Assembly (NCBI GenBank): GCA_002070955.1
Contig: MWEK01000002.1
Span: 27,956-91,955, forward strand
Source: Planctomycetes bacterium ADurb.Bin069
GTDB lineage: Bacteria; Planctomycetota; UBA8108; UBA8890; UBA8898
Direction of reading: 5' to 3'
Length of the DNA: 64,000 nucleotides
This document shows, piece by piece, positions 1-64,000 of this stretch. A model generated the notes under the pieces. It searched no databases and had not been told where the DNA came from. It worked only from the letters and a program-made list of their open reading frames with translations. The position numbers and the translations under genes are program-made. The stretch's first letter is position 1. Every line of letters starts with the position of its first letter.

Positions 1-959
1 CTTTCGATGTACGCCCCCGTCGTCGTCGTCCCGACCAGGGCGCCCCACATGGTCGCCAGAGCGTCGCAGAGGAGCGGCTTCTCGATCTCCGCCAGATCGC
101 CCTTCGCATCCAGCAGCCCCGCCCGCGAGCAGACGCCGATGAGGGTCCCGATCGTGTCGAAGAAGGCCATTAGAAAGATCGGCAGGAACACCGCCAGCCA
201 GAAGGGCGCCTCGGCGAAGCCGCTGAAATCCAGGTGCCAGCCCGTGACAGGCCACAGGGACGCGATGGCGCTCAAGGCCTTGAAGTCCGGGACGCGGGCG
301 ATGGCCTCCGGCCGAGGCGCGACCCCCAGCATGATGCTCGCCCCATAGATGATCACGATGGCCAGCAGGACGCCGCCCGGAATCCGCCACAGAACGAACA
401 GCCCCATGATGACGAAGCCCGCGATGCCGAGCATGGTCGCCCCGTCGGCAAGGGTGCCGAGCGCGACGGGAGGCGTTTCCGCCCCCGGCGTCCCGTGCGT
501 TATGAACCCGATCTTCTGCAGCCCGATGAAGGCCAGAAACAGACCGATGCCCACCACGAAGCTGTGGCGCAGCGCATGGGGCACGGCGCGCGCCAGGTGG
601 CCGCGCAGCCCGGTCAGCGTCAGGACGGCGAAGAGCGCCCCCGCCATCAACGTCGCCGCCAGGCCTTGCTGCCAGGAGTACTTGAGCCCGAGCACGACGG
701 TGAAGGCGAAGAAGGCGTTTTCGCCCATGTAGGGCGCGAGCGCGAGCGGCCGCCGGGCATAGAGCCCCATGAACAGCGTCCCACCTGCCGCGGCGAGGCA
801 GGTGGCGACCGCCGTGGCCGCCTTCGGCAGCCCGGCGGGGGCCAGAATACCGGGATTCACCGCCACGATGTAGGCCATGGCCAGGAACGTCGTGATCCCG
901 CCCATCACCTCCCGGCCGATCGAGCTCCCGCCGGCTCGAATGCCGAAAAACCGGTCCAT
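1..959 (-). CDS. NCS2/AzgA-type purine (adenine/guanine/hypoxanthine) permease, N-terminal 319 codons; 3' end lies beyond the window start
   Basis: Absent from the ORF track because it runs off the edge. My translation of the minus strand from ATG 959-957 gives MDRFFGIRAGGSSIGREVMGGITTFLAMAYIVAVNPGIL...FFDTIGTLIGV...TTTGAYIE. This is the typical N-terminus and TM pattern of AzgA/PbuG permeases. Confidence 0.8.
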   Translation of the reverse strand, partial: MDRFFGIRAGGSSIGREVMGGITTFLAMAYIVAVNPGILAPAGLPKAATAVATCLAAAGGTLFMGLYARRPLALAPYMGENAFFAFTVVLGLKYSWQQGLAATLMAGALFAVLTLTGLRGHLARAVPHALRHSFVVGIGLFLAFIGLQKIGFITHGTPGAETPPVALGTLADGATMLGIAGFVIMGLFVLWRIPGGVLLAIVIIYGASIMLGVAPRPEAIARVPDFKALSAIASLWPVTGWHLDFSGFAEAPFWLAVFLPIFLMAFFDTIGTLIGVCSRAGLLDAKGDLAEIEKPLLCDALATMWGALVGTTTTGAYIE

Positions 960-983
960 GGCCTCGTCCCGCGCCGGCCGCGC

Positions 984-1466
984 TCAGCGCTTGTAGCCGA
1001 ACCGCCGCAGCATCTGCGCGCGCTCCGCGGCCTCCTTCTCGCCCTCGACGCCGAGCGGCGCGCCGCCGTCGATGACGCCCAGAACTCCGCGGCCGCGCGG
1101 CGACTCGGCGACGATCGCGGCGAGCGGATTGGCGGTGGCGCAGAACACCCGGCACACCTCGCGGCAGGCCTTGATCTCGTTGAGCACGTTGATGGGGAAG
1201 CCGCCCTGCATGAAGACGACGAAGACATGGCCGCAGGCCAAGTCCTGAGCCGCCCGCACCGCCGCCTCGACCAGCGCCGGATCGTTCCCATCGCGCCTGA
1301 TGAGCCGGGGCCCGGACGCTTCGCAAAAGGCGATCCCGAAGCGGATCCGGCCGTGGGCGTTGACCATGACCTCGTACAGGTCCTCGACGGTCTTGATGAA
1401 GTGCGCCTGCCCGATGATGACGTTCGCGTCCTCGGGCAGCGCGATGGCGACCTCATGCAGTTCCAT
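984..1466 (-). CDS. adenosine-specific kinase family protein (PF04008-like)
   Basis: MELHEVAIALPEDANVIIGQAHFIKTVEDLYEVMVNA...IRFGIAFCEASGPRLIR...FPINVLNEIKACREVCRVFCATANP matches the family by eye. Start moved from track start 1634 to ATG 1466, which has AAGGAG 5 nt upstream. It lies 24 nt upstream of the permease gene. Confidence 0.8.
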   Translation of the reverse strand: MELHEVAIALPEDANVIIGQAHFIKTVEDLYEVMVNAHGRIRFGIAFCEASGPRLIRRDGNDPALVEAAVRAAQDLACGHVFVVFMQGGFPINVLNEIKACREVCRVFCATANPLAAIVAESPRGRGVLGVIDGGAPLGVEGEKEAAERAQMLRRFGYKR

Positions 1467-1545
1467 GCGCGTCTCCTTGCCGCGGCCGGAGCGGGTGTCG
1501 GCGCCGACGTCCGGCCCCTTCGGCGCGACCGCGCCCGCCAACGGC

Positions 1546-1574
1546 ACCCTACCCCCGGGCGCAGCCCTTGTCAA
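1546..1574 (-). promoter_or_regulatory. candidate sigma70-type promoter for the kinase-permease pair
   Basis: Read on the minus strand: TTGACA (1574-1569), 17 nt spacer, TAGGGT (1551-1546), about 75 nt upstream of ATG 1466. Confidence 0.35.
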
Positions 1575-1648
1575 TCCCGAAAAAACGCCCGCCCGCCGCG
1601 TCTTACCAAGCGTTGCCCCGTAGGAGACGCGCATACTCGGAGGCGGCC

Positions 1649-2161
1649 ATGCGAATCCTCTGGACGGCTTTTCTGTGCTGCGGATGCGCCGATTTCAGCG
1701 TCGCGCCGGCCCGCGGCCCCGACGCGCCCGGCGTGCACTTCTTCCTGCCCAAACCCTACGTCCTGTTCTGGTGGGAGCGCGAGATCATGTGGAAGTCGGG
1801 GACTCCGATCCACTCGCTCGTCCCGCGCAGTCAAGTCATCCTGCTGCCCGATGTCTCCCAGCGCTACGCGATCACGCAGCGCGCGTGGTGCGCCAAGGGC
1901 GACTTCTCGTACCACCTCAAGGACGGCTGGCGCTTGGAGGCCATCAACGGAACCATGGACACGGGCGAGTTCCTCCGCGCCGTCAAGGAGCCGGCGGCGG
2001 CCGCCGTCAAGGGCGCGTTTGCGCGGGCGGGCGCCTCCGCCGACGGCGCGCCCCCGCTCCCGCCGCCGGTGCTGTACGAACTCGTCTGGCGCGACGACGC
2101 CCGCGCGTACGAATTCCGCCGTGTGGCGCTCGAGGGGCTGACGGCCGTGTCCGCGGAATGA
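1649..2161 (+). CDS. hypothetical lipoprotein
   Basis: ATG 1649 is preceded by GGAGG. The N-terminus MRILWTAFLCCGCADF looks like a signal peptide with a lipobox Cys. I recognise no family. Confidence 0.55.
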   Translation: MRILWTAFLCCGCADFSVAPARGPDAPGVHFFLPKPYVLFWWEREIMWKSGTPIHSLVPRSQVILLPDVSQRYAITQRAWCAKGDFSYHLKDGWRLEAINGTMDTGEFLRAVKEPAAAAVKGAFARAGASADGAPPLPPPVLYELVWRDDARAYEFRRVALEGLTAVSAE

Positions 2162-2175
2162 CCCCGCCCGCGCGC

Positions 2176-2204
2176 TTGTGCTCCGCGCGCGGGCGGCGTA
2201 TACT
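2176..2204 (+). promoter_or_regulatory. candidate sigma70-type promoter of tRNA-Sec/selB
   Basis: TTGTGC (2176-2181), 17 nt spacer, TATACT (2199-2204), about 28 nt upstream of the tRNA-Sec 5' end. Confidence 0.45.
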
Positions 2205-2231
2205 ATGGGCGCTCTAGGTGAAGCCTTCCGC

Positions 2232-2327
2232 GGAGGTGGAGGGGTCCTGGTGGGCCTCCTGGACTTCAAATCCAGCGCGGGGCGAACTTAAGTCCCGGGT
2301 GGGTTCGATTCCCATGCACCTCCGCCA
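2232..2327 (+). tRNA. selC: tRNA-Sec (anticodon UCA), 96 nt including encoded CCA
   Basis: Anticodon stem CTGGA/TCCAG with loop CTTCAAA. D stem is 6 bp (GGGTCC/GGGCCT) with 4-nt loop TGGT. Long variable arm CGGGGC-GAACTTAA-GTCCCG. T arm GTGGG-TTCGATT-CCCAT. Extended acceptor GGAGGTG(G)/(G)CACCTCC, then G and CCA. It lies directly upstream of selB. Confidence 0.9.
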
Positions 2328-2352
2328 CTATTACCCCCGCGGCTCGAGCCCC

Positions 2353-4272
2353 ATGAACGCCCGCGAAGCCCAGGTCCGCAAGGTCATCGGCACGGCCGGT
2401 CATATCGACCACGGGAAGACGAGCCTGGTGCGCGCCCTCACGGGCCGTGACCCTGACCGCCTTCCCGAAGAGCGCCGCCGCGGCATGACCCTCGACCTCG
2501 GGTTCGCGTGGACGGATATCCCGCCCCACGGCACGGTCGGCATCGTCGATGTCCCCGGCCACGAAGGCTACGTGCGCCACATGCTCGCGGGCGCGTCCGG
2601 CATCGATGTCGGCCTCATGGTGATCGCCGCCGACGACGGGGTCATGCCGCAGACGCGGGAACATGCCGACATCCTCGCTCTGTTGGGGGTCCCCGGCCTC
2701 GTCTGCGCGATGACGAAGATCGACGCGGTGCCGCCCGACCTGCGCGCGCTGGCGGCGGATGATATCCGTTCCTTCCTGGCGGGCACCTCCTATACCGGCG
2801 CGCCCATCGTGCCCGTGTCGGCCCAAACGGGCGCAGGGATCGAGGAGCTCCGCCGCGCCCTCGGCGCGGCGTTGAGCGCCGCCGCGCGGCGCGGCGCCGA
2901 TGCGGGCTTCCGCCTGCCCATCGACCGCTCCTTCGTGCTGCTCGGCATCGGCTGCGTCGTCACGGGCACGGTCTGGTCGGGCGGCGCCGCGGTGGGAGAA
3001 GAAGCCGAGCTTCTTCCCCCGAGCCTGCGCGTCAAGATCCGCCAAATCCAGGCGCACGAGCACGCGGTTCCCTTCGCCCGCGCGGGCCAGCGCACCGCCA
3101 TCAACCTGGGCGGCGTCAAGGCGCAGGAAGTGCTGCGCGGTTACACGCTCGCGGCGCCGGGCGCGTTCAGGGCCTGGCCGCACATCGATGCGGCGCTGGC
3201 GCTCCTGCCGTCGGCCCCGCGGCCGCTGGCGCCCTTCGCGCGGGTGCGCGTGCACCTCGGCACCGCCTCGGCGCTCGCCCGGGTCGTCCTGCCCCGCGGA
3301 ACGCAGCTTGCGCCCGGCGCTCGCGGCGTCTGCCAGTTGCGCCTCGAGGAACCCATGGTGGCGGCGCGGGGAGACCGCCTCGTCATCCGCCGGGAGTCGC
3401 CGGTGGCGACGCTGGGAGGCGGAACGGTGCTCCTTCCCGATTCGGCTAGGCTCAGGCCCGGCGACGCGCAGCGTTTCCAGGACCTGGCCGGGCTCGCCGG
3501 CGGCGATTTGGACGACGCCGTGCGGGTGCTCTACAAGTGGAGCGGCCATGCGCCGCCCGCCGTCGAGGATCTCGCCGCGGCGCTCAACGAGCAGCCCTCT
3601 TCGATCCGGCAGGCGATCGAACGGCTCCGTTCCCGGGGCGCGCTGGCAGAGCTGCCGAACGGCATCCTGCTGGAGCACGGCCGCGCCGCGGCGCTCTCCG
3701 AGCGCCTGCGCGCCGAGCTGGAGCTTCTGCACCGCGGCGCGCCGGCACGGCCGCACTTCACGTTCCTGCAGATCGCCGCCGCGTGCAAAGGCGCGGCGGA
3801 GCCGGTCCTCGAGGGCGTGCTGCGCCGCCTCGCGGCGCAGGGCGCCATCGTCGAGGCGCGCGGCGGCTTCGCGCTGGCCGGTCGCGCGCCCACCCTGAAC
3901 CCCGCGGAAACCCGGATTCGCGCGGCCATCGCCGCCGAGCACGACGCACGCCCCTTCAGCCCCGAATCGCCCGGCGCCATGGCCGCCGCGCTGGGCTGCG
4001 CCGAGAATGCCGTGCTCGCCCAATACCGCCTGCTCGTCGAAGCCGCGGAGTACACCCAGATCGCACCCGGCATCTTCTTCCGCGCCGACACACTCCGTAA
4101 GGCCGAGGCCGCGATCCGCGCCCTCGCGGCCCGCATGGGCGCCTTCGCCGTCAAGGACTTCCGCGACGAGCTCGGCACATCGCGCAAGCACGCCGTGCCC
4201 TTGCTGGAGTATTTCGACAAACTGCGGGTGACGGCGCGCAGACCCGACAGCACGCGCGAACTCGCGCCGTGA
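2353..4272 (+). CDS. selB: selenocysteine-specific translation elongation factor SelB
   Basis: GTAGHIDHGKTSL (G1), DVPGHE (G3), MTKID (G4). About 640 aa with a long C-terminal winged-helix-like extension. Start moved to ATG 2353 because the track ORF start overlaps the tRNA. Confidence 0.9.
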   Translation: MNAREAQVRKVIGTAGHIDHGKTSLVRALTGRDPDRLPEERRRGMTLDLGFAWTDIPPHGTVGIVDVPGHEGYVRHMLAGASGIDVGLMVIAADDGVMPQTREHADILALLGVPGLVCAMTKIDAVPPDLRALAADDIRSFLAGTSYTGAPIVPVSAQTGAGIEELRRALGAALSAAARRGADAGFRLPIDRSFVLLGIGCVVTGTVWSGGAAVGEEAELLPPSLRVKIRQIQAHEHAVPFARAGQRTAINLGGVKAQEVLRGYTLAAPGAFRAWPHIDAALALLPSAPRPLAPFARVRVHLGTASALARVVLPRGTQLAPGARGVCQLRLEEPMVAARGDRLVIRRESPVATLGGGTVLLPDSARLRPGDAQRFQDLAGLAGGDLDDAVRVLYKWSGHAPPAVEDLAAALNEQPSSIRQAIERLRSRGALAELPNGILLEHGRAAALSERLRAELELLHRGAPARPHFTFLQIAAACKGAAEPVLEGVLRRLAAQGAIVEARGGFALAGRAPTLNPAETRIRAAIAAEHDARPFSPESPGAMAAALGCAENAVLAQYRLLVEAAEYTQIAPGIFFRADTLRKAEAAIRALAARMGAFAVKDFRDELGTSRKHAVPLLEYFDKLRVTARRPDSTRELAP

Positions 4273-4372
4273 AGCCCGCGGGACATGGGGAAGCCCCCAA
4301 CCGGCGCCACCGCGGCGGCCCCGAACAACACGCAAGGCCCGCGCGGCTCTTCGCCGCGCGGGCCTGCATATC

Positions 4373-4446
4373 TGGCTGGGGGACAGGGATTCGAACCCCG
4401 ACTAGAAGATCCAGAGTCTTCCGTCCTACCGTTAGACGATCCCCCA
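4373..4446 (-). tRNA. tRNA-Gln (anticodon CUG), 74 nt with encoded CCA
   Basis: Minus strand reads TGGGGGATCGTCTAACGGTAGGACGGAAGACTCTGGATCTTCTAGTCGGGGTTCGAATCCCTGTCCCCCAGCCA. Acceptor TGGGGGA/TCCCCCA, anticodon stem GAAGA/TCTTC, loop CTCTGGA. Confidence 0.9.
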
Positions 4447-4715
4447 GCATCGCCGCCGGGCGCGGCCGCACGCGTCCGCCGCGCCCGTCCTTGCGGGTAT
4501 CGGCGGGATGCGTCCGCGAACTGACCGCTCGCGCGCCGGTTCCGGTACTTTTATCGTATCCGGCGCCCTTTGACAAGGGGCGGTTCCTTGGCGCGCGGGG
4601 TATTATCGGAAGAGCGGCGCCGCCGATTCGCTCCAGCGCGGGCGGCCCGCAGCCGATGCTTTGTCTACGGGCGGCGCGCCGCGCGTGGTTTCCGCCGCCA
4701 CACGGGAGGAAGACA

Positions 4716-5759
4716 ATGCGCACCCGCACCGCTGCGGCTTTTCTGCTCGCCTTCGCCGCGGGCTGCACCACGGAACCGGTCAAGGAAACGGCAATCACCC
4801 GCGAGGGCGGCCGGCCGGCGGCGGCCGGCGGCCGCCGCGCGCTCACACCGTGGGTCGTCGACTTCGCGCCGCCGCGCGCGACGCTCCAGGAACTCCACGA
4901 CGCCGTTTCGCCCTACGGGAGCTGGATCGAGGTGCCGATCTACGGCGAGGTCTGGAAGCCCGATCCCGGCCTTGTCGGACTGGATTGGACGCCCTACACG
5001 CGCGGCCGCTGGGTGTACACGCGCTGCGGCTGGTGCTGGATCTCGGATTTCAAGAAGTGGGGCTGGGCGCCCTTTCATTTCGGACGCTGGGCCTCCACGG
5101 CCCTCGCCGGTTGGGTGTGGATTCCCGGCACGGTTTGGGCGCCGGCGCACGTCGCCTGGCGCGAAGGCCAGGGGTTGCTCGGTTGGTCCCCGGTGCCTCC
5201 GGGCTACTCCGTGAGGGAAGTCATCATGCGCGGGAGCTCCGCGCGCGTTCCGCGCGAGGGTTGGGTTTTCGTCGAAAAGGAGGACTTCACTTCGCCCGAT
5301 CTCGCGCGCCGCCTGCTCGCGGACGACCCCAACCGCTTGCTCCTGCGCTACACCCGCCGTATCACGAGCTGGGTGCAGATGGCCGGCTCGCAGGAGTGCT
5401 TCTTCGTGGGGCCCCATCGCGAGGCGCTCGCCGAGGATATCAGACAGGACATTCCGGTCTGGACCTTCGCGGCGATCGCGGAGACGTTCACCCACCGCGC
5501 CCTGGCGGACGGCGCTCAGTTCGCCGAGGATGCGGTTGTCGCGGGACGCGAGCTGTCGGAAGTCAAGCCGGACACGGACTGGAGCGTCACCGTGGCGGGC
5601 CCCGGTTCGCCGCGCAAGCTGCCGCCGCGGCGTCTCTCGGCATATAACTCCTCGGGAACGGGCCCTCAGCCGCAGATGATCCCGATGCCGCCGCAGCCGG
5701 GCCCGCAACAGCCGCCGGCCCTGCCGCCGCCGCCGCCGCCCGCGCCTGCCAGGGGATAG
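4716..5759 (+). CDS. Trp-rich repeat lipoprotein with proline-rich C-terminus (hypothetical)
   Basis: ATG 4716 follows GGGAGGA. MRTRTAAAFLLAFAAGCTTE gives a lipobox. Repeated aromatic motifs: YGSWIEVPIYGEVWKP, RGRWVYTRCGWCWIS, KKWGWAPFHFGRWAS, GWVWIPGTVWAPAHVAW. The C-terminus reads PQPGPQQPPALPPPPPPAP. Confidence 0.7.
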   Translation: MRTRTAAAFLLAFAAGCTTEPVKETAITREGGRPAAAGGRRALTPWVVDFAPPRATLQELHDAVSPYGSWIEVPIYGEVWKPDPGLVGLDWTPYTRGRWVYTRCGWCWISDFKKWGWAPFHFGRWASTALAGWVWIPGTVWAPAHVAWREGQGLLGWSPVPPGYSVREVIMRGSSARVPREGWVFVEKEDFTSPDLARRLLADDPNRLLLRYTRRITSWVQMAGSQECFFVGPHREALAEDIRQDIPVWTFAAIAETFTHRALADGAQFAEDAVVAGRELSEVKPDTDWSVTVAGPGSPRKLPPRRLSAYNSSGTGPQPQMIPMPPQPGPQQPPALPPPPPPAPARG

Positions 5760-5807
5760 CGCGCGCGTCGCACCGAACCGCCGCCGCCCGCGCCGCGGGC
5801 GCGCGCT

Positions 5808-6206
5808 TCATCCCACGAAACCGCTCGCGTGGTAGCAACACACGGCGAAGTACGGCGCGCCGACCAGAAGGAAGCACATCCGGCCGCGCCGAACGCGCGG
5901 CAGCAGCACGCACAGGACGCCCAGCGCCGCCATGGAAACGACCACCTTCAGCGCCACGAAGAACTCGGGCCCCATGGCGAGCACATAGTTCATCAGGGGA
6001 TTGATCTCGGTCGCGCCGCCGCGGACATGGATCACCGTGCATGCCGTGTCCAGCACGCACAAGAGGAAGATCACGCACGCCCACGCCGCGGTCTCGGAAA
6101 ACGCGAGACGGCCCCGCGCCGCCGCGCACGCGCCTCCGGTCTCGACGCGCCGCCCATCTTCCCGCGCGGATGGCTGGAACGCGATAAGTCCTGGCTGGCG
6201 GATCAT
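5808..6206 (-). CDS. small polytopic membrane protein, DUF5658-like
   Basis: ATG 6206. The motif LDTACTVIHVRGGATEINPLMNYVL plus 3-4 hydrophobic helices resembles DUF5658. Assigned from memory of the family motif. Confidence 0.55.
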   Translation of the reverse strand: MIRQPGLIAFQPSAREDGRRVETGGACAAARGRLAFSETAAWACVIFLLCVLDTACTVIHVRGGATEINPLMNYVLAMGPEFFVALKVVVSMAALGVLCVLLPRVRRGRMCFLLVGAPYFAVCCYHASGFVG

Positions 6207-6334
6207 GGCGTCAATTCAACCACGCCGCCCCGCGCCGGTCAATCCCTCGGTCCTAACTCGAAATCCGTCGCGAGGATGAAAGCTCCGCCGCCACCCACCT
6301 CTCGATTCCAGTCCGCGCCGCGCCCGGCAGGCCC

Positions 6335-6378
6335 GGAAAACAAGAAGAGACGCGGGCGCTCTCGCACTCGCGTCTCTT
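6335..6378 (-). terminator. Rho-independent terminator downstream of the 32-aa Lys-rich gene
   Basis: Minus strand: a 10-bp perfect stem AAGAGACGCG/CGCGTCTCTT (6345-6354 / 6369-6378) with a 14-nt loop, followed by CTTGTTTTCC. Confidence 0.55.
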
Positions 6379-6401
6379 CCGCGGTTTCTGCGAAGAAGGG
6401 C

Positions 6402-6500
6402 TTACTTCTTCGCCCGCTTCTTGGCCTTCTTAGGCGCTTTCTTAGCCTTGGTCGCGGCTTTCTTCGCCGGCGCCTTCGCTTTCTTCACCTTCTTGGCCAT
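6402..6500 (-). CDS. 32-aa lysine-rich basic microprotein (histone H1/Hc1-like composition)
   Basis: MAKKVKKAKAPAKKAATKAKKAPKKAKKRAKK. ATG 6500 has GAGGAGGAG 5 nt upstream and a terminator follows. The track ORF 6402..6656 has an implausible N-terminal extension. Confidence 0.55.
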   Translation of the reverse strand: MAKKVKKAKAPAKKAATKAKKAPKKAKKRAKK

Positions 6501-6729
6501 CGTGCTCCTCCTCTGAAAAACAACCGGTGACGAACACTGAACAACTACGCCTCGCGCCGACCGCTGCATGCGGACTTGCCGGCTTCGTCCGAACCCGCTT
6601 CCGCAACCTCCGCGTTCCGGAGCCCGCGTCACGCTGCGACGACCAGCGCGCCACATGATACTCCGGGATACCTAGGCATGCCAAGGGAAAAACCGCGACG
6701 CGCGGGAATTTTTCGCCCGCGGCGCGCGG

Positions 6730-6787
6730 CACAACAACGAAGGCGCGGCGCGCGGAGCCCTGTCGGGATCCGCGCGCCGCGCCTTCG
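6730..6787 (-). terminator. strong hairpin terminator after the 6830-7726 gene
   Basis: A 19-bp perfect stem (6738-6756 pairs with 6769-6787) with a 12-nt loop. On the minus strand it is followed by TTGTTGTG. Confidence 0.5.
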
Positions 6788-6829
6788 TCTCCGCCTCGCC
6801 GCCGGTGCGGCGGCATCCTGCGCCCGCGT

Positions 6830-7726
6830 CTACTCGTTCATCTCCGACGCGACGAACTCGAAGCTCTGCAGACAGCTCTCGATCTGCGGCGCGGCGCCGC
6901 CATCCTCCGACCACACGCAGTTCACCATGCAGGTCGCCTTGCCGACCCACGCAAGAATCTGGCGGATCCGATACTTGGCACCCGCGTGCACGCCGCGGCT
7001 GACGATCTCGTAGGCTTCCTGCAGTCCCACCTCCCGGGGCCCTTCCTCCAGCAGCGTCCAATCGGAGAACGCCGCCTTGATCTGCTCCACCGCGGCCGTC
7101 GTCTGCATCCGCCGGCTCAGCTCGCGCGCGAAGATGGTGCCGGCCATGCGCGCCGCGATGCCGCCCGCGTCTCCGCGCGGCTCTTCGATCACCCAGGCAT
7201 CCGGCAGCGCGGAGAGCGTCCAGCCCTGCGGCAGCGATGCATACAGCCCGCGGAAGATTTTCCGCCGCTCGCCGAGCGCAACGGCGCTCGCGCCGCCGAA
7301 ACGCTCGACCGCCGTTTCGGACGGCCGCGCCGGCGCGGGCCGGCGCTCCTCGCGAAAGATCGCCAGCGCCTCGGCCGGCAGCGGCGGGAGCAGAATCTCC
7401 CGTTCGACGACGGCGTCCCTGCCGTCATTGGCCGCGACGCCTTCCTTCCCCTTCGCCTCGAGGCTCTCCTTCTCGCCCGCGTCGAACACGATATTCTCGA
7501 TGAAGCGCGACAAGAGCGTCACCTTGCCGTGCTCCCAGGCGATCACGACGGCGACGAGCCGGTTCGTGGCGGGGTCCTCCACGACCTCCTTGATGGCGCC
7601 GTGGATGATGTATCCGTTCTTCATGAAGACGCTGCCCGCGTACAACGAATGACAAGAGCCCGCCGCGAGGCTCAGCGCCGCCGCACACCAGGCCGCGCGC
7701 ACCGCTTGCTGCAACCGCTCCCGCAT
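6830..7726 (-). CDS. hypothetical exported protein/lipoprotein
   Basis: ATG 7726 is preceded by GAGGAG; the alternative GTG 7744 overlaps the upstream stop as GTGA. Signal-like MRERLQQAVRAAWCAAALSLAAGSC. It carries the recurrent VFMKNGYIIHGAI module described in findings. Confidence 0.6.
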   Translation of the reverse strand: MRERLQQAVRAAWCAAALSLAAGSCHSLYAGSVFMKNGYIIHGAIKEVVEDPATNRLVAVVIAWEHGKVTLLSRFIENIVFDAGEKESLEAKGKEGVAANDGRDAVVEREILLPPLPAEALAIFREERRPAPARPSETAVERFGGASAVALGERRKIFRGLYASLPQGWTLSALPDAWVIEEPRGDAGGIAARMAGTIFARELSRRMQTTAAVEQIKAAFSDWTLLEEGPREVGLQEAYEIVSRGVHAGAKYRIRQILAWVGKATCMVNCVWSEDGGAAPQIESCLQSFEFVASEMNE

Positions 7727-7740
7727 GTTCCTCTCCTCGT

Positions 7741-8649
7741 TCACTTAGTGCTCGGATCCCCGCTCGCGCTCCCGCCGGCTTTCAAACCCAGAGAGAGCGA
7801 GATCACCGCGTCCCAGGAACGCCGATAACCGGCCGCAACCGCCGCCGCACCTGAGGGCGGAACCGCCGCCGCAACCGCCGTCGTGACCGCTTCCGGCGCC
7901 ACCGCGGGCGCGGAGACGACCGGCTCCACCGGCGCTTTCGCCGCGGCCTTCGGCGCCTCATTCGGCGTATAGTACGCGATCGCGCTCGACACGCCTTCCG
8001 TCACGTACGGCCCCCACTGCGGCCACAGCAGGACCGCCGCAACGATCGCCGCCGCCAGGGCGGACATCCTCACAAACACCCGCGCGCGGCCGCCCGAACG
8101 CCTGCCGCCCGCGACACGCTCCGCCGGTGCGCGTTGCGGCCTCGCGGCCGGCGCGCTCGCGGCGATCGTCTCCTCCCCGGGCAGGCCGAGATCCTCGGTG
8201 ATGTCATCAAGCGCCACGTCGGTCATTCCCTCGCCGATGGCCGTGGCCGTCGCGGGGGCGCTCTCCTTGAAACCCGGGTTCTGCCCCAGGAGCCCGACTT
8301 CCTCGGCGGACTCGGTGACCGCGAGCAGCGCGGTGGCGCTGCTCAACGCCTCGCTCATCATCGTCTCGGCCTCGGGGCCGGCGGCAACCACCACCGGGAT
8401 TTCCTCCTCGGTCTCGTTGCCCGCCCCCAACGCTTCGGTGTCGAAGGACAACGCGCCGGTGCTCAACGCCCCCGACGTGTTGGCGGCGTCGCCGTCCACG
8501 GGAATCTCGTCGGCTTCGTCCCACGCGACCTTCCGCCCTTCGGCCCCTTGCGCCGCGATCTCATCGGCGCCCAGCACCACGGTGGGAGGTCCTTCTTCCC
8601 GCTTCTCGGCCGCATCCTGCTCCACGTCTTCGGGATTCTTGTCGGTCAT
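7741..8649 (-). CDS. hypothetical single-pass membrane protein with acidic N-terminal region
   Basis: ATG 8649 (MTDKNPEDVEQD...). Asp/Glu-rich N-terminal half, one TM (MSALAAAIVAAVLLW), Ala/Pro-rich C-terminus. The stop overlaps the next gene. Confidence 0.55.
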   Translation of the reverse strand: MTDKNPEDVEQDAAEKREEGPPTVVLGADEIAAQGAEGRKVAWDEADEIPVDGDAANTSGALSTGALSFDTEALGAGNETEEEIPVVVAAGPEAETMMSEALSSATALLAVTESAEEVGLLGQNPGFKESAPATATAIGEGMTDVALDDITEDLGLPGEETIAASAPAARPQRAPAERVAGGRRSGGRARVFVRMSALAAAIVAAVLLWPQWGPYVTEGVSSAIAYYTPNEAPKAAAKAPVEPVVSAPAVAPEAVTTAVAAAVPPSGAAAVAAGYRRSWDAVISLSLGLKAGGSASGDPSTK

Positions 8650-8883
8650 TTTACACCTCGATCGCCCCACACTCTCCGGATCCCGGCGCCGCGCGGCCGC
8701 TCGGAAGCCTCCCGACCGCGAGCATGATTTTCCAACCCTCTTCTGGGAGAATTCGTCGCAGAAGTATACAATTGCGCCGATGGCGCGTCAAACCCCGGGC
8801 CGCGGAGCCGGTGCGGTCCGAACGGCCCGATCCGCCGGGTTCCGAGAACGTGGCGGCGCGCGGGACGCCGCCGCCGAGGGAAG

Positions 8884-9525
8884 ATGGAAGAACGCCCCGA
8901 AACAGCCCGTCAGCCGGAGCCGTCCGCCCGCGGCAACGGCCCCTCGCCTTCCGCCGGCGGCCTGAACGACGGCCTGGAGCACGCCCTTGTCGCGGAGGCC
9001 ATCGCCGGCAGCCGCGGAGCGTTTCAGCAGCTCTATCGCCGGTACTTCCGCCTGATTTCCGTCATGATCTTCCAGAAGATCTCCGTCGCGGCGGATGTCG
9101 AGGATCTAGCCCAAGAGACCTTCCTGAACGCATGGCGGGGGCTCCCGCAGTTGCGCGACCCCGCGCGCTTCGTGCCCTGGCTCGTCAGGATCGCGCGCCG
9201 CGTGATCAGCGACTGGCGCCGCGCCGCCGCCAAGCGGCGGGACGAGAACCGCAGGGTCGCCGATGCGCCCGCCAACGCCGGCGCGCCCGAGGCCGCGATC
9301 GCGGCGGCCGAAGAGCAGGCGCGTATGCTGGCGGCGCTCCGCCGGATCCCCGAACCCTACCGCATCGCCCTCACGATGCGCTTTCTGGAAGACCTGACGC
9401 CGGCGCAGATCGCGAACCGCCTGGGCGAGCCCGACGGCACCATCCGAAACCGCATCTTTCGCGGGTTGCAGAAGCTCGAGAGCGCGCTGCGCGCCGAGAA
9501 GAGGACGAGGAGGTGGCGCGGATGA
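8884..9525 (+). CDS. ECF (sigma-70 family group 4) RNA polymerase sigma factor
   Basis: Region 2 reads DVEDLAQETFLNAWRGLPQLRDPARFVPWLVRIARRVISDWRR. Region 4 reads YRIALTMRFLEDLTPAQIANRLGEPDGTIRNRIFRGLQKL. Confidence 0.85.
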   Translation: MEERPETARQPEPSARGNGPSPSAGGLNDGLEHALVAEAIAGSRGAFQQLYRRYFRLISVMIFQKISVAADVEDLAQETFLNAWRGLPQLRDPARFVPWLVRIARRVISDWRRAAAKRRDENRRVADAPANAGAPEAAIAAAEEQARMLAALRRIPEPYRIALTMRFLEDLTPAQIANRLGEPDGTIRNRIFRGLQKLESALRAEKRTRRWRG

Positions 9526-10217
9526 ACTCTCGCGACACGTTCCGCACACCGGCATGCAAGGCGGCGGAGGAGGCGCTCGCGCGCATCGTGACGGGCGAGG
9601 CCGGCGCGCGGGAGCAGGAGGACTTCCAGGCGCACATCTCCGCCTGTCCGCGATGCACCCGACAGCTCTCCGCCATGCTCGCGCTCACGCGCGAAGTCCG
9701 CGGCGCGCTCACGGCGGCCGCGGCGCGCCTCGGCGAGATCCCGCCGCTCTCCTTGCCGCCGCGCCCGGACGAACGGCCCGCGCGGCGTTCCGGCGTGCGC
9801 CCCCTCACGAGTTTCGTGATGCTGCTCGTATTCGGCATGGGCCTCTTTCTGCTGATCGCGCTGGCGTTCTTCAGCTTCCGCGAGGCCGCGCGGCGCCTCG
9901 AAGCGCTCAATACGTTCCGCGCCGCGAACGCCGCGGCCGTACTTTCGCAGATCGGCGCCCGCGCGGCCGAGGCGGATCAGCAGGCGCCCGCGGCGCGTTT
10001 CCGCTCCGACGCCGCCCGCATCCTCGGCCTCGGAGCACTCACCGATCCGTGGGGAACGCCCTATGTGATCGCGCGCGCGGGCGATCGCTTCACCGTGTAC
10101 AGCGCGGGTCCCGATCGCGCCGATGCCGGCGGCGCCGGGGACGACATCACGTCCCGCTCGGCGGTCCCGACCCTCGGCCGGCCGCGGCAAACGCCCCCGC
10201 ATCCGCCTCGGCGATGA
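9522..10217 (+). CDS. anti-sigma factor (zf-HC2) with C-terminal pseudopilin (GspG)-like domain
   Basis: ATG 9522 overlaps the sigma stop as ATGA. HISACPRC zinc motif, one TM (FVMLLVFGMGLFLLIALAFF). The extracytoplasmic tail ...LTDPWGTPYVIARAGDRFTVYSAGPDRADAGGAGDDI resembles the T2SS GspG globular domain. Confidence 0.7.
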   Translation: MNSRDTFRTPACKAAEEALARIVTGEAGAREQEDFQAHISACPRCTRQLSAMLALTREVRGALTAAAARLGEIPPLSLPPRPDERPARRSGVRPLTSFVMLLVFGMGLFLLIALAFFSFREAARRLEALNTFRAANAAAVLSQIGARAAEADQQAPAARFRSDAARILGLGALTDPWGTPYVIARAGDRFTVYSAGPDRADAGGAGDDITSRSAVPTLGRPRQTPPHPPRR

Positions 10218-10250
10218 TCCGTTTGGCAATGAGCAAGGCCGCCAGCGATC

Positions 10251-10760
10251 TCACGTCCCTTTCCGGAAGCGGCTGAGGACCGCCGGCGAGCGGGACGCGG
10301 CGGGCGGCGTGTCCGCGGCGCCGGCCTTGGCGGCGCGGCTTCGCGACAACTCCTTGAGCAGGCCCGCGATCGAGCCCGGCGGGACGACGCGCAGGGGCAG
10401 CCGCGCGCCGAGGAGATCCCAGAGTTCCTCCCGCACGAGGGGCTCGGGCTCGCGCTCGCACGCCAGGACGACGCCCTCGGATGAGCGCAGGGGCAGCACG
10501 CCGTACCCCTCCAGAAGCTTCAGGGGAATTTTGCTGGCGTATTCCTCGGCGATGTGGTCGCGATCCACGACGAGTGCCGTCTGCGCGGCGAGGGCTCGGG
10601 CGATTTCCTCCGGCCCCGCCAGGCCCAGGCGCACGACGATGTCCCGGAGCAATCCGCCGACCGAGCGCTGATAATCCTCCACGACCCGCAGTTGCACCTC
10701 AGTCAGGATTCCCGCCTTGCGCAGCACCTGTCGGTCCAGTTGATCCTGTCGTTCGTGCAC
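10251..10760 (-). CDS. stand-alone T2SSE_N/MshEN domain protein
   Basis: GTG start at 10760. Tandem motifs LDRQVLRKAGILTEVQLRVVEDYQ and LLRDIVVRLGLAGPEEIARALAAQ, then IPLKLLEGYGVLPLRSSEGVVLACE, typical of the GspE/MshE N-terminal domain. No ATPase domain. Confidence 0.7.
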   Translation of the reverse strand: MHERQDQLDRQVLRKAGILTEVQLRVVEDYQRSVGGLLRDIVVRLGLAGPEEIARALAAQTALVVDRDHIAEEYASKIPLKLLEGYGVLPLRSSEGVVLACEREPEPLVREELWDLLGARLPLRVVPPGSIAGLLKELSRSRAAKAGAADTPPAASRSPAVLSRFRKGT

Positions 10761-10769
10761 GGCTCACCC

Positions 10770-11354
10770 TCACTCGATCTTGCCTTCGACCTCGACAAGG
10801 CGCAAAAACCGCACCGGCGCCAGTTCTTCCCCGCAGCGCGGACAGCGCCGCCCTTTCTCGGCCGCGCCGGACCCCACCTGGAAATGCGCGTCGCAGGGAG
10901 GGCAGCGCATGATTTCGCCGCGATGCCCGCGGAGCACGTCCCGGATCGCCTCGGCATCCGCGGCGCCTTGCGTTATCAGCACCTCTCCCAGGTGCATGTC
11001 AAGGTGCTTGCGCGCAAGCCGTTGCTTCTCCAGCACGGCATCCTCGAGCGCCGCCGGCGTCAGCCGGAGCTGGGTGCCCAAAATCTTCCTGAGCATGCGT
11101 TCCTCATCGCCTCTGGAGGCCGGCTTCGCGCGCTTGTCCTTCCTCCGGCGCTGGATCCGCGCGATCGCGCCCGCCGCCGCCTCGTCGAGATAGCCCCTCT
11201 CGAGCATGATGGCGGCGAGCGTGCGCTCGCCCCCCCCGCATTTCAGGGCCTGCAGGCACTCCCTGAGCTGCGGGTAGGAAACGACCCCGAGCGCGACGGC
11301 GGCGCGCGCGCAGACGTGATCCTCTGGCGATACGGTGTTGCGGCTCATGATCAT
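10770..11354 (-). CDS. MshEN-like helical repeat protein with C-terminal zinc ribbon
   Basis: ATG 11354 (MIMSRNTV...). Helical repeats such as TLAAIMLERGYLDEAAAGAIARIQ and HLGEVLITQGAADAEAIRDVLRGH. C-terminal CPPC-x17-CPRC. The rest of track ORF 10770..14765 is antisense shadow. Confidence 0.6.
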   Translation of the reverse strand: MIMSRNTVSPEDHVCARAAVALGVVSYPQLRECLQALKCGGGERTLAAIMLERGYLDEAAAGAIARIQRRRKDKRAKPASRGDEERMLRKILGTQLRLTPAALEDAVLEKQRLARKHLDMHLGEVLITQGAADAEAIRDVLRGHRGEIMRCPPCDAHFQVGSGAAEKGRRCPRCGEELAPVRFLRLVEVEGKIE

Positions 11355-11657
11355 GGCGGATCGGCGCACCGCGCTCCGGGGCGCATACGGCCCCCGGACC
11401 CGCCCGCCGGCGGCGGCGCCGGCGGGAGAATCCGCAAGCGCTTCGGCGGAACGCCGGTTCCTCCCCGTTCCAAGAATACGATGCGCTCGCGCCGTTTGCC
11501 AAAGCCGGAAGGGCCGGATAGACTTCAGCAGCCGATATCTGTCCATCCGATTGGCAGAGGGAAAACCTGCGGACGGCGCGGCGCGCGTGCACGGCCTGTT
11601 CGGTTCCGCGGCGCGGCGCGCTGCGGCGCGCGCCGGCTGCGCGCAGTGAAGGGTGCC

Positions 11658-14654
11658 ATGTCGCTCAGCGGCAATCTCAAGAGCTTCAGTCTCGCCGAGA
11701 TCTTCCAGGCGCTGTCGAACAACCAGCACAGCGGCACGCTCAGCATCCATATTCCCGCCGGCGACGCCAACAACGTGCGGTACATTCATTTCGCCCAAGG
11801 CGCCATTACGTTCGTCTCCTCCGCCTCTCCCAAGGGCTACCTCCTCGGCGAGATCCTCGTGCGCCAGGGCAAGCTGACCGAGGCGCAGATCAACAAGGCG
11901 CTCGCGGAGCAGCACACGACCGGCAAGAGGCTCGGCCAAACCCTCGTCGCCTTGGGGTTGGTGACCGATGACGACATCGCTGCGGCGCTGCAGGCGCAGC
12001 TCAGGGAGGAGATCTATGATCTCTTCCTGCTCAAGGAGGCCGAGTTCGATTTCAAGGTCGGCGCGGAGCCGCCGCCGGAAACCCGCGGCGCCCTGCGCTC
12101 GATCAATCTCTCCATCGATCCGCAACCCCTCATCTTGGAGGGGCTGCGGCGGCTCGACGAGTGGTCCGTCATCCAGACTCACGTCCGCACGGGCAACGAG
12201 ATCTTCGCGCCCACCGGCGTCCAGCCCGATCTGTCCGACGGCGAGGAGCGCGAAGTCTACGCCCTCATCGACGGGCGCATGCCGGTCAGCGCTCTGTACC
12301 AGCGCACGACCATCGGCCGCTTTCCCTGCGCGCGGACGATCTTCAACCTCATTACGGCCGGCTTCATCCGTCCGCTCTCCATCGAGGAGTTGCTCAATCT
12401 CGCCGAGGAGTCCGCGGATCGGGAAAAGGCGCGCTACCTCGCCTACGCGCTCCAGCAGCAGCCCGCCGATGTCGCGCTGCGGATCCGGACGTCGCGCACG
12501 CTGCACGGCCTGGATGACGACAAGGCCGCCTGCGAGATCCTGCGCGAGGGCCTCAGCGAGACCCTGACCCTCGCGCCGGTCGACAGGCAGAAGATCGCCT
12601 ACGAGCTCTTGAGTCTGCGTCCCACGGACACGCAGGCGTTGTACGTCGCCCTCGACACCGCCCTCGCCCTCAACCAGACCGCCGACGCCGTCAACCGCGC
12701 CCTGGACCTGACCGATGTCCTCAAGCGTCAGAACGAGCCGCACGCGGCGCGGGAGGTGCTCCTGCGGGTCAACGAACGCGTGCCCGAAGACCCCGACGTC
12801 CGCGCCGCCATCATCTCCCGCTGGCGTTCGATCAACGACGCCAAGGCGGCGATGCCTCACATGGAGTTCCTCGCCAAGCTCTTGGCGGACCGGAAGAACT
12901 GGACCGAACTGGTCAAGGTCTACCGCTGGATGCTGGACGCCGACCCGTCCCGCCAGGAGATACGCGCCCGCATCAACGAGATCTCCGCCGAGATAGTCGC
13001 GGAAGAGCGCGCCCGCACCCGCCGGAGGATCGTCATCCTCTCCGTCGCCGCCGCCATCGCCCTGGCGGTCATCGTCCCCTTCATCTACGAGCGCAAGGCG
13101 CGGGTCGCCTACGCCTGGATAACCAACAAGGAATACGAGTTGCTCCGCAACAACGCCTTCGAGGAGGCCGAGCAACTCTACAAGGGATTCCTCGGCACCT
13201 ACGGCTGGAGTTCGTGGAACGAAGAGGCGCAACGCCGCTTCGAGAACCTGGGCAACATGCGGGCGAACTACGAAGCCCGCGTCGCCGTGGAACGGAAGAG
13301 CGAGCGGGAGCGTATCGCGCTTCTGACCGAGGAGCCGGCCCGCCTGTGCGCCGAGGGCGCCGCGCTCGAGAAGGCGGGCGACCTGGCCGGCGCCTACGAG
13401 CTCCTGCAGCGCCTCATTGTCGAGCACCCGCACTCTCCGCAGGGGCGCAACGCGACCTTGCCGCTCCGGGTGATGAGCGATCCGGCCGGCGCGGACGTTT
13501 ACCTCTGGAAGAGCGACGAGGACGCCGATGCCGGCGGCAAGGGCGTGTTGGAGCGGCTGGGCATCACGCCGCTCACGCTGCGCTACCGGCCGGGAAGGAA
13601 GTTCAAGCTCGTGTTCAAACGCGCCGGATGCCTCGACGCGGCCTGGTTGCTCGCCAAGGACACCACCTACGAGGCCCGCGTGCGGATGCAATGGGCGCCG
13701 CTGGCGCGCATCCCCCACAACGGCCCCCTGCACGGGCAGACCCTCGTTCGGGACGGCCACGCCTTCTTCTCGACGCGGGACGGCGGCCTGTATCGTTTCG
13801 ATCCCTCGGGCCCCGCCATCAAATGGCGGCGCGCGATGGGACGCTACGGCGACCCGCCCGCGTGGATCGCGGCGCACGGCGGACGCCTGGTGGCCGGCAA
13901 CGCCGAGGGCGAACTGGCTTGCCTCGATCCTGAGACCGGGGAAGCGGTGTGGCGCGCGCGCCTTCCCGGCGCGGCGCATCTGCTGCCCGCCTGCGGCCCG
14001 GATGGCACGGTGTACGCGGCCACGACCAACGGATTCGTCTTCGCGGTGCGCGGCGGCACGACGACCGCGCGGATCGCGCTCGACGGGCGCATTGCGAGCG
14101 GACCGGTGCTGATCGCCGGCAAGCTCATCGTCGGCACTAGCTGCGATCTGTGCTACGGGCTCGATCCCGCCAAGCTCGCCGTCACGTGGCGCCGGGCGCT
14201 CGACGCCGACATTGTCGCAAGCCCGGTGGCGCTGGGCGCCGTCGCGGTCTTCGTCACCGCCCAGGGAGACTTGTACGGCCTCAACGCCGCCACGGGTGCC
14301 CAGATCTGGCGGCACAAGCTCCCGAGCGGCGTGTCTTCGCGCCCTCTCGCGACGGATAGGGAGCTCTGCGTGCCGCTGGACAACGGCGAGGTACACATCT
14401 TCGGGCTCGATGGCGCGGCCAAGACCGCGGGCACCACCGGCGGCGGTCCCATCGGGCTGATGACCGCCGCCGGCCGCACGCTCTTCTTCGGCAACGATGC
14501 CGGCGCCTGCATCGCCTTCGACCTGGACAAGGCGGCGGTGAACTGGTCCTACGTCGGGCCGGCGCCCATCGAGGCGGCGCCGTTCCTCCTCAGGGAACGG
14601 ATCTTTTTTGCCACCATCAAGGGAGACATCTTCGTCATGGAGATCCTGCCGTGA
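11658..14654 (+). CDS. DUF4388(MshEN-like)-TPR-TM-PEGA-PQQ beta-propeller multidomain protein (999 aa)
   Basis: ATG 11658. The N-terminus LSGNLKSFSLAEIFQALSNNQHSGTLSI...IHFAQGAITFV fits DUF4388. Helical repeats and one TM (IVILSVAAAIALAVIVPFIY). PEGA-like LPLRVMSDPAGADVYLW. C-terminal WR..LPG.. repeats (AVWRARLPG, VTWRRALD, QIWRHKLPS) fit a BamB-like PQQ propeller. Confidence 0.75.
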   Translation: MSLSGNLKSFSLAEIFQALSNNQHSGTLSIHIPAGDANNVRYIHFAQGAITFVSSASPKGYLLGEILVRQGKLTEAQINKALAEQHTTGKRLGQTLVALGLVTDDDIAAALQAQLREEIYDLFLLKEAEFDFKVGAEPPPETRGALRSINLSIDPQPLILEGLRRLDEWSVIQTHVRTGNEIFAPTGVQPDLSDGEEREVYALIDGRMPVSALYQRTTIGRFPCARTIFNLITAGFIRPLSIEELLNLAEESADREKARYLAYALQQQPADVALRIRTSRTLHGLDDDKAACEILREGLSETLTLAPVDRQKIAYELLSLRPTDTQALYVALDTALALNQTADAVNRALDLTDVLKRQNEPHAAREVLLRVNERVPEDPDVRAAIISRWRSINDAKAAMPHMEFLAKLLADRKNWTELVKVYRWMLDADPSRQEIRARINEISAEIVAEERARTRRRIVILSVAAAIALAVIVPFIYERKARVAYAWITNKEYELLRNNAFEEAEQLYKGFLGTYGWSSWNEEAQRRFENLGNMRANYEARVAVERKSERERIALLTEEPARLCAEGAALEKAGDLAGAYELLQRLIVEHPHSPQGRNATLPLRVMSDPAGADVYLWKSDEDADAGGKGVLERLGITPLTLRYRPGRKFKLVFKRAGCLDAAWLLAKDTTYEARVRMQWAPLARIPHNGPLHGQTLVRDGHAFFSTRDGGLYRFDPSGPAIKWRRAMGRYGDPPAWIAAHGGRLVAGNAEGELACLDPETGEAVWRARLPGAAHLLPACGPDGTVYAATTNGFVFAVRGGTTTARIALDGRIASGPVLIAGKLIVGTSCDLCYGLDPAKLAVTWRRALDADIVASPVALGAVAVFVTAQGDLYGLNAATGAQIWRHKLPSGVSSRPLATDRELCVPLDNGEVHIFGLDGAAKTAGTTGGGPIGLMTAAGRTLFFGNDAGACIAFDLDKAAVNWSYVGPAPIEAAPFLLRERIFFATIKGDIFVMEILP

Positions 14655-14676
14655 CGTCGAACGCGAGGACCGACGA

Positions 14677-15654
14677 ATGCACGTGATCGCGCTGGTTGCC
14701 CTGCTCGCGGCGGACCCCGTGCCGGTCGAGGAGCTGGCGGTGAGCGAAGGCACGGTCGAGGTCATCGGCCGCTACCAGGAGTGTCTCGACCTCAATCTCA
14801 AGCTGCGCGGCTCCGCGTTCACCTTCGCCCTCGCGTCTCAGGAGCACGCAAGCCTGCTCTTCGGCCTGCGCGCCGGCATCGACCGCCTGATCCTCAGAGG
14901 GCGCTTCACCGCCGGCGACACCTTCGCCGTCCAGTCCCTGGAGAAGACTGAAACGGAGGCGCAGGTCTTCGCGCGGCGCGGCGAAGCGCTCGATGGTCCG
15001 AGCGCCGCGCTGCTCGATCTGGGGGCCCGCGCCATGGCCAGGGCGGCCGCCTTCGATGATGTCGAACTGGCCGAAGCCGGGAGAACGATTCTGCGCAAGG
15101 GGTTTCTCGCCAAGAAGCGGGAGACGCCGGCGGGCGATGCCGCCGGGCGCCTGGCGTGGGTCAAGGACATGGTCACGCGGCTCGGCGACACGAAGTGGGC
15201 CATCGACGAAGTCGGCGCCGGGCTTGCCGCCGACCCCGCGTGGGAAGCCGGCGGCGAGTTCCTGCGGTCGCTCGGCTGCATTCAATGGCGCAACGCCTGG
15301 TACACCCGCGACGACTTCCTTTCGGCGCAGGGCCTCGCCGGCGCCGGCGGCCAGTGGCGCCTGCCCGAGGAAGCCGCCCTCAAGGCGGCCGCGGCGCACC
15401 TCGGCCGCCTGAAGCAGAGCCGCGAAATCCTGCGCGCGCGCACCGAAGAAGCCTACCAGGTCGACGCCAAGCGCGGCCTCCTCTCCGTCGGCATGACGCG
15501 GCAGGAAGCCGTGGCCGCCTGGGGATTCCCCGACGATGTGCATCGCATTCAGCAGGAAGGCTACACCGTCGACCAGTGGCGCTACGGGGCCCGTTTCGTC
15601 TACTTGCTCGACGACACCGTGGCGCTGCTCCCCGCCGAGAAGGCTCGATCATAA
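14677..15654 (+). CDS. hypothetical exported protein with BamE/SmpA-like C-terminus
   Basis: ATG 14677 (MHVIALVALLAADP...). The C-terminus GMTRQEAVAAWGFPDDVHRIQQEGYTVDQWRYGARFVYL resembles SmpA/OmlA. It lies 22 nt after the upstream stop. Confidence 0.55.
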   Translation: MHVIALVALLAADPVPVEELAVSEGTVEVIGRYQECLDLNLKLRGSAFTFALASQEHASLLFGLRAGIDRLILRGRFTAGDTFAVQSLEKTETEAQVFARRGEALDGPSAALLDLGARAMARAAAFDDVELAEAGRTILRKGFLAKKRETPAGDAAGRLAWVKDMVTRLGDTKWAIDEVGAGLAADPAWEAGGEFLRSLGCIQWRNAWYTRDDFLSAQGLAGAGGQWRLPEEAALKAAAAHLGRLKQSREILRARTEEAYQVDAKRGLLSVGMTRQEAVAAWGFPDDVHRIQQEGYTVDQWRYGARFVYLLDDTVALLPAEKARS

Positions 15655-15689
15655 GCGCGAGGAGCCCAGGCTGCCCCCGGCAGCCTCCT

Positions 15690-16571
15690 TCAGTACTCGA
15701 CGCGCATGGACGAAGGCATGTCCACCGCCGCCCCGGCGGGATCGTCGTGCCGCCCCCGCGAGGACGGGACATCGATGCTCGGGGCGCCGCCTCCCGGAGG
15801 CGGCGCGGGCGGCGCCTCCCGAACCCGCGGCGGGAACGAGCCTCCGGCCGCTACGATCAGCACCTCGCCCTCGTGCACGATTCTCACCGTGCCGCGCTCC
15901 ACGGTCACTTCGGTCCGGATCCGGCCCTCGTCCCGCACCGCCACCGAGAACACCGTGCCGACGACCTCGATCACCGCGTCCGGCGTCTCGATGGCCACGG
16001 CCGTTCCCGCCGCCGGATCGACCTCGAAGCGCGCCGACCCGCGCGCGAGGCGGGCACAGAACACGTCGCCCGCCGCGCGCACGATCGTGAACGCAGCCGG
16101 CGCGGTGACCTCCGAGACGGTGCCCCACGGGAACCGCATCTCCTCGGGCGTCTCCCGCGCCCCTGCGCCGGCGGGCGGCGCAGGGGCGGAGGTCGCCGCG
16201 ACGTCGTCCGCCGCGCGCGGCGCGCCGGGCGTCGTTCCTGCCAGCGGCCGTTCGTCTTTCGCCTTCGGAGGCACCAGGACCGCGACCAGCAGGATCGCCG
16301 CCGCACTTCCCGCCGCGGCGGCCGTCACCCGCGCGATCCTGCGGAGCACGCGGCGCCGCAGGTGCGTCCCCACGGCGCGCGCCGCGATGCGGTCGCAGCG
16401 CTCCCCCTCGGGAGCGAGGGCGCACAGACCGCCCTCGAACCTGCGGATTTCGCCCCACAGCGCGGCACAGCGCGGGCACGCGCGCCGGTGCGCCGTCATG
16501 GCGTCCGCTTGACCCGCATCGAGAAGCCCGTCGCTGAGCTGCCACCACTGCTCTTCCGTATAGCACTGCAT
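15690..16571 (-). CDS. anti-sigma factor, zf-HC2 plus FecR-like domain
   Basis: AHRRACPRC zinc motif, TM AAAGSAAAILLVAVLV. FecR-like beta region AVAIETPDAVIEVVGTVFSVAV...VTVERGTVRIVHEG. It lies downstream of an ECF sigma gene. Confidence 0.75.
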   Translation of the reverse strand: MQCYTEEQWWQLSDGLLDAGQADAMTAHRRACPRCAALWGEIRRFEGGLCALAPEGERCDRIAARAVGTHLRRRVLRRIARVTAAAAGSAAAILLVAVLVPPKAKDERPLAGTTPGAPRAADDVAATSAPAPPAGAGARETPEEMRFPWGTVSEVTAPAAFTIVRAAGDVFCARLARGSARFEVDPAAGTAVAIETPDAVIEVVGTVFSVAVRDEGRIRTEVTVERGTVRIVHEGEVLIVAAGGSFPPRVREAPPAPPPGGGAPSIDVPSSRGRHDDPAGAAVDMPSSMRVEY

Positions 16572-16630
16572 CCGTCATTCTCCGCGGAGGCGCCTTCGCG
16601 CGTCCGCTCCCATGCCGCCTGCCTTGCGGC

Positions 16631-17212
16631 TCATGGCGCCGCTCCTGAATTCAGGCCCGGCGCGCCGGCCTCGCCGATCCGGGCCCGCAGCTCGGCGCGG
16701 GCTCGAAACAGCCGCGACTGCACCGCCGACACGGTCAGGCCGGTGAGCCGCGCGATCTCATCGTAGCCCGCACCCGCCCAGTACCGCAGAAGCACCACTT
16801 GGCGATCGACCATGTTCAAGCCCGCGAGGGCGCGATGCACTCGCTTGTGCGCCTCGCCCCGCATCGATTCCTCGACCGGATCGCAAGCCCGCGCCGCCGC
16901 ATTCTCGGGCAGCGCCGCGAAGCTCCGGTCCCGGCGGCCCAAATCGAACACCAGGTTGCGGGTGATTTCGCTCACGTACGGTCCGAACCGTGCCGGGTCC
17001 CGCAACGACCCGAGATGCGTCATGGCGCGGACGAGCGCCTCCTGAATCAGGTCGTCGCGATCCCGCACCCACGGCGCGAGGGCCTTGACGATCGCCGCAA
17101 CCATGGGCACCGCGCCTCTCATGAGCGCAGTCAGCGCCTCGCGATCGCCACGTTGCGCCCGCGCAACCAGTGGTGCTCTCGATTCCATGGCCGCCGTGAC
17201 CGGTGCGTTCAC
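16631..17212 (-). CDS. ECF RNA polymerase sigma factor
   Basis: DRDDLIQEALVRAMTHLGSLRDPARFGPYVSEITRNLVFD (region 2). QVVLLRYWAGAGYDEIARLTGLTVSAVQSRLFRARAEL (region 4). Start is GTG 17212 or ATG 17188. Confidence 0.85.
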   Translation of the reverse strand: MNAPVTAAMESRAPLVARAQRGDREALTALMRGAVPMVAAIVKALAPWVRDRDDLIQEALVRAMTHLGSLRDPARFGPYVSEITRNLVFDLGRRDRSFAALPENAAARACDPVEESMRGEAHKRVHRALAGLNMVDRQVVLLRYWAGAGYDEIARLTGLTVSAVQSRLFRARAELRARIGEAGAPGLNSGAAP

Positions 17213-17268
17213 TTTACTGGACGCGGGACAAGGCGCTCCCTTGCATCAAATCGCCTTCGCGCCGCCCG

Positions 17269-18198
17269 TCACTCCAGACCGTGTTTCTCGATCAGTCTGA
17301 CGTAATTCCCGTAGCGAAGCTCGCTTATGTGTCCCGCTTGCACGGCATCCCGCACCGCGCACTCCGGCTCGTCGAGATGCAGGCAATCGTTGTACTTACA
17401 CCTGCCCGCAAAGGGCAGAAACTCGGGGTAGTAGCTTCCGATGTCCTCGAGCGCGACCCCCCAGACCGTGAATTCGCGGAAACCGGGCGTGTCGATGACG
17501 AAGCCGCCCTCCTTGAGGCCGACGAGAGACACCTCCGTGGTGGCGTGACGGCCGCGGGCCCGCTTGGTCACGCTCCTGGTCCTGCCCTCGAAGCCGGGGA
17601 CCAGCAGGCGGAGCAGTGAAGTCTTCCCGACCCCCGAATGGCCGAAAAGAACGCTCACGCGCTTCGAGATCCGTTCGCCGAGCTCCCGCACCCCGGCGCT
17701 GGTGAGCGCCGAAGTGAAGAATACCTCATATTCAAGTTCCCGGTAAAGCCCGAGCATTCTGACGACCTCGCCCTCGGGATCGAGGTCGATCTTGTTGAGG
17801 CAGATGACCGCATCGAGGCCTTCCGACCGGGCCGTGATCAACAGACGATCGATGAGCGCGGGCCTGATCGGCGGGGCCTGCGCCGCGCAGACAATGACGA
17901 CGGTATCCACGTTGGCGCAATACAGGTGCCGTCTCCCGCCGCTGGCCCGCGAGAGCACGTTGCGCCGCGGCTCGATCGCCTCGATTACCCCCTGAGCGAC
18001 GCCCACATCGCGGAATCGCACCCGATCGCCGACAAGGGGGATGCGGCCCTCGCCGTACAGCTTGCCGCGCAGCGTGCAGCGCACCGCTGCTCCGCCGCAG
18101 GCGACCTCGTATTCGCGCTGCAAGCGCGCGGTAACGGTGCCCTCGCGCAGCGGCGCGCCCCGCGCGGCCGTATCAAGGTCTGAAGCTCTCTCCGGCAT
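17269..18198 (-). CDS. rsgA: ribosome small-subunit-dependent GTPase A
   Basis: OB-like N-terminus, NKIDL, FGHSGVGKTSLL, DTPGFREF and zinc knuckle CKYNDCLHLDEPECAV. Start moved to ATG 18198. Confidence 0.9.
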   Translation of the reverse strand: MPERASDLDTAARGAPLREGTVTARLQREYEVACGGAAVRCTLRGKLYGEGRIPLVGDRVRFRDVGVAQGVIEAIEPRRNVLSRASGGRRHLYCANVDTVVIVCAAQAPPIRPALIDRLLITARSEGLDAVICLNKIDLDPEGEVVRMLGLYRELEYEVFFTSALTSAGVRELGERISKRVSVLFGHSGVGKTSLLRLLVPGFEGRTRSVTKRARGRHATTEVSLVGLKEGGFVIDTPGFREFTVWGVALEDIGSYYPEFLPFAGRCKYNDCLHLDEPECAVRDAVQAGHISELRYGNYVRLIEKHGLE

Positions 18199-18433
18199 GA
18201 GCACAGCGTAACACGATGCACCCGGCCCGACAACGATGTTCCCGGACCATGACCCCGGGGCCGCTTCCGGACCTTGACCGGCGCGGGCCGAAACGCCGAT
18301 GAAAGAAAGCAGGCGAGGCGAAGCACGCGGAGCGGGCGCGGTCGATCGCGGGCGACGGGCCCGTGTCGCCCGGCTGCGCGGCTTCGCGCGGCCGTCGCGC
18401 CCGGACTTCGCCGGCGCGCGCCAAGGAGCATGC

Positions 18434-20194
18434 GTGCGTAGACGGCACGAGCGCCGACACAGCCATCCTGCGCGGGCCGCGGCCTGCGCGCTCGCGTTGT
18501 TCCTGGCCCTCGAGAGCGCGGCCGACACGCTGATCCTGCGCAACGGCAACCGCTTGGACGGGCAGGTCGTCGAGGAGACGCCCCGCCTGCTGCGCCTCAA
18601 GCTTCCCTACGGCGTGCTTGAGATCCCCCGCAAGGAGGTCGCGGAGATCCTGCGCACCGACGTCGTCTCCGATCTCCTCGTCCAGGGCGCCCGGCTCCTT
18701 CACCACGAGCAGTTTCAGCAGGCGCTCGCCCAGTTCGAGCAGGCCGCGGCGCACGCGCCGCGGCGCGAGGAGGTGCGCGACGCGCTCCGGAACGCGCTTC
18801 TGACCCACGGCGAGTTCCTCAGACGCCTCAAGCGGCACGATGAGGCCCTCGCCGCTTTCGCGCGCGCGGAGGCGGCCGGCGATGACTGCCCCAGGGCGCG
18901 GGCGGCGATCAACGAGCTCAACACCCTCAAGGCATCGTTCATGCCCCTTCGCATTCGAGCGGAGGCCGCCTGCGCCGCCGGCGACCTGGACCAAGGCCTG
19001 GCGCTGTATCGAAGGCTCGCGGACCTGTTCCCGGACAGGAGCACGGAACTGGAGGACGCCATCGCCCAGGCGGAAGCGCAACTCGGCGATCGCGCCCTCG
19101 ACGCCAGGGATTTTCAAGGAGCCGCATCGCGCTACGAGGCCGCCCTGGCCAGCAAGCCCGATGTCTTCGCGTCCCTCGCCAACCGCTACACCTACGCGCA
19201 GGCCCGCGTCGCCCAGACCCTCCTCGCCGAAGGGCGGAACAGCGAGGGCGAAGCGGTGCTCCGGCGCGCTCTGGGCTTCTGCCCGCAAAGCGCCGCGCTC
19301 CACTTCCTCATGGGCCGCGCGCTCGAAGCCCTCGGCCGGCTCCGGGAGGCGGTCCCTCACTTCGCACGCGCCTGCCCGGACCCGAACACGCCCTTCGATC
19401 CGGAGCAGGCTCTGGCCGCGCACGGCGGCTGGGCGGCCGGCGAGGAGACGGGCGCGGCGGCGGCGCCGCCGCCCAAAGAGGCTTTTCACCCCGCCGAAAG
19501 CGCGCCTTTCATAGTTGTCTGCGCCGATCGATCCCTGGCCGCCCAGGTCACCGAAGCCCTCGATCTGCACTTCAGCGAGCTCGCGCCGGAGTTCGGAGTG
19601 CGCGGGTTCGCGGCGCCGTGCACCGTCACCATCCACCCGACGAAGGAGCGCTACCTGGAGGCGACCGGGGTCGAAGCGTGGGCCCCCGCCCGCACCACAT
19701 GGAAGTCGCAGATCGGCCGCCTTCTCGTCCAGGAGATCAACACGTACCGCGGCTGCCCGCAGCTTCTGTCCAGCGTCCTCAGGCACGAACTCGCGCATCT
19801 GCTCCTCGCGGCCGCCCTCGACTATCCGCGCTCGATCCCCCTCTGGGCCAACGAGGGCGCCGCCGTGATGACCGAGCCCGGCTTCAAGCACGCGTACTAC
19901 CGCCGGCATCTTCTCCGGGCCGCGCAGCAGCGCCGCCTCTTCCCCATCGACGAGTTGCTCGCCCTGCAGGCCTATCCTTCCGATGACCGCGTCGATGTCT
20001 TCTATGCGCAGAGCCATTCCCTGGTACAATACCTCGTGGCCCGTGCGAGCCTGGAGCGTTTCATCGCCTTTCTGCGGGAGTTGCGGATCGCGCCCGGCTG
20101 GGAAACTTGGAAGCGCTTCTACCGGATCGGCGGGGCGCTCCAACTGGAGCGCGAATGGGAGGAAGCGGCGCTCGCGCCGCCGGCCCGCTCGTAG
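18434..20194 (+). CDS. exported TPR protein with peptidase-MA-like HExxH domain
   Basis: Start uncertain: GTG 18434 gives a signal-like AAACALALFLALESA, while track ATG 18299 adds 45 Arg-rich residues. TPR-like helices in the middle. C-terminal RHELAHLLL...WANEGAAVM resembles Peptidase_MA_2. Confidence 0.55.
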   Translation: MRRRHERRHSHPARAAACALALFLALESAADTLILRNGNRLDGQVVEETPRLLRLKLPYGVLEIPRKEVAEILRTDVVSDLLVQGARLLHHEQFQQALAQFEQAAAHAPRREEVRDALRNALLTHGEFLRRLKRHDEALAAFARAEAAGDDCPRARAAINELNTLKASFMPLRIRAEAACAAGDLDQGLALYRRLADLFPDRSTELEDAIAQAEAQLGDRALDARDFQGAASRYEAALASKPDVFASLANRYTYAQARVAQTLLAEGRNSEGEAVLRRALGFCPQSAALHFLMGRALEALGRLREAVPHFARACPDPNTPFDPEQALAAHGGWAAGEETGAAAAPPPKEAFHPAESAPFIVVCADRSLAAQVTEALDLHFSELAPEFGVRGFAAPCTVTIHPTKERYLEATGVEAWAPARTTWKSQIGRLLVQEINTYRGCPQLLSSVLRHELAHLLLAAALDYPRSIPLWANEGAAVMTEPGFKHAYYRRHLLRAAQQRRLFPIDELLALQAYPSDDRVDVFYAQSHSLVQYLVARASLERFIAFLRELRIAPGWETWKRFYRIGGALQLEREWEEAALAPPARS

Positions 20195-20239
20195 CCCGCC
20201 GCGCGGCGGCGTCCGCACCCACGCCCTTGGTCGCGACAC

Positions 20240-21715
20240 ATGCACGCAGCTTCTTTCCTGGACACGGTCGCCCGCGCGCTCGGGGAACAAGGCCTGTGCG
20301 ACGGTGTGCGGCGGCTGCTGGTCGCCGTCTCCGGCGGCCGCGACTCGGTTGCGCTCCTGCTCGCGCTGCACGAGCTCCTGCGCGGCGCGACGGCGCTCAC
20401 CGTCGGACACGTCCACCACGGCCTGCGCGGGACGGAGGCCGACGCGGACATGGCCTTCACCGAGGAGCTCGCCGCCGCACGCGGCCTTCCCTTCGTCGCC
20501 GCCCGCGTCACGCTGCCGCGGCGGCCCGGCGCCCGCTCCTACGAAGCACCGGCCCGCGCCGCGCGTTACGAAGCCTTCGCACGCTGGGCCCGCGAGCTGG
20601 ATCTCGACGCCATCGCCACGGGCCACACCGCCGACGACCAGGTCGAGACGGTGCTGCTGCGCCTGCTGCGCGGCGCGGGCATCGCCGGACTCTGCGGCAT
20701 TCCCCCCGCGCGCCCCCTCGCCGGCGCCGCGGCGTGCCGCCTGATCAGGCCGCTGCTCGGCGTCACGCGCGCGGACACGACGGCGTTTCTAGCCGCGCGC
20801 GGGGCGCGTTTCCGCGACGATGCGTCCAATCTCGACGCGCGCATCCCGCGCAACCGCCTGCGGGCGGAGATCCTGCCCGTGCTGCGGGCGGGATTCAACG
20901 CGCGTCTCGACGCCGCCGTGCGGGGGTTGGCGGATGACGCCCGCGAGCTGACCGCGCGGGCGCGGGCTCAGGTTGCGCCCCTCCTGCCCCCCGGCGCGGG
21001 CTCGTTCGCGGCGCCGCGCGCGGCGCTCGCCGCCCTCTCTCCCGTTGCGCTGCACGAGCTCCTCGTCGCGGCCGCCGCGCGGCTCACCCGCCGGGGGGAT
21101 CGCCTCGCGCGGGCCCACGTGCGGACCGTGCGCGCCGTCATCGCGGGCACGCGCCGCAAGGCCGTGCTCCCCGGGGGCCTCGCCGTCGCCCGCGCCGGCG
21201 ACGGCGTGTTCTTCTCCTCCGGCGCGCCGGCCGGCGCGCCGCCGGAATGCGTGCTCGGCCTCGGCGCGCAGGCCGCATTCGGAGATTGGGTGCTGGCGTG
21301 TCTGCCCGCGGAGTCCGCCTCCGTCGAACCCGGCGGAAACGCCGGTCACACGGGGTTCCTCCGGGATGAAACGGTCGACGCCGACGCAGTCACGCCGCCG
21401 CTCATCGTGCGCGCGCGCCGGCCCGGCGACAGGTTCCGGCCGCTGGGCGCGCCGGGCCGCATCCGGCTCAAGGAGTTCTTCCGCGCCCAGGGCATCCCCG
21501 AGCAGATGCGCGGTTCGTGGCCCATCGTCTGCGCGGGCGAAGACGTCGTTTGGGTGCCGGGCCTGCGCATCGGCCAAAAAGCCCGACTCTCGCCCGCGAC
21601 CCGCCGCCGCCTCGCGCTGCGCATCGCCTGCGCGCCTGACGCGGTGCGGGCGCTGCTCGCGTCTCGATCGCCGGCCGGCGAGGACGCCTCTCTCGGAGGC
21701 GGAAACCTCTCGTAA
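20240..21715 (+). CDS. tilS: tRNA(Ile)-lysidine synthase
   Basis: PP-loop LLVAVSGGRDSVALLLAL, HTADDQVET, and a C-terminal substrate-binding region ending IVCAGEDVVWVPGLR. Confidence 0.85.
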   Translation: MHAASFLDTVARALGEQGLCDGVRRLLVAVSGGRDSVALLLALHELLRGATALTVGHVHHGLRGTEADADMAFTEELAAARGLPFVAARVTLPRRPGARSYEAPARAARYEAFARWARELDLDAIATGHTADDQVETVLLRLLRGAGIAGLCGIPPARPLAGAAACRLIRPLLGVTRADTTAFLAARGARFRDDASNLDARIPRNRLRAEILPVLRAGFNARLDAAVRGLADDARELTARARAQVAPLLPPGAGSFAAPRAALAALSPVALHELLVAAAARLTRRGDRLARAHVRTVRAVIAGTRRKAVLPGGLAVARAGDGVFFSSGAPAGAPPECVLGLGAQAAFGDWVLACLPAESASVEPGGNAGHTGFLRDETVDADAVTPPLIVRARRPGDRFRPLGAPGRIRLKEFFRAQGIPEQMRGSWPIVCAGEDVVWVPGLRIGQKARLSPATRRRLALRIACAPDAVRALLASRSPAGEDASLGGGNLS

Positions 21716-21740
21716 CGCCCGACATCGAGGGGGGCGGGCG

Positions 21741-23153
21741 CTATCCCTCCTCGGGCTCCTCGGCGGCGGGCTCCTCGGCGGCGGGCTCCTCGGCGGCGGG
21801 CTCCTCGGCGGCGGGCTCCTTGACGGCGGGCTCCTTGACGGCGGGCTCCTTGGTCTCGGGTTCCGCGGCCTTAGGTTCCACAGCCTTGGGCGCCGGCTCG
21901 GCGCCGCGGTACACTCTCCGCTCCTTGAGCGCGACGACCCGCGCACCCTGGCCCGAGCCCTTCTTCACCGCCATGAGCACAAGCCCTCGGGCGGCGTCAT
22001 CCCGGCCTTGCTCGGCGTCATGGCTCACGACAAAATCGGGCCGCCGGGTAAGACCGATCCGGTGGACGAGCTTGCCGTCGGCAAGGCCGAGCGCCCAGAT
22101 CTCGGGCGCGTCCTTCGCCAGCACGTAGACCAGCTCCTTGCCGGGGCAGAGGAACGCGCCCACGCCGGGAACGCCGGGCTCGTCGTACGTCCTGCCCTCC
22201 ACACCCGGCTTTGAACGCTTCCACTTGGGCTTGCCGTTCAGCGCGTTCACGGCGTACAGCACATGCTCGCCGCTCTCGAGGTCAACGGCGAGGCAGAACA
22301 CCGTATCGCTGCAGGCGTGGGGCTGATCCTTGACGATCCTGCCCGTCGCGAACTTCCAGGCCGTGCCGCCGTCGTTCGCTTCGAAAGCGTAAAGCAAACG
22401 ATCGTCGGAAGCCGCGAACACGCGCTGTTGATACACGACGGGCCGCGTGGTGATGCGCGCCCTGGTCTTCCCGATCCACGAGCGGCCGTTGACCCAGCCG
22501 CCGACCGCGTTGAGGGCATACACGTTGCCGTCCTCGGACGCCATGTACACCATGTCGCCCGCGAGCACCGGCGACGCGCTCACGCTCTTGCCGGCCGAGT
22601 AAGTCCAGCTCGGGGTCCGGTTCTCCTTGCGGTACGTGTTGATGCGCCCGCCCTCGGCGGTGACGTAGACGATCTTCTCGCCCACCGCCGGCTTGGAGCT
22701 CACCCCGAAGCCGAGCTTCTCGTTCCAGAGCTCGAGCAGCGTCTCGGCCTCGATGCAGCTCAACGAGTCGCCGTGCTGAACGACGTAGATCTCATCGTTG
22801 CCGGTCGCGCCGGAAGGATACCTGTAAACCACCGGCGGGCACTTGAGCGGCCCCTTGAGCCGCAGGCGATACTCAATGGGAAGTCCGGTCGCGGGGTCGA
22901 GACGCAGCAGGTCGTTGTCCGCCGTCCAGAGGAGAATCAGCCCTTTGTCATAGCATAGGCCCGCGATCTCCTTGTCATGCTCGTAGGTCCAGGCTTCCTT
23001 CAGCGGCGTGCCCTGCAGGTCGCCGGGGGCGACCATGAACCGGTCCGCGCGGGACGCCGGCGCCTTCCCGTCCACGACCGGCGCATCGCTCGAGCACGAC
23101 CACAGTGTCGCGAGAACCCAGGTTCCAAACGCTGCTCTGCCGAAACTCCGCAC
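21741..23153 (-). CDS. PQQ-like beta-propeller lipoprotein with repetitive acidic C-terminal tail
   Basis: Probable GTG 23153 with AAGGAG upstream, giving VRSFGRAAFGTWVLATLWSCSS (lipobox). Track ATG 23222 is the alternative. Repeated ...YA.../W propeller blades. The tail is KEPAVKEPAVKEPAAEEPAAEEPAAEEPAAEEPEEG. Confidence 0.7.
   Translation of the reverse strand: MRSFGRAAFGTWVLATLWSCSSDAPVVDGKAPASRADRFMVAPGDLQGTPLKEAWTYEHDKEIAGLCYDKGLILLWTADNDLLRLDPATGLPIEYRLRLKGPLKCPPVVYRYPSGATGNDEIYVVQHGDSLSCIEAETLLELWNEKLGFGVSSKPAVGEKIVYVTAEGGRINTYRKENRTPSWTYSAGKSVSASPVLAGDMVYMASEDGNVYALNAVGGWVNGRSWIGKTRARITTRPVVYQQRVFAASDDRLLYAFEANDGGTAWKFATGRIVKDQPHACSDTVFCLAVDLESGEHVLYAVNALNGKPKWKRSKPGVEGRTYDEPGVPGVGAFLCPGKELVYVLAKDAPEIWALGLADGKLVHRIGLTRRPDFVVSHDAEQGRDDAARGLVLMAVKKGSGQGARVVALKERRVYRGAEPAPKAVEPKAAEPETKEPAVKEPAVKEPAAEEPAAEEPAAEEPAAEEPEEG
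21756..21860 (-). repeat. 7 x 15-bp in-frame tandem repeat (coding)
   Basis: Plus strand: ctcctcggcggcggg x4 (21756-21815), ctccttgacggcggg x2 (21816-21845), ctccttggtctcggg x1. It encodes (EPAAE)n/(KEPAV)n. Confidence 0.9.
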
Positions 23154-23232
23154 GTTCCTCTCCTTTCGCCTGCGGGCGCGCGGCGCCCCGCTCGCAGCGC
23201 GGACGCGCGCGGCGGGGGCCATGCCTCATTAC

Positions 23233-23586
23233 CTATCTATCGACAGTATCGGGCGGCAAAAACACACCCAGGTCCGTCTGATGCGCCTCCTCGTAAGCGC
23301 GCATGCGGGCGATGCGCGCGAGGTCTTCCTCGATGCGGTGCATGAGACGAAACACATACGGCTTCCGTTCCAGCCGCCGGCGCAGGTCGCGCTCTATTTC
23401 GCTCCACAATCCCCCGTAAAGCACGTTCCGCAAAAGCAGGAGTTGGGTCTCCTCGCGCGTCAGGCGGGCGTAGAACTCGCGGTGCCGTGCCTGCGCGGGG
23501 CCGCCGCCGGCGCCGACCGCGGGCGCACGCGCCGCATCGGCTACTTCTTCGCGGCGGGCGGAACCTCCCTCGCTATCCATTGCCAT
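23233..23586 (-). CDS. hypothetical cytoplasmic protein (117 aa)
   Basis: ATG 23586 or 23580. It overlaps the upstream gene by about 46 nt. The helical C-terminal half (LTREETQLLLLRNVLYGGLWSEIERDLRRRLERKPYVF...) belongs to no family I recognise. Confidence 0.45.
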   Translation of the reverse strand: MAMDSEGGSARREEVADAARAPAVGAGGGPAQARHREFYARLTREETQLLLLRNVLYGGLWSEIERDLRRRLERKPYVFRLMHRIEEDLARIARMRAYEEAHQTDLGVFLPPDTVDR

Positions 23587-24278
23587 TGTCGTCCCGCGTA
23601 CTCAAAGCGGTCCTGCGACCGGCCGAACTCGTCGCCGGGAATCCGGTACTCCAAGATCAGCACGTATTCCTCGAGCACCTTCGCGCCTTCCTTCGCCTTC
23701 ACGACGATCGTGTCGGTCAAGTTGCGCACATAGATTTTCACGAATCTGGCCTCGAGGTCAAGAGCCCCGAAGGTCGCGATGCAGCGCTTGGTCTCCTTGG
23801 GCTTGATCATGATGCGCTTGCGCTCCAGGTATTTCCGGAACGCGTCGATCTGCGCGTCACCCTTCAACGCGCGCATCTCATCGAGAGCCTTCCTCTGCTC
23901 CGCGAGGGGAAAATGCTTCTCCTTGTCGATATTCCCGAAAAGATCCTCCCCCAGCGCGCGCTCCGCGGCCTCCTCGGCCTCGGGCCTGAGGTTATCGTTA
24001 TACTTGACGCCTTTGTCGGATTCCGCGCTGATGGTGAGTTCGAAGGGCCGCGGTTCGCTCCCGTGATTGGTCACGGCGTACACGAGGTACCATTCCAGGC
24101 GTCCCACGCCGTTCACGCGCTCGATGACGATCGGCTTGATGTCGAGCGGCTTGAAATCCAGAAGCCAGGTGTCGACCTTGGGATCCGGGCCTTCTTTGGG
24201 CTGCCCACCGGCATCCTCCGCGGCCCACGCGAGAAGACTCACCGCGACGCTCACGACCGCGACCCACAGGCTGCGCAT
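23541..24278 (-). CDS. hypothetical secreted protein (245 aa)
   Basis: ATG 24278 with signal peptide MRSLWVAVVSVAVSLLAWAAE. Its codon usage is less GC-extreme than its neighbours. It is the first gene after a near-consensus promoter. Confidence 0.65.
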   Translation of the reverse strand: MRSLWVAVVSVAVSLLAWAAEDAGGQPKEGPDPKVDTWLLDFKPLDIKPIVIERVNGVGRLEWYLVYAVTNHGSEPRPFELTISAESDKGVKYNDNLRPEAEEAAERALGEDLFGNIDKEKHFPLAEQRKALDEMRALKGDAQIDAFRKYLERKRIMIKPKETKRCIATFGALDLEARFVKIYVRNLTDTIVVKAKEGAKVLEEYVLILEYRIPGDEFGRSQDRFEYAGRQWQWIAREVPPAAKK

Positions 24279-24421
24279 GGCTACCCCCTTTGCGGGGTGC
24301 GCTCACGAGGCAAGCGACACCCATTCATCCTTGTGTTGTGTTGTGACTACCTTGCTTCACCAGGCGGCGCGCGCGCGGCAACCCGTCGCGTGCGCGCCGG
24401 GAGACATATGTGAATAAGTCA

Positions 24422-24449
24422 AGTATACTTGCGACGAAATGCCTGTCAA
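24422..24449 (-). promoter_or_regulatory. near-consensus sigma70 promoter firing toward 24278
   Basis: Minus strand: TTGACA (24449-24444), 16 nt spacer, TATACT (24427-24422). The -10 element sits inside the 12-bp perfect palindrome CAAGTATACTTG (24420-24431), in a locally AT-richer stretch. Confidence 0.55.
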
Positions 24450-24530
24450 GCCAGCCGCTAAGCGCGGGCGCTGCGGCGGGTTACATGCGTCCGAGCCTGA
24501 ACGGCGCCCCATCCCCCTGTCCGGCGCCGG

Positions 24531-25493
24531 CTATCCCGCCCCCGACTCCAGCGCGCGGACTCCGCGCCCGGATCGGCACGGGAAACACGTCAGGCCGAGC
24601 AGCGCCGCTCCGGCGGCCCACGCACACAAGGCGGCCGCGCCCCGCGCGACGAAGCTCCAGGGCAAGACGGTGATATCGCCGTAGAAGAAGTCCCCTCCCC
24701 AGACGAGCTGGAAGTTCGGCACGAGCAGGCCGAGCGGGAGGGGGATCGCGTCCAGCACGGCGCCGAAGCTCTCCTTGACCTGGCCGAGCACGATGACAGC
24801 CCCGCCCGCGAGGATGCCGCAGGGGCGGCCGAGCAGCATGCTCCCGGACCAGACGGCGCTCAGGACCGCGAGCCCGGCGCAAAGGGTCAGAACCTCGGCC
24901 TGCAGAAGCAGGACATCGGCATCGCTCAACGCCGCGCGCAGGCCGCCGCCCGGCGCCCGCGCGAAAGCGACGCACGCCGCGGCGGCGCTCAGCACGCAAA
25001 GCGCCCCCAGCGCACCCGAGGAAAACGAACGCCCCCCGCGGAAACTGCGCCACGCCCCGGCGCCCAAGGCCAGCAACCCCGCGGCGGCGGCGTACACCCA
25101 GCTCTCGCCATCGAAGGCGAGGCCGGGCGCGTCCCTGAGCAGGACGGCGCCCATGCACGCGATCGCGGCGGCGGCGACCGCCCCGGCCAGGGCGGCGCCG
25201 GCCAAACCGCCCAGGAAGTACGCGGCCGGCCCGATCGGGCGCGTCATGACGAGAGCGCGCAAGGCGTCGCTCTCGCGCTGCGTTCCCGCCACCATGGCGG
25301 CGAGAATGCCGCCGAGGAAAATCGTCGAGAGCCCGATGTCCCGCACCAAGCCCTGTTGCTCGCGAAAGCCGAAAGCCGTCCCGAGCGGCGCCAAGGCCAG
25401 CAGGCACAGCGCCGCCAGAACCGCTACCAGGAGGGCGGGCTCCCGCAGCGCGCCTGCGAAACTCCGCCATGCGACCGCGCCGAAGGAGCGCAT
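24531..25493 (-). CDS. ABC-2 (NosY/COG1277-like) permease, operon gene 8
   Basis: ATG 25493 shares one base with the upstream stop (TGATG). Polytopic, with motif QRESDALRALVMTRPIGPAAYFLGGLAG as in ABC-2 permeases. Confidence 0.65.
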   Translation of the reverse strand: MRSFGAVAWRSFAGALREPALLVAVLAALCLLALAPLGTAFGFREQQGLVRDIGLSTIFLGGILAAMVAGTQRESDALRALVMTRPIGPAAYFLGGLAGAALAGAVAAAAIACMGAVLLRDAPGLAFDGESWVYAAAAGLLALGAGAWRSFRGGRSFSSGALGALCVLSAAAACVAFARAPGGGLRAALSDADVLLLQAEVLTLCAGLAVLSAVWSGSMLLGRPCGILAGGAVIVLGQVKESFGAVLDAIPLPLGLLVPNFQLVWGGDFFYGDITVLPWSFVARGAAALCAWAAGAALLGLTCFPCRSGRGVRALESGAG

Positions 25494-27013
25494 CACCCGG
25501 CCCTCCCCTTCGCGCGACCCCCGCGCGCGGGCGCAAGCTCCCGCCGCGCCTGGGCCGCGACTCGGTCGAAAGACGGAAACTCGGGGCCGGTGAAAACCGC
25601 GGCGGCTTCGCCGTAAAGTCCGCGGGCGAAGTCCAAGTACGTCCGCGCCCCGTCGTCCTCGCCGCGCGCCGCGGCCCGCAGCGCTTCCCGCAGAAAGGCG
25701 CGGATCACGGCGAGAAGCTCGTCCCTCGTGGCGCGCTCGACATTGACCTTCCGGTAGATCCAGTCGTAGACGTAGTCCTCGCAGGCGACGCGCGGCGTCC
25801 CCGCGGGATCGAGTTCCGCCAGCTTCGCGAAATGCTCTTCCGCAAGCTCCCGCCCCCGCCGCGTGCCGCTGATGTAGGCCAACGGGATCGCACCCTTCAG
25901 AAATTGAATCCGGTCTTCCAGAAACGAGGCCTCCTGCTTGCGGTGATAGGAGTCGCCGGCCGCGCGCGCGGCGGCCTCGGCATACTCCCGGTCGATGGCC
26001 GCGAGCAACGCGATCTCGCCGCTCTGAAAGAGGCGCGTCAGCGCGCGGAGTTCCATGCGCCACAGCGCGATCGCATCCAGCCTAACCGCATCGGGCGCCA
26101 GTTGCTCCAGCCCGTGCCGCGCCCAGAACAGGACGAAGCTCTCCGGGCGCAGCAGGCCGACATCGCCGAAGCGCCCGTGCGCTTTGGCGACGACGTCCAT
26201 GCCGACGCCGAAGGTCCTTCTCCACGCCCGCGCACGGAGCCCGCGATCGTACGCTTCCAGCAGGGGATCCTCGCGCAACGCCGCCGCCAGAGCATCGGCC
26301 GCATCCCCCAGGACGGCCTCGGGCGCCGCCCACAGAGCCGTCCACCCGCCCTCGACATCGCCCACCCCCAGCGCGGCCAGCGTTTCCGCGAAGCGCGCCA
26401 CCGCGGGATCGCGCCGCAGCGCGGGCAGCAAAGCCTCGGCCGCCGCGAACGCGGCGGGATCCCAGGGCTCGGCCCCGAGGATTTCGCGCCCCGCGCTCTC
26501 GACTTCCGCCCGGTACCGCGGGCCGGCCGCGTCGATTTCGCCGCCGATCTTGTACGCCCAGAACCACGCGATCTCCCAGTGCAGCCCCAGGCTGCGCGGG
26601 TTCGCGGCCAGCCCGTCGCGCCACAGGAGTTCCACGGCGGCGCGCACGTAGGGCCAACGCTCCTCGGGCGGCAGCGAAGAAGGCACGTTGACGCCGAGAT
26701 TCCAAGCCTGAAAGCTCCAGCTTCCCTCCACACGGCTCTGCAGCATGGTGATCCAACGCGCGGCCTCCGCCGCGGCGAAGAACCGGCCCTCGTTCTGAAG
26801 CGTCTCGGCGTGGATCCAGAGGTAGTCGACCAGCAGGGCGCGGAAGCTCCCCAGGAGCGTGCTCGCAAGCTGGACCGCCGGCGGCAGGGAATCGCCCCGC
26901 TGCCGCTCCATGCCGCTCTGCATGGCCGGCCGGCATGCGCGCGTCCCGCGTTCCAGCAGCGCCGCCGCGCCCAGCGCCGCGGCCGCGCACAGAAGCGCGA
27001 TCCCCCGGCGCAT
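25493..27013 (-). CDS. orphan exported/anchored helical protein (506 aa), operon gene 7
   Basis: ATG 27013 (MRRGIALLCAAAALGAAALL). Trp-rich helical region LVDYLWIHAETLQNEGRFFAAAEAARWITMLQ...WSFQAWNLGVNV...LHWEIAWFWAYKIGGE. I recognise no family. Confidence 0.6.
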   Translation of the reverse strand: MRRGIALLCAAAALGAAALLERGTRACRPAMQSGMERQRGDSLPPAVQLASTLLGSFRALLVDYLWIHAETLQNEGRFFAAAEAARWITMLQSRVEGSWSFQAWNLGVNVPSSLPPEERWPYVRAAVELLWRDGLAANPRSLGLHWEIAWFWAYKIGGEIDAAGPRYRAEVESAGREILGAEPWDPAAFAAAEALLPALRRDPAVARFAETLAALGVGDVEGGWTALWAAPEAVLGDAADALAAALREDPLLEAYDRGLRARAWRRTFGVGMDVVAKAHGRFGDVGLLRPESFVLFWARHGLEQLAPDAVRLDAIALWRMELRALTRLFQSGEIALLAAIDREYAEAAARAAGDSYHRKQEASFLEDRIQFLKGAIPLAYISGTRRGRELAEEHFAKLAELDPAGTPRVACEDYVYDWIYRKVNVERATRDELLAVIRAFLREALRAAARGEDDGARTYLDFARGLYGEAAAVFTGPEFPSFDRVAAQARRELAPARGGRAKGRAG

Positions 27014-27014
27014 C

Positions 27015-28343
27015 TCAACCCCTCTTTCCCAGCTCGCGCCGCCTGAAGAGGAGCCACGCGAGCACAAGCGCCCCTCCGCCGCGGAGCAGCGTGCCGTGGG
27101 CCGCGACGGCGGCCGCGGCGCCAAAACCGATCGTTCGGCCTTCGACGAGTTCGACGCCTGGATCGATGCCCCGCGTCGTCGGGATGACCGCCAGCATGCC
27201 GGCGACGGCCTTCTGCCAAACGGCCCGCAGCGCCGGCGGGAGCGGCTCGGGCACCGCCTCGCCGTGGGAGTGGCCGCGCGTTCCCGTGAACTGCGCCGCC
27301 GCCTCGCTCAGCATGTTCGCGCTGAGCGCCGCGAACACGATCACCGCGGCGGCGAGCGCGCTCACCGCGCGGGACAGGGTCGCGCCGGACAGGACCGTGA
27401 ACCCGCCCACCGCCGCCGTGAAAGCGAAAAAGAGCAGCCCGGCGCGGGCGAGGTTGGCGCCGAACCCGATCTCGGGCAGATAGAGAGCGAGGCCGTCCTC
27501 CGGCGGGAAGTAGACGAGGAGCTTCCGGTCGGCGGGCAGGGTGACGGTGAGACCGAGGGCGCCGTCGGGGCCGATCGCCGCGCCGGGCAGGCGGAACTCG
27601 CAGGCCACGCCGTTTTGAAGCTCGCGGCGCACGATCTCGGTTCCCGCCCGGAACTCAACCTCGGCCAGTTCCAGCGGCGGAAACACGCGGGCCTTGACGC
27701 GCACCCGCACGCCGCCTTCGCGCGGCCCCGCATCAGGCCACACGATCGTCGCGGACTGTCCCTCCGTGAGGCGCCAGACGGCCAGGCTCTCGCGAGCCAT
27801 GGCGGCGACGCCGTCGGCACCGTGCCGCTCCAGGAAGGCCGCGTCGCGGCCGAGCGCCTCGGCCAGCTCGCGCGCCCGGCCGGCGGAGACCGGCTTGGGG
27901 GGCGCCGGGCGCACGGCGCAGCCGGTGAGCGCCTCGGTCTCAATGCCGAGCCTGCGGGCGCACACGCCGGCGCCGGCGCCGATGACCGCGCAACCGGCGG
28001 CAAGCACGGCGCCGGTGATCAGCGCGCCGGCGCAGAACCGCGCCGCTATGAACGCCGCCCGCGGCACGGGCCGCGTGCCCAGCAGAAGCGCCTGCCGTCC
28101 GGCGCGCTCGGCGCCGAAGAAGCGCAGCGGCAGGTACGCGATCAGGCCCACGCTGAAGCCCGCCAACAGCAGCCACGCCGCCGTCACGTAGAACTTGAGG
28201 TTCGCCTCCTTCGGCCCCTCGGCGGCGACGGCGAAAGCGAGCCCGAGGATGCCGGCATAGACGGCGGCGCACGCCGCCGCCAGACCGCGGCTGCGGAGCG
28301 CCTGCCTCAGCGCCAGCCCTATGAGCGCGCCTGTGCCCCGCAT
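27015..28343 (-). CDS. ABC-2 (NosY/COG1277-like) permease with large extracytoplasmic insert, operon gene 6
   Basis: ATG 28343. N-terminal TMs with motif ERAGRQALLLGTRPVPRAAFIAARFCAG, a soluble insert of about 170 aa, then C-terminal TMs. Confidence 0.65.
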   Translation of the reverse strand: MRGTGALIGLALRQALRSRGLAAACAAVYAGILGLAFAVAAEGPKEANLKFYVTAAWLLLAGFSVGLIAYLPLRFFGAERAGRQALLLGTRPVPRAAFIAARFCAGALITGAVLAAGCAVIGAGAGVCARRLGIETEALTGCAVRPAPPKPVSAGRARELAEALGRDAAFLERHGADGVAAMARESLAVWRLTEGQSATIVWPDAGPREGGVRVRVKARVFPPLELAEVEFRAGTEIVRRELQNGVACEFRLPGAAIGPDGALGLTVTLPADRKLLVYFPPEDGLALYLPEIGFGANLARAGLLFFAFTAAVGGFTVLSGATLSRAVSALAAAVIVFAALSANMLSEAAAQFTGTRGHSHGEAVPEPLPPALRAVWQKAVAGMLAVIPTTRGIDPGVELVEGRTIGFGAAAAVAAHGTLLRGGGALVLAWLLFRRRELGKRG

Positions 28344-29095
28344 GGCCGGCCGCCTCCTTGGATCGCCGCCAGGAAGAAGTCCTCCAGCGAGCGCGCGGCG
28401 CCGCCCTCGCCCGCGAGAAGCTCCGCCCTCGCGCCCGCGCACAAAACCCGGCCCCGATCGAGGATCGCGAAGCTGTCCGCGACCTCCTCCACCTCGCCCA
28501 GGATATGGCTGGAAAGAAACACGGTCCGGCCCAGCCCCTTAAGACGCAGAAGGAGATCCATGACGCTCCGGGTGCCGAGGGGGTCCAGACCTACGGTCGG
28601 CTCGTCGAGAAAGAGCAGCTCCGGGTCGCCCACGAGGGCCTGCGCCAGACACAGCCGCCGCAGCATGCCCTTGGAGAACTCCGCCGCGGGACGGCGGGCC
28701 GCGGCGCGCAGATCCACCAGTTCGAGCAGGTGCTCGGCGCGCGCCTTCGCCTCGTGCCGCGGCAGCCCGCATAATCCGGCATGCAGAAGCAGCGTCTCCC
28801 GCGCCGTCAAGAAGCCGTGGAGGTACGATTCCTCGGGAAGATACCCGATGCGCCCTCTGACCCGAAGGTCGCCGGGCGCCCCGCCGAGCACGATCGCCCG
28901 CCCCGCCGTCGGCGCCAGCAGCCCGAGGCAGATCTGCATGAGGGTCGACTTGCCCGCGCCGTTCCGCCCCAGCAGCGCAAAGATCTCGCCGCGGCCCACC
29001 GCCAGATCGACGTCCGCGAGGGCGCACACCCGCGGCCTTCCCCAGAAGTCCCGGAAGATCTTGCGCACGCCGGCCAGTTCAAGGACGTTCGCCAT
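28319..29095 (-). CDS. ABC transporter ATP-binding protein (NosF/CcmA-like)
   Basis: Walker A GRNGAGKSTL, Q-loop, signature-like FSKGMLRR, Walker B LLFLDEPTVGLD, H-loop SSHIL. Confidence 0.9.
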   Translation of the reverse strand: MANVLELAGVRKIFRDFWGRPRVCALADVDLAVGRGEIFALLGRNGAGKSTLMQICLGLLAPTAGRAIVLGGAPGDLRVRGRIGYLPEESYLHGFLTARETLLLHAGLCGLPRHEAKARAEHLLELVDLRAAARRPAAEFSKGMLRRLCLAQALVGDPELLFLDEPTVGLDPLGTRSVMDLLLRLKGLGRTVFLSSHILGEVEEVADSFAILDRGRVLCAGARAELLAGEGGAARSLEDFFLAAIQGGGRPCGAQARS

Positions 29096-30944
29096 CGCCG
29101 CGCTCGCTCGCCAGCCGTGCGCTGGACAGGAGCACCGCCAGCGCGCCCGCGTTCTGGACGATGGCCGCGGCCACCGGGCTCAGGTGCCCGAAGGCGGCCA
29201 GAAACATGCCGCAGACGATGAGCCCGCCGCCGATGACGAGGTTCTGCGCGGCGACGGCGCGGCTTCTGCGCGCGAGGGCGACCAGCGCCGTGATGCCCCG
29301 CAGATCGCTCCTGAGCAGCGCCACGTCGGCGCTCTCGATCGCGACCTCGTTGGTGCCCGATCCCACCGCCGCCGAAAGATCCCCCGCCGCCAGCGCCGGC
29401 GCGTCGTTGACGCCGTCGCCCGCCACGAGGACGCGGTGCCCTTCCTCCCGCAGGCGCCGCACGAAAGCGAGCTTCTCGTCGGGGAGGCACTCGGCGATGA
29501 ACTCGTCAATGCCCACGTCCGCCGCGGTGCGCTCCGACACTTCGCGCCGGTCGCCCGTCAGCATGACGATGCGGCCGACACCCGCGGCCCGGAGCGTCTC
29601 GATGGCGGCCCGCGCCTCGGGGCGCGCGCGGTCTTCCAAGGCGAAGGACCCCGCCAAGCTCCCGCCCACCGCGACGGCCAACGCCGAGAATCCGCGCAAC
29701 TCCTCCTCGAAGGGCGCCGGCCCGCCCAGGTCGACGCCCGCCTGGGCCAGGAATTCCGGCCGCCCGAGACGCACCTCGCGGCCGCCGACGGCGCCCACGA
29801 GCCCCCGTCCGGGCTCTTCGCGGACATCGCGCGCCTCGGGAAGCGCGATGCCGCGTTCGTGAGCGTACGCGCTCAGCGCCCGCGCCACGGGGTGCTGCGA
29901 CATCCGCGCCACGGCCGCGCCGTGGGCCACCACCGCTTCCTCCGCCCACGGCTCTCGCGCGAGGGCTCGCACGACGCGCAGCTCGCCGCAGGTCAGCGTG
30001 CCCGTCTTGTCGATGACCAGCGCCGAAACGCCGGCGGCGGTCTCCAGGCTCTGGGGCTTCTTGACAAGGATGCCGTTCCGCGACGCGCAGGCCAAGGCCG
30101 CCACGGCGGCGCTCGGCCCCGCGATGACGAGGGCCACCGGGCAGGCGGCGACGATGGTGCTGATCGCCCGGCCCCAGTCCTCGCTGAGCAGCAACACCAG
30201 GGCGGCCAGCATTATGACGACGGGCGGATACCAGCCCACCACGCGTTCCAACGCCCCGGCGAGGCGGGGCTTCGCCTTCCGCGCCTCGACGATGAGCCCC
30301 CGCACCCTGGCGAGCGTCGTGTCCTCGCCGACTTTGTCGATGCGCACGTCAAGCGCGCCGGTCAGGTTCAGCGTTCCGGCGTAGACCGGATCGCCCGGGG
30401 CCTTGTCGGCGGGCATGGCCTCGCCCGTGACCGAGGCCTCGTTCACCGCCGAGGCGCCGCGCTCGATGACGCCGTCGGCCGGCACCGCATCGCCGGGCAG
30501 GACTTTCACCCGTTCGTCCACCGCGAGATCCTGAACGGGAACCAGGTCCCACCCGCCGTCGCTCCGCAGCCGGCGGGCCGTCTTGGGAGCCAGCGCGCCC
30601 AGCGCCTCGACCGCCGTCAGGGCCCCCGAGGCGGTATGCTCCTCGAGCGCGAGGGCGCCCAGCATGAGGAGCGCCACGACGCCGGCGGTCAGATAATCGC
30701 CGAGGGCGAAACACGCCACCGCGGCCAGCGCGACGAGTTCATCGAGCCGGCGCTCGGGGCCCCGCAGGTTGCGCACCGCCCTGACGCACAGCAGCCCCGC
30801 GCACAGGACGGCGCCCGCGAGGCTCGCGAACTCCCCCGCGGCGCTTGAAACCCCGGCGCGCCCGATGAAGAAACCGTTCAGCAGCAGCGCCGCGCCCAGA
30901 GCGGCGGCCAGACGGGCGCGGCGGCGCGAGGGCCGGGCGCTCAT
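29079..30944 (-). CDS. P-type (P1B-like) cation-transporting ATPase without N-terminal metal-binding domain
   Basis: ATG 30944 overlaps the upstream stop as ATGA. Motifs VTGEAMP (TGE), AACPVAL in TM6, VIDKTGTLT, MLTGDRRE and GDGVNDAPAL. Confidence 0.9.
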   Translation of the reverse strand: MSARPSRRRARLAAALGAALLLNGFFIGRAGVSSAAGEFASLAGAVLCAGLLCVRAVRNLRGPERRLDELVALAAVACFALGDYLTAGVVALLMLGALALEEHTASGALTAVEALGALAPKTARRLRSDGGWDLVPVQDLAVDERVKVLPGDAVPADGVIERGASAVNEASVTGEAMPADKAPGDPVYAGTLNLTGALDVRIDKVGEDTTLARVRGLIVEARKAKPRLAGALERVVGWYPPVVIMLAALVLLLSEDWGRAISTIVAACPVALVIAGPSAAVAALACASRNGILVKKPQSLETAAGVSALVIDKTGTLTCGELRVVRALAREPWAEEAVVAHGAAVARMSQHPVARALSAYAHERGIALPEARDVREEPGRGLVGAVGGREVRLGRPEFLAQAGVDLGGPAPFEEELRGFSALAVAVGGSLAGSFALEDRARPEARAAIETLRAAGVGRIVMLTGDRREVSERTAADVGIDEFIAECLPDEKLAFVRRLREEGHRVLVAGDGVNDAPALAAGDLSAAVGSGTNEVAIESADVALLRSDLRGITALVALARRSRAVAAQNLVIGGGLIVCGMFLAAFGHLSPVAAAIVQNAGALAVLLSSARLASERGDGERP

Positions 30945-32026
30945 TGGGTCGGCTCCTTTCCGCCGCCGTCCGCCGCCGGCGCGAGCCGGTACTTGAAGTT
31001 CCGCCCTTCGCTCGTCGAAGCGAGCGGCCGGATATCGGCCCGGGCGAAGGCTCGGGCGCAGGCCTCGAGGATGAGGCGTCCCCGCAGCGAGCCGTCCCGC
31101 GCCATCGCGGCGGCGAGCTCGCGGGCCCGCGTCGCGTCCCGCCGGGCGCGCCCGAGGATCCGCCCGGCTTCGTTCTGCGCGGCGTTGACGATTTCGATGG
31201 CCCGCGCGGCCGCATCGGCCCCGCGCGCCGCGCACTCCTTCCGCGCCTCGGTGAAGGTCGCGAGGGCCGCGCTGGCCGCGTTCTGAGCCTTCACGAAGGC
31301 CTCCTCGACCTGGCGCGGCTCCCGCGGCCGCGCGACCGGCGAGATCTGCTGAAGCGCCAGTCCGCGCGCCGCCAGAAGCGGCGCGAGCTGCGCCTCGATG
31401 CGCCCGAAGTACTCGGCCTTGCCGCCGGACGCCTCATCCGTCGAGAGCAGGCGCACGGACAGCGCATTCCGCAGAACCGCCTCCGCCAGCAGCGTCTTGA
31501 CGAAAGCCCGCTCCCGGGCAAGATCGGCCTCGCGTCCCGCGCCGAAGTTGGCGTAGTAGCGCGCGCAGTCGCCCACGCGCCAGTCCGCGCGCACCTTCAG
31601 GTGCAGGATGGCGCCGTCGCCGCACAAGACGTAGCCGTCGCGGCCGGGCCTGAGGGATGGCGCCGCCGAGCGGCGCCGCAGGGCGCGCAGTTGATCCTCC
31701 GCTTCCTCCTTGTACCAGAACGAATCGGTAGTCGCCTGCCTGATCTCCTGGACGGGGATGATAACCCGCGCGCCCAGCGGCGGCGGCAGCGTCAAGTGCG
31801 TGCCGGATCTGTAAATCCGCGGCGCACCGTCGGGTTCCCGCGCGAGCCGTCCCAGGTTCAAGACCAGCGCCTCGTGCCCGTCGGGCACGACACACAGGCC
31901 CGACGCCACGTACAGCACGAGGCCCGCCCCCAGGCAGATCTTGAGCACCCGCAGCGTCACGCCGAGCGCAGCGGCGAGGGCGCGAGCGGGGCGCGAGGCG
32001 GCTCCGGGGTCCGTGGGGGCCTTCAC
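30941..32026 (-). CDS. SPFH/band-7 protein, HflK-like, operon gene 3
   Basis: GTG 32026 overlaps the upstream stop as GTGA. N-terminal TM, then CVVPDGHEALVLNLGRL...GDGAILHLKVRADWRV...VEEAFVKAQNAASAALATFTEA..., an HflK-like layout. Confidence 0.7.
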   Translation of the reverse strand: MKAPTDPGAASRPARALAAALGVTLRVLKICLGAGLVLYVASGLCVVPDGHEALVLNLGRLAREPDGAPRIYRSGTHLTLPPPLGARVIIPVQEIRQATTDSFWYKEEAEDQLRALRRRSAAPSLRPGRDGYVLCGDGAILHLKVRADWRVGDCARYYANFGAGREADLARERAFVKTLLAEAVLRNALSVRLLSTDEASGGKAEYFGRIEAQLAPLLAARGLALQQISPVARPREPRQVEEAFVKAQNAASAALATFTEARKECAARGADAAARAIEIVNAAQNEAGRILGRARRDATRARELAAAMARDGSLRGRLILEACARAFARADIRPLASTSEGRNFKYRLAPAADGGGKEPTQ

Positions 32027-32967
32027 CGCCGTTCCTCCGTTCCGGCGGCCCCGCCCGCGCCCGCCGGCGCCAGTTCCTTGAGAAGATCGAGGGGCGGAGT
32101 GTTCAGGTCCCAGACGATGGTCGTCGGCCCAGCGAACACCTCCTCGAGCGCCGTGAGTCGATCCAGGAAGGCCAGCAGATCTTTGTTGTCGACCGCGGCG
32201 AGCACGCCCGCCGCCTCGGCCTTGGCCTTGGCCGCGATTTCGCCCGCCCGGGTGCGGGCCTCGGCCAAGCTGCGTTCGTAATCGCGCTGCGCCTCCGCCT
32301 TGATCTTGCGCGCCTGGGCATCGCCCTCGGATTGGATGCGCGCCGCATCGCGTTCCTTGGCCTGGCGCATCTGAGCGAACACGCCCTCGGCCGCCTTCTC
32401 GGGCAGGACGAGTTGGTGGAAGCCCGCGGCGACGATCTCGATGCCGTAGGCCCCCAACGGCTCCCTGAGCAGGCGCGCGATCTCGGTCTCGATTTTCTCC
32501 AACTCCCCCGCGGCGCCGCCGCCCGACTGGGCGGGCGGCGCTTGCGTCAGCGCCGCGTAGCGGTGGCGCGCCAGCACGTCGTTGACGCCGCTGCGCAGCG
32601 CGCCGCCGATGAGCGGTTCCGCGGCCGCCTCCCGGCCCATGACCGCCTCGTGAAAGGCGCGCGGATCGCCGACACGCCACAGGACGAAGACGCCCGCCAC
32701 GACAAGCTGCCCGTCCGCCGTGCTCGCCTCCTCCAGGCCGCCCTCGAAGATCCGCTCGCGCATGTCGTAGCGGTACACCTTCTCGATGGGCCAAGGCCAC
32801 GTCAGATGCACCCCCGCGTCCCGCGGCGCCGCCAGCACGCGCACCGGGCTTCCGAATCGCACCGAGAGGGCGCCCTCGCCCTCGTGCAGGACGAAGGTCA
32901 CCGCGTAGATCGCCGCGGCCGCGACGACGGCCGACGCGCCGAGAATCCGTGGAAGCCGCGTTTTCAC
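32023..32967 (-). CDS. SPFH/band-7 protein, HflC-like, operon gene 2
   Basis: GTG 32967 overlaps the upstream stop as GTGA. TM, then FVLHEGEGALSVRFGSPV...VVAGVFVLWRVGDPRAFHEAV...GIEIVAAGFHQLVLPEKAAEGVFAQMRQAKERDAARIQSEGDAQA. Confidence 0.75.
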   Translation of the reverse strand: MKTRLPRILGASAVVAAAAIYAVTFVLHEGEGALSVRFGSPVRVLAAPRDAGVHLTWPWPIEKVYRYDMRERIFEGGLEEASTADGQLVVAGVFVLWRVGDPRAFHEAVMGREAAAEPLIGGALRSGVNDVLARHRYAALTQAPPAQSGGGAAGELEKIETEIARLLREPLGAYGIEIVAAGFHQLVLPEKAAEGVFAQMRQAKERDAARIQSEGDAQARKIKAEAQRDYERSLAEARTRAGEIAAKAKAEAAGVLAAVDNKDLLAFLDRLTALEEVFAGPTTIVWDLNTPPLDLLKELAPAGAGGAAGTEERR

Positions 32968-34802
32968 CGTTCTTCTCCCCCCGCGATCGGCAGGCGCCGA
33001 ACCTCGCCCGTATCCACCTCGAAAACCTCCGACCCGCCCGGCGCATCCGGCAGGATCAGCTTCGGCCGCGCGCCCGCGGCCTTGGCCAACGCCTCGAAAG
33101 CCATGCGCGGGCGCAAAATCGCGCCGAGCGCCTCCCAGAACGGCGCCAGTTCGCGCGCCGTGCTCGCGGCGGCCGCGCCGCGGGCTCTCGCGCGCAGGGC
33201 CTCGGCCTCGGCCTCGGCGGCGAGGACCTCGCCCTCGTACCGCGCCAACGCCCCGAGACGGATCCGTTCGGTCTCCGCGCCCACGATCTCCGCCTCGACC
33301 ACGGCGCGCAGCCGCGTCAAATCCTCGAAGGCCGGCCCCACTTCGGCGGGCATGTGGGCGCACTCGATCGCCGCGCAGCGGACCAGCACGCCGTAAGGCG
33401 CGGCGCGCTCCTTGAGGCCTTCCGTCAGGCGCCGCCCGAGGGCGGCCCGTTCCGGCGCAAAGAACGCCCGCGGGTCGGTCGCGGCCGCGATGTGGACGAG
33501 TTCCCGCCGCAGGAGCGCTTCCACGACGGCCTCAGGCCGCGCCGCCGTGTAAGCGAACGCCGCCGGATCGGCCACCGAGAACTGCACGGAAGCCGTCAGG
33601 GCGAGGAGCCCCTTGGCCTCGGCGCTCTCGCCCCACGCCGGCGTCAGGAGGCGCAGCTCCTTGCCGTGCTCCGTATCCCACAGATGCACGCCGGCCTCGT
33701 GCGCGTGGGCGCCGCTCTCCTCTCCGCCCTTCCGGCCCTCGCCCGCGAGGACGACTCTCACCAGGCTCGTGTCGACGGGGCGCAGGCGTTCGACGGGCCA
33801 GGGCAGCTTCAGGGAGACGCCGGGAGGTCGGACCGCGCCGCGCCGGGCTCCCCAGCGCTCGACAAGCGCCGCGCGTCCGGGCTCGACCCACGCGATGCAG
33901 GAAAGCAGCAGGAAGATCGCGCCCGCCAAAAGCAGGAAGGGCAGCGCGCCGTCCAGCAGCGCGCGCCGCACCGAAGCGCCGCTCGCGGTGATGCCGAAAT
34001 TGTACGCCAGCGCCTCGCGCGCCCGGCGCAATACGCCCGCGGGCGCGCCGACCAATTCCACCAGGCGGCTTCTCCCGGGGGCCGGCTCGTGTTTGCCCAG
34101 CCCGTACGCCCGGCCGAGGAACGCCGCGGCCTTCTCGAGGGCCAGCGCCGCGAACCACCACGGCGCGAACCTATCCGCCAGGGCGGGAGCGCCCGCCCAA
34201 GCCGCGTGCCCGGCGGCGCAGACCAACCCCGCGGCGAAGGCCAGAATCCCTCCCCCCGCCAGCCACGCCGCCGCCGGAGCCAGGGGCCGAAAGGCCTCGC
34301 TCTCGCTCACCGCCGCCAGGTAGCGGCCCCCGACGTACGCCGCCGCAGCAAGCACGCCGAGAAAGGGGACCGCGACGACCGGCTGCGCGGTCGCGCCCGG
34401 CGCGGCGATGAAGAAACGCCATGCAATGAGGCCGGCGGCGGCCAGAAGCACGCCATCGGCCGGCGGCCCCAGCCGCCGCGCCGCCTGCGCGCGCTGTTCC
34501 GCGGGCGCGGCCCGCGCCACGCCGCTGAAGAGGCTTTCACCGCCCGTGCGCAAAGCGAGCGCCGCATCCTCGTCGGCGCGCTCGGCGCTGACGCGGAAGG
34601 CGCGGAACTGCGCGTAAGCGGCGAGCGCCGGGACGGCAGCCAGCAGAAAGTGCCACGCGAGGCCCGCCAGCGCGGCGCTCGCGAGCGCCGCGCCGAGCAC
34701 GTGCACGCCCACCCCCGCCGCGCAGGCAAGCCCGGCGACAAGCAGCGCGGCCCCTTCGCCGCGGCGCTCGATGCCTTTGGTCATGCTGGCGGGTGCGGAC
34801 AT
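32964..34802 (-). CDS. polytopic membrane protein with C-terminal SPFH domain (612 aa), operon gene 1
   Basis: ATG 34802 (alternative 34784). About 7 hydrophobic helices in the first 330 aa, then WVEPGRAALVERWGARRG...LKLPWPVERL...ALTASVQFSVADPAAF...GVLVRCAAIECAHMPAEVGPAFEDL, which is SPFH-like. Confidence 0.7.
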   Translation of the reverse strand: MSAPASMTKGIERRGEGAALLVAGLACAAGVGVHVLGAALASAALAGLAWHFLLAAVPALAAYAQFRAFRVSAERADEDAALALRTGGESLFSGVARAAPAEQRAQAARRLGPPADGVLLAAAGLIAWRFFIAAPGATAQPVVAVPFLGVLAAAAYVGGRYLAAVSESEAFRPLAPAAAWLAGGGILAFAAGLVCAAGHAAWAGAPALADRFAPWWFAALALEKAAAFLGRAYGLGKHEPAPGRSRLVELVGAPAGVLRRAREALAYNFGITASGASVRRALLDGALPFLLLAGAIFLLLSCIAWVEPGRAALVERWGARRGAVRPPGVSLKLPWPVERLRPVDTSLVRVVLAGEGRKGGEESGAHAHEAGVHLWDTEHGKELRLLTPAWGESAEAKGLLALTASVQFSVADPAAFAYTAARPEAVVEALLRRELVHIAAATDPRAFFAPERAALGRRLTEGLKERAAPYGVLVRCAAIECAHMPAEVGPAFEDLTRLRAVVEAEIVGAETERIRLGALARYEGEVLAAEAEAEALRARARGAAAASTARELAPFWEALGAILRPRMAFEALAKAAGARPKLILPDAPGGSEVFEVDTGEVRRLPIAGGEER

Positions 34803-35064
34803 ATCTGCCGGCGATTCTCTCTTCCTGCGCGCCGCTGCGGGCGCGAGCCAAAGCCCCCGGCGCGCTCCGGACAGCCGGGCGCGCCCCGGCCGCGAAGGCG
34901 CGGTCTCCCCACGTTATATCGGAAATCCGCGCGAATCATGCGCAGAGCGCCGCCGTGCGCCGCGCGGATCCATCGCTCCCGGCGCGGCGCGGGTTACCGG
35001 ACCACCGCCTCAAGAAAAGACGGCGGCGGGCGTCGGACGTTGCAGCGCGGGTGTGGATTGCGGG

Positions 35065-35877
35065 CTACCGCTGGAGATACGTCGCGACCTCGCGCCACGT
35101 GGCCTCGGCCTGAGCGCCGAGTTCACGCTCCGCCATGCCCCGCGCGAAGGCGCCGAAGACTCCCTCGACCTGGCGGATCCACGTGTAAAGCTGAACCGTC
35201 AAAACGGGAGGAGCCCCCGCCGCCAGGTGATAGACGTTCATCCCGGCGACGTACTGGCCGGACACGTGGAAGTGGATTTCGACCAGCCAGGCTTCGGTCT
35301 CGGCGGCGCCTCGGCGCAAGTCGGCGAGGGCCAGAATCGTACGGCTCCCGCTCGTGAACACCGTGACGCCGAGCGCGCTTCCCGGATCGCCCGCGAGCAC
35401 GCCAATGCCCGGCGGCGTGTGCTTCCACGCCTCGTCAAGCAGCGCATGCGTTTCACGGAACCGCGCCGGCGCCCCCTGCTGCCAGGCCGCGAGGGCCGCC
35501 ACGGCCGCATCGGGCGCCGTCCCCGCCTTTGCGCAGGCTTCGCGCAACACGGCCGCGGGGTCATCGTCGGAACGGATCTGCCGCGCGTACACGGTGCCGG
35601 ACTGCGCCTCGACCAGGTCGGACCACGCGCCGATCCGAACCGCCGCGGTCTCGAAGGACACGGGCAGCGCGCCCACGGCCTGCGCCGCCGCGATGCCGCC
35701 CGTGTGCGCCGGCAGGGGCGCGACGCGGATCGAGCCTTCGTCCGGTTTCGGCGCGCTCCTGCAGCCGGAGACGAGCGCGAGCGCCGCGAGGGCGGCGGCG
35801 GCCCCTGCGCCTCGGGCTAAGGCGGCTCTTCCGCGCAAACGGCGGATTCCTGCGTCACACACGGATCGCGGCGCCAA
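35065..35877 (-). CDS. hypothetical lipoprotein
   Basis: The track start 35877 is TTG; GTG 35862 is also possible. AAALAALALVSGCRSAP gives a lipobox. I recognise no family. Confidence 0.5.
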   Translation of the reverse strand: MAPRSVCDAGIRRLRGRAALARGAGAAAALAALALVSGCRSAPKPDEGSIRVAPLPAHTGGIAAAQAVGALPVSFETAAVRIGAWSDLVEAQSGTVYARQIRSDDDPAAVLREACAKAGTAPDAAVAALAAWQQGAPARFRETHALLDEAWKHTPPGIGVLAGDPGSALGVTVFTSGSRTILALADLRRGAAETEAWLVEIHFHVSGQYVAGMNVYHLAAGAPPVLTVQLYTWIRQVEGVFGAFARGMAERELGAQAEATWREVATYLQR

Positions 35878-35882
35878 GGCCT

Positions 35883-35972
35883 CTAATACGTCCTCTTTTT
35901 GCCGTGCTTCGGCTTGCGGGTATCGTGCTTGTTGCGCTTGCCCGCTCCGCGGCGGCGTCCTTTCTTGGCCAT
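35883..35972 (-). CDS. 29-aa Arg/Lys-rich microprotein (not in ORF track)
   Basis: My translation: MAKKGRRRGAGKRNKHDTRKPKHGKKRTY then TAG. ATG 35972 follows AGGAGA at 6-nt spacing. Confidence 0.45.
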   Translation of the reverse strand: MAKKGRRRGAGKRNKHDTRKPKHGKKRTY

Positions 35973-36062
35973 TGGGGATCTCCTATACCAGGGGCACGGT
36001 CCGAAACAGGCACCCAGCCTATCACATCTCGGGCCGCGGCAGAAGCCCCGGCCGCGCGGCGC

Positions 36063-38519
36063 TCATTCCCAGCGGACGATGCGCGGCGCGCAGGTCGCGC
36101 GGCGCTCCTCGGCAAGCCCCAGCGCGAGCAGATCGAACACGGCTCCGGAAACCGCGGTCTTCGTGCCGGCGGCCGCCACCGCCGTCACCTTCCACCGGTA
36201 GGCCACGCGCGGCGCGAGCTCGCAGGACTCCGGAAGCGGCGGCACAACCACGGTCTGCGCGGCGGCTCGGCCCGCCGGAACGAAGATCTCCCAGAGCACG
36301 GCCCCGGAGGAGTCGCTGAAGGACACGATGTAAAAGCTCGCTTCCCGCACGCGCCGCCAGCGCAGCGCCTCGCCGCGCTCCGTCAGATCGAGCATGGACG
36401 CCGACGAAGCGGGCGCGATGAGCGCGGGCACGTCGAGAAAGTCGAAGCGCTCAGGCGCCGGCGCGGCGGCGCGCGCATCGACCTTGCAGCGGTACGCGCT
36501 TTCCCCGATCGGGGCCTCGAGTTCGACGACGAGCATGGCCGGCAGGTCCCAGAGGCGCGGGAACTCCGCCTCCGCCGCCACGGCGCCTTCCGCCGCGTCG
36601 AAGCCCAGCTCGGCGGCGCCAAGCTCCGTCGCGAGCGCGCCGGCCGCGCCCGCGGGGCCGAAGAGCAGCGCGCGCTGCCGCGCCGCCGGCGCGGCGCCGA
36701 AAGACGGCGGCGCCGCGCCGCGCGCTTCCACCGCGACTTTCTCGCCGGCCCCCAGCGGCGCCACTTCCAGATCGTGCGCGCCGGGCTCAAGGAGAAAGAG
36801 CGCCCCCGCGGCGTCCAGGGCGCCGCCGGCGCCGGCGACGCCGGCGAAGGCATCGGAATACAGGTTCGAGCGGGAGGTCTCGATTCGCCCTCCGCCCGCG
36901 CGCTCCTTGGAACCCGTGACCCGGACGACGCTTCCCGGATTCGAGGGCGCGAGGTGGAATTCCACGGGCGCGAAGAGCGTGCCGCCGTCCTCGGCCAGCT
37001 TCTCGACGGCCTGACAAGCGCCGGGAGGCGTGATCAACGCCGGCTTCCCGCAGGGGCGCATCGAGACGCCCTCGACGGTGCTGAGCACGTTGTAGGAGGT
37101 CGGGACCAGCGCCGGATGCGCGTTCGCGAACATGATCCACCGTTCGGCGCCGCTCCCGACCCGCACGTTCAAATCGAGGAGACGGGCCCGCGATGTGCCC
37201 GCGGGAATGACGGTGGGCGGATCCGCCCCACCCAGGCCGTCGAACACCATCCCGACGACGATCCACCCCTCGTCGTTGTCAAGCCTGCCATTGACCCAGT
37301 AAAGGGGATTGGACACGAGGGCGGGATTCAACTTCAAGGCGCAAGTGTCAGCGAAGCCCACAAGGTCCTGCCCCACGATTTGGAGCGCCCTCGGATCGAA
37401 CTTGAGCGCGAGCGAGCACGCCACCGTGTCCTCGGCGCAGCTCACGTAGAGCGGAACCGAGACCGTTTCCCCCTCGCCGGCCTCGACCGCCCCGAAGAGG
37501 AGTTCATCGGCGCCCGGCTCCTCGGCCGGCAGCGGCAGCACCGCGCACGCCGCCGTCGCGCCGGCGAAGGAGCGCGCCTTGAGGGCGCGGCCCCCCGCCG
37601 ACACGGAGTAAGCCCCGGGCGCAAGCCCGGACACGACGGCCTTGCCCTCCGCGTCCGTGCGCGTCCGCACCGTCAGCGCGCCCTGCGCCACCACGACGGC
37701 CGTGCCGGCGAAGGGCACGCCCGAGCGCGCATCGATGGTCCACACCGTGACGCGCCCCCCGTGGGCGCCGCCGCTCAGGCCCGGCCGCGGAAGGTCCGCC
37801 TTCAGCGCCGTCTCGCCCGTCACCTCGCCGGTCACGGGGTCGACGGCGACGAGGCCGACCAGACCGTGCGCCGCGGTGTAGATCTGAATGCCGATCACGG
37901 CGCGCGGGCTCCCTCCGGGCATCTCGCCATCGTAGTCGGGGTACTCGTCGTCAAGCCCGAAGCTCGACTCCTCCAGGTGCAGCGTTTGCGCGGGCCGCGT
38001 GGGATCGAGCACGTATAAAAGCTGCGCCGCGTGATCCGCGCCCAGAACGCGCACCGTGCCGCGCGCCGCCACCATGGGCGGCGTGCTTCGCGGCTCCGTC
38101 ACGCCCGATCCGTGAAATCTGAAGGTGTAGTCCGTCGCCTCGATGACGCGTCCGCTCCTCGCGCGGCGCGGGAACACGATCGGGGGTTCGTAGACGCCTT
38201 CCTCGTTCCCGAGGAAAGTGATGGAGTCCTTCGTGAGGGTGAACTCGACGAGCGCCCGCAACCGGAGTTCGCCCGGCCCCGGATACGCGGCGCGCCGGAT
38301 CGGCTTCTCGGACAGCGTGGCCGAAGTCTGGGCAAAACTCTCCGCTCCGCCCGGCCGGCCGACGTGGAACACGCTCAAGCGGTCGGCGGGCGCGGCGATC
38401 GCGGGCCCCGCGCCGTCTCCGCCCCCGCCCCCGCCGCCGCCGCCGCACCCGGGAAGCAGGACCAGCGCCGCCAGCAGCAACGCCGAGACTCCGCACGCCA
38501 CGCGCCGTAAGAATCGCAT
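36063..38519 (-). CDS. large surface lipoprotein with CarboxypepD_reg-like and cohesin-like modules
   Basis: ATG 38519 gives MRFLRRVACGVSALLLAALVLLPGCGGGGGGGGGD. GVPFAGTAVVVAQGALTVRTRTDAEGKAVVSGLAPGAYSV fits CarboxypepD_reg. ETVSVPLYVSCAEDTVACSLALKFDPRALQIVG...GWIVVGMVFDG is cohesin-like. Confidence 0.7.
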   Translation of the reverse strand: MRFLRRVACGVSALLLAALVLLPGCGGGGGGGGGDGAGPAIAAPADRLSVFHVGRPGGAESFAQTSATLSEKPIRRAAYPGPGELRLRALVEFTLTKDSITFLGNEEGVYEPPIVFPRRARSGRVIEATDYTFRFHGSGVTEPRSTPPMVAARGTVRVLGADHAAQLLYVLDPTRPAQTLHLEESSFGLDDEYPDYDGEMPGGSPRAVIGIQIYTAAHGLVGLVAVDPVTGEVTGETALKADLPRPGLSGGAHGGRVTVWTIDARSGVPFAGTAVVVAQGALTVRTRTDAEGKAVVSGLAPGAYSVSAGGRALKARSFAGATAACAVLPLPAEEPGADELLFGAVEAGEGETVSVPLYVSCAEDTVACSLALKFDPRALQIVGQDLVGFADTCALKLNPALVSNPLYWVNGRLDNDEGWIVVGMVFDGLGGADPPTVIPAGTSRARLLDLNVRVGSGAERWIMFANAHPALVPTSYNVLSTVEGVSMRPCGKPALITPPGACQAVEKLAEDGGTLFAPVEFHLAPSNPGSVVRVTGSKERAGGGRIETSRSNLYSDAFAGVAGAGGALDAAGALFLLEPGAHDLEVAPLGAGEKVAVEARGAAPPSFGAAPAARQRALLFGPAGAAGALATELGAAELGFDAAEGAVAAEAEFPRLWDLPAMLVVELEAPIGESAYRCKVDARAAAPAPERFDFLDVPALIAPASSASMLDLTERGEALRWRRVREASFYIVSFSDSSGAVLWEIFVPAGRAAAQTVVVPPLPESCELAPRVAYRWKVTAVAAAGTKTAVSGAVFDLLALGLAEERRATCAPRIVRWE

Positions 38520-38589
38520 TGGAACCACTCCCTGTCAACTCGTCTCGTTTCCGACTCGGTTCTCACCGATTGTAGGCGGTCTTTCGTTG

Positions 38590-39470
38590 CACCACCATGA
38601 GTGATCGGATAAGGAGTCGTAAGGCCTTGATTTTGAAGCGGCTTGAAATAGGCCGCTCTTCGGGTTGTCCTTCCTCAATACGAACAAAAGGAGTAGTGAA
38701 AAGAATGGCCCGCAAGAAGTTTATCGGGAATCGTTTGAACTAAAAACACCTCGTCAGCGCCAAGCGCCTTTCGAGCGCGGCTCGGGAAACCGGGTTCGTG
38801 AAACGCCGGCGCAGGGTCGACCCCGCGAAGTTCTTCCGGACGTTGCTCTTGGGATACTTCTGCCGGCCTGTCCATGCCGGCGTTCAATCCTCCGATCGTC
38901 GACGTTGCCGCCTTGCCGCGATTCGCGCCGAGGAGACGAGACAGCATCGCGTCTGCGCCGCGAACCTCCCTGTGGACGGGATCCCCGCCGCCGGCATCGG
39001 CGCGCTCTATCGCGGGCGGCGGGCCGTCGAACCGGCCTTCAAGCGCTGGAAGAGCGCCTTCCTCTCGGCGGCGACACCCGGTCGAAAGAGGCTCATCGTC
39101 GAGGCGAAGATCCATGCGAGCGTTCTCCCGCTCATGGCCGGCAAGCGGCGGTTCGTCGCCACCCGCGAGAAACTCCGGCGGGAACGGCGGCGTCTCAACG
39201 CGTGCCGTCGGACTCGATCGATGCACACGTTCGCCGATCATCTTCCTCGCCTCGTCAACTGCGCTTCCCGCCGCGCCGGGGACATCGAGCGCCGCTTGGA
39301 ACCGCCGCTTCTTGTCGCGATTCTCGGCCCGCATCTTCGCCGGCCGGGCCTTCGCGCCCGGGCGCGGAATGCGCTGACTTGCCCCACGGCCCGAGCCCCT
39401 GGAAAAGCGACGTCATAAAGACCAATTCTGCAATGTCTTACGAGCTCTTGGCCGCGGTCGTGTGAGTGTA
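38590..39470 (+). mobile_element. decayed IS4-family-like insertion sequence remnant
   Basis: Locally lower GC and a transposase pseudogene inside. A weak terminal similarity exists between GAGTCGTAAGG (left, about 38612) and the reverse complement GAGCTCGTAAG (right, about 39440). The boundaries are approximate. Confidence 0.45.
38705..39418 (+). pseudogene. IS4-like DDE transposase pseudogene (in-frame stop, catalytic core deleted)
   Basis: Reading frame MARKKFIGNRLN-TAA-KHLVSAKRLSSAARETGFVKRRRRVDPAKFFRTLLLGY.... It jumps within about 70 aa to the C-terminal signature IGALYRGRRAVEPAFKRWKS (compare YRxRWxIExxFKxLK). The DDE core between them is missing. Confidence 0.6.
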
Positions 39471-39569
39471 CCACAATAACCGTCCGGCCACTACGCCCGG
39501 ATCCGAGCGCCCCTCCCCGCGCCGCTCGGGCACTTGCGGCGGCCTCCCCGACGACGCATTCTTGACGGC

Positions 39570-40361
39570 ATGGTTATCCGTCTCATCGCCGCCGATTTCG
39601 ACGAGACGCTCAGCGAGCGCCTCGGCATCGTGCTCCCCGAGGTGCTCGCCGCGATCCGCGCCCACGTCGCCCGGGGCGGCGCCTTCCTGCTGGCGTCGGG
39701 GCGCATCACCGCGTCGATCGAGAAGATCGCCGCCGCCTGGGATATCCCCTGCCACCTCGCCGCGGCCAACGGCACGGTGATCGAAGCCTGGCCGGAGCGG
39801 CGGCGCCTGCGCGCCCTCGAGCTCGCGCCGGACATCGTGCGCCGGGCCCTCGCGCTGGGCGCGGGGCGGGGCGAAGCGCATCTCTTCTTCGATGGGTGCT
39901 TCCACGCCCGCGCGTCTCCCGAGGTGGAGCGTTACAGCCGGATTCTCGACGTTCCGTTCGTGCATGCCGGCGATCTAGCCGCGCGGGCGGCGCCGGGAGC
40001 ACGCTCCGTGATCTGGCGCTGCGATGCGCGCGAAACGCCGGTTCTCAGGGCCGCCCTTGCGGACGCCTTCGACGGCGAAGCCTACGTGACCGCTTCGCAC
40101 GCCTGCCTGGTGGACTGCAATCCCCGGGGCGCGGGCAAGGACCGCGCCCTGGCCTGCGTCCAGAAAGCCCTCGGCATCGCGCCCGGCGAGACACTCGGCC
40201 TCGGAGACTCCCCCAACGATTTGGGGCTTTTCGCGCACGCGGCCTTTCGCGGCGCCCCGGCCAATGCGCACCCCGAGCTCAAGGCGCAGGCGACCTTCGT
40301 GGCGGACGAACCGTACGGCCGCGGCGCGCTCGCCTGTCTGGCCCGCTACGGACTCTTATAG
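39570..40361 (+). CDS. HAD-superfamily hydrolase, Cof/IIB-like
   Basis: ATG 39570. Motif I is IAADFDETL, and motif IV is LGLGDSPNDLGLF. Typical Cof-type length of 263 aa. Confidence 0.75.
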   Translation: MVIRLIAADFDETLSERLGIVLPEVLAAIRAHVARGGAFLLASGRITASIEKIAAAWDIPCHLAAANGTVIEAWPERRRLRALELAPDIVRRALALGAGRGEAHLFFDGCFHARASPEVERYSRILDVPFVHAGDLAARAAPGARSVIWRCDARETPVLRAALADAFDGEAYVTASHACLVDCNPRGAGKDRALACVQKALGIAPGETLGLGDSPNDLGLFAHAAFRGAPANAHPELKAQATFVADEPYGRGALACLARYGLL

Positions 40362-40550
40362 GAAAACCGCCCCGGACGGCGGCTTCGCGGGCCCCGGCCT
40401 GCTTCCCTCCCTGCTTCCAGCCCGGCGGCGGCCGCCGCCGAAACCTCGGCAGCGGAGGGTTTGCGCGCCGCCGCTCCGGTGAGACCGGGAGATCGGATCC
40501 CGCACAGTGTGTCAAAACTCTTGACGCCGCGCACCGCTCCAATCCGCGTC

Positions 40551-40579
40551 TTGGAGAGCTAACTCCGTTCTCAATAATG
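40551..40579 (+). promoter_or_regulatory. candidate sigma70 promoter of the small-ORF/actin-like pair
   Basis: TTGGAG (40551-40556), 17 nt spacer, ATAATG (40574-40579), about 50 nt upstream of ATG 40631. Confidence 0.4.
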
Positions 40580-40630
40580 ATTTCCGGCGTAGGAACAGCG
40601 TTTGCACACTCACCCCGCAAGGAGGTCGCC

Positions 40631-40987
40631 ATGCATAACTTCGACGCAGTGTTGGTGTCCTCGCTCGACCGGCTGCAGGCGGCGGGCGTCAGCAGGATCG
40701 AGCTCCTGCGCTCAAACGGCGTTCGCTCGCTCCTGAGATCCGAGCTGCGCCGCCGGCTCACGCTGGACGAAGCGGCTGACTCCGAACTCCTCGACGCGTT
40801 GACCGTTCAATCGCTGCGGGAGTTCAAGGCGTTGCTCCAAGAATGCCTTGCAGGCGGCCGCGGCGTGGCGGGCCTCCTTCCCGAGCGGACATTCGCGCGC
40901 TCCTCGGAATGCGCGCCGTACGGCGACGGAGTCTTCGTGATCCACGACGACCAGCCGCCGTCAGGGGAGAACGACGGCCGACGCTGA
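40631..40987 (+). CDS. hypothetical 118-aa protein
   Basis: ATG 40631 follows AAGGAGG. Helical N-terminal part (LDRLQAAGVSRIELLRSNGVRSLLRSELRRRL). No family recognised. The rest of track ORF 39896..40987 is shadow. Confidence 0.5.
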   Translation: MHNFDAVLVSSLDRLQAAGVSRIELLRSNGVRSLLRSELRRRLTLDEAADSELLDALTVQSLREFKALLQECLAGGRGVAGLLPERTFARSSECAPYGDGVFVIHDDQPPSGENDGRR

Positions 40988-41024
40988 GCGGGATACGCCC
41001 GCTGCGATCATGGAGGAACGACCC

Positions 41025-42017
41025 ATGGCGCAATCGACGGCACCTCTTCGCGTGAGCATCGACCTCGGCTCCTCCGCCACGCGCATGTGCTTCGGCGACG
41101 CCGCCGCCAGCGAGGTGCGGTTCCACAGCACCGTCTTCGCGCCATCGGACGCTCCCGACACTTACGTCCTCGGCGAGGAGGTCTTCCGGCGCCGTCTGAC
41201 GCCCATCGAGCCCTTGCCGGCGGGACACCCCTCGGAGCAGGAATGCGCCATCTTCCTGCGGCTGCTCCGCGCCATCGCGGGCGAAGAGGGTCGCCCGGCC
41301 TGGGCCGTGCTCAGCTCGCCGTCGTCGGGCAGCGCCGATGCCTCCGAGCTTCTCGCGCGCATCGCCGGCCGCGCCTTCGACGGCGCGCTCGTCATTCCGG
41401 GGCTCACGCTGGCGACTTTCGTCCTGAAGGATGTCTTGACGCCGGATAGAGGTTTCACCTTGATCGGCGTCGGATCCACGAGCATCCAGATCGCCCTCGT
41501 CGAGCAATCGATGCGCGAGCCGGGCGAGATCGTGCACATCTCGGGAGGCACCGCCTCCCTGGACGGGCTTCTCCGGGAGGAACTCCGCGCGCTCGTCCCG
41601 GACATCGACATCAGCGACCGCATGCTCGGGAACTTGCGCCGCAAGTACGCGCGCTTCGCGCGCTCCCAGGGCGCCTGTTTGGTCCAAGTCATCCGGCGGA
41701 ACCATCGCCGAATCCTCGACATCGGGCCGGCCATGGAGCGCAGCACGGCCCCGCTCATCGACAATCTCGTGGCCGCGACGCTGCACGTCCTCGGCAGGAG
41801 CCCCGGAGCCGCGGCGGCTTACGGCGCCGACATCGTCCTCACGGGCGGCGGGGCGCAGATTCCCGGCATCGCGGATGCCCTGCTGGCCGCGCTCGCGGCG
41901 CACGACCTGCCCGTCGAGAACGTGATCGTCCCCGACCATGCCGGCGAACTCGTCATGCGCGGGGGCTTCAAGGTGGCGCTCATGCTCACGTCGGAGCACT
42001 GGGACGTGTTGGTCTGA
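41025..42017 (+). CDS. divergent actin-fold (MreB/ParM/PilM-like) ATPase
   Basis: ATG 41025 has GGAGGA 7 nt upstream (alternative ATG 41010). Phosphate-1-like VSIDLGSSATRMCFG, phosphate-2-like TLIGVGSTSIQIALV, adenosine-like DIVLTGGGAQIPGIADAL. About 330 aa. Confidence 0.6.
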   Translation: MAQSTAPLRVSIDLGSSATRMCFGDAAASEVRFHSTVFAPSDAPDTYVLGEEVFRRRLTPIEPLPAGHPSEQECAIFLRLLRAIAGEEGRPAWAVLSSPSSGSADASELLARIAGRAFDGALVIPGLTLATFVLKDVLTPDRGFTLIGVGSTSIQIALVEQSMREPGEIVHISGGTASLDGLLREELRALVPDIDISDRMLGNLRRKYARFARSQGACLVQVIRRNHRRILDIGPAMERSTAPLIDNLVAATLHVLGRSPGAAAAYGADIVLTGGGAQIPGIADALLAALAAHDLPVENVIVPDHAGELVMRGGFKVALMLTSEHWDVLV

Positions 42018-42049
42018 CCCGACCGGGCGGCGCGCCGCCCGGCTCCGCA

Positions 42050-43753
42050 TCATTTCGGCCGGTATCGGTTCGTGATAGGCATGCGCCGCTCGCGTCCGAA
42101 AGCGCGCGGCGCGATCTTGATCCCGGGGGCGCTCTGGCGGCGTTTGTACTCGCTGCCGTCGACGAGGCGGATCACTTTCGCGACCGCCGCGGGATCGAAA
42201 CCCTCGGCGACAATGGCCTCCAACGCCATGTCCTTCTCCACGTAACGCTCCAGGATCGGGTCGAGAATCTCGTAGGGAGGCAGGCTGTCGGAGTCCCTTT
42301 GGTTCGGCCGCAGCTCGGCGCTCGGCGGCCGGTCGATGATCGACCTGGGGATCGCTTCGTCGCCGCCGCACGCGTTGCGCCAGTCCGCCAGCTCGTAGAC
42401 CAACGACTTGGGAACATCCTTGATCACGGCGAACCCGCCCGCCATGTCGCCGTACAGGGTGCAGTATCCCGTCGCCAGTTCGCTCTTGTTGCCCGTCGTC
42501 AGGACGAGCCACCCGAATTTGTTGGAGAACGCCATGACGATGACGCCCCGCAGGCGCGCCTGGAGGTTCTCCTCGGTGACATCAGGTCCGCGCTCCCCCC
42601 AAAACGGCGCCAGCCGGCCCGCGAGCGCCGCGTACAGCTCCTGGATCGGCACGGTGTGAAGCTCGAAGCCCAGGCGCCGCGCCAGCTCCACGGCATCGCC
42701 CAGCGTGTCCGCCGAGGAATACTGCGACGGCATGGTCACGCCGACGACCCGCGCGGCCCCCAGCGCGTCGACGGCGACGGCCGCGACGAGCGCCGAATCG
42801 AGGCCGCCGCTCACGGCGATGACGGCGCGCGCGAAACCGTTCTTGTCCACGTAGTCCCGCAGTCCGAGAACCAGCGCGCGGTACACCTCCTCGGCATCCG
42901 GAAGCTGCGGCGCAATTCGCGCGGCCGCCGCCCAGGCCGGGGCTTCCCCCGCCGCAAGCTTGAGCGACGCTTGGTCCCAGGCGGGCGGCGGCGGGAGCGG
43001 CGGGCCGGGCGGAGCGAGGCGCGGCACCGCCGCGCAGAGGATCTCCTCCTCGAACTGAGCCGCGCGGGCGATTACGCCGCCGCCGGCGCCGAGCACCACG
43101 CTCCCGCCGTCGAAAACGAGTTCATCCTGCCCCCCCACGAGGTTGCAGCACGCGACCTGCGTGCCGAGAAAGGCGCCCATGCGGCGCAGGGCCGCCTCGC
43201 GCTCCGCCGCCTTGCCCCGGTGGTACGGCGAGGCCGCCAGGTTGACGAGGAGATCGAGCCCGGCGCGCTCCAGCGGCGCCGCGGCGCATTCGCCCGCCGC
43301 CCGGGAATCCTCGCCGATGTGGACGCCGACCCTGAAACCGCCCAGCGCCAGCACCAGCGGGCGCCTGCCCGCCGCGAAGACGCGCTGCTCGTCGAAGACG
43401 CCGCCTGTGAGCAGCATCTTCCGGTACACCGCCGCGCGGGCGCCGTCGGCGTACACGCAGGCCGCGCTGAAGGCGGCGCCGGGGCCCGCGCACGGGCTCC
43501 CGACGATCGTCGCCGCGCCGCGGGGCAGCAGGGGGCCCAGCGCCGCCAGCTTCGCCTCGCAGGCACCCAGGAAGTGCGGCTTGAGCACGAGATCCTCGGG
43601 CGGACAGCCGGAGAGCGCCAGCTCCGGGAACACGATGAGCGCCGCGCCGCGGCGCGCGGCCTCGGCGGCGGCGGCGGCGATCTTCGCGGCGTTCCCGTCG
43701 AGATCGCCCACCGTGGCGTTGATTTGCGCGAGAGCGACGACAAGCTCGTCCAT
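42050..43753 (-). CDS. nadE: glutamine-dependent NAD+ synthetase
   Basis: N-terminal CN-hydrolase domain (ALIVFPELALSGCPPEDL). C-terminal PP-loop synthetase (AVSGGLDSALVA...GNKSELATGYCTLYGDMAGG). Start moved to ATG 43753. Confidence 0.9.
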   Translation of the reverse strand: MDELVVALAQINATVGDLDGNAAKIAAAAAEAARRGAALIVFPELALSGCPPEDLVLKPHFLGACEAKLAALGPLLPRGAATIVGSPCAGPGAAFSAACVYADGARAAVYRKMLLTGGVFDEQRVFAAGRRPLVLALGGFRVGVHIGEDSRAAGECAAAPLERAGLDLLVNLAASPYHRGKAAEREAALRRMGAFLGTQVACCNLVGGQDELVFDGGSVVLGAGGGVIARAAQFEEEILCAAVPRLAPPGPPLPPPPAWDQASLKLAAGEAPAWAAAARIAPQLPDAEEVYRALVLGLRDYVDKNGFARAVIAVSGGLDSALVAAVAVDALGAARVVGVTMPSQYSSADTLGDAVELARRLGFELHTVPIQELYAALAGRLAPFWGERGPDVTEENLQARLRGVIVMAFSNKFGWLVLTTGNKSELATGYCTLYGDMAGGFAVIKDVPKSLVYELADWRNACGGDEAIPRSIIDRPPSAELRPNQRDSDSLPPYEILDPILERYVEKDMALEAIVAEGFDPAAVAKVIRLVDGSEYKRRQSAPGIKIAPRAFGRERRMPITNRYRPK

Positions 43754-43891
43754 GAGAAAGAATGTAGCACGGCCGGAGGGGAACAAAAAGGCTCGAAGCG
43801 GCGGCGCCCGCCGCCCCGGTCTCCGGGCGGAAGGGCGCGGCGCTGGAGCGGCCGGGCGGTTCCGCATTTACCGCGACAGCCGTTGCTTGAC

Positions 43892-44497
43892 TCAGCGCCT
43901 GAACTCGCGCCGATCCTCCAGGGCCTCGGCCACGGTGGTTCCGGAGGTATAGCCGATCTGCCCGCCCGAGGCCAGGCCGCGGGCCAGGCGCGTGACCTTC
44001 ACGCCCGTCGCCCGCAGCATCTCCCAGGCGCAGAGGGCGGTGTTGTCGCCCTCCAACGTCGGGTTCGTCGCCAGGATCACTTCCGTTATTCCGCCGCGCT
44101 CGACGCGGGCCGCCAGGGCCGCCAGGGTGAGGTGCTCCTCGCCGACGCCGTCAAGGGGCGAAAGCGCCCCGAGGAGGACGTGGTACCGGCCGTGGAACGT
44201 CTCCGTCCGCTCGATCGCCACCAGGTCGCGCAATTGTTCGACGACACAAACGACGCCCGGGTCGCGGCGCGGATCCTTGCAGATGGCGCATAGATCGCCC
44301 TCGGCCGCGTTGAAACACTCGCGGCACGGCCTCAGCTTCTTCTTGACGTCGCGAATCGCGTGGGCCAGCGCCATGGCCTCGGCTTCCGGCGCGACAAGCA
44401 CGTGGAAAGCCAGACGCTCCGCCGAGCGCGGCCCCACGCCCGGCAGGCGCTTCAGCTCGGCGATCAGGCGGTTGATGAGGTCCTTCTCCTCGGCCAC
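43892..44497 (-). CDS. recR: recombination protein RecR
   Basis: HhH LPGVGPRSAERLAFH, zinc finger CRECFNAAEGDLCAIC and a Toprim region. GTG start lies 3 nt after the dnaX stop. Confidence 0.9.
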   Translation of the reverse strand: MAEEKDLINRLIAELKRLPGVGPRSAERLAFHVLVAPEAEAMALAHAIRDVKKKLRPCRECFNAAEGDLCAICKDPRRDPGVVCVVEQLRDLVAIERTETFHGRYHVLLGALSPLDGVGEEHLTLAALAARVERGGITEVILATNPTLEGDNTALCAWEMLRATGVKVTRLARGLASGGQIGYTSGTTVAEALEDRREFRR

Positions 44498-44500
44498 GGG

Positions 44501-46096
44501 TCACGCCGGACGCGTCCGGAAAATCTCCTTGGCTTTCTCGAAAATCGGCATGGCTTCCAGGTCCTCCTCGCGCGGCGCCTCGTCGGCGGCCGCCGGCGCG
44601 AGCTGGATCTCGATGGCCGCGGGCGCGCCGCTTACCTTTCGAACGATCTGCTCGATCAGCGCGCGCTGCGTGCTCTGCCCCAAATGCCTGAGCGTCGTCT
44701 CGCTGCGCACGAGGAGCACGATCGCCCCCGGCGCGCGCTCCTTCACCACCGCCGTGCGCAGAAACTCCGCCGTCCGCACGTTGGCCGCCTGCGCCTCGGC
44801 CAGGACCAGCGGCCAGATCGCTTCGATGTGGACCGCCTCGGCGAGCGCCGGCGTCTCGGGCGGGCGCGCCGCCGGAAGCGGCGCCCGCGGCGGCGATTCC
44901 GGCGGTTCCGAGACCGCCTGAGGCGGCTTCCGCGGCATCTCCGGCGGCTTCGGAACCGTCTCCGCCGCACTGCGTGCCGCCGGCCGCGCGGGCGTCTCGC
45001 GCGCGCTCCCGGGCGCCGCCGGCGCCGCAGCCGCCGCCTCCGCCAGGAGCTCGCCGATGGAAACCAGGCCCTCGCACGACGCCAGTCTGAGCAGCGTCGC
45101 CTCGGTCACGATCTCCGGGAACGGCGCCGCGCGCAGCCTGGCGATCGCCTCGGAGACGATTTCCAGGCGCAGGAGGTCGGCCTCGGCGATTTTCCTTCCG
45201 TCCTCCAGCGTCCGCTTGATTCCCTCGCGATACTCCAGCAGCACCTGTTCGAGCAGCGCCTCCGGCGCCGTGACGCCGCCGAGCGCTTCGCGCACGACGC
45301 GCCAGACGACGGGCGTGTCGCCCCGCGCGAGGGCGTCCATGAGCACCTGCATGCGCCCGCGGTCGAGGCGCCCCGCCACGCGGTCCAGGTCCACCAACGT
45401 CGGCGCCGGTCCCGCGAAGGTGATGAGCTGATCGAGGAGCGTCTGCGCATCGCGCATGCCGCCGTGGGCGTACTGGGCGATGCGCGCCAGCACGTCCTCG
45501 CCCGCAGCGACACCCTCCTTCTCGCAGATCTGCGCTAGGCGCCGCACGACATCGTTCTCGCCGATGGGCCGGAAGTCGAAGCGCTGAAGCCGCGAGATCA
45601 CGGTCTCGGGGATGCGCTGCGGCTCGGTCGTGGCGAAGATGAATTTAACGTGCGGAGGCGGCTCCTCCAGCGTCTTCAGAAAGGCGTTGAAGGCCTCGCG
45701 GGTGAGCATGTGCACCTCGTCGACGATGTACACCTTGCTCCGGCCGCGCATGGGCGCGCACGCGGCGCCCGCGATCAGCTCCCTGACGTCATCGATGCCG
45801 CGGTGCGACGCGCCGTCCAGTTCGATGACGTCCAGATCGGCCCCGGCCGCGATTTCCGCGCAGGCCGGGCACGCGCCGCACGGCTCGGCCCCGCGCCGAT
45901 CGCGGCAGTTGAGCGCCATCGCCAGAATGCGCGCCATCGACGTCTTCCCCACGCCCCGGGGGCCCGAGAACAGGTACGCGTGCGCCAGGCGGCCGGACTC
46001 GACCGCCTGCGCCAGCGTGCGCGCGGTCTCCTCCTGGCCGACGACCTCGTCGAACCGGCGCGGGCGGTAACGAAGGGCGATAACTTGATAGGCCAT
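44501..46096 (-). CDS. dnaX: DNA polymerase III subunit gamma/tau
   Basis: YRPRRFDEVVGQE, GPRGVGKTSMARILA, zinc module CGACPACAEI, VYIVDEVHMLT. Confidence 0.9.
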   Translation of the reverse strand: MAYQVIALRYRPRRFDEVVGQEETARTLAQAVESGRLAHAYLFSGPRGVGKTSMARILAMALNCRDRRGAEPCGACPACAEIAAGADLDVIELDGASHRGIDDVRELIAGAACAPMRGRSKVYIVDEVHMLTREAFNAFLKTLEEPPPHVKFIFATTEPQRIPETVISRLQRFDFRPIGENDVVRRLAQICEKEGVAAGEDVLARIAQYAHGGMRDAQTLLDQLITFAGPAPTLVDLDRVAGRLDRGRMQVLMDALARGDTPVVWRVVREALGGVTAPEALLEQVLLEYREGIKRTLEDGRKIAEADLLRLEIVSEAIARLRAAPFPEIVTEATLLRLASCEGLVSIGELLAEAAAAAPAAPGSARETPARPAARSAAETVPKPPEMPRKPPQAVSEPPESPPRAPLPAARPPETPALAEAVHIEAIWPLVLAEAQAANVRTAEFLRTAVVKERAPGAIVLLVRSETTLRHLGQSTQRALIEQIVRKVSGAPAAIEIQLAPAAADEAPREEDLEAMPIFEKAKEIFRTRPA

Positions 46097-46183
46097 GGCG
46101 CTCCGGGACGGCGCGCGGCGCGCCGTCCGACTCGCGGCCGGCCGGCGCTCGCGGCGAACGCCTCCGGCCGCGGGAGAATAAAA

Positions 46184-46260
46184 GGCCGCACATAGAAGCG
46201 GACCTGCCGTGGCTGCTCCCTTTCGGGCCTGACCAGATCAACAGCGCCCCTATTGCGGCC
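46184..46260 (-). ncRNA. ffs: small (4.5S-type) signal recognition particle RNA
   Basis: Minus strand reads GGCCGCAATAGGGGCGCTGTTGATCTGGTCAGGCCCGAAAGGGAGCAGCCACGGCAGGTCCGCTTCTATGTGCGGCC. The core GGUCAGGCCC-GAAA-GGGAGCAGCC matches the conserved domain IV (E. coli GGUCAGGUCCGGAAGGAAGCAGCC). The closing helix is GGCCGCA/TGCGGCC. It is followed by TTTTATT and lies upstream of dnaX, as in many bacteria. Confidence 0.85.
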
Positions 46261-46274
46261 TTTTTTTTCGTGAC

Positions 46275-46365
<91 letters not shown>

Positions 46366-46474
46366 TCGCAGCCTCGCCGCGCGGCCGCGACGCGCCCCGA
46401 AGCCCGGGAACGCGTCTCACGGCATTGTATCTCCGGGCCGCGAAACGGCAAGCCCGCGGGCGCCGCAAAAAAAC

Positions 46475-46566
46475 TGGCGGAGAGAGAGGGATTCGAACCC
46501 CCGGTGCCCAGTCAAGGGCACACCGGTTTTCGAAACCGGCCCGTTCAACCGCTCCGGCATCTCTCC
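46475..46566 (-). tRNA. tRNA-Ser (anticodon CGA), 92 nt with CCA
   Basis: Minus strand reads GGAGAGATGCCGGAG...CCGGT-TTCGAAA-ACCGG..., with a long variable arm, ...GGGGGTTCGAATCCC..., then TCTCTCC, G and CCA. Confidence 0.9.
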
Positions 46567-46917
46567 GCCGCACGGCGCCGGCGCCGCGCCGGTCCTATCT
46601 TAACGCCTGCGGTAGGGAAGACAAGTCGAAGGACGGACGTGAGTGAAAGGCTGAGGCGGGGGCGGAACCTCACGCGGCCGTCCCGAGGCGGGGCGGTGTG
46701 GAATCCCGGGACGCGCGCGGCCTTGAGGACGGGGCCGGCGGACCAGGCGGTCAGGAGATCGAGTTTCCGAGGGTTGCTCCAAGCCCGTCTCGGCCTTAGC
46801 AGGCTCTTGGTCTTGCCCGGAGTTCTGCGCCCCTCCCCCAGCGGCTGACTCACAGCGAAGGGCGGAGCAGCCCTGATCGCCCCCGCGGGCCTGCCGGCGC
46901 CGGGCGGGAGGGAGCGG

Positions 46918-47424
46918 TCAGGCGCCCAGGAGCGGCTCCCGGCCTTCCCCCCCGCTCTTCGCGGCCCGCAGCGCCTCGAAGAACTCCCTGAGGAGCTCCG
47001 CCGATTGCTCCGCGAGCAGCCCCGCCTCCACCGCCACGCGGTGGTTCAGGCCCGGGGTCTCGAAGAGGCGCATGACCGACGCGTGCGCCCCGGCCTTGGG
47101 ATCGACCGCCGCGTATACCAGGCGCGGGATCCTGGCCAGCACGCAGGCGCCCGCGCACATGGGACAAGGCTCGAGCGTCACGAAGAGGTCGACGTTGACT
47201 AGGCGCCACGAACGAAAATGCGCCGCGGCCGCCGTCAGCGCCAACATTTCGGCGTGCGCCGTCGGGTCCTGGAGCAGTTCGCGCTGATTGTGGCCGCGCC
47301 CCACGATCTGTCCCGTCGCGCGGTCGACCGCGACGGCGCCGATAGGCACGTCGCCGTGGGCCAGCGCGGCACGCGCCTCGATGAGCGCGCGTTCCATGAA
47401 TCTCCGGTCGCCCGCGTCAGCCAT
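46918..47424 (-). CDS. tadA: tRNA adenosine(34) deaminase
   Basis: HAEMLAL and PCPMCAGA zinc-binding motifs. ATG 47424 overlaps the upstream gene by 8 nt. Confidence 0.9.
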   Translation of the reverse strand: MADAGDRRFMERALIEARAALAHGDVPIGAVAVDRATGQIVGRGHNQRELLQDPTAHAEMLALTAAAAHFRSWRLVNVDLFVTLEPCPMCAGACVLARIPRLVYAAVDPKAGAHASVMRLFETPGLNHRVAVEAGLLAEQSAELLREFFEALRAAKSGGEGREPLLGA

Positions 47425-49138
47425 CGGTTTTCTCGAACAGCACCATCTCCGCTTCCCCTCCGTCCAGCGCCGCAACCCCGCCCCGAGGCGAAAACCCGGG
47501 ATCCGCGCGCAGCTCCTCTAGAGCGGCCTTTTCCACGATGATAGCCTTCACCTTGGGATCCGACGCCAGCGCGGCAAAATCCCCCCCCCACGTCACCAGC
47601 CGGTCGAAGTAGAAGCTCAGAACCTCGCGCACCCGCTCGGCTTTGTCACGCGCCCGCGCAACGCGCTTGCGCTCCGCGGGTTCGGCCGCGGGAGCGCGAT
47701 CGGGAACGAAGACCGCGATCGACTCGCCCGCAAGCCCGCGCGCCCTCAGCGCGTTCGCCATGCGCAGCCGCGCGGCAGCCTCGTCGTTGCGCGACACATC
47801 GACGGCTTCGAACGCATGCAGCACGATGACCACGCTCACGCACAGACGCGCCAACGGCAGCGGCGCCCAGCGCCTGAAGGCGAGGAAGGCCGCGAAAAGC
47901 ACGCACGCGGTCCCCAGCGGGACCGCCAGGGCATGGCCGCGGTGAAGGGTCGCGCCCGCCGCAACGGCGCACGCAATCACCGCGGCCGCGCCGCACAAGC
48001 GATCCGCCCACGCGACGGCGCGGGCGCACGCCGCTCCGTACCGTTCGACGAGCCCCGCCGCGGCCCAGGCGGCGATGATGACGCAGGGCGCGTACAGCGG
48101 AAGAAGATAGCGGTGATCCTTGATGGACGACAGGTTGAGCATGGCGAACATGGTGCCCGCCCACGTCAGCGCAAATCCGAGCCCGCGGAGCCGCGCCGGG
48201 TGGCGGCGCAGCCGCAGGCCTTGCCACAGGCCGAAAAGGAGCAGCGGGCTCCACGGCAGGAGGTACGTGGGCAGCGCGTGGAAGTAAAAGAGCAGCCATT
48301 CGCGGCTGCCGGCGATCTGCCGGGCGCGGAAGGCGTCCAAGTACGCCTGGCACTCCGGATGCAGCCACACCCCCAGCGCCCACGGCGCGACCGGCGCGAA
48401 CATGACCGGCAGCGTCGCGAAAAACACCCCCGGGCCGAAGCGCGCCCGCAGCCCCGGCGTCCGGCGCACCGCATTGACGGCCACCCATGCCGCCACCACC
48501 GCGCAGCCGCTCAGCGCGATCCAGGCCTTGTCGAGGAACGCGAGCCCGGTGGCGCCCCAGAAGCCCGCGTACCACCAGCGCCTTCCCGCGCCGCCCGACT
48601 CCCACCCCAAATGGAAGCAGACGAGCGCCGCCGACACCAGCACGCCGTACTCCATATCGATCCTGGTCCTGCGGCCCCACCAGAACCAACCGAAGGTACC
48701 GAGCAGCATGAGGGCGGCAAGCAGCCCCGCCCCGCGGCTGCGCAGCACCCGGGAGCCGTACAGCCAAACGAGCGCGGCACCCAGCACCGCGAAGGTCGCC
48801 GCGGGCACCCGCGCCGCTCCGGCGTTGACGCCGAGGAGCCGGTACGCCCAGGCTGTTTTCCAGAAGTGAAGCGGCGGCTTGTCGGGGTAGTATTCCCCTC
48901 CGAGCCTCAAGACCAGCCAGTCGCCGCTCTCCACGATCTCGCGGGCGATCTCCGCGTACCTGACGTAGTCCTTGTTCTCGATCGCCCGCCCCCACAGGTT
49001 GAAAAACATCGTGAAGGCGGCCAAGGCGAGGAGGTACAGCCCCGCCCGCCATGGCGGTGCGGGGCCATCGCCGAGGCCTGTGCGCAAATTCGCCGCCCCG
49101 CGCGGCTCTTCACCGGTTTCCACGGTTCCTCCAGGCAC
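47417..49138 (-). CDS. family 39 glycosyltransferase (ArnT/PMT-like, polytopic)
   Basis: YYPDKPPLHFW loop motif after TM1, at least 10 hydrophobic helices and a C-terminal soluble domain. Start uncertain (GTG 49138 or GTG 49123). Confidence 0.8.
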   Translation of the reverse strand: MPGGTVETGEEPRGAANLRTGLGDGPAPPWRAGLYLLALAAFTMFFNLWGRAIENKDYVRYAEIAREIVESGDWLVLRLGGEYYPDKPPLHFWKTAWAYRLLGVNAGAARVPAATFAVLGAALVWLYGSRVLRSRGAGLLAALMLLGTFGWFWWGRRTRIDMEYGVLVSAALVCFHLGWESGGAGRRWWYAGFWGATGLAFLDKAWIALSGCAVVAAWVAVNAVRRTPGLRARFGPGVFFATLPVMFAPVAPWALGVWLHPECQAYLDAFRARQIAGSREWLLFYFHALPTYLLPWSPLLLFGLWQGLRLRRHPARLRGLGFALTWAGTMFAMLNLSSIKDHRYLLPLYAPCVIIAAWAAAGLVERYGAACARAVAWADRLCGAAAVIACAVAAGATLHRGHALAVPLGTACVLFAAFLAFRRWAPLPLARLCVSVVIVLHAFEAVDVSRNDEAAARLRMANALRARGLAGESIAVFVPDRAPAAEPAERKRVARARDKAERVREVLSFYFDRLVTWGGDFAALASDPKVKAIIVEKAALEELRADPGFSPRGGVAALDGGEAEMVLFEKTDG

Positions 49139-49174
49139 TCGGCGCGCGATCGCGTGCCCGCGCGATCGGGACCG

Positions 49175-49203
49175 ATTCTATCATTATGACCTCGGAGGAG
49201 CAA
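49175..49203 (-). promoter_or_regulatory. candidate sigma70 promoter of the GT39-tadA unit
   Basis: Minus strand: TTGCTC (49203-49198), 17 nt spacer, TAGAAT (49180-49175). A direct repeat of GCGCGATCG x2 (about 49145-49168) lies between the promoter and the start codon. Confidence 0.4.
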
Positions 49204-49351
49204 TCTAAGCGGGCGACCCGCGAGGCGGTTGCGCTGCCCGGAAGTCTGCGCGTGTGTGGAGTCTCCATGGTGACCTGCGGCGCGCATACCCCAAGTGAGT
49301 GGTGCGGGGAGAGCGCCGCGCGGGTTCCTCGCCGGAGCACGCCGGGCGCCG

Positions 49352-52300
49352 TTAGTCGCAGCGCAGCGCATCCGGCGTCGGATCGAGGCCCGGTTCCGGG
49401 AAGGGAGGCGGCAGCCACGGCGTGTCGGTGTGAAAGTAATTCCGCAGAAAATAGATGACGTCGGAATAGTTGATCACGCCGTCGTCGTTGATGTCGCAGC
49501 GATCCTCGCAGCGCAACGGCGGGCCCATGCCCTCAAGGTGCGCCAGCAGCGCCGCCAGATCGGCGTTCTCCTCCGCCGGGCGCGGATCCAGCACGCCGTC
49601 CTCGTTGCAATCGCCGCGGATGAAGTCCGTCGCCGCGGCCTGGTTGGGACGGGCCGGCGTCGGCACGCACACGCCGAAGGCGCCGTCCCCGTCGGGAACC
49701 CGGCCCCACGAGCGGCCCTCGGGTAGAGCCGCCCATGCGGTCGCGTCCACGACGCACCCTCCCGCGGCCGGCGGTTGCGAGAGGCGCAGCGCGCCCGCGG
49801 GCGGCAACCCCGCGTAGTCCAGCACCAACAGCCCTCCCGGCGGCACGACGGTCCCCGCGGGGACGAACTCCACGGCGGCGATGGCGCCGCCCGCCCGCAC
49901 CTCCGCCTCCAGGCCGCCGATGTCGCGCTCCAAGCCGCCGGTGTTGAGCAACTCGATGAAACCTCCGGCGCCCGGCGCGATTTCGTTGATCACGATGTCC
50001 GAAGGCGCGCACCCCACGGTGAAGACGAAAGCGTCGTCCCACACCGGCGCATTCTGCTCACCCTTGCGCGAAAGCCAGGTCTTTTGGTCCCACGCATTCG
50101 TGCCTTCCACGAGATACCGGCCCACCCTGCCCGCCGCGGCGCCGCTCACGCCGCCGGTCCAGACCTGGTACGCGCCGGAATCCGAGGACCGGGTCAAAGC
50201 CACGGTCACTGTCGTCGTGCTGCCCTGCCAGCGGAGCCTCACCACCGCCGATTGCACCGATCCGCCGGGGTTCGACGGCATCGCCGAGCACGGATCGGCC
50301 GCCATGACCGTGAAGGCGATCGCCTCCCCGGCGGCGGGATCGCGCGGCCGGTGCGGCACATCCCGCACGAAGCGCACGCCCTCGCCGCAGTTCGGCGCAT
50401 CCGGCGTGGGCATCATGCCGCTCAGGACGACGCCGCCGTCCGGTTTCCTGCCGTACGCAAGCCTGGCCGGAACCGACGCGTACTGGAGGGAATCGAGCGG
50501 CACGTTCAGGCCGCCCCACGGCCAATCATCAGGCTTCCAGAGATACACCTGGCCGCCCGTGGGGCTGTAAGCGATATCGCAGGTCGCCGCGCCCGAGACG
50601 AGCGGGCCGAGCCGCACCGCGACCTGCTGGCCGGGGCCGAGCTCAAGGTCTCCGGCCACGATCCGCCGGCGGCTGGCGCCGGTGGGATCGTTGGCCTGGC
50701 CGAACTCGAAGCCGTCGAGGGCCACCGGCGGCGCGCAATCCTCCGCGTGGTAGAAAAGCTCGACGTAGGGTTCCGCCGGGCCCCAAAGACCGATCTCGTT
50801 GACCACGATGCGCGGTTCCGCCGACAGGTTGGGCTCTCCGGGGGAGGGAGGCTGCGGCGCGCCTTCCTCCTGACACGCCGAACGTCCGAACGCTCCCAGG
50901 GCTTCCCAATCCGCCATGCTCTTGAACCGGAAGCGGTCGATCGCGGCGTTCCCGTTCTCCCGTCGATCGTAGAGGGTGGCGGCGCCGCCGCGGTAACGCG
51001 CCAGCAACGACGGCCGTCCCGTCGTGCCGCCGTCAAGATCGATCACCGCATAGCCGCCCGGCGGGATCACGCCCTCCTCGAGGCGCCATTCCTCCGATGA
51101 GTACCGCGAGGCGTGCGGCTCCTCGGTCCCGGGCAGGGCGCGGGCGAAGAGCGACAAGAATCTGCCGGCAAGATCGAACGGCGCGTCGCCGGCGTTGTGC
51201 AGCTCGACGAAGGTGCGCATGCGCTCGGCGGTCGCGCCGCCGCCCGCGGCCACGGATTCGTACTCGCCTCGCAGGCCGACCTCGGTGATCGTGACGGGCG
51301 GCCGCTCGTAGCCTGCCGCGAACACGCGCCGCGGAGCCACGATCGTCGTCCGGCCGAGGGTCGCCGTCACCGTGTAGCTCACTCGCGCCCCGCGCGCGAA
51401 AGAGCCGATGGCGGCGGTGAAGCAGTCGCTCGCGACGGCGGCTTCGCCGCCGACCCGGCGCATCTCGGCCGCGCCGCGCCGGCCGCCATCGTCCTCCCAC
51501 GCCACCGCGGCGACGGGCACTCCGGCCGCCGGGGACCACATATCCTCCCACCCCAGACGCGCCCACACCGTCACCGGCTCGCCGGCGGCCGGGTTGAGGG
51601 TGTCGGCCGCCGCCATGCCGGACCATTCGACCCAGACGGCGACATCGGGCGTGAACCAGACCCGGTCCGCGCCGCAGGAATTCGGGAAGCGCGGCGTGGT
51701 GAAGCGCAGCGCCCGCGCCTCCTCGGCGGTGTTGTTGCCGCAACGCCCGGCGGCCTCATCGGTCTGGAGCGTGTCGAAGCTCAAGCGGCTGATCTCGATC
51801 AGGTTCTCCGTGCTGCCCAGGCTTTCCCTCAGGACGAGCATCCCGCCCCCCTTGGACAGCCGGTACGGCAGTTCGAACGCCGTCACATCGCCCAGAGCCC
51901 GGGCATACAGAAGCTGCGACGATCCCGGCGGCACCGAGAATCCCGTCGCGAGCTTGGCGCGCCCCGTCTCGCCGAGATACACGTCGTTGACGTACACGCC
52001 ATCGAGGGAAACCGCATCCTCGCCGTAGTTGTACAGCTCGACCCAGCCGGGCGAACTGGCGAGATTCCCCGTGTCGACCCGCACGAAGTCGCTCTGCGGC
52101 ATGACCTCGGAGAGCATGAGGCGCTTCTCGCATCCGACGCGAATGCGGTGCACGCGGCGCGCGCCGGCCCCCGCGGCGTAGTCATCGGGATCGTAAACCG
52201 TGCGGCCCCATTCGTTCACGGTGTGCACGTACCAGCCGATGACGGTCCGCGCGCCGCTGCCCGGGTCGATGTGCGCAAGGCCGCGCCCGGACAACACGGC

Positions 52301-52996
52301 CGTGTAGAGCTTCGGATCCCGCGCATCCGGGGTCATGGCGATCCCCGGCCACGTATCGGCATCCGCCGCCCCGCCGGGATTGACCTTATACCTGAGCATG
52401 ACCTGGGCGCCGGGGAGTTTGCGATCCGCCCGCACCGTGATGGTCACCGGAGAGTATGGATACGCCGGCATCACGTTCACGACGCGCAGATACAAGCCGA
52501 TGACCTGATTGGGCCTGCCCGGCGTGGGGCGCCAGGTAGCGACGTGGCGCCGCGGATCGTCGGGATCGGCGACCCAGGCGACATCGGTGCCCAACGCGGG
52601 CAGATCCACGCGGTCAATGACCGTCACGCCGTCGGGCGCCGTCAGGTAGACGCTCTCCTCGCTGCTCAGACCGAAGGTCGCGTGCAGCGCCTCGGTGGGT
52701 TCGCCGCCGGCGGCGACGACCAGGAATCCCTTGCCGGAAATGACCGTCCCCTGAGGAAAGGCCCATTTCCTGAGATTGCCGCCGCTGTCGCTGAGGTAGT
52801 ACCCGCCGAGTTTGAGCTCCCTGGGCGAGGGATTGTAGAGCTCGATCGCATCCCAGGCGCCGGCCCAGCCGGGCGCCGTGAAGCGCCGCGCATCGGGAAG
52901 CACCTCGCTGATCCGCACGCCGCCCGCATTGATGCTCCCCGACCGATCGCAGCCCGCGACCGCGGCGAACAAAAGCAGAAACATCAAAGGGCGCAT
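49352..52996 (-). CDS. 1214-aa surface lipoprotein with about five lamin-tail (LTD) domains and a C-terminal dockerin-like module
   Basis: ATG 52996 follows GAGGAG, giving MRPLMFLLLFAAVAGC. LTD signatures: ISEVLP...WDAIELYNPSPRELKLGGYYLSD, LSEVMP...WVELYNYGEDAVSLDGVYVND, ITEV...FVELHNAGDAPFDLAGRFLS, VVNEI...YVELFYH, VINEIAPGAGGFIELLNTG. The C-terminus is DCNEDGVLD...CDINDDGVINYSDVIYFL. Confidence 0.8.
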   Translation of the reverse strand: MRPLMFLLLFAAVAGCDRSGSINAGGVRISEVLPDARRFTAPGWAGAWDAIELYNPSPRELKLGGYYLSDSGGNLRKWAFPQGTVISGKGFLVVAAGGEPTEALHATFGLSSEESVYLTAPDGVTVIDRVDLPALGTDVAWVADPDDPRRHVATWRPTPGRPNQVIGLYLRVVNVMPAYPYSPVTITVRADRKLPGAQVMLRYKVNPGGAADADTWPGIAMTPDARDPKLYTAVLSGRGLAHIDPGSGARTVIGWYVHTVNEWGRTVYDPDDYAAGAGARRVHRIRVGCEKRLMLSEVMPQSDFVRVDTGNLASSPGWVELYNYGEDAVSLDGVYVNDVYLGETGRAKLATGFSVPPGSSQLLYARALGDVTAFELPYRLSKGGGMLVLRESLGSTENLIEISRLSFDTLQTDEAAGRCGNNTAEEARALRFTTPRFPNSCGADRVWFTPDVAVWVEWSGMAAADTLNPAAGEPVTVWARLGWEDMWSPAAGVPVAAVAWEDDGGRRGAAEMRRVGGEAAVASDCFTAAIGSFARGARVSYTVTATLGRTTIVAPRRVFAAGYERPPVTITEVGLRGEYESVAAGGGATAERMRTFVELHNAGDAPFDLAGRFLSLFARALPGTEEPHASRYSSEEWRLEEGVIPPGGYAVIDLDGGTTGRPSLLARYRGGAATLYDRRENGNAAIDRFRFKSMADWEALGAFGRSACQEEGAPQPPSPGEPNLSAEPRIVVNEIGLWGPAEPYVELFYHAEDCAPPVALDGFEFGQANDPTGASRRRIVAGDLELGPGQQVAVRLGPLVSGAATCDIAYSPTGGQVYLWKPDDWPWGGLNVPLDSLQYASVPARLAYGRKPDGGVVLSGMMPTPDAPNCGEGVRFVRDVPHRPRDPAAGEAIAFTVMAADPCSAMPSNPGGSVQSAVVRLRWQGSTTTVTVALTRSSDSGAYQVWTGGVSGAAAGRVGRYLVEGTNAWDQKTWLSRKGEQNAPVWDDAFVFTVGCAPSDIVINEIAPGAGGFIELLNTGGLERDIGGLEAEVRAGGAIAAVEFVPAGTVVPPGGLLVLDYAGLPPAGALRLSQPPAAGGCVVDATAWAALPEGRSWGRVPDGDGAFGVCVPTPARPNQAAATDFIRGDCNEDGVLDPRPAEENADLAALLAHLEGMGPPLRCEDRCDINDDGVINYSDVIYFLRNYFHTDTPWLPPPFPEPGLDPTPDALRCD

Positions 52997-53243
52997 CGAG
53001 AGGCTCCTCGTCCTCCAAACCTCGATTGTACCACAGCGCCGGCGGCGGACGCGGCGCCGCGGTAAAGGCTTGCGCGCCCTGGGATTGTTGTCGGGCGCCC
53101 GCGGGCGAAGACGCGGGTCCCCAGCGGAACACGCCCCCCCGGGGAGGCCGCCGGGCCCTTCCCCGCGGCCCCGCGGCGCCCTTGCATAACGGGCCGCGCC
53201 GGAATTATCTTGATAGGCGCGCCGCCGCCTTTGAGGATCACGC

Positions 53244-54029
53244 ATGGAAACGGGCCGCAAGATAATGAACCTTCGTCTGGATCTCAGGATCACCCAGCGC
53301 GACATGGCAGCCAAGTGCCGCATCTCGCCCGGATCGCTCTCGAAGATCGAGACGGGAACCCATCGCCCGTCCTCCTCCACGCTGCACACCATCGCCAGGG
53401 TGCTGGGCACTTCCGCCGATTACTTGCTCGACGAAGCCGCCCCGTATCCTCCTCCGAGGCCGTCGGCGCGCACCGCGGCCGAAGGCGGCGACCCGTTCCA
53501 GAAGGTGCGCGCGGAGATCACGCGCGAGGAACTGTGGCTCCTGGAGAACCTCAAGAGCCGCGGCGCGTACTGGTGCGAGGCGGCGTTAGCGCTGCCCGCC
53601 GCCGACGTGGAGACCATCAGGCTGGTGCGGTATCTGCTGCAACGCGCTCAATTCGCGGGGGCGCGGGAGGCCGAAGCCGCCGCCGCGCCGAAGGCCGTCC
53701 GGCCGCCGGGTCGCGCCGGCGGTAGCCGCGGGTCGCCGCAGGCCGCCCGCGGGCGGCGTGTCACTGCTTGCCCTTCGGCGCCGACTCCCGCGGCGCGGCC
53801 GTCCCGCCCAGCCGGAAGACGCCGTGGAAGGCGGTTTCGTTCTGCGGATCGAGGCGCAGCGCCGCGCGGTAGTGACGCAGCGCCGAGTCCGCGTCGCCCC
53901 TACGTTCCAACACGCGGGCGAGCGCGATCTGGAGATTCGCGTCCGTGGAATCCTGCGCCGCCGCCTCGCGCGCCCGCGCCTCGGCCTTGTCGAGCTCTCC
54001 CTGGATCAGGTGAATCCGCACGAGGTTGA
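53244..54029 (+). CDS. XRE-family helix-turn-helix regulator
   Basis: LRITQRDMAAKCRISPGSLSKIETGTHRPSSSTLHTIARVLGTSADYLL. The last roughly 90 codons are low-complexity and overlap the convergent TPR gene, so the true 3' end is uncertain. Confidence 0.6.
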   Translation: METGRKIMNLRLDLRITQRDMAAKCRISPGSLSKIETGTHRPSSSTLHTIARVLGTSADYLLDEAAPYPPPRPSARTAAEGGDPFQKVRAEITREELWLLENLKSRGAYWCEAALALPAADVETIRLVRYLLQRAQFAGAREAEAAAAPKAVRPPGRAGGSRGSPQAARGRRVTACPSAPTPAARPSRPAGRRRGRRFRSADRGAAPRGSDAAPSPRRPYVPTRGRARSGDSRPWNPAPPPRAPAPRPCRALPGSGESARG

Positions 54030-55779
54030 TGGCGAACGCCTTCCTGCTTCCGGCCAGGGATTCCCGCAGCGCCTTGAGGCTCTGCAGGTAGTCGCGGCGG
54101 CTGAACGCGGCCTCGCTCCCGGCGGCATCGGATCCGGCCGGCGCGACGACGAGCTCCTTCTCGTAGGCGGCCGCGGCCTGCAAACCCGCCTCGCAGGCCG
54201 CTTCGGCCTGGGCGAGAAGCTCCTTCCGGCGCGCATCCGACAAATCTTCGTTCAAGAGCGCCCACTCGTAGTAGTCGTCTCCCAGGGCGGTGTAGGCTTC
54301 GATATAGTGCCGCCTGTTCTCGATGGCGCGCTTGAACCATTCCGCGGCGCTCTTGTAGTCGCCGAGCTCGCGCCGGAGGGCACCGAGGTGGTACATCGCG
54401 AAGGCGTACAGATCGTCGGTCGCATCGGGATGCCGGCCCGCAACCACGTTTTCGAGACAGGCCGCGGCCTCCGCCGGTTTGCGCTGGTGGCGATACAGGA
54501 GGATGCCCAGGCTCAATCCCGCCCTGGCGTACGACGGGTCTTCAGCCAGCGCCCGGCGGAACGATGCCTCCGCCTCGGCGTACTCCTCCTTCGCCGTCTG
54601 CTCCGCGCCGCGCTCCCAGTACTGGACGGCCCGCGCGCGCTGCGGCGTAACCTGGGGCGTGCTCGACGTCATCGCCCTGGCGCGCTCCATGATCACTTCG
54701 CGGTGCGCGAGCCACCAGGCCTGGTAACGCTCCTGCGCCTGGCGCCGCGCGGCGGCCGGCGCGCCCTCGGCCGGAAGATAGTTTTCGCCCGTGTAGGCTT
54801 CGAGCTTCTCCCGGGCCAGCGCGCGCAAGCCGGGGTCGTCCTCCCCAAGGGCGGAGATCAGGCAGGGGATGCCGATGTGGAGGCCGTTCTCGCCCAAAGC
54901 CACGGCCAGCGCCAGCGCCAGGGCTCCATCGGCGCGATTGAAAGCGTCGATCATCTCCCGGTAGCGGTTGAGTCGCCGCAGAAGCTCCACGCAGAACGAA
55001 CGCACCGCCGGGTCGGCCTCGGGATCCTCCAGCGTGAACACGACCAGCGGCACGGCTTCCGCCGGGGCGACGAGCAGCGCCGCCTTGAGCGCATCGATGC
55101 GCGTGTCCGGCTGCGGCGCCTCGATTTCCTCGTAAATCTCCGGAAGCTCCTTGTCCAGTTCGTCGCCCACGAGCTTCCTCAGTTCGTACGCCCTGAGCAC
55201 GGCGCGGATGCGCCGGGCCGCCTCGCCGGGGGCGGTCCTCGCCGCATCTTCCAGGAATCCCACCGCAAAAATCCCCAGACCGCGCAGTTCCTTTTCGGCG
55301 GCATCCGCTTCGGCGCCGCCCCGGCCTAGGCGCTCGACGAGGGCGGCGATCCGGGCCGCTAGCTCCTCCGGGTCGGCGGAGGGACGCTCGGCGGCGCCCT
55401 CCCCGCGGGGGATGATCCGGACGACTTCCTCCTTGGGATAGGAGGCCTCGACCACGCCCGGCACGCTCACGATGATGCGCTTCCCGTCGGGCGATTCGCG
55501 CACCTCTCCCGCGATGCGCCGTCCGCCTCTCAGCTCGATGCGCGCGCTGTCCAAGTTCTCGTCGGGTTCGAGGCGACCGAGCTGGATGCGCGCGATGTCG
55601 CGCTTGGCGATTCGATCGGTCGCCCGCGGCATCTCGAGCTCGATATAGTTGCGGCCCTGGTCGCGGATTCGGCCCGTGCGCACGGCGCCGGAACGCAGCA
55701 CAACGCGGTCCTCGGCTCCCGCGAAGGCGCCGAGAGCGATGCTCAGCCCGACCACCCACCACCCTGCGGCTTTCGTCAT
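53761..55779 (-). CDS. exported TPR-repeat protein (672 aa)
   Basis: ATG 55779 with signal MTKAAGWWVVGLSIALGAFAGA. Two N-terminal copies of the recurrent L-R-x-G module. HEAT/TPR-like middle. C-terminal TPRs (YAEAEASFRRALAEDPSYARA..., ALRHYRAALRLDPQNE). Confidence 0.7.
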   Translation of the reverse strand: MTKAAGWWVVGLSIALGAFAGAEDRVVLRSGAVRTGRIRDQGRNYIELEMPRATDRIAKRDIARIQLGRLEPDENLDSARIELRGGRRIAGEVRESPDGKRIIVSVPGVVEASYPKEEVVRIIPRGEGAAERPSADPEELAARIAALVERLGRGGAEADAAEKELRGLGIFAVGFLEDAARTAPGEAARRIRAVLRAYELRKLVGDELDKELPEIYEEIEAPQPDTRIDALKAALLVAPAEAVPLVVFTLEDPEADPAVRSFCVELLRRLNRYREMIDAFNRADGALALALAVALGENGLHIGIPCLISALGEDDPGLRALAREKLEAYTGENYLPAEGAPAAARRQAQERYQAWWLAHREVIMERARAMTSSTPQVTPQRARAVQYWERGAEQTAKEEYAEAEASFRRALAEDPSYARAGLSLGILLYRHQRKPAEAAACLENVVAGRHPDATDDLYAFAMYHLGALRRELGDYKSAAEWFKRAIENRRHYIEAYTALGDDYYEWALLNEDLSDARRKELLAQAEAACEAGLQAAAAYEKELVVAPAGSDAAGSEAAFSRRDYLQSLKALRESLAGSRKAFAINLVRIHLIQGELDKAEARAREAAAQDSTDANLQIALARVLERRGDADSALRHYRAALRLDPQNETAFHGVFRLGGTAAPRESAPKGKQ

Positions 55780-55991
55780 GGTTTCACGGTCTCCCGGGAT
55801 GCGCGGCAGCGCGCAGCCTTCCGGCGACGCGCCTCCTAATTATCGTGTCTGGGAGGAGCGGATACAACATTCCTCCGCCGCGCTCTGTCCCCGGGCCTCG
55901 CCAGGGCCTATAATCTCCCTTCCGCTTTCGCCGTGGCTTCCACGGACAAGTCCGGCCGGCCCGCGGCCGGGGACCGTTATCGGAGGAATGC

Positions 55992-56981
55992 ATGAGCCTA
56001 CCCCCCATCATCCGCGTGGCGGAGATCGAGCGCGGCGCCATCGTCGACGGCCTTCTCATGGTCGATGCCGCCAATTTCAAGCAGACCAAGAACGGCAAGC
56101 CCTTCATGCAGCTCGTCCTTCGCGACCAGAGCGGGAAGATCCGGGCGCTGAAGTGGGACGCGGACCGCGACCTGTACCGCTCCATTCGCGTGAGCGACGT
56201 CGTCGCCGTCAGAGGCCGCGCGGAGGAGTATCAGGGCAGCCCGCAGCTCATCCTCGATGACATCAGGGTCGTGCCCAGGGATGCCATCCCGTCCAAGGCG
56301 TTCATTCCGAAGGGAAACGCGGACACCGCCGAGCTGTGGGAGACGCTGCACCGCGCGGTAATGGATGTAGCCAACCCGGGCCTGCGGCGCCTCCTGGAGA
56401 GTTTTCTCAAGGATCCCGAGATCGCCGAGGGGCTGCGGTCCTGGCCGGCGGGGCGCACGCTCCACCATGCGCATCGCGGCGGGCTGCTGGAGCACATCGT
56501 GAGCATCATCGGCGCCGCGAAGCACCTGGCCAGGCACTGGCCGCAGCTCGACATCGATCTGCTGACCGCGGGCGCGATCCTGCACGATATCGGCAAGCTC
56601 AAGGAGCTTTCGTTGGATCACAGCATCGAGTACACGGACCGCGGCCAGCTCGTCGGGCACGTGGGCATCGCGCTGCAGATGCTCCACGAGAAACGCAAGG
56701 AAGCGCCGGACCTCGTCCCCGAGACGCTGCTCGAAATCGAGCACCTCATCGTCAGTCACCACGGGAAGACCGAGTACGGCGCGCTGCGCGAACCCATGAC
56801 CGCGGAGGCGATCGCCCTGCATTTCCTGGACAATATGGACGCGCGCTTGGCGGCGTACTTCGCCCTCGCGGGCGAGGAGGAGCCGGGCCCTTACGGCGAG
56901 AGCTGGACGGACTACCACCCGCTTTTCGGCACGCGGCTCTACAAGCCGGGGCGGATTCGCGCGCCGCGGCGGGCCGAGTGA
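55992..56981 (+). CDS. yhaM: 3'-5' exoribonuclease YhaM-like (OB fold plus HD domain)
   Basis: OB part is KNGKPFMQLVLRDQSGKIRALKWD. HD part is HHAHRGGLLEH...ILHDIGK...SHHG. Confidence 0.8.
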   Translation: MSLPPIIRVAEIERGAIVDGLLMVDAANFKQTKNGKPFMQLVLRDQSGKIRALKWDADRDLYRSIRVSDVVAVRGRAEEYQGSPQLILDDIRVVPRDAIPSKAFIPKGNADTAELWETLHRAVMDVANPGLRRLLESFLKDPEIAEGLRSWPAGRTLHHAHRGGLLEHIVSIIGAAKHLARHWPQLDIDLLTAGAILHDIGKLKELSLDHSIEYTDRGQLVGHVGIALQMLHEKRKEAPDLVPETLLEIEHLIVSHHGKTEYGALREPMTAEAIALHFLDNMDARLAAYFALAGEEEPGPYGESWTDYHPLFGTRLYKPGRIRAPRRAE

Positions 56982-56988
56982 GGCGGCG

Positions 56989-57014
56989 GCGCGGGCGGCC
57001 GCGTCCGCCCGCGC
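56989..57014. terminator. GC hairpin between convergent yhaM-like and dapA genes
   Basis: 10-bp stem GCGCGGGCGG/CCGCCCGCGC with a 6-nt loop. There is no clear U-tract on either strand. Confidence 0.35.
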
Positions 57015-57018
57015 GACG

Positions 57019-57933
57019 TCACTCCGCCCCCGCGGGGGGCGCGTCCTCCCCGCCGGGAAAGAGATCGAGCTCCAAGCCGACCTCGGCGATCGCCTGCCTG
57101 AGCGTCTCCTCGCTCTTGGGCTGGAGCTTGTAGAGGGGCAGCCTGACCTCATCGCTCACCACGCCGCCGAGGGCCAGGGCGCGCTTGACGGGCACCGGGT
57201 TGACCTCCACGAAGAGCGCGCGAAAGAGGGGGAACAAGCGGTAAAAAATCTTGCGGGCCTCGGCGATGCGGCCCTCCCTGAAGAGATCGACAAGATCGGC
57301 CATCGACCGCGGCACGACGTTCGCCGCCACCGAGATGACGCCGACGCCGCCCAGCGCCATTACGGGCAGCGTGAGCGCATCGTCCCCCGCGAGCACTTCC
57401 AGGTCCGTCCCGCCGAGGATCTCGGCCGCCAGGTCCAGCCGGCCGCTGGCCTCCTTCACCGCGACGACGTTCTCGTGCTGCGCGAGCCGCGCGAACGTGG
57501 CCGGCTCGATGGAGACGCCCGTGCGCGACGGGATGTTGTACAAGATGAGGGGCAGGGAGACGCTGTCGGCGATGGCCATGAAGTGGCGGTACAGCCCCTC
57601 CTGGCTCGGGCGGTTGTAGTACGGCGCGATGAGCAGCGCCCCGTCGGCGCCGCTGTCCTGCGCGTGCTTCGTCAGCCGCACCGCCTCCTGGGTCGAATTC
57701 GACCCGGTTCCCGCGATGACGGGCACGCGGCCGTTCGTGCGCTCGACGACGAGCTCGACGACTTTCTGGTGCTCGGCGTGGGAGAGCGTGGCCGACTCCC
57801 CCGTGGTCCCGCAGGGAACCAGGCCGTGCGTGCCCGCCGCGATGTGCATCTCGACGAGCCTCTCGAGCGCCGCCGCATCGACGGCGCCTTCGCGAAAAGG
57901 CGTCACCAGGGCAACGATTGATCCGCGAAACAT
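57019..57933 (-). CDS. dapA: 4-hydroxy-tetrahydrodipicolinate synthase
   Basis: MFRGSIVALVTPF..., GLVPCGTTGESATLS, YNIPSRTG. Start moved to ATG 57933. Confidence 0.9.
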   Translation of the reverse strand: MFRGSIVALVTPFREGAVDAAALERLVEMHIAAGTHGLVPCGTTGESATLSHAEHQKVVELVVERTNGRVPVIAGTGSNSTQEAVRLTKHAQDSGADGALLIAPYYNRPSQEGLYRHFMAIADSVSLPLILYNIPSRTGVSIEPATFARLAQHENVVAVKEASGRLDLAAEILGGTDLEVLAGDDALTLPVMALGGVGVISVAANVVPRSMADLVDLFREGRIAEARKIFYRLFPLFRALFVEVNPVPVKRALALGGVVSDEVRLPLYKLQPKSEETLRQAIAEVGLELDLFPGGEDAPPAGAE

Positions 57934-58039
57934 ACTCTCGCTCCCGATTCGCACGGCCTCTCCGCGGAGGAGGGCAAAGGACCAGAAGGGATTATAGGCG
58001 CCGGCCGGGCGAACCGCCAGGCGCCGGCGGCGGGCGCCC

Positions 58040-59206
58040 TCACTCCTCCCTGGCCGGCGCCGGGACGAGCCGGTAGAAGATCGTCCCCGTGCCTTTGGCG
58101 CCGCCCGGGGCGGCATCGGCCTCCTGGAGCCTCACCCCCGCCGGGATCAGGCGCTGGTCCCACTTGAACTCCGTCAACGACAGCGGCCACGGTTCGCCCG
58201 CCCTTTTGGTGGGATCGACGACGAAGTACAGGCCGAACTCGGGCTTGTCCCGGTTGGCCATGATCTGCTCGAGCTCCTGCGTCGTGCCGACGAACTTGAC
58301 CGTGACGTGGGAGCGGTCGCACAGCACCGCGACGGGCCGGTCGCCCTGGGCCGCGAGGGGCACCTTGGCCCAAAGGTTCACCTCGAGCTGCCGCGAGTCG
58401 GTCGGCTCGGGCTCGAAGAACACCGTGACGCGCACCATGCGCGTCGTGCCCGCCAGCGGTTGACCGCGTTCATCCACGAACACCGACGCGTTCAAATCCC
58501 CCTTAGGGTACTCCAGGCGCGCGGCCGTCTCCCCGGTCCAGGAGAGATCCTGCGTCCCCACGTCCTCCAGGGCCACTTCGTCGGTGACGATGCGGCAGTT
58601 CTGCAGGTAGTACTCGGCGCCCCGCACGCCCAGCGCCGCCGGCTCGATCTCGGGCTCCCGCGTCGTGCTCAGCCTGAGCGGCGGCGGCGGCCGCCCTTTG
58701 ATGGCCGGCGTCCCCACGGGTAGCTTCTTGACCACCACCCGGGAGAGCTGGAAGTGGAGCACGCTGGGCGTGATCGTCTCCTCGACCACGCGCAGCGACT
58801 GCACCGGCGGCACGAGCAGCCGCCCCGTGAGCCGTTCCTGGCCCATCCGGTAGCCCTCGCTCTGGTAGCAGTCCTCCGGCCGCACGAGGAGCACCTTGTC
58901 CCACTCGCTCCACCGGAACGAGTTCACGTCCTGCTGCGGGCCGGTGACGGACAATTTGACCTTGACCGCCTCCCGCTGATCGATGTCCGCCTCCAGCTCC
59001 CGCGCCGACCACAGCCGGACGATCTGCCATTCCTCGCCGCTGGCGCTCGTCGTGTCCATGCGGACGTAGAGGGTCATTTCGCCCGTTTCCGAAACGGTGA
59101 TCTGGTTGTTCCAGGCGAAATACCAGATCGTGACGGCGAAGAAGAGGGCGATGCCCTTGTTCTTCAGATCCCGCGTGAAGATGCCCGCCAGGTCGTGAAG
59201 CTTCAT
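58040..59206 (-). CDS. YbbR-domain protein (CdaR-like regulator of CdaA)
   Basis: ATG 59206 overlaps the cdaA stop as ATGA. N-terminal TM (GIALFFAVTIWYFAW) followed by repeated beta-rich modules. Its position right after cdaA is the canonical cdaA-cdaR arrangement. Confidence 0.7.
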   Translation of the reverse strand: MKLHDLAGIFTRDLKNKGIALFFAVTIWYFAWNNQITVSETGEMTLYVRMDTTSASGEEWQIVRLWSARELEADIDQREAVKVKLSVTGPQQDVNSFRWSEWDKVLLVRPEDCYQSEGYRMGQERLTGRLLVPPVQSLRVVEETITPSVLHFQLSRVVVKKLPVGTPAIKGRPPPPLRLSTTREPEIEPAALGVRGAEYYLQNCRIVTDEVALEDVGTQDLSWTGETAARLEYPKGDLNASVFVDERGQPLAGTTRMVRVTVFFEPEPTDSRQLEVNLWAKVPLAAQGDRPVAVLCDRSHVTVKFVGTTQELEQIMANRDKPEFGLYFVVDPTKRAGEPWPLSLTEFKWDQRLIPAGVRLQEADAAPGGAKGTGTIFYRLVPAPAREE

Positions 59207-60012
59207 GAGGACCTCGTCTTGTGCGCCTCCTGCTGCTCGTGGACGTAGAGCTCGCGCAGCCGCGTCTCGAGCTGCCGGGGCTCGAACCCGCGTTCCAGCT
59301 CGCCGCCCACCGCCAGGGAGATGATCCCCGTCTCCTCGGACACGATCACGCAGATGGCGTCGGTCTCCTCCGTGATCCCGATGCCGGCGCGGTGCCGCGT
59401 GCCGATCTGCGGATCCAGGGCGGGGTTGTCCGTGAAGGGGAAGAGGCAGCCGGCCGCCGCGATCCGCCCTCCTTGCAGCACCACGGCGCCGTCGTGAAGC
59501 TCGGTTCCGGGATAGAAGATCGTCAGCACGAGCTCGCTCCGAACCTCGGCATCGAGGATGACGCCGCGCTCCACGTACCCGCTGAGATCCACGTCGCGCT
59601 CGAACGCGACGAGCGCGCCGATCTTGTTCTTGGAGAGCCGGCCGACCGCGCCCACGATTTCCTCGACGATATCCACCCGGCCCCGCATGAAAACGCCCAG
59701 GAAAGGCGTCTGCCCCAGCTTGGCCAGGGCCCGCCGCAACTCCGGCTGGAAGATCACGATGAGGGCGGTGATCGCCGCGCCGCCCGCGAAGTGCAGAATC
59801 AGCCGGACCTGCTCCAGGTTCCACCAGCGCGCGAGAATCGACACCGCGAGCAGCACGAAGAGAACGAAAAACGCCACCCCTTTGAGCACGCCCGCGCCGC
59901 GGCTGCCCTCGGTGAAGCGCAAGAACGCGTAGATGATCGCGTACAGCAGCAGCACCTCGAGGAGGTGCTCCCAGCGCAGGAAGGGCCGAACGAACTCAAT
60001 CAACGCATCCAT
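59203..60012 (-). CDS. cdaA: diadenylate cyclase CdaA (c-di-AMP synthase)
   Basis: Three N-terminal TMs and a DisA_N domain with DGAVVL and TRHRAGIGITEETDAICVIVSEETG (DGA and RHR motifs). Confidence 0.9.
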   Translation of the reverse strand: MDALIEFVRPFLRWEHLLEVLLLYAIIYAFLRFTEGSRGAGVLKGVAFFVLFVLLAVSILARWWNLEQVRLILHFAGGAAITALIVIFQPELRRALAKLGQTPFLGVFMRGRVDIVEEIVGAVGRLSKNKIGALVAFERDVDLSGYVERGVILDAEVRSELVLTIFYPGTELHDGAVVLQGGRIAAAGCLFPFTDNPALDPQIGTRHRAGIGITEETDAICVIVSEETGIISLAVGGELERGFEPRQLETRLRELYVHEQQEAHKTRSS

Positions 60013-60829
60013 GCGCGCTCACCGCATCGAATTCCTCCGCGGCCTCCGCGATGGCGCGGACCATGCGGACGCAGTCCCGCGCCGCCGCCGCGTCGTGCAC
60101 CCGCAGGTACGCCGCGCCGCCCAGCAGCGCCCACGCGTGCGCGGCGCAGGTCCCGAACTCGCGAGCCTCGACCGGACGCCCCGTCACCGCGCCGATGAAC
60201 GACTTGCGCGACGCCCCGACCATGACCGGGAGGCCCAAAGCCCCGAAGCGGCGCAGGTCCCGCAGGAGGCGCAGGTTGTCCGACACGCGCTTTCCGAAGC
60301 CCAAGCCCGGGTCCACGATGAGGCGCCCGCGCGCGATGCCGGCCTCCTCGGCGGCGCGCACGCGCTCCCCGAGGAAAGCCAGGATTTCGCCCACGACGTC
60401 GTCGTAGCGCACGTCGCGCTGCATGTCCCGCGGCGTCCCGCGCATGTGCATGAGGACGACGCGGCAGTCCGCGCCGGCCAGCATCTCCGCCATGCGGGGG
60501 TCGCCCCGCAGCGCCGTCACATCGTTGATCATGACGGCGCCGCGCGCCAACGCCGCCCGCGCCACCGCCGCCTTCGATGTGTCCACCGCGAGGGGCGCAT
60601 CGACCCGACCGGCGAGGGCCTCCATCGCCGCCGTGACGCGTCGCAGCTCCTCTTCCGGCGCCACGGGCGGCGCGCCCGGACGCGTCGACTCGCCGCCGAT
60701 CTCGATGCAGTCGGCGCCGCCCTGAGCGAGGCGCTCGGCGGCCGCGACCTGCGCGGCGGCGCCCTCGTGCCGCCCCCCGTCCGAGAACGAGTCCGGCGTC
60801 ACGTTCAGGACCCCGACGATGCGCGGCAT
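59996..60829 (-). CDS. folP: dihydropteroate synthase
   Basis: IVGVLNVTPDSFSDGG, DIGGESTRPG, MINDVT, DPGLGFGK. Start is ATG 60829 (alternative ATG 60844). The 3' end overlaps cdaA by 17 nt. Confidence 0.9.
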   Translation of the reverse strand: MPRIVGVLNVTPDSFSDGGRHEGAAAQVAAAERLAQGGADCIEIGGESTRPGAPPVAPEEELRRVTAAMEALAGRVDAPLAVDTSKAAVARAALARGAVMINDVTALRGDPRMAEMLAGADCRVVLMHMRGTPRDMQRDVRYDDVVGEILAFLGERVRAAEEAGIARGRLIVDPGLGFGKRVSDNLRLLRDLRRFGALGLPVMVGASRKSFIGAVTGRPVEAREFGTCAAHAWALLGGAAYLRVHDAAAARDCVRMVRAIAEAAEEFDAVSAHGCVD

Positions 60830-60874
60830 CCGATCGCCTTCCATGCCGTCTCCCCGCGCGGCTCCTTCGCGCCG

Positions 60875-62806
60875 CTATGCCTGGGGCGCGGAGGAGCCCT
60901 CGCCCCCGCGCGCCTGCTCTTCCTCCGCCACGAGCACGCCCAGCTCCTCCCCGCTCAGCACCTCGCGCTTCAGGAGCTCCGCCGCGATCCGGTGTACGGC
61001 GCCCTCGTGCTCCTTGACGATGGCGCGGGCGCGCTCGTAGCACTGCCGCGAAAGGGCGCGCACCTCGGTGTCGATCTCCTCGTTGAGCTTCTCGCTGTGG
61101 TTGCGCGTGCGCGCGATCTCGCGGCCGAGGAAGAGATGCTCCTCGGTCTCCGTGAAGCTCAGGGGGCCGAGGCTCTCGCTCATCCCCAGCTCGCACACCA
61201 CCAGCCGCAGGAGCTCGGTCGCCCGGCGGATATCCTCCCGCGCGCCGCTGGTCACATCGCCGCAGAACAGCTCCTCGGCCACGCGCCCTCCGTAAGTGAC
61301 GCACACGTCGCCCAGGATGCGCCGCCGGCTCATGTGGTAGCGATCGTGCTCGGGAAGCTGCATCGTGGCGCCCAAGGCCATGCCCCGGGGGATGATCGTG
61401 ACCTTGTGGAGCGGCTCCACCTCGGGCAGGCAATGCGCCACGAGGGCGTGCCCGGCCTCGTGGTAGGCCGTGATGCGGCGGTCATCCTCCAGCATCACCA
61501 TGCGCTTCTGCCGGCCCCAGCGGATCTTGTCGCGCGCCTCCTCCATGTCCGCGGTGGTGACGAACTCCCGGTCGCGCATGGCGGCCTGGATGGCCGCTTC
61601 GTTGACCACGGCGGCGAGCTCCGCGCCGCTGAAGGTGGGCGTCGCCCGGGCGAGGCGTTTCAGATCGAGATCCGGGCCGGTCTTCACCTTGCCGGTGTGC
61701 ACCTTGAGGATCTCCTCGCGGCCCTTCACATCCGGCAGGTCGATGACGATCTCGCGGTCGAAGCGCCCGGGCCTGAGAAGGGCCGGGTCCAGCACGTCGG
61801 GACGGTTCGTCGCCGCGACGATGATGATGCCCTCGTCGGACTCGAAGCCGTCCATCTCCACCAAGATCGCGTTGAGAGTCTGCTCGCGCTCGTCGTGTCC
61901 GCCGCCCAGCCCCGTGCCGCGCCTCCGGCCCACCGCATCGATCTCGTCCAGGAAGATGATGCACGGAGAGTTCTCGCGGGCCTGTTTGAAGAGATCGCGC
62001 ACCCGCGACGCGCCGACTCCGACGAACATCTCGACGAAGTCCGACCCGCAGATGCTGAAGAACGGCACGTTGGCCTCCCCCGCGATGGCCTTGGCCAGCA
62101 GCGTCTTCCCCGTGCCCGGGGGGCCGACGAGCACCACGCCGCGCGGCACGCGCCCGCCGAGACGCTGGAACTTGCCCGGGTTCTTGAGGAACTCGATGAT
62201 CTCCCGGACCTCTTCTTTCGCCTCCTCGATGCCGGCCACATCGGCGAAGGTGATCTTCGACATCTCCTTGCTGACGAGGCGCGCGCGGCTCTTGCCGAAG
62301 GACAGCACGCCGCCGCCGGCCCCGGGCGCCCTGAACAGGCGCGTGACGATGTAGAAGAACAAGATGAACAGGATCAGGGCGGGGATGTAGGGCAGGAGCG
62401 TCTTCAGATTGAACTCGGGCTCCGCCGTCTGGAAGCTCAACGTCACCGGAGCGCCCCGCTCCATGTCCTCCGCCATCACTTTCGCGGCGGCATCGTAGAG
62501 GCGTCGATCGAACTCGGCGTTCGGGGAGATGAATTGGAGCGGCCGGCGCGCCGCGTCGGCGTAGATCACCCGGAAGACCGTGGGCGCGAACTGCTCGCGG
62601 TACTGGACGATCTCCTTGACCGCGCGGGCCTCCACCTCGCCGAGCAGGCTTTCGGGATCGGAGAGTTTCTCGGCCTTCCCCCCCGTGCGGGAGAGCGCCA
62701 TGAAGAGAAAGATCACGGCAATGACGGTCACGATCCAGAAGAGCATCTGCGGCGGACGCACGCCATCCCTGCCCTCGCTTTTGGCCGGCTTGCGTTCTTC
62801 GCTCAT
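60875..62806 (-). CDS. ftsH: ATP-dependent zinc metalloprotease FtsH
   Basis: Two TMs, [27 protein letters not shown], the SRH region and zinc motif HEAGHAL. Confidence 0.95.
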
Positions 62807-63318
62807 GGCTCATCCCAGGTATTCAGGACTTCGGCGAGGATCCGATCGGCCAGACGACGGACGATGTCGCGGCGGGCCGCCTCGAACCCGGCGTCCGCCC
62901 GGAAGGTGAAGCGGTCGTGAAGGGTGTCGTTGAAGAACACCTCGGCGTCCGGGCCTCCGACTCGGCGGAAATCCACATGAACGGCAAGCTCCGCGTGGGC
63001 GTACACAGGCCGGTCCAGGCGGTCCTCGGCCACGACGTTTTGGCGGTAGGACTTGATCGTAACGCGCAGGGCGGCGTCGGCGTCGGCCGCGTCCGTCACC
63101 GGAATGCACGGGCTCTGCATCTCGATCCGCCGCCGGAGCTCACGTGTCATGTCGTACTCGATCTCGCGCTCGTACGGAAAGGTCTCGTTGACCGCGAACG
63201 GCACCAGGATGCGGCTCACGCCGGGCGGCGGCACGACGCCCACCGTGTAGCAGCCGGCAGCCCCGAGGGCGGCCCAGACGGCGGCTCCCGCCGTTGCCGC
63301 GCGCGCAAGCCTTCGCAT
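62803..63318 (-). CDS. LptE-like outer-membrane lipoprotein
   Basis: ATG 63318 (or GTG 63321). WAALGAAGCYTV gives a lipobox. ILVPFAVNETFPYEREIEYDMTRELRRRI...ADAALRVTIKSY fits the LptE-family pattern. The stop overlaps the ftsH start as ATGA. Confidence 0.5.
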   Translation of the reverse strand: MRRLARAATAGAAVWAALGAAGCYTVGVVPPPGVSRILVPFAVNETFPYEREIEYDMTRELRRRIEMQSPCIPVTDAADADAALRVTIKSYRQNVVAEDRLDRPVYAHAELAVHVDFRRVGGPDAEVFFNDTLHDRFTFRADAGFEAARRDIVRRLADRILAEVLNTWDEP

Positions 63319-64000
63319 CACTTCTCCCCGGAAAGGCTCTTGAGGACCTCCTCGGCCTCCCTGGCCGCGGGCAAGAGCGTCCCGTCCAAGCTGCGGCCCT
63401 TTCTGACCGCGGCGCTCAGATGGATCCGGGCCCCCTTCACATTATCATCGCCGATATAGAAACGCGCCACGTACAGCTCGTAGCTCGCCTCCATGTTCTT
63501 GAGCTCCTCGATGCGCTCCCGCGCCTGCCTGGCCTCCGGGCCGGTCTCCCGCTTCTCCAGGTAGCGCTCGAAATGCCAGCGCGCCCTGACGATGGGGGTC
63601 GGGTCGCAGCGATAGCTCTTGATGCCGTGGTAGATGGCCGTGCCCACCTGAAAGTAGGCCTCCGGAACGAACTCGCTCCTGGGATACTGGGCGATGAGGC
63701 GCTCGTAGACCGGCCGGCATTCCTCCCATTGCTGCTTCCGGGCGTAATGGTTGGCGATGCTGAAGAGCGCATCGTCGCTGAAGCTCTCGTAGGGGTAGTC
63801 GCGCACGAGCTCATCCAGGACCTTGACACCGAAGGCGGAGGATCCGTAGGGGATGAAGCCCAGGAAGTAGCGGCTTGCCCTGCCTTCGAGGTAGTCGAGC
63901 CCGATTTGGTACTTGCGCTCGAGCGTCCGGCGCAGGAGATTGACGTCGGGACGCATCTTCAGCACCTGGTCGTAGCATTCAAGCGCGGCTTCGCAGTCCC
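63318..64000 (-). CDS. BamD/YfiO-like TPR lipoprotein, C-terminal part; 5' end beyond the window
   Basis: The frame stays open to the window edge; track start 63965 is a GTG. YPYESFSDDALFSIANHYARKQQWEECRPVYERLIAQYPRSEFVPEAYFQVG is typical of BamD-type TPRs. Confidence 0.5.
   Translation of the reverse strand, partial: DCEAALECYDQVLKMRPDVNLLRRTLERKYQIGLDYLEGRASRYFLGFIPYGSSAFGVKVLDELVRDYPYESFSDDALFSIANHYARKQQWEECRPVYERLIAQYPRSEFVPEAYFQVGTAIYHGIKSYRCDPTPIVRARWHFERYLEKRETGPEARQARERIEELKNMEASYELYVARFYIGDDNVKGARIHLSAAVRKGRSLDGTLLPAAREAEEVLKSLSGEK

Follow-up and report, generated by a model that had tools for sequence, protein, structure and literature searches.

In a 64,000-nt window of Planctomycetes bacterium ADurb.Bin069 DNA (contig MWEK01000002.1; the window is the whole stretch analysed here), eight consecutive minus-strand genes form one operon. 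With moderate confidence, we propose that this operon encodes a conserved two-module membrane system, in which an HflK/C-like SPFH cage scaffolds a pump and an ABC-2 exporter. Module A consists of a P1B-type ATPase and three SPFH proteins (S1, S2 and S3), and Module B of an ABC ATPase, two permeases (P and P') and an orphan protein, G7. The gene set recurs across Planctomycetota and is therefore probably one undescribed membrane machine. Our literature search found no published description of such an SPFH-pump-ABC system, in agreement with a preliminary description of this DNA that knew of none joining three SPFH paralogues to two transporters.

Organization of the operon

The eight genes span 24531-34802 (Table 1), and all seven junctions between them are overlaps or a 1-nt gap. 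The GTG start of S2 lies inside the S1 stop (GTGA, 32964-32967), and that of S3 inside the S2 stop (GTGA, 32023-32026), while S3 and the ATPase gene are joined by ATGA (30941-30944). The ATPase and ABC ATPase genes overlap by 17 nt (29079-29095), the ABC ATPase and P' genes by 25 nt (28319-28343). P' and G7 are separated by a single nucleotide at 27014 (TGA-G-ATG), and the P start overlaps the G7 stop (TGATG, 25491-25495). Shine-Dalgarno-like GGAG or AGGAG sequences precede most starts. Every junction was re-read exactly as in the preliminary description, which had placed the 506-aa orphan last; its gene actually lies between the two permease genes.

Table 1. Features of the operon and its flanks, in the direction of transcription
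Feature	Coordinates	Strand	Description	Evidence
Upstream gap	34803..35064	-	Non-coding, 262 nt; presumed promoter region of the operon	
S1	32964..34802	-	612 aa; ~7-TM N-terminal polytopic domain, then SPFH/Band_7, coiled-coil tail	TM scan, Pfam
S2	32023..32967	-	314 aa; HflC-like SPFH, single N-terminal TM, GTG start	Band_7, 72.7 bits
S3	30941..32026	-	361 aa; HflK/C-like SPFH, single N-terminal TM, GTG start	Band_7, 41.5 bits
P-type ATPase	29079..30944	-	621 aa; P1B-type, no HMA domain	Pfam, NCBIfam, motifs
ABC ATPase	28319..29095	-	258 aa; DrrA/NodI/GldA-like group	ABC_tran PF00005, 101.1 bits (cutoff 25)
P'	27015..28343	-	442 aa; ABC-2 permease paralogue, ~170-aa insert after TM3	Orthology, hhalign
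G7	25493..27013	-	506 aa; orphan, N-terminal TM helix, second conserved helix, predicted all-alpha solenoid	AF2 model, alignment
P	24531..25493	-	320 aa; small ABC-2 permease, ~6 TM	Orthology, family alignment
Sigma-70-like promoter	24422..24449	-	Near-consensus TTGACA-16-TATACT, beyond the last stop	11/12 matches

The upstream gap, previously put at about 260 nt, is free of minus-strand sigma-70-like matches and of Rfam elements. The near-consensus promoter reported downstream of the run was found again and marks the 3' boundary of the operon; the genes beyond it encode unrelated hypotheticals and a PQQ-type propeller. GC content is uniform across the window, and the flanking genes scanned include no transposase or integrase. 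The ftsH gene is located in the same window at 60875-62809, at the distance of ~26 kb given earlier. Defence-system profiles (PADLOC) return only generic ABC ATPase similarity for the 258-aa protein and nothing for the other seven. A Ni/Co uptake cassette borders the cluster in close relatives and is absent from the window.

The SPFH trio

As first described, all three SPFH proteins match Band_7 (PF01145) above the Pfam gathering cutoff of 23.6 bits. S1, the signature gene of the system, matches over residues 306-512 (42.0 bits), and 22/22 of its orthologues match the same family; other gene callers start it at Met7 (606 aa). The closest solved chain to its SPFH domain is HflK (7vhp_E). Against the NCBIfam equivalogs, S1 scores 38.9 bits with hflK, and S2, the most HflC-like of the trio, 83.0 bits with hflC. 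S3 scores 27.3 and 26.3 bits with hflK and hflC, respectively; HflK is thus no nearer to it than HflC, and the earlier HflK-like label for the 361-aa product is widened to HflK/C-like. Every score falls under the equivalog cutoffs (TIGR01933 hflK, 159.4; TIGR01932 hflC, 134.4), those of S3 far under, and assignment of S1-S3 as HflK/HflC equivalogs was rejected.

The N-terminal domain of S1 belongs to no known family and has no Pfam match in 22 orthologues. The orthologue alignment contains a conserved loop (YRPR..RPAFDSRLLG..YQFGFEVS) ahead of the last TM, which is degenerate in the window copy. The mean K+R count is 2.32 before TM1 vs 0.50 after, which places the S1 N-terminus inside, and Lys/Arg residues also precede the single N-terminal TM helices of S2 and S3. 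From these N-terminal TMs, the N-in ~7-TM arrangement of S1 and the proximity to HflK/HflC, the SPFH domains of S1, S2 and S3 are predicted to be periplasmic. The structure model of the S1 N-terminal domain has a pLDDT of 40.8, too low to lend support to the tethering role proposed for it below. The possibility that this domain is a rhomboid was discarded (hhalign probability 0.9%; no conserved GxSG in the S1 alignments).

The P-type ATPase

The window ATPase was correctly described as a P-type ATPase without an HMA domain: it contains the Pfam domains E1-E2_ATPase and Hydrolase, scores 478.5 bits with TIGR01525 (cutoff 346.25) and 401.2 with TIGR01512 (cutoff 313.5), and gives no HMA match in the profile search. 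Its catalytic motifs (VIDKTGTLT, SVTGEAMP, AGDGVNDAPAL) are intact, and on these motifs and TIGR01525 it is classed as P1B-type. Its nearest solved chains are LpCopA (3rfu, 1e-80) and sCoaT (7qbz, 3e-72).

Pumps associated with the cluster carry CPC in TM4 (70/82, with CPS in 9 copies) and a His in M6 (79/83), where the motif reads H-F/V-x-G/S-S; by CPC and the M6 His they are one distinct family. About half of the full-length pumps also have a His-containing N-terminal motif (MAHEH.. in many copies); this His-rich N-terminus is missing from the window ATPase. The best solved match of a canonical cluster pump is the P1B-4 pump sCoaT (7qbz, 1.5e-102), and the M6 His aligns to the His of the sCoaT HEGS motif. 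Like the P1B-4 ATPases, which export Co, Zn or Cd, the cluster pumps have no HMA domain; unlike them, they have CPC (or CPS) in place of SPC and H-F/V-x-G/S-S in place of HEGxT. Judged by SPC in TM4, HEGxT in M6 and the lack of an HMA domain, P1B-4 membership was rejected, as the window TM4 is CPV (CPC in the family), M6 is not HEGxT and only the HMA absence fits. The cluster pumps therefore resemble P1B-4 pumps, but their motifs place them outside P1B-4 proper. The window ATPase retains one Cys of the family CPC and has Q-N-A-G in M6. With the second TM4 Cys and the M6 His lost, the metal role of this copy is less secure: the earlier view of the pump as a metal handler agrees with its P1B-type family, whereas metal transport by the window copy itself is uncertain.

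The ABC module and G7

The ABC_tran match confirms the ABC ATPase called earlier. It scores 200 bits with TIGR01188 drrA, under the cutoff, and its orthologues are 335-395 aa long, the extra C-terminal length having no Pfam match. ATPases of the DrrA/NodI/GldA-like group pair with ABC-2 permeases. P' itself has no Pfam match, and 20/24 of its orthologues match PF12679 (ABC2_membrane_2). P scores 18.7 bits with PF01061 (ABC2_membrane), under the cutoff of 26.9, and its orthologues match PF12679 or PF12730. Profile-profile alignment of the two families (hhalign, 99.2% probability, E = 4e-19) identifies P and P' as paralogous, with the insert of P', probably a periplasmic domain, following TM3. 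Their ABC-2 identity is based on the orthologue matches and this alignment, so that the two ABC-2 permeases announced earlier hold at the level of orthology and profile-profile comparison, although the window proteins fail their own Pfam thresholds.

The earlier comparison with NosF/NosY holds at the superfamily level only. As in NosDFY(L) (7o0y), which acts in copper-enzyme maturation, PF12679/COG1277-type permeases are served by one ABC ATPase and accompanied by a partner that faces the periplasm. Here, in contrast, the permease, a predicted heterodimer, carries an inserted domain, a predicted alpha-solenoid takes the place of the beta-helix partner, and NosD, NosL and NosZ neighbours are absent: none of the loci examined contains a nosD, nosL, nosZ or other Nos gene, and there is no NCBIfam Nos match. 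The only PDB match of the permease profile is NosY (7o0y_D), at a non-significant E of 1.6.

G7 has no Pfam, NCBIfam or PDB sequence match. Its AF2 model is all helical (pLDDT 82.5) and gives only weak TPR/HAT-like Foldseek matches (E 0.007 or worse, TM-score ≤0.22), and weak TPR profile matches occur among 25 orthologues (TPR_14 in 2, TPR_17 in 1). The second helix contains invariant F57, R58, D63 and W66, and most invariant residues of the protein are Trp, Asn, Arg, Asp or Tyr. Cys, His and Met are not prominent at the conserved positions of G7, where only two His (H164 and H293) are near-invariant, or at those of the P' family, which speaks against metal handling by Module B. The G7 family comprises 2455 clusters at 50% identity, and the named records among 80 genome loci are all PVC. 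By these searches, G7 defines a large unannotated family, seen in this analysis only in PVC bacteria.

Conservation of two separable modules

Of the G7-seeded genome loci, 53 extend at least 8.5 kb upstream, and in 49 of these the SPFH trio stands beside the ABC module; 40 of the 49 also have the pump, which separates the trio from the ABC ATPase in 25 and lies just upstream in 15. Many loci have flanking synteny (UvrD-PGI) in common, so that such counts exceed the number of independent cases. With the S1 N-terminal domain as seed, 30 metagenome loci reach 10 kb or more downstream; the pump adjoins in 29 of them and the ABC module occurs in 25. Gene order varies while the linkage is kept: P may be divergent, co-directional or last, and the pump internal, upstream or first. 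In most other genomes P is upstream of S1, vs the last gene in the window. Lack of co-occurrence in related genomes had been named in advance as the outcome that would count against the system; the linkage instead recurs in both seed directions and across rearranged orders, as expected of the hard-wired unit envisaged in the preliminary description.

The same description treated the eight genes as one operon; rather than an indivisible block, they make up two separable modules. Desulfosarcina alkanivorans, outside PVC, has pump-S1-S2-S3 as overlapping genes with no ABC module, and its pump carries the CPC and M6 His signature of the cluster pump family. In Verrucomicrobiota and Kiritimatiellia, Module B is translationally coupled behind a catalytically intact rhomboid protease, with no SPFH genes, and the rhomboid gene takes the position held by the SPFH genes in Planctomycetota. 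Module B is thus common to Planctomycetota, Verrucomicrobiota and Kiritimatiellia. The Planctomycetota loci examined, and that of Desulfosarcina, show no protease gene within or flanking the cluster; the rhomboid search gave one distant match, well downstream of the cluster in a single locus (L038), and ftsH does not adjoin the cluster in the related loci examined.

Relation to known scaffolds

A close parallel is E. coli HflK/HflC-FtsH (7vhp, 7wi3, 9cz1), whose SPFH paralogues are likewise anchored in the membrane by an N-terminal TM, with an SPFH domain and coiled coil in the periplasm, the location predicted for S1-S3; the SPFH domain of S1 is nearest HflK among solved chains, and S2 nearest HflC in NCBIfam. 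The operon differs in having three paralogues instead of two, one with an extra ~7-TM domain, and in the linked clients, a P-type ATPase and an ABC-2 exporter, with FtsH 26 kb off. SPFH proteins are also coupled genetically or physically to membrane partners in stomatin-NfeD operons and in mitochondrial PARL-SLP2-YME1L. The rhomboid-SPFH association of the latter is echoed by the rhomboid/SPFH swap before Module B among PVC phyla, whereas the Planctomycetota cluster lacks NfeD, a ClpP-type protease and a rhomboid.

The nearest functional analogy to Module A, as a pump with dedicated membrane scaffold genes, is provided by the PacL-Ctp effluxosomes of Mycobacterium tuberculosis, in which a P1B pump is encoded beside a scaffold that is needed for its stability and clusters it into platforms (PMC13460109). 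PacL proteins, however, are small single-TM DUF1490/DUF6110 proteins and not SPFH proteins, and a profile search found this domain in none of the eight products. The pumps differ in subfamily as well (P1B-6-like as described for CtpC, P1B-4-like here), and PacL-Ctp has no ABC-2 module.

Proposed system and alternatives

In the proposed system, S1, S2 and S3 would co-assemble, by analogy with HflK/HflC, into a hetero-oligomeric, periplasm-facing cage that fences off a patch of inner membrane. This microdomain would house the pump as a resident client, joined in Planctomycetota by the ABC-2 exporter and G7, perhaps as a physical complex of fixed stoichiometry; as the modules are separable, the exporter need not share a complex with the pump. 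The polytopic domain of S1 and its conserved loop, predicted to be cytoplasmic, may tether or regulate the pump, which in most members would move a divalent transition metal outward. Module B would be a heterodimeric ABC-2 exporter made of the ATPase, P and P' with its periplasmic insert, G7 serving as a membrane-anchored alpha-solenoid.

The classical partners of SPFH complexes are membrane proteases, FtsH in the case of HflKC. The trio could accordingly modulate such a protease in the manner of HflK/C (FtsH in this lineage, a rhomboid in the sister phyla), with the pump and exporter as substrates, or as helpers that extract damaged membrane proteins. The likeness of S2 to HflC and of the S1 SPFH domain to HflK, the presence of FtsH in the window and the coupling of Module B to an intact rhomboid at the SPFH position fit such protease-centred quality control. 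We nevertheless consider it unlikely: S2 and S3 score far below the HflC/HflK equivalog cutoffs, the Planctomycetota and Desulfosarcina loci examined have no protease gene in or beside the cluster, and the P-type ATPase accompanies the trio more constantly than any other partner. Glycans, lipids or lipid-linked polymers are the typical cargo of ABC-2 (type V) exporters, and Module B might instead be the core of an envelope export system for one of these, with the SPFH proteins and pump as lineage-specific accessories that organize or condition the membrane. Besides the usual ABC-2 cargo, the nearness of the ATPase to the DrrA, NodI and GldA groups, the scarcity of metal ligands among the invariant G7 residues and the sharing of Module B by three PVC phyla speak for this export reading. 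It is nonetheless improbable to a similar degree, since Module A occurs without Module B, so that the trio and pump do more than assist the exporter, and no glycosyltransferase or lipid-synthesis genes consistently adjoin.

As a further alternative, the SPFH, pump and ABC units could be neighbours by chance because the genome is compact, or parts of a mobile island for resistance or defence. Each component family is common alone, and the Ni/Co cassette beside the cluster in close relatives would suit a metal island. The neighbourhood census effectively refutes this alternative, and we give it very little credence: the linkage recurs across classes and phyla with differing flanks and orders, the window combines uniform GC with flanks free of transposase or integrase genes where scanned, PADLOC sees only a generic ABC ATPase, and the cassette is not in the window.

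A bolder form of the scaffolded two-module system is possible, though we hold it as doubtful. The SPFH cage would be closed on the periplasmic side, with transporters and not a protease as obligate residents: a P-type pump, together in Planctomycetota with the ABC-2 exporter and its solenoid adaptor, would discharge into a fenced periplasmic nanocompartment. Through its 7-TM domain and conserved cytoplasmic loop, S1 would be a new kind of P-type ATPase regulatory subunit. If true, transport or substrate hand-over would have its first dedicated SPFH cage.

Beyond the pairing of HflK/C with FtsH, comparative genomics here names specific linked clients for a bacterial SPFH trio: a P1B-type pump in nearly every case and, within Planctomycetota, an ABC-2 exporter. 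A vague microdomain idea thereby becomes a testable complex with cultivable carriers, Desulfosarcina alkanivorans and Poriferisphaera sp. That rhomboid and SPFH genes have been exchanged in evolution ahead of a common ABC module may point to a role for both in the upkeep of membrane proteins or the envelope.

Organization of the operon

The best-supported reading of the operon is a two-module membrane system. Module A comprises a P1B-type ATPase (the pump, 621 aa) and three SPFH proteins (S1, polytopic, 612 aa; S2, HflC-like, 314 aa; S3, HflK/C-like, 361 aa), and Module B comprises an ABC ATPase (258 aa), a small and a larger permease (P, 320 aa; P′, 442 aa) and an orphan protein (G7, 506 aa). 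The eight ORFs lie on the minus strand within 24531-34802, in a window with G+C of ~70-74% throughout, and all seven junctions reported in the preliminary description match the sequence exactly. The order of its product list requires one correction: G7, which had been placed last, lies between the two permeases. GGAG or AGGAG precedes most start codons. No sigma-70-like promoter was found in the 262-nt gap upstream of the operon, and neither the window nor any of seven related loci gave a riboswitch or other RNA element 5′ of the operon at Rfam gathering thresholds. The near-consensus promoter noted downstream is present as an 11/12 sigma-70 match at 24449-24422, past the last stop codon.

Coordinates of operon features, related loci (L numbers, from other genomes) and neighbouring genes
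Feature	Coordinates	Strand	Remark
P′, larger permease	27015-28343	-	442 aa
G7, orphan protein	25493-27013	-	506 aa
P, small permease	24531-25493	-	320 aa
Junction, GTGA	32964-32967	-
Junction, GTGA	32023-32026	-
Junction, ATGA	30941-30944	-
Junction, 17-nt overlap	29079-29095	-
Junction, 25-nt overlap	28319-28343	-
Junction, 1-nt gap	27014	-
Junction, TGATG	25491-25495	-
Rhomboid-headed Module B	e.g. L049:5763-11296		L046, L049, L053, L058, L064
pump-S1-S2-S3, overlapping genes	L168:8130-14158		Desulfosarcina alkanivorans AP021874.1 (2,626,395-2,632,423), outside PVC superphylum
Ni/Co cassette comparison	window 24279-24530 vs L001:12872-14268, L006:5403-8700
270-aa protein	35065-35877	-
29-aa ORF	35883-35972	-
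tRNA-Sec	2232-2323	+	77 bits
DUF4388 + TPR + PQQ-type beta-propeller protein	10485-14654	+	1389 aa
tilS	20195-21715	+
Small SRP RNA and two tRNAs	46176-46566	-
Lamin-tail protein	49352-53419	-	1355 aa
ftsH, then folP-like pterin-binding gene	59996-62809	-

SPFH proteins and pump

Band_7 (Pfam) is present in all three members of the proposed SPFH trio, and all three score far under the HflK/HflC equivalog cutoffs of NCBIfam, by which S2 resembles HflC (83 bits) and S3 stands equidistant from HflK and HflC. S2 and S3 each have a basic N-terminus and a single TM helix, the layout of HflC and HflK. In S1, ~seven TM helices precede the SPFH domain; this N-terminal domain matched no family, relationships to rhomboids and to ABC-2 permeases were rejected (hhalign probabilities of 0.9% and 1.4%, respectively), and its AF2 model (pLDDT 40.8, 4-sequence alignment) is unusable. 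Given this helix number and the charge bias around TM1 (Lys+Arg of 2.3 before versus 0.5 after), the SPFH domain of S1 would be periplasmic, and the conserved loop YRPR..RPAFDSRLLG..YQFGFEVS would be cytoplasmic.

The pump contains E1-E2_ATPase and Hydrolase and no HMA domain (Pfam), in agreement with the HMA-less P-type ATPase originally proposed, and its NCBIfam score for TIGR01525 (478 bits; cutoff, 346) assigns it to the P1B heavy-metal pumps. Among 82 non-redundant cluster-associated pumps, the TM4 motif is CPC in 70, CPS in 9, CPV in 2 and FPC in 1; the M6 His occurs in 79/83 cluster-associated pumps, and about half of the full-length pumps carry an N-terminal His-containing motif, often MAHEHLH. 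The nearest solved pump to a canonical cluster member is sCoaT (7qbz, P1B-4; 1.5e-102), the HEGS His of which aligns with the M6 His, so the family is P1B-4-like, although its motifs differ from the SPC and HEGxT that a 2026 review (PMC13460109) cites as defining P1B-4. In the clade formed by the window, L001 and L006, TM4 reads CPV, M6 has Gln-Asn, the His-rich N-terminus is lacking and every catalytic motif is kept. The window pump is a derived variant, and its sequence does not point to a cargo.

ABC ATPase, permeases and G7

The ABC ATPase carries ABC_tran (Pfam) and is nearest to the DrrA, NodI and GldA group (NCBIfam). In most related clusters the ABC ATPase has 335-395 aa (e.g. L010:7422-8609, L035:7216-8223), the extra length being C-terminal, without a Pfam match, and missing from the window's copy. 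The ABC-2 assignment of the permeases finds profile support in orthologues of the larger one, 20/24 of which match ABC2_membrane_2 (PF12679), but not in the window permeases themselves, neither of which passes Pfam. The two are full-length paralogues (99.2% probability, E = 4e-19 in profile-profile comparison), and the larger contains a ~170-residue insertion after TM3, predicted to lie on the periplasmic side if ABC-2 topology is assumed.

G7 has no match in Pfam, NCBIfam or PDB sequences, with 25 orthologues scanned as well; at 50% identity, its family counts 2,455 clusters at E ≤ 1e-3 and 830 at E ≤ 1e-30. The AlphaFold2 model (pLDDT 82.5) begins with a TM helix at the N-terminus, followed by another conserved helix and then an all-alpha solenoid, and a Foldseek search with it returned nothing specific, the TPR/HAT-like resemblance being weak. 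The segment that follows TM1 is the more basic one (2.7 vs 1.8), and helix 2, with invariant F57, R58, D63 and W66, is borderline in hydrophobicity, which tentatively favours a hairpin of two TM helices that leaves the solenoid in the periplasm.

Conservation and separability of the modules

A G7-seeded scan with one genome per species kept 80 loci of 124 confirmed; ORFs were called in all loci and labelled by phmmer and iterated HMMs from the window's eight proteins. All named organisms among the 80 are Planctomycetota (labelled Pirellulales, Phycisphaerae, Sedimentisphaerales, Planctomycetales or Kuenenia), Verrucomicrobiota or Kiritimatiellia, and the closest is Planctomycetes bacterium UBA4800 (87% identity). 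The census was restricted to the 53 loci in which 8.5 kb or more of sequence precedes G7. The SPFH trio lies directly 5′ of the ABC ATPase in 49 of these; the pump stands between them, as in the window, in 25 of the 49, just upstream, past a divergently transcribed small permease, in 15, and is unseen in 9, mostly where the fetched flank ended. The SPFH genes are absent from 4/53 loci, all Verrucomicrobiota or Kiritimatiellia.

A second scan, of metagenomes, was seeded on the S1 N-terminal domain, and the 30 loci whose downstream sequence reached 10 kb or more were counted. The order S1-S2-S3-pump-ABC-permease-G7 occurs in 23. In 2 more, the ABC module is present and the pump lies elsewhere or was not seen, and 5 (two of them near-identical) have only small permease-S1-S2-S3-pump, where unrelated genes, e.g. 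for pyruvate formate-lyase or diacylglycerol kinase, follow the pump. The conserved co-occurrence implied by the preliminary description is thus seen with either seed (trio with ABC ATPase, 49/53; ABC module, 25/30), these raw counts overstating the independent observations because many loci stem from one clade. Linkage that survives rearrangement and differing flanks is the stronger argument. UvrD-PGI-nucleotidyltransferase synteny lies downstream in ~28 loci; the recurrent downstream UvrD, PGI and NTP transferase genes, and the upstream GNAT, FabA and KAS genes, were rejected as a ninth conserved gene, being housekeeping lineage synteny.

All five Verrucomicrobiota/Kiritimatiellia loci with upstream sequence have the order rhomboid protease-small permease-ABC ATPase-large permease-G7, the rhomboid standing where Planctomycetota have SPFH genes. 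The ORFs overlap or abut, with a 4-nt overlap at the rhomboid-permease junction in 4/5, and the rhomboid has a C-terminal DUF6576 and intact catalytic motifs (GASGG and His). A profile search with S1 identified a 669-aa homologue in the complete genome of Desulfosarcina alkanivorans (Desulfobacterota), at a locus where the ABC module and G7 are absent and the pump has the CPC and His signature of the cluster family. A PilZ gene and a 188-aa gene of unknown function lie just upstream. Modules A and B are therefore separable, since B sits behind a rhomboid without SPFH genes and A stands alone in Desulfosarcina, yet they are fused in most Planctomycetota.

Possible functions

The three SPFH paralogues may form an HflK/C-like hetero-oligomer that scaffolds the P1B-type pump and, in Planctomycetota, would also scaffold an ABC-2 exporter together with the G7 solenoid. 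HflK/C-FtsH is the nearest structural model. In function, the closest parallel is the PacL-Ctp effluxosome of M. tuberculosis, whose P1B pumps are stabilised and clustered by scaffold proteins dedicated to them (PMC13460109). A protease-centred role in quality control is a live alternative, suggested by the replacement of SPFH genes by a rhomboid. Equally live is a role of Module B in envelope export, as the conserved residues of G7 and of the 442-aa permease family are mostly not metal ligands. Chance adjacency, or a defence or mobile island, is effectively excluded; a PADLOC search returned nothing specific, and a defence system was rejected accordingly.

All components of the two-module system come from known families, and a client-bearing SPFH scaffold is likewise a known concept; a 2009 survey and classification of prokaryotic SPFH operons names neither ABC nor ATPase partners. 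No account of the cluster turned up in full-text literature searches.

Genomic neighbourhood

A DUF4198-CbiM-CarboxypepD_reg-CbiQ-ABC cassette (Ni/Co ECF-type uptake) directly follows the cluster in three relatives. It was rejected as part of the system, being present in close relatives but missing from distant loci and from the window, which continues into the hypothetical and PQQ-propeller genes that trail the cassette elsewhere. The ftsH gene is 26 kb from the operon, as previously described, and no second hflK/hflC pair is visible near it; with the folP-like gene, tilS, the SRP RNA and tRNAs it forms an ordinary housekeeping context. Two giant proteins are also encoded in the window. The tRNA-Sec gene implies selenoprotein synthesis in the host organism, and because it overlaps the 5′ end of the stop-to-stop frame 2218-4272, the real start of that frame must lie downstream.

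The gene directly upstream of the operon encodes 270 aa with a signal resembling that of lipoproteins (LVSGC); the protein has no Pfam match and is kept only in the two closest relatives. Beyond it is an extremely basic 29-aa ORF (MAKKGRRRGAGKRNKHDTRKPKHGKKRTY), which is identical in L001 (neighbouring proteins ~83% identical) and differs by one residue in L005 (~76%). This conservation is far above that of its neighbours, and the ORF may encode a ribosome-associated small protein.
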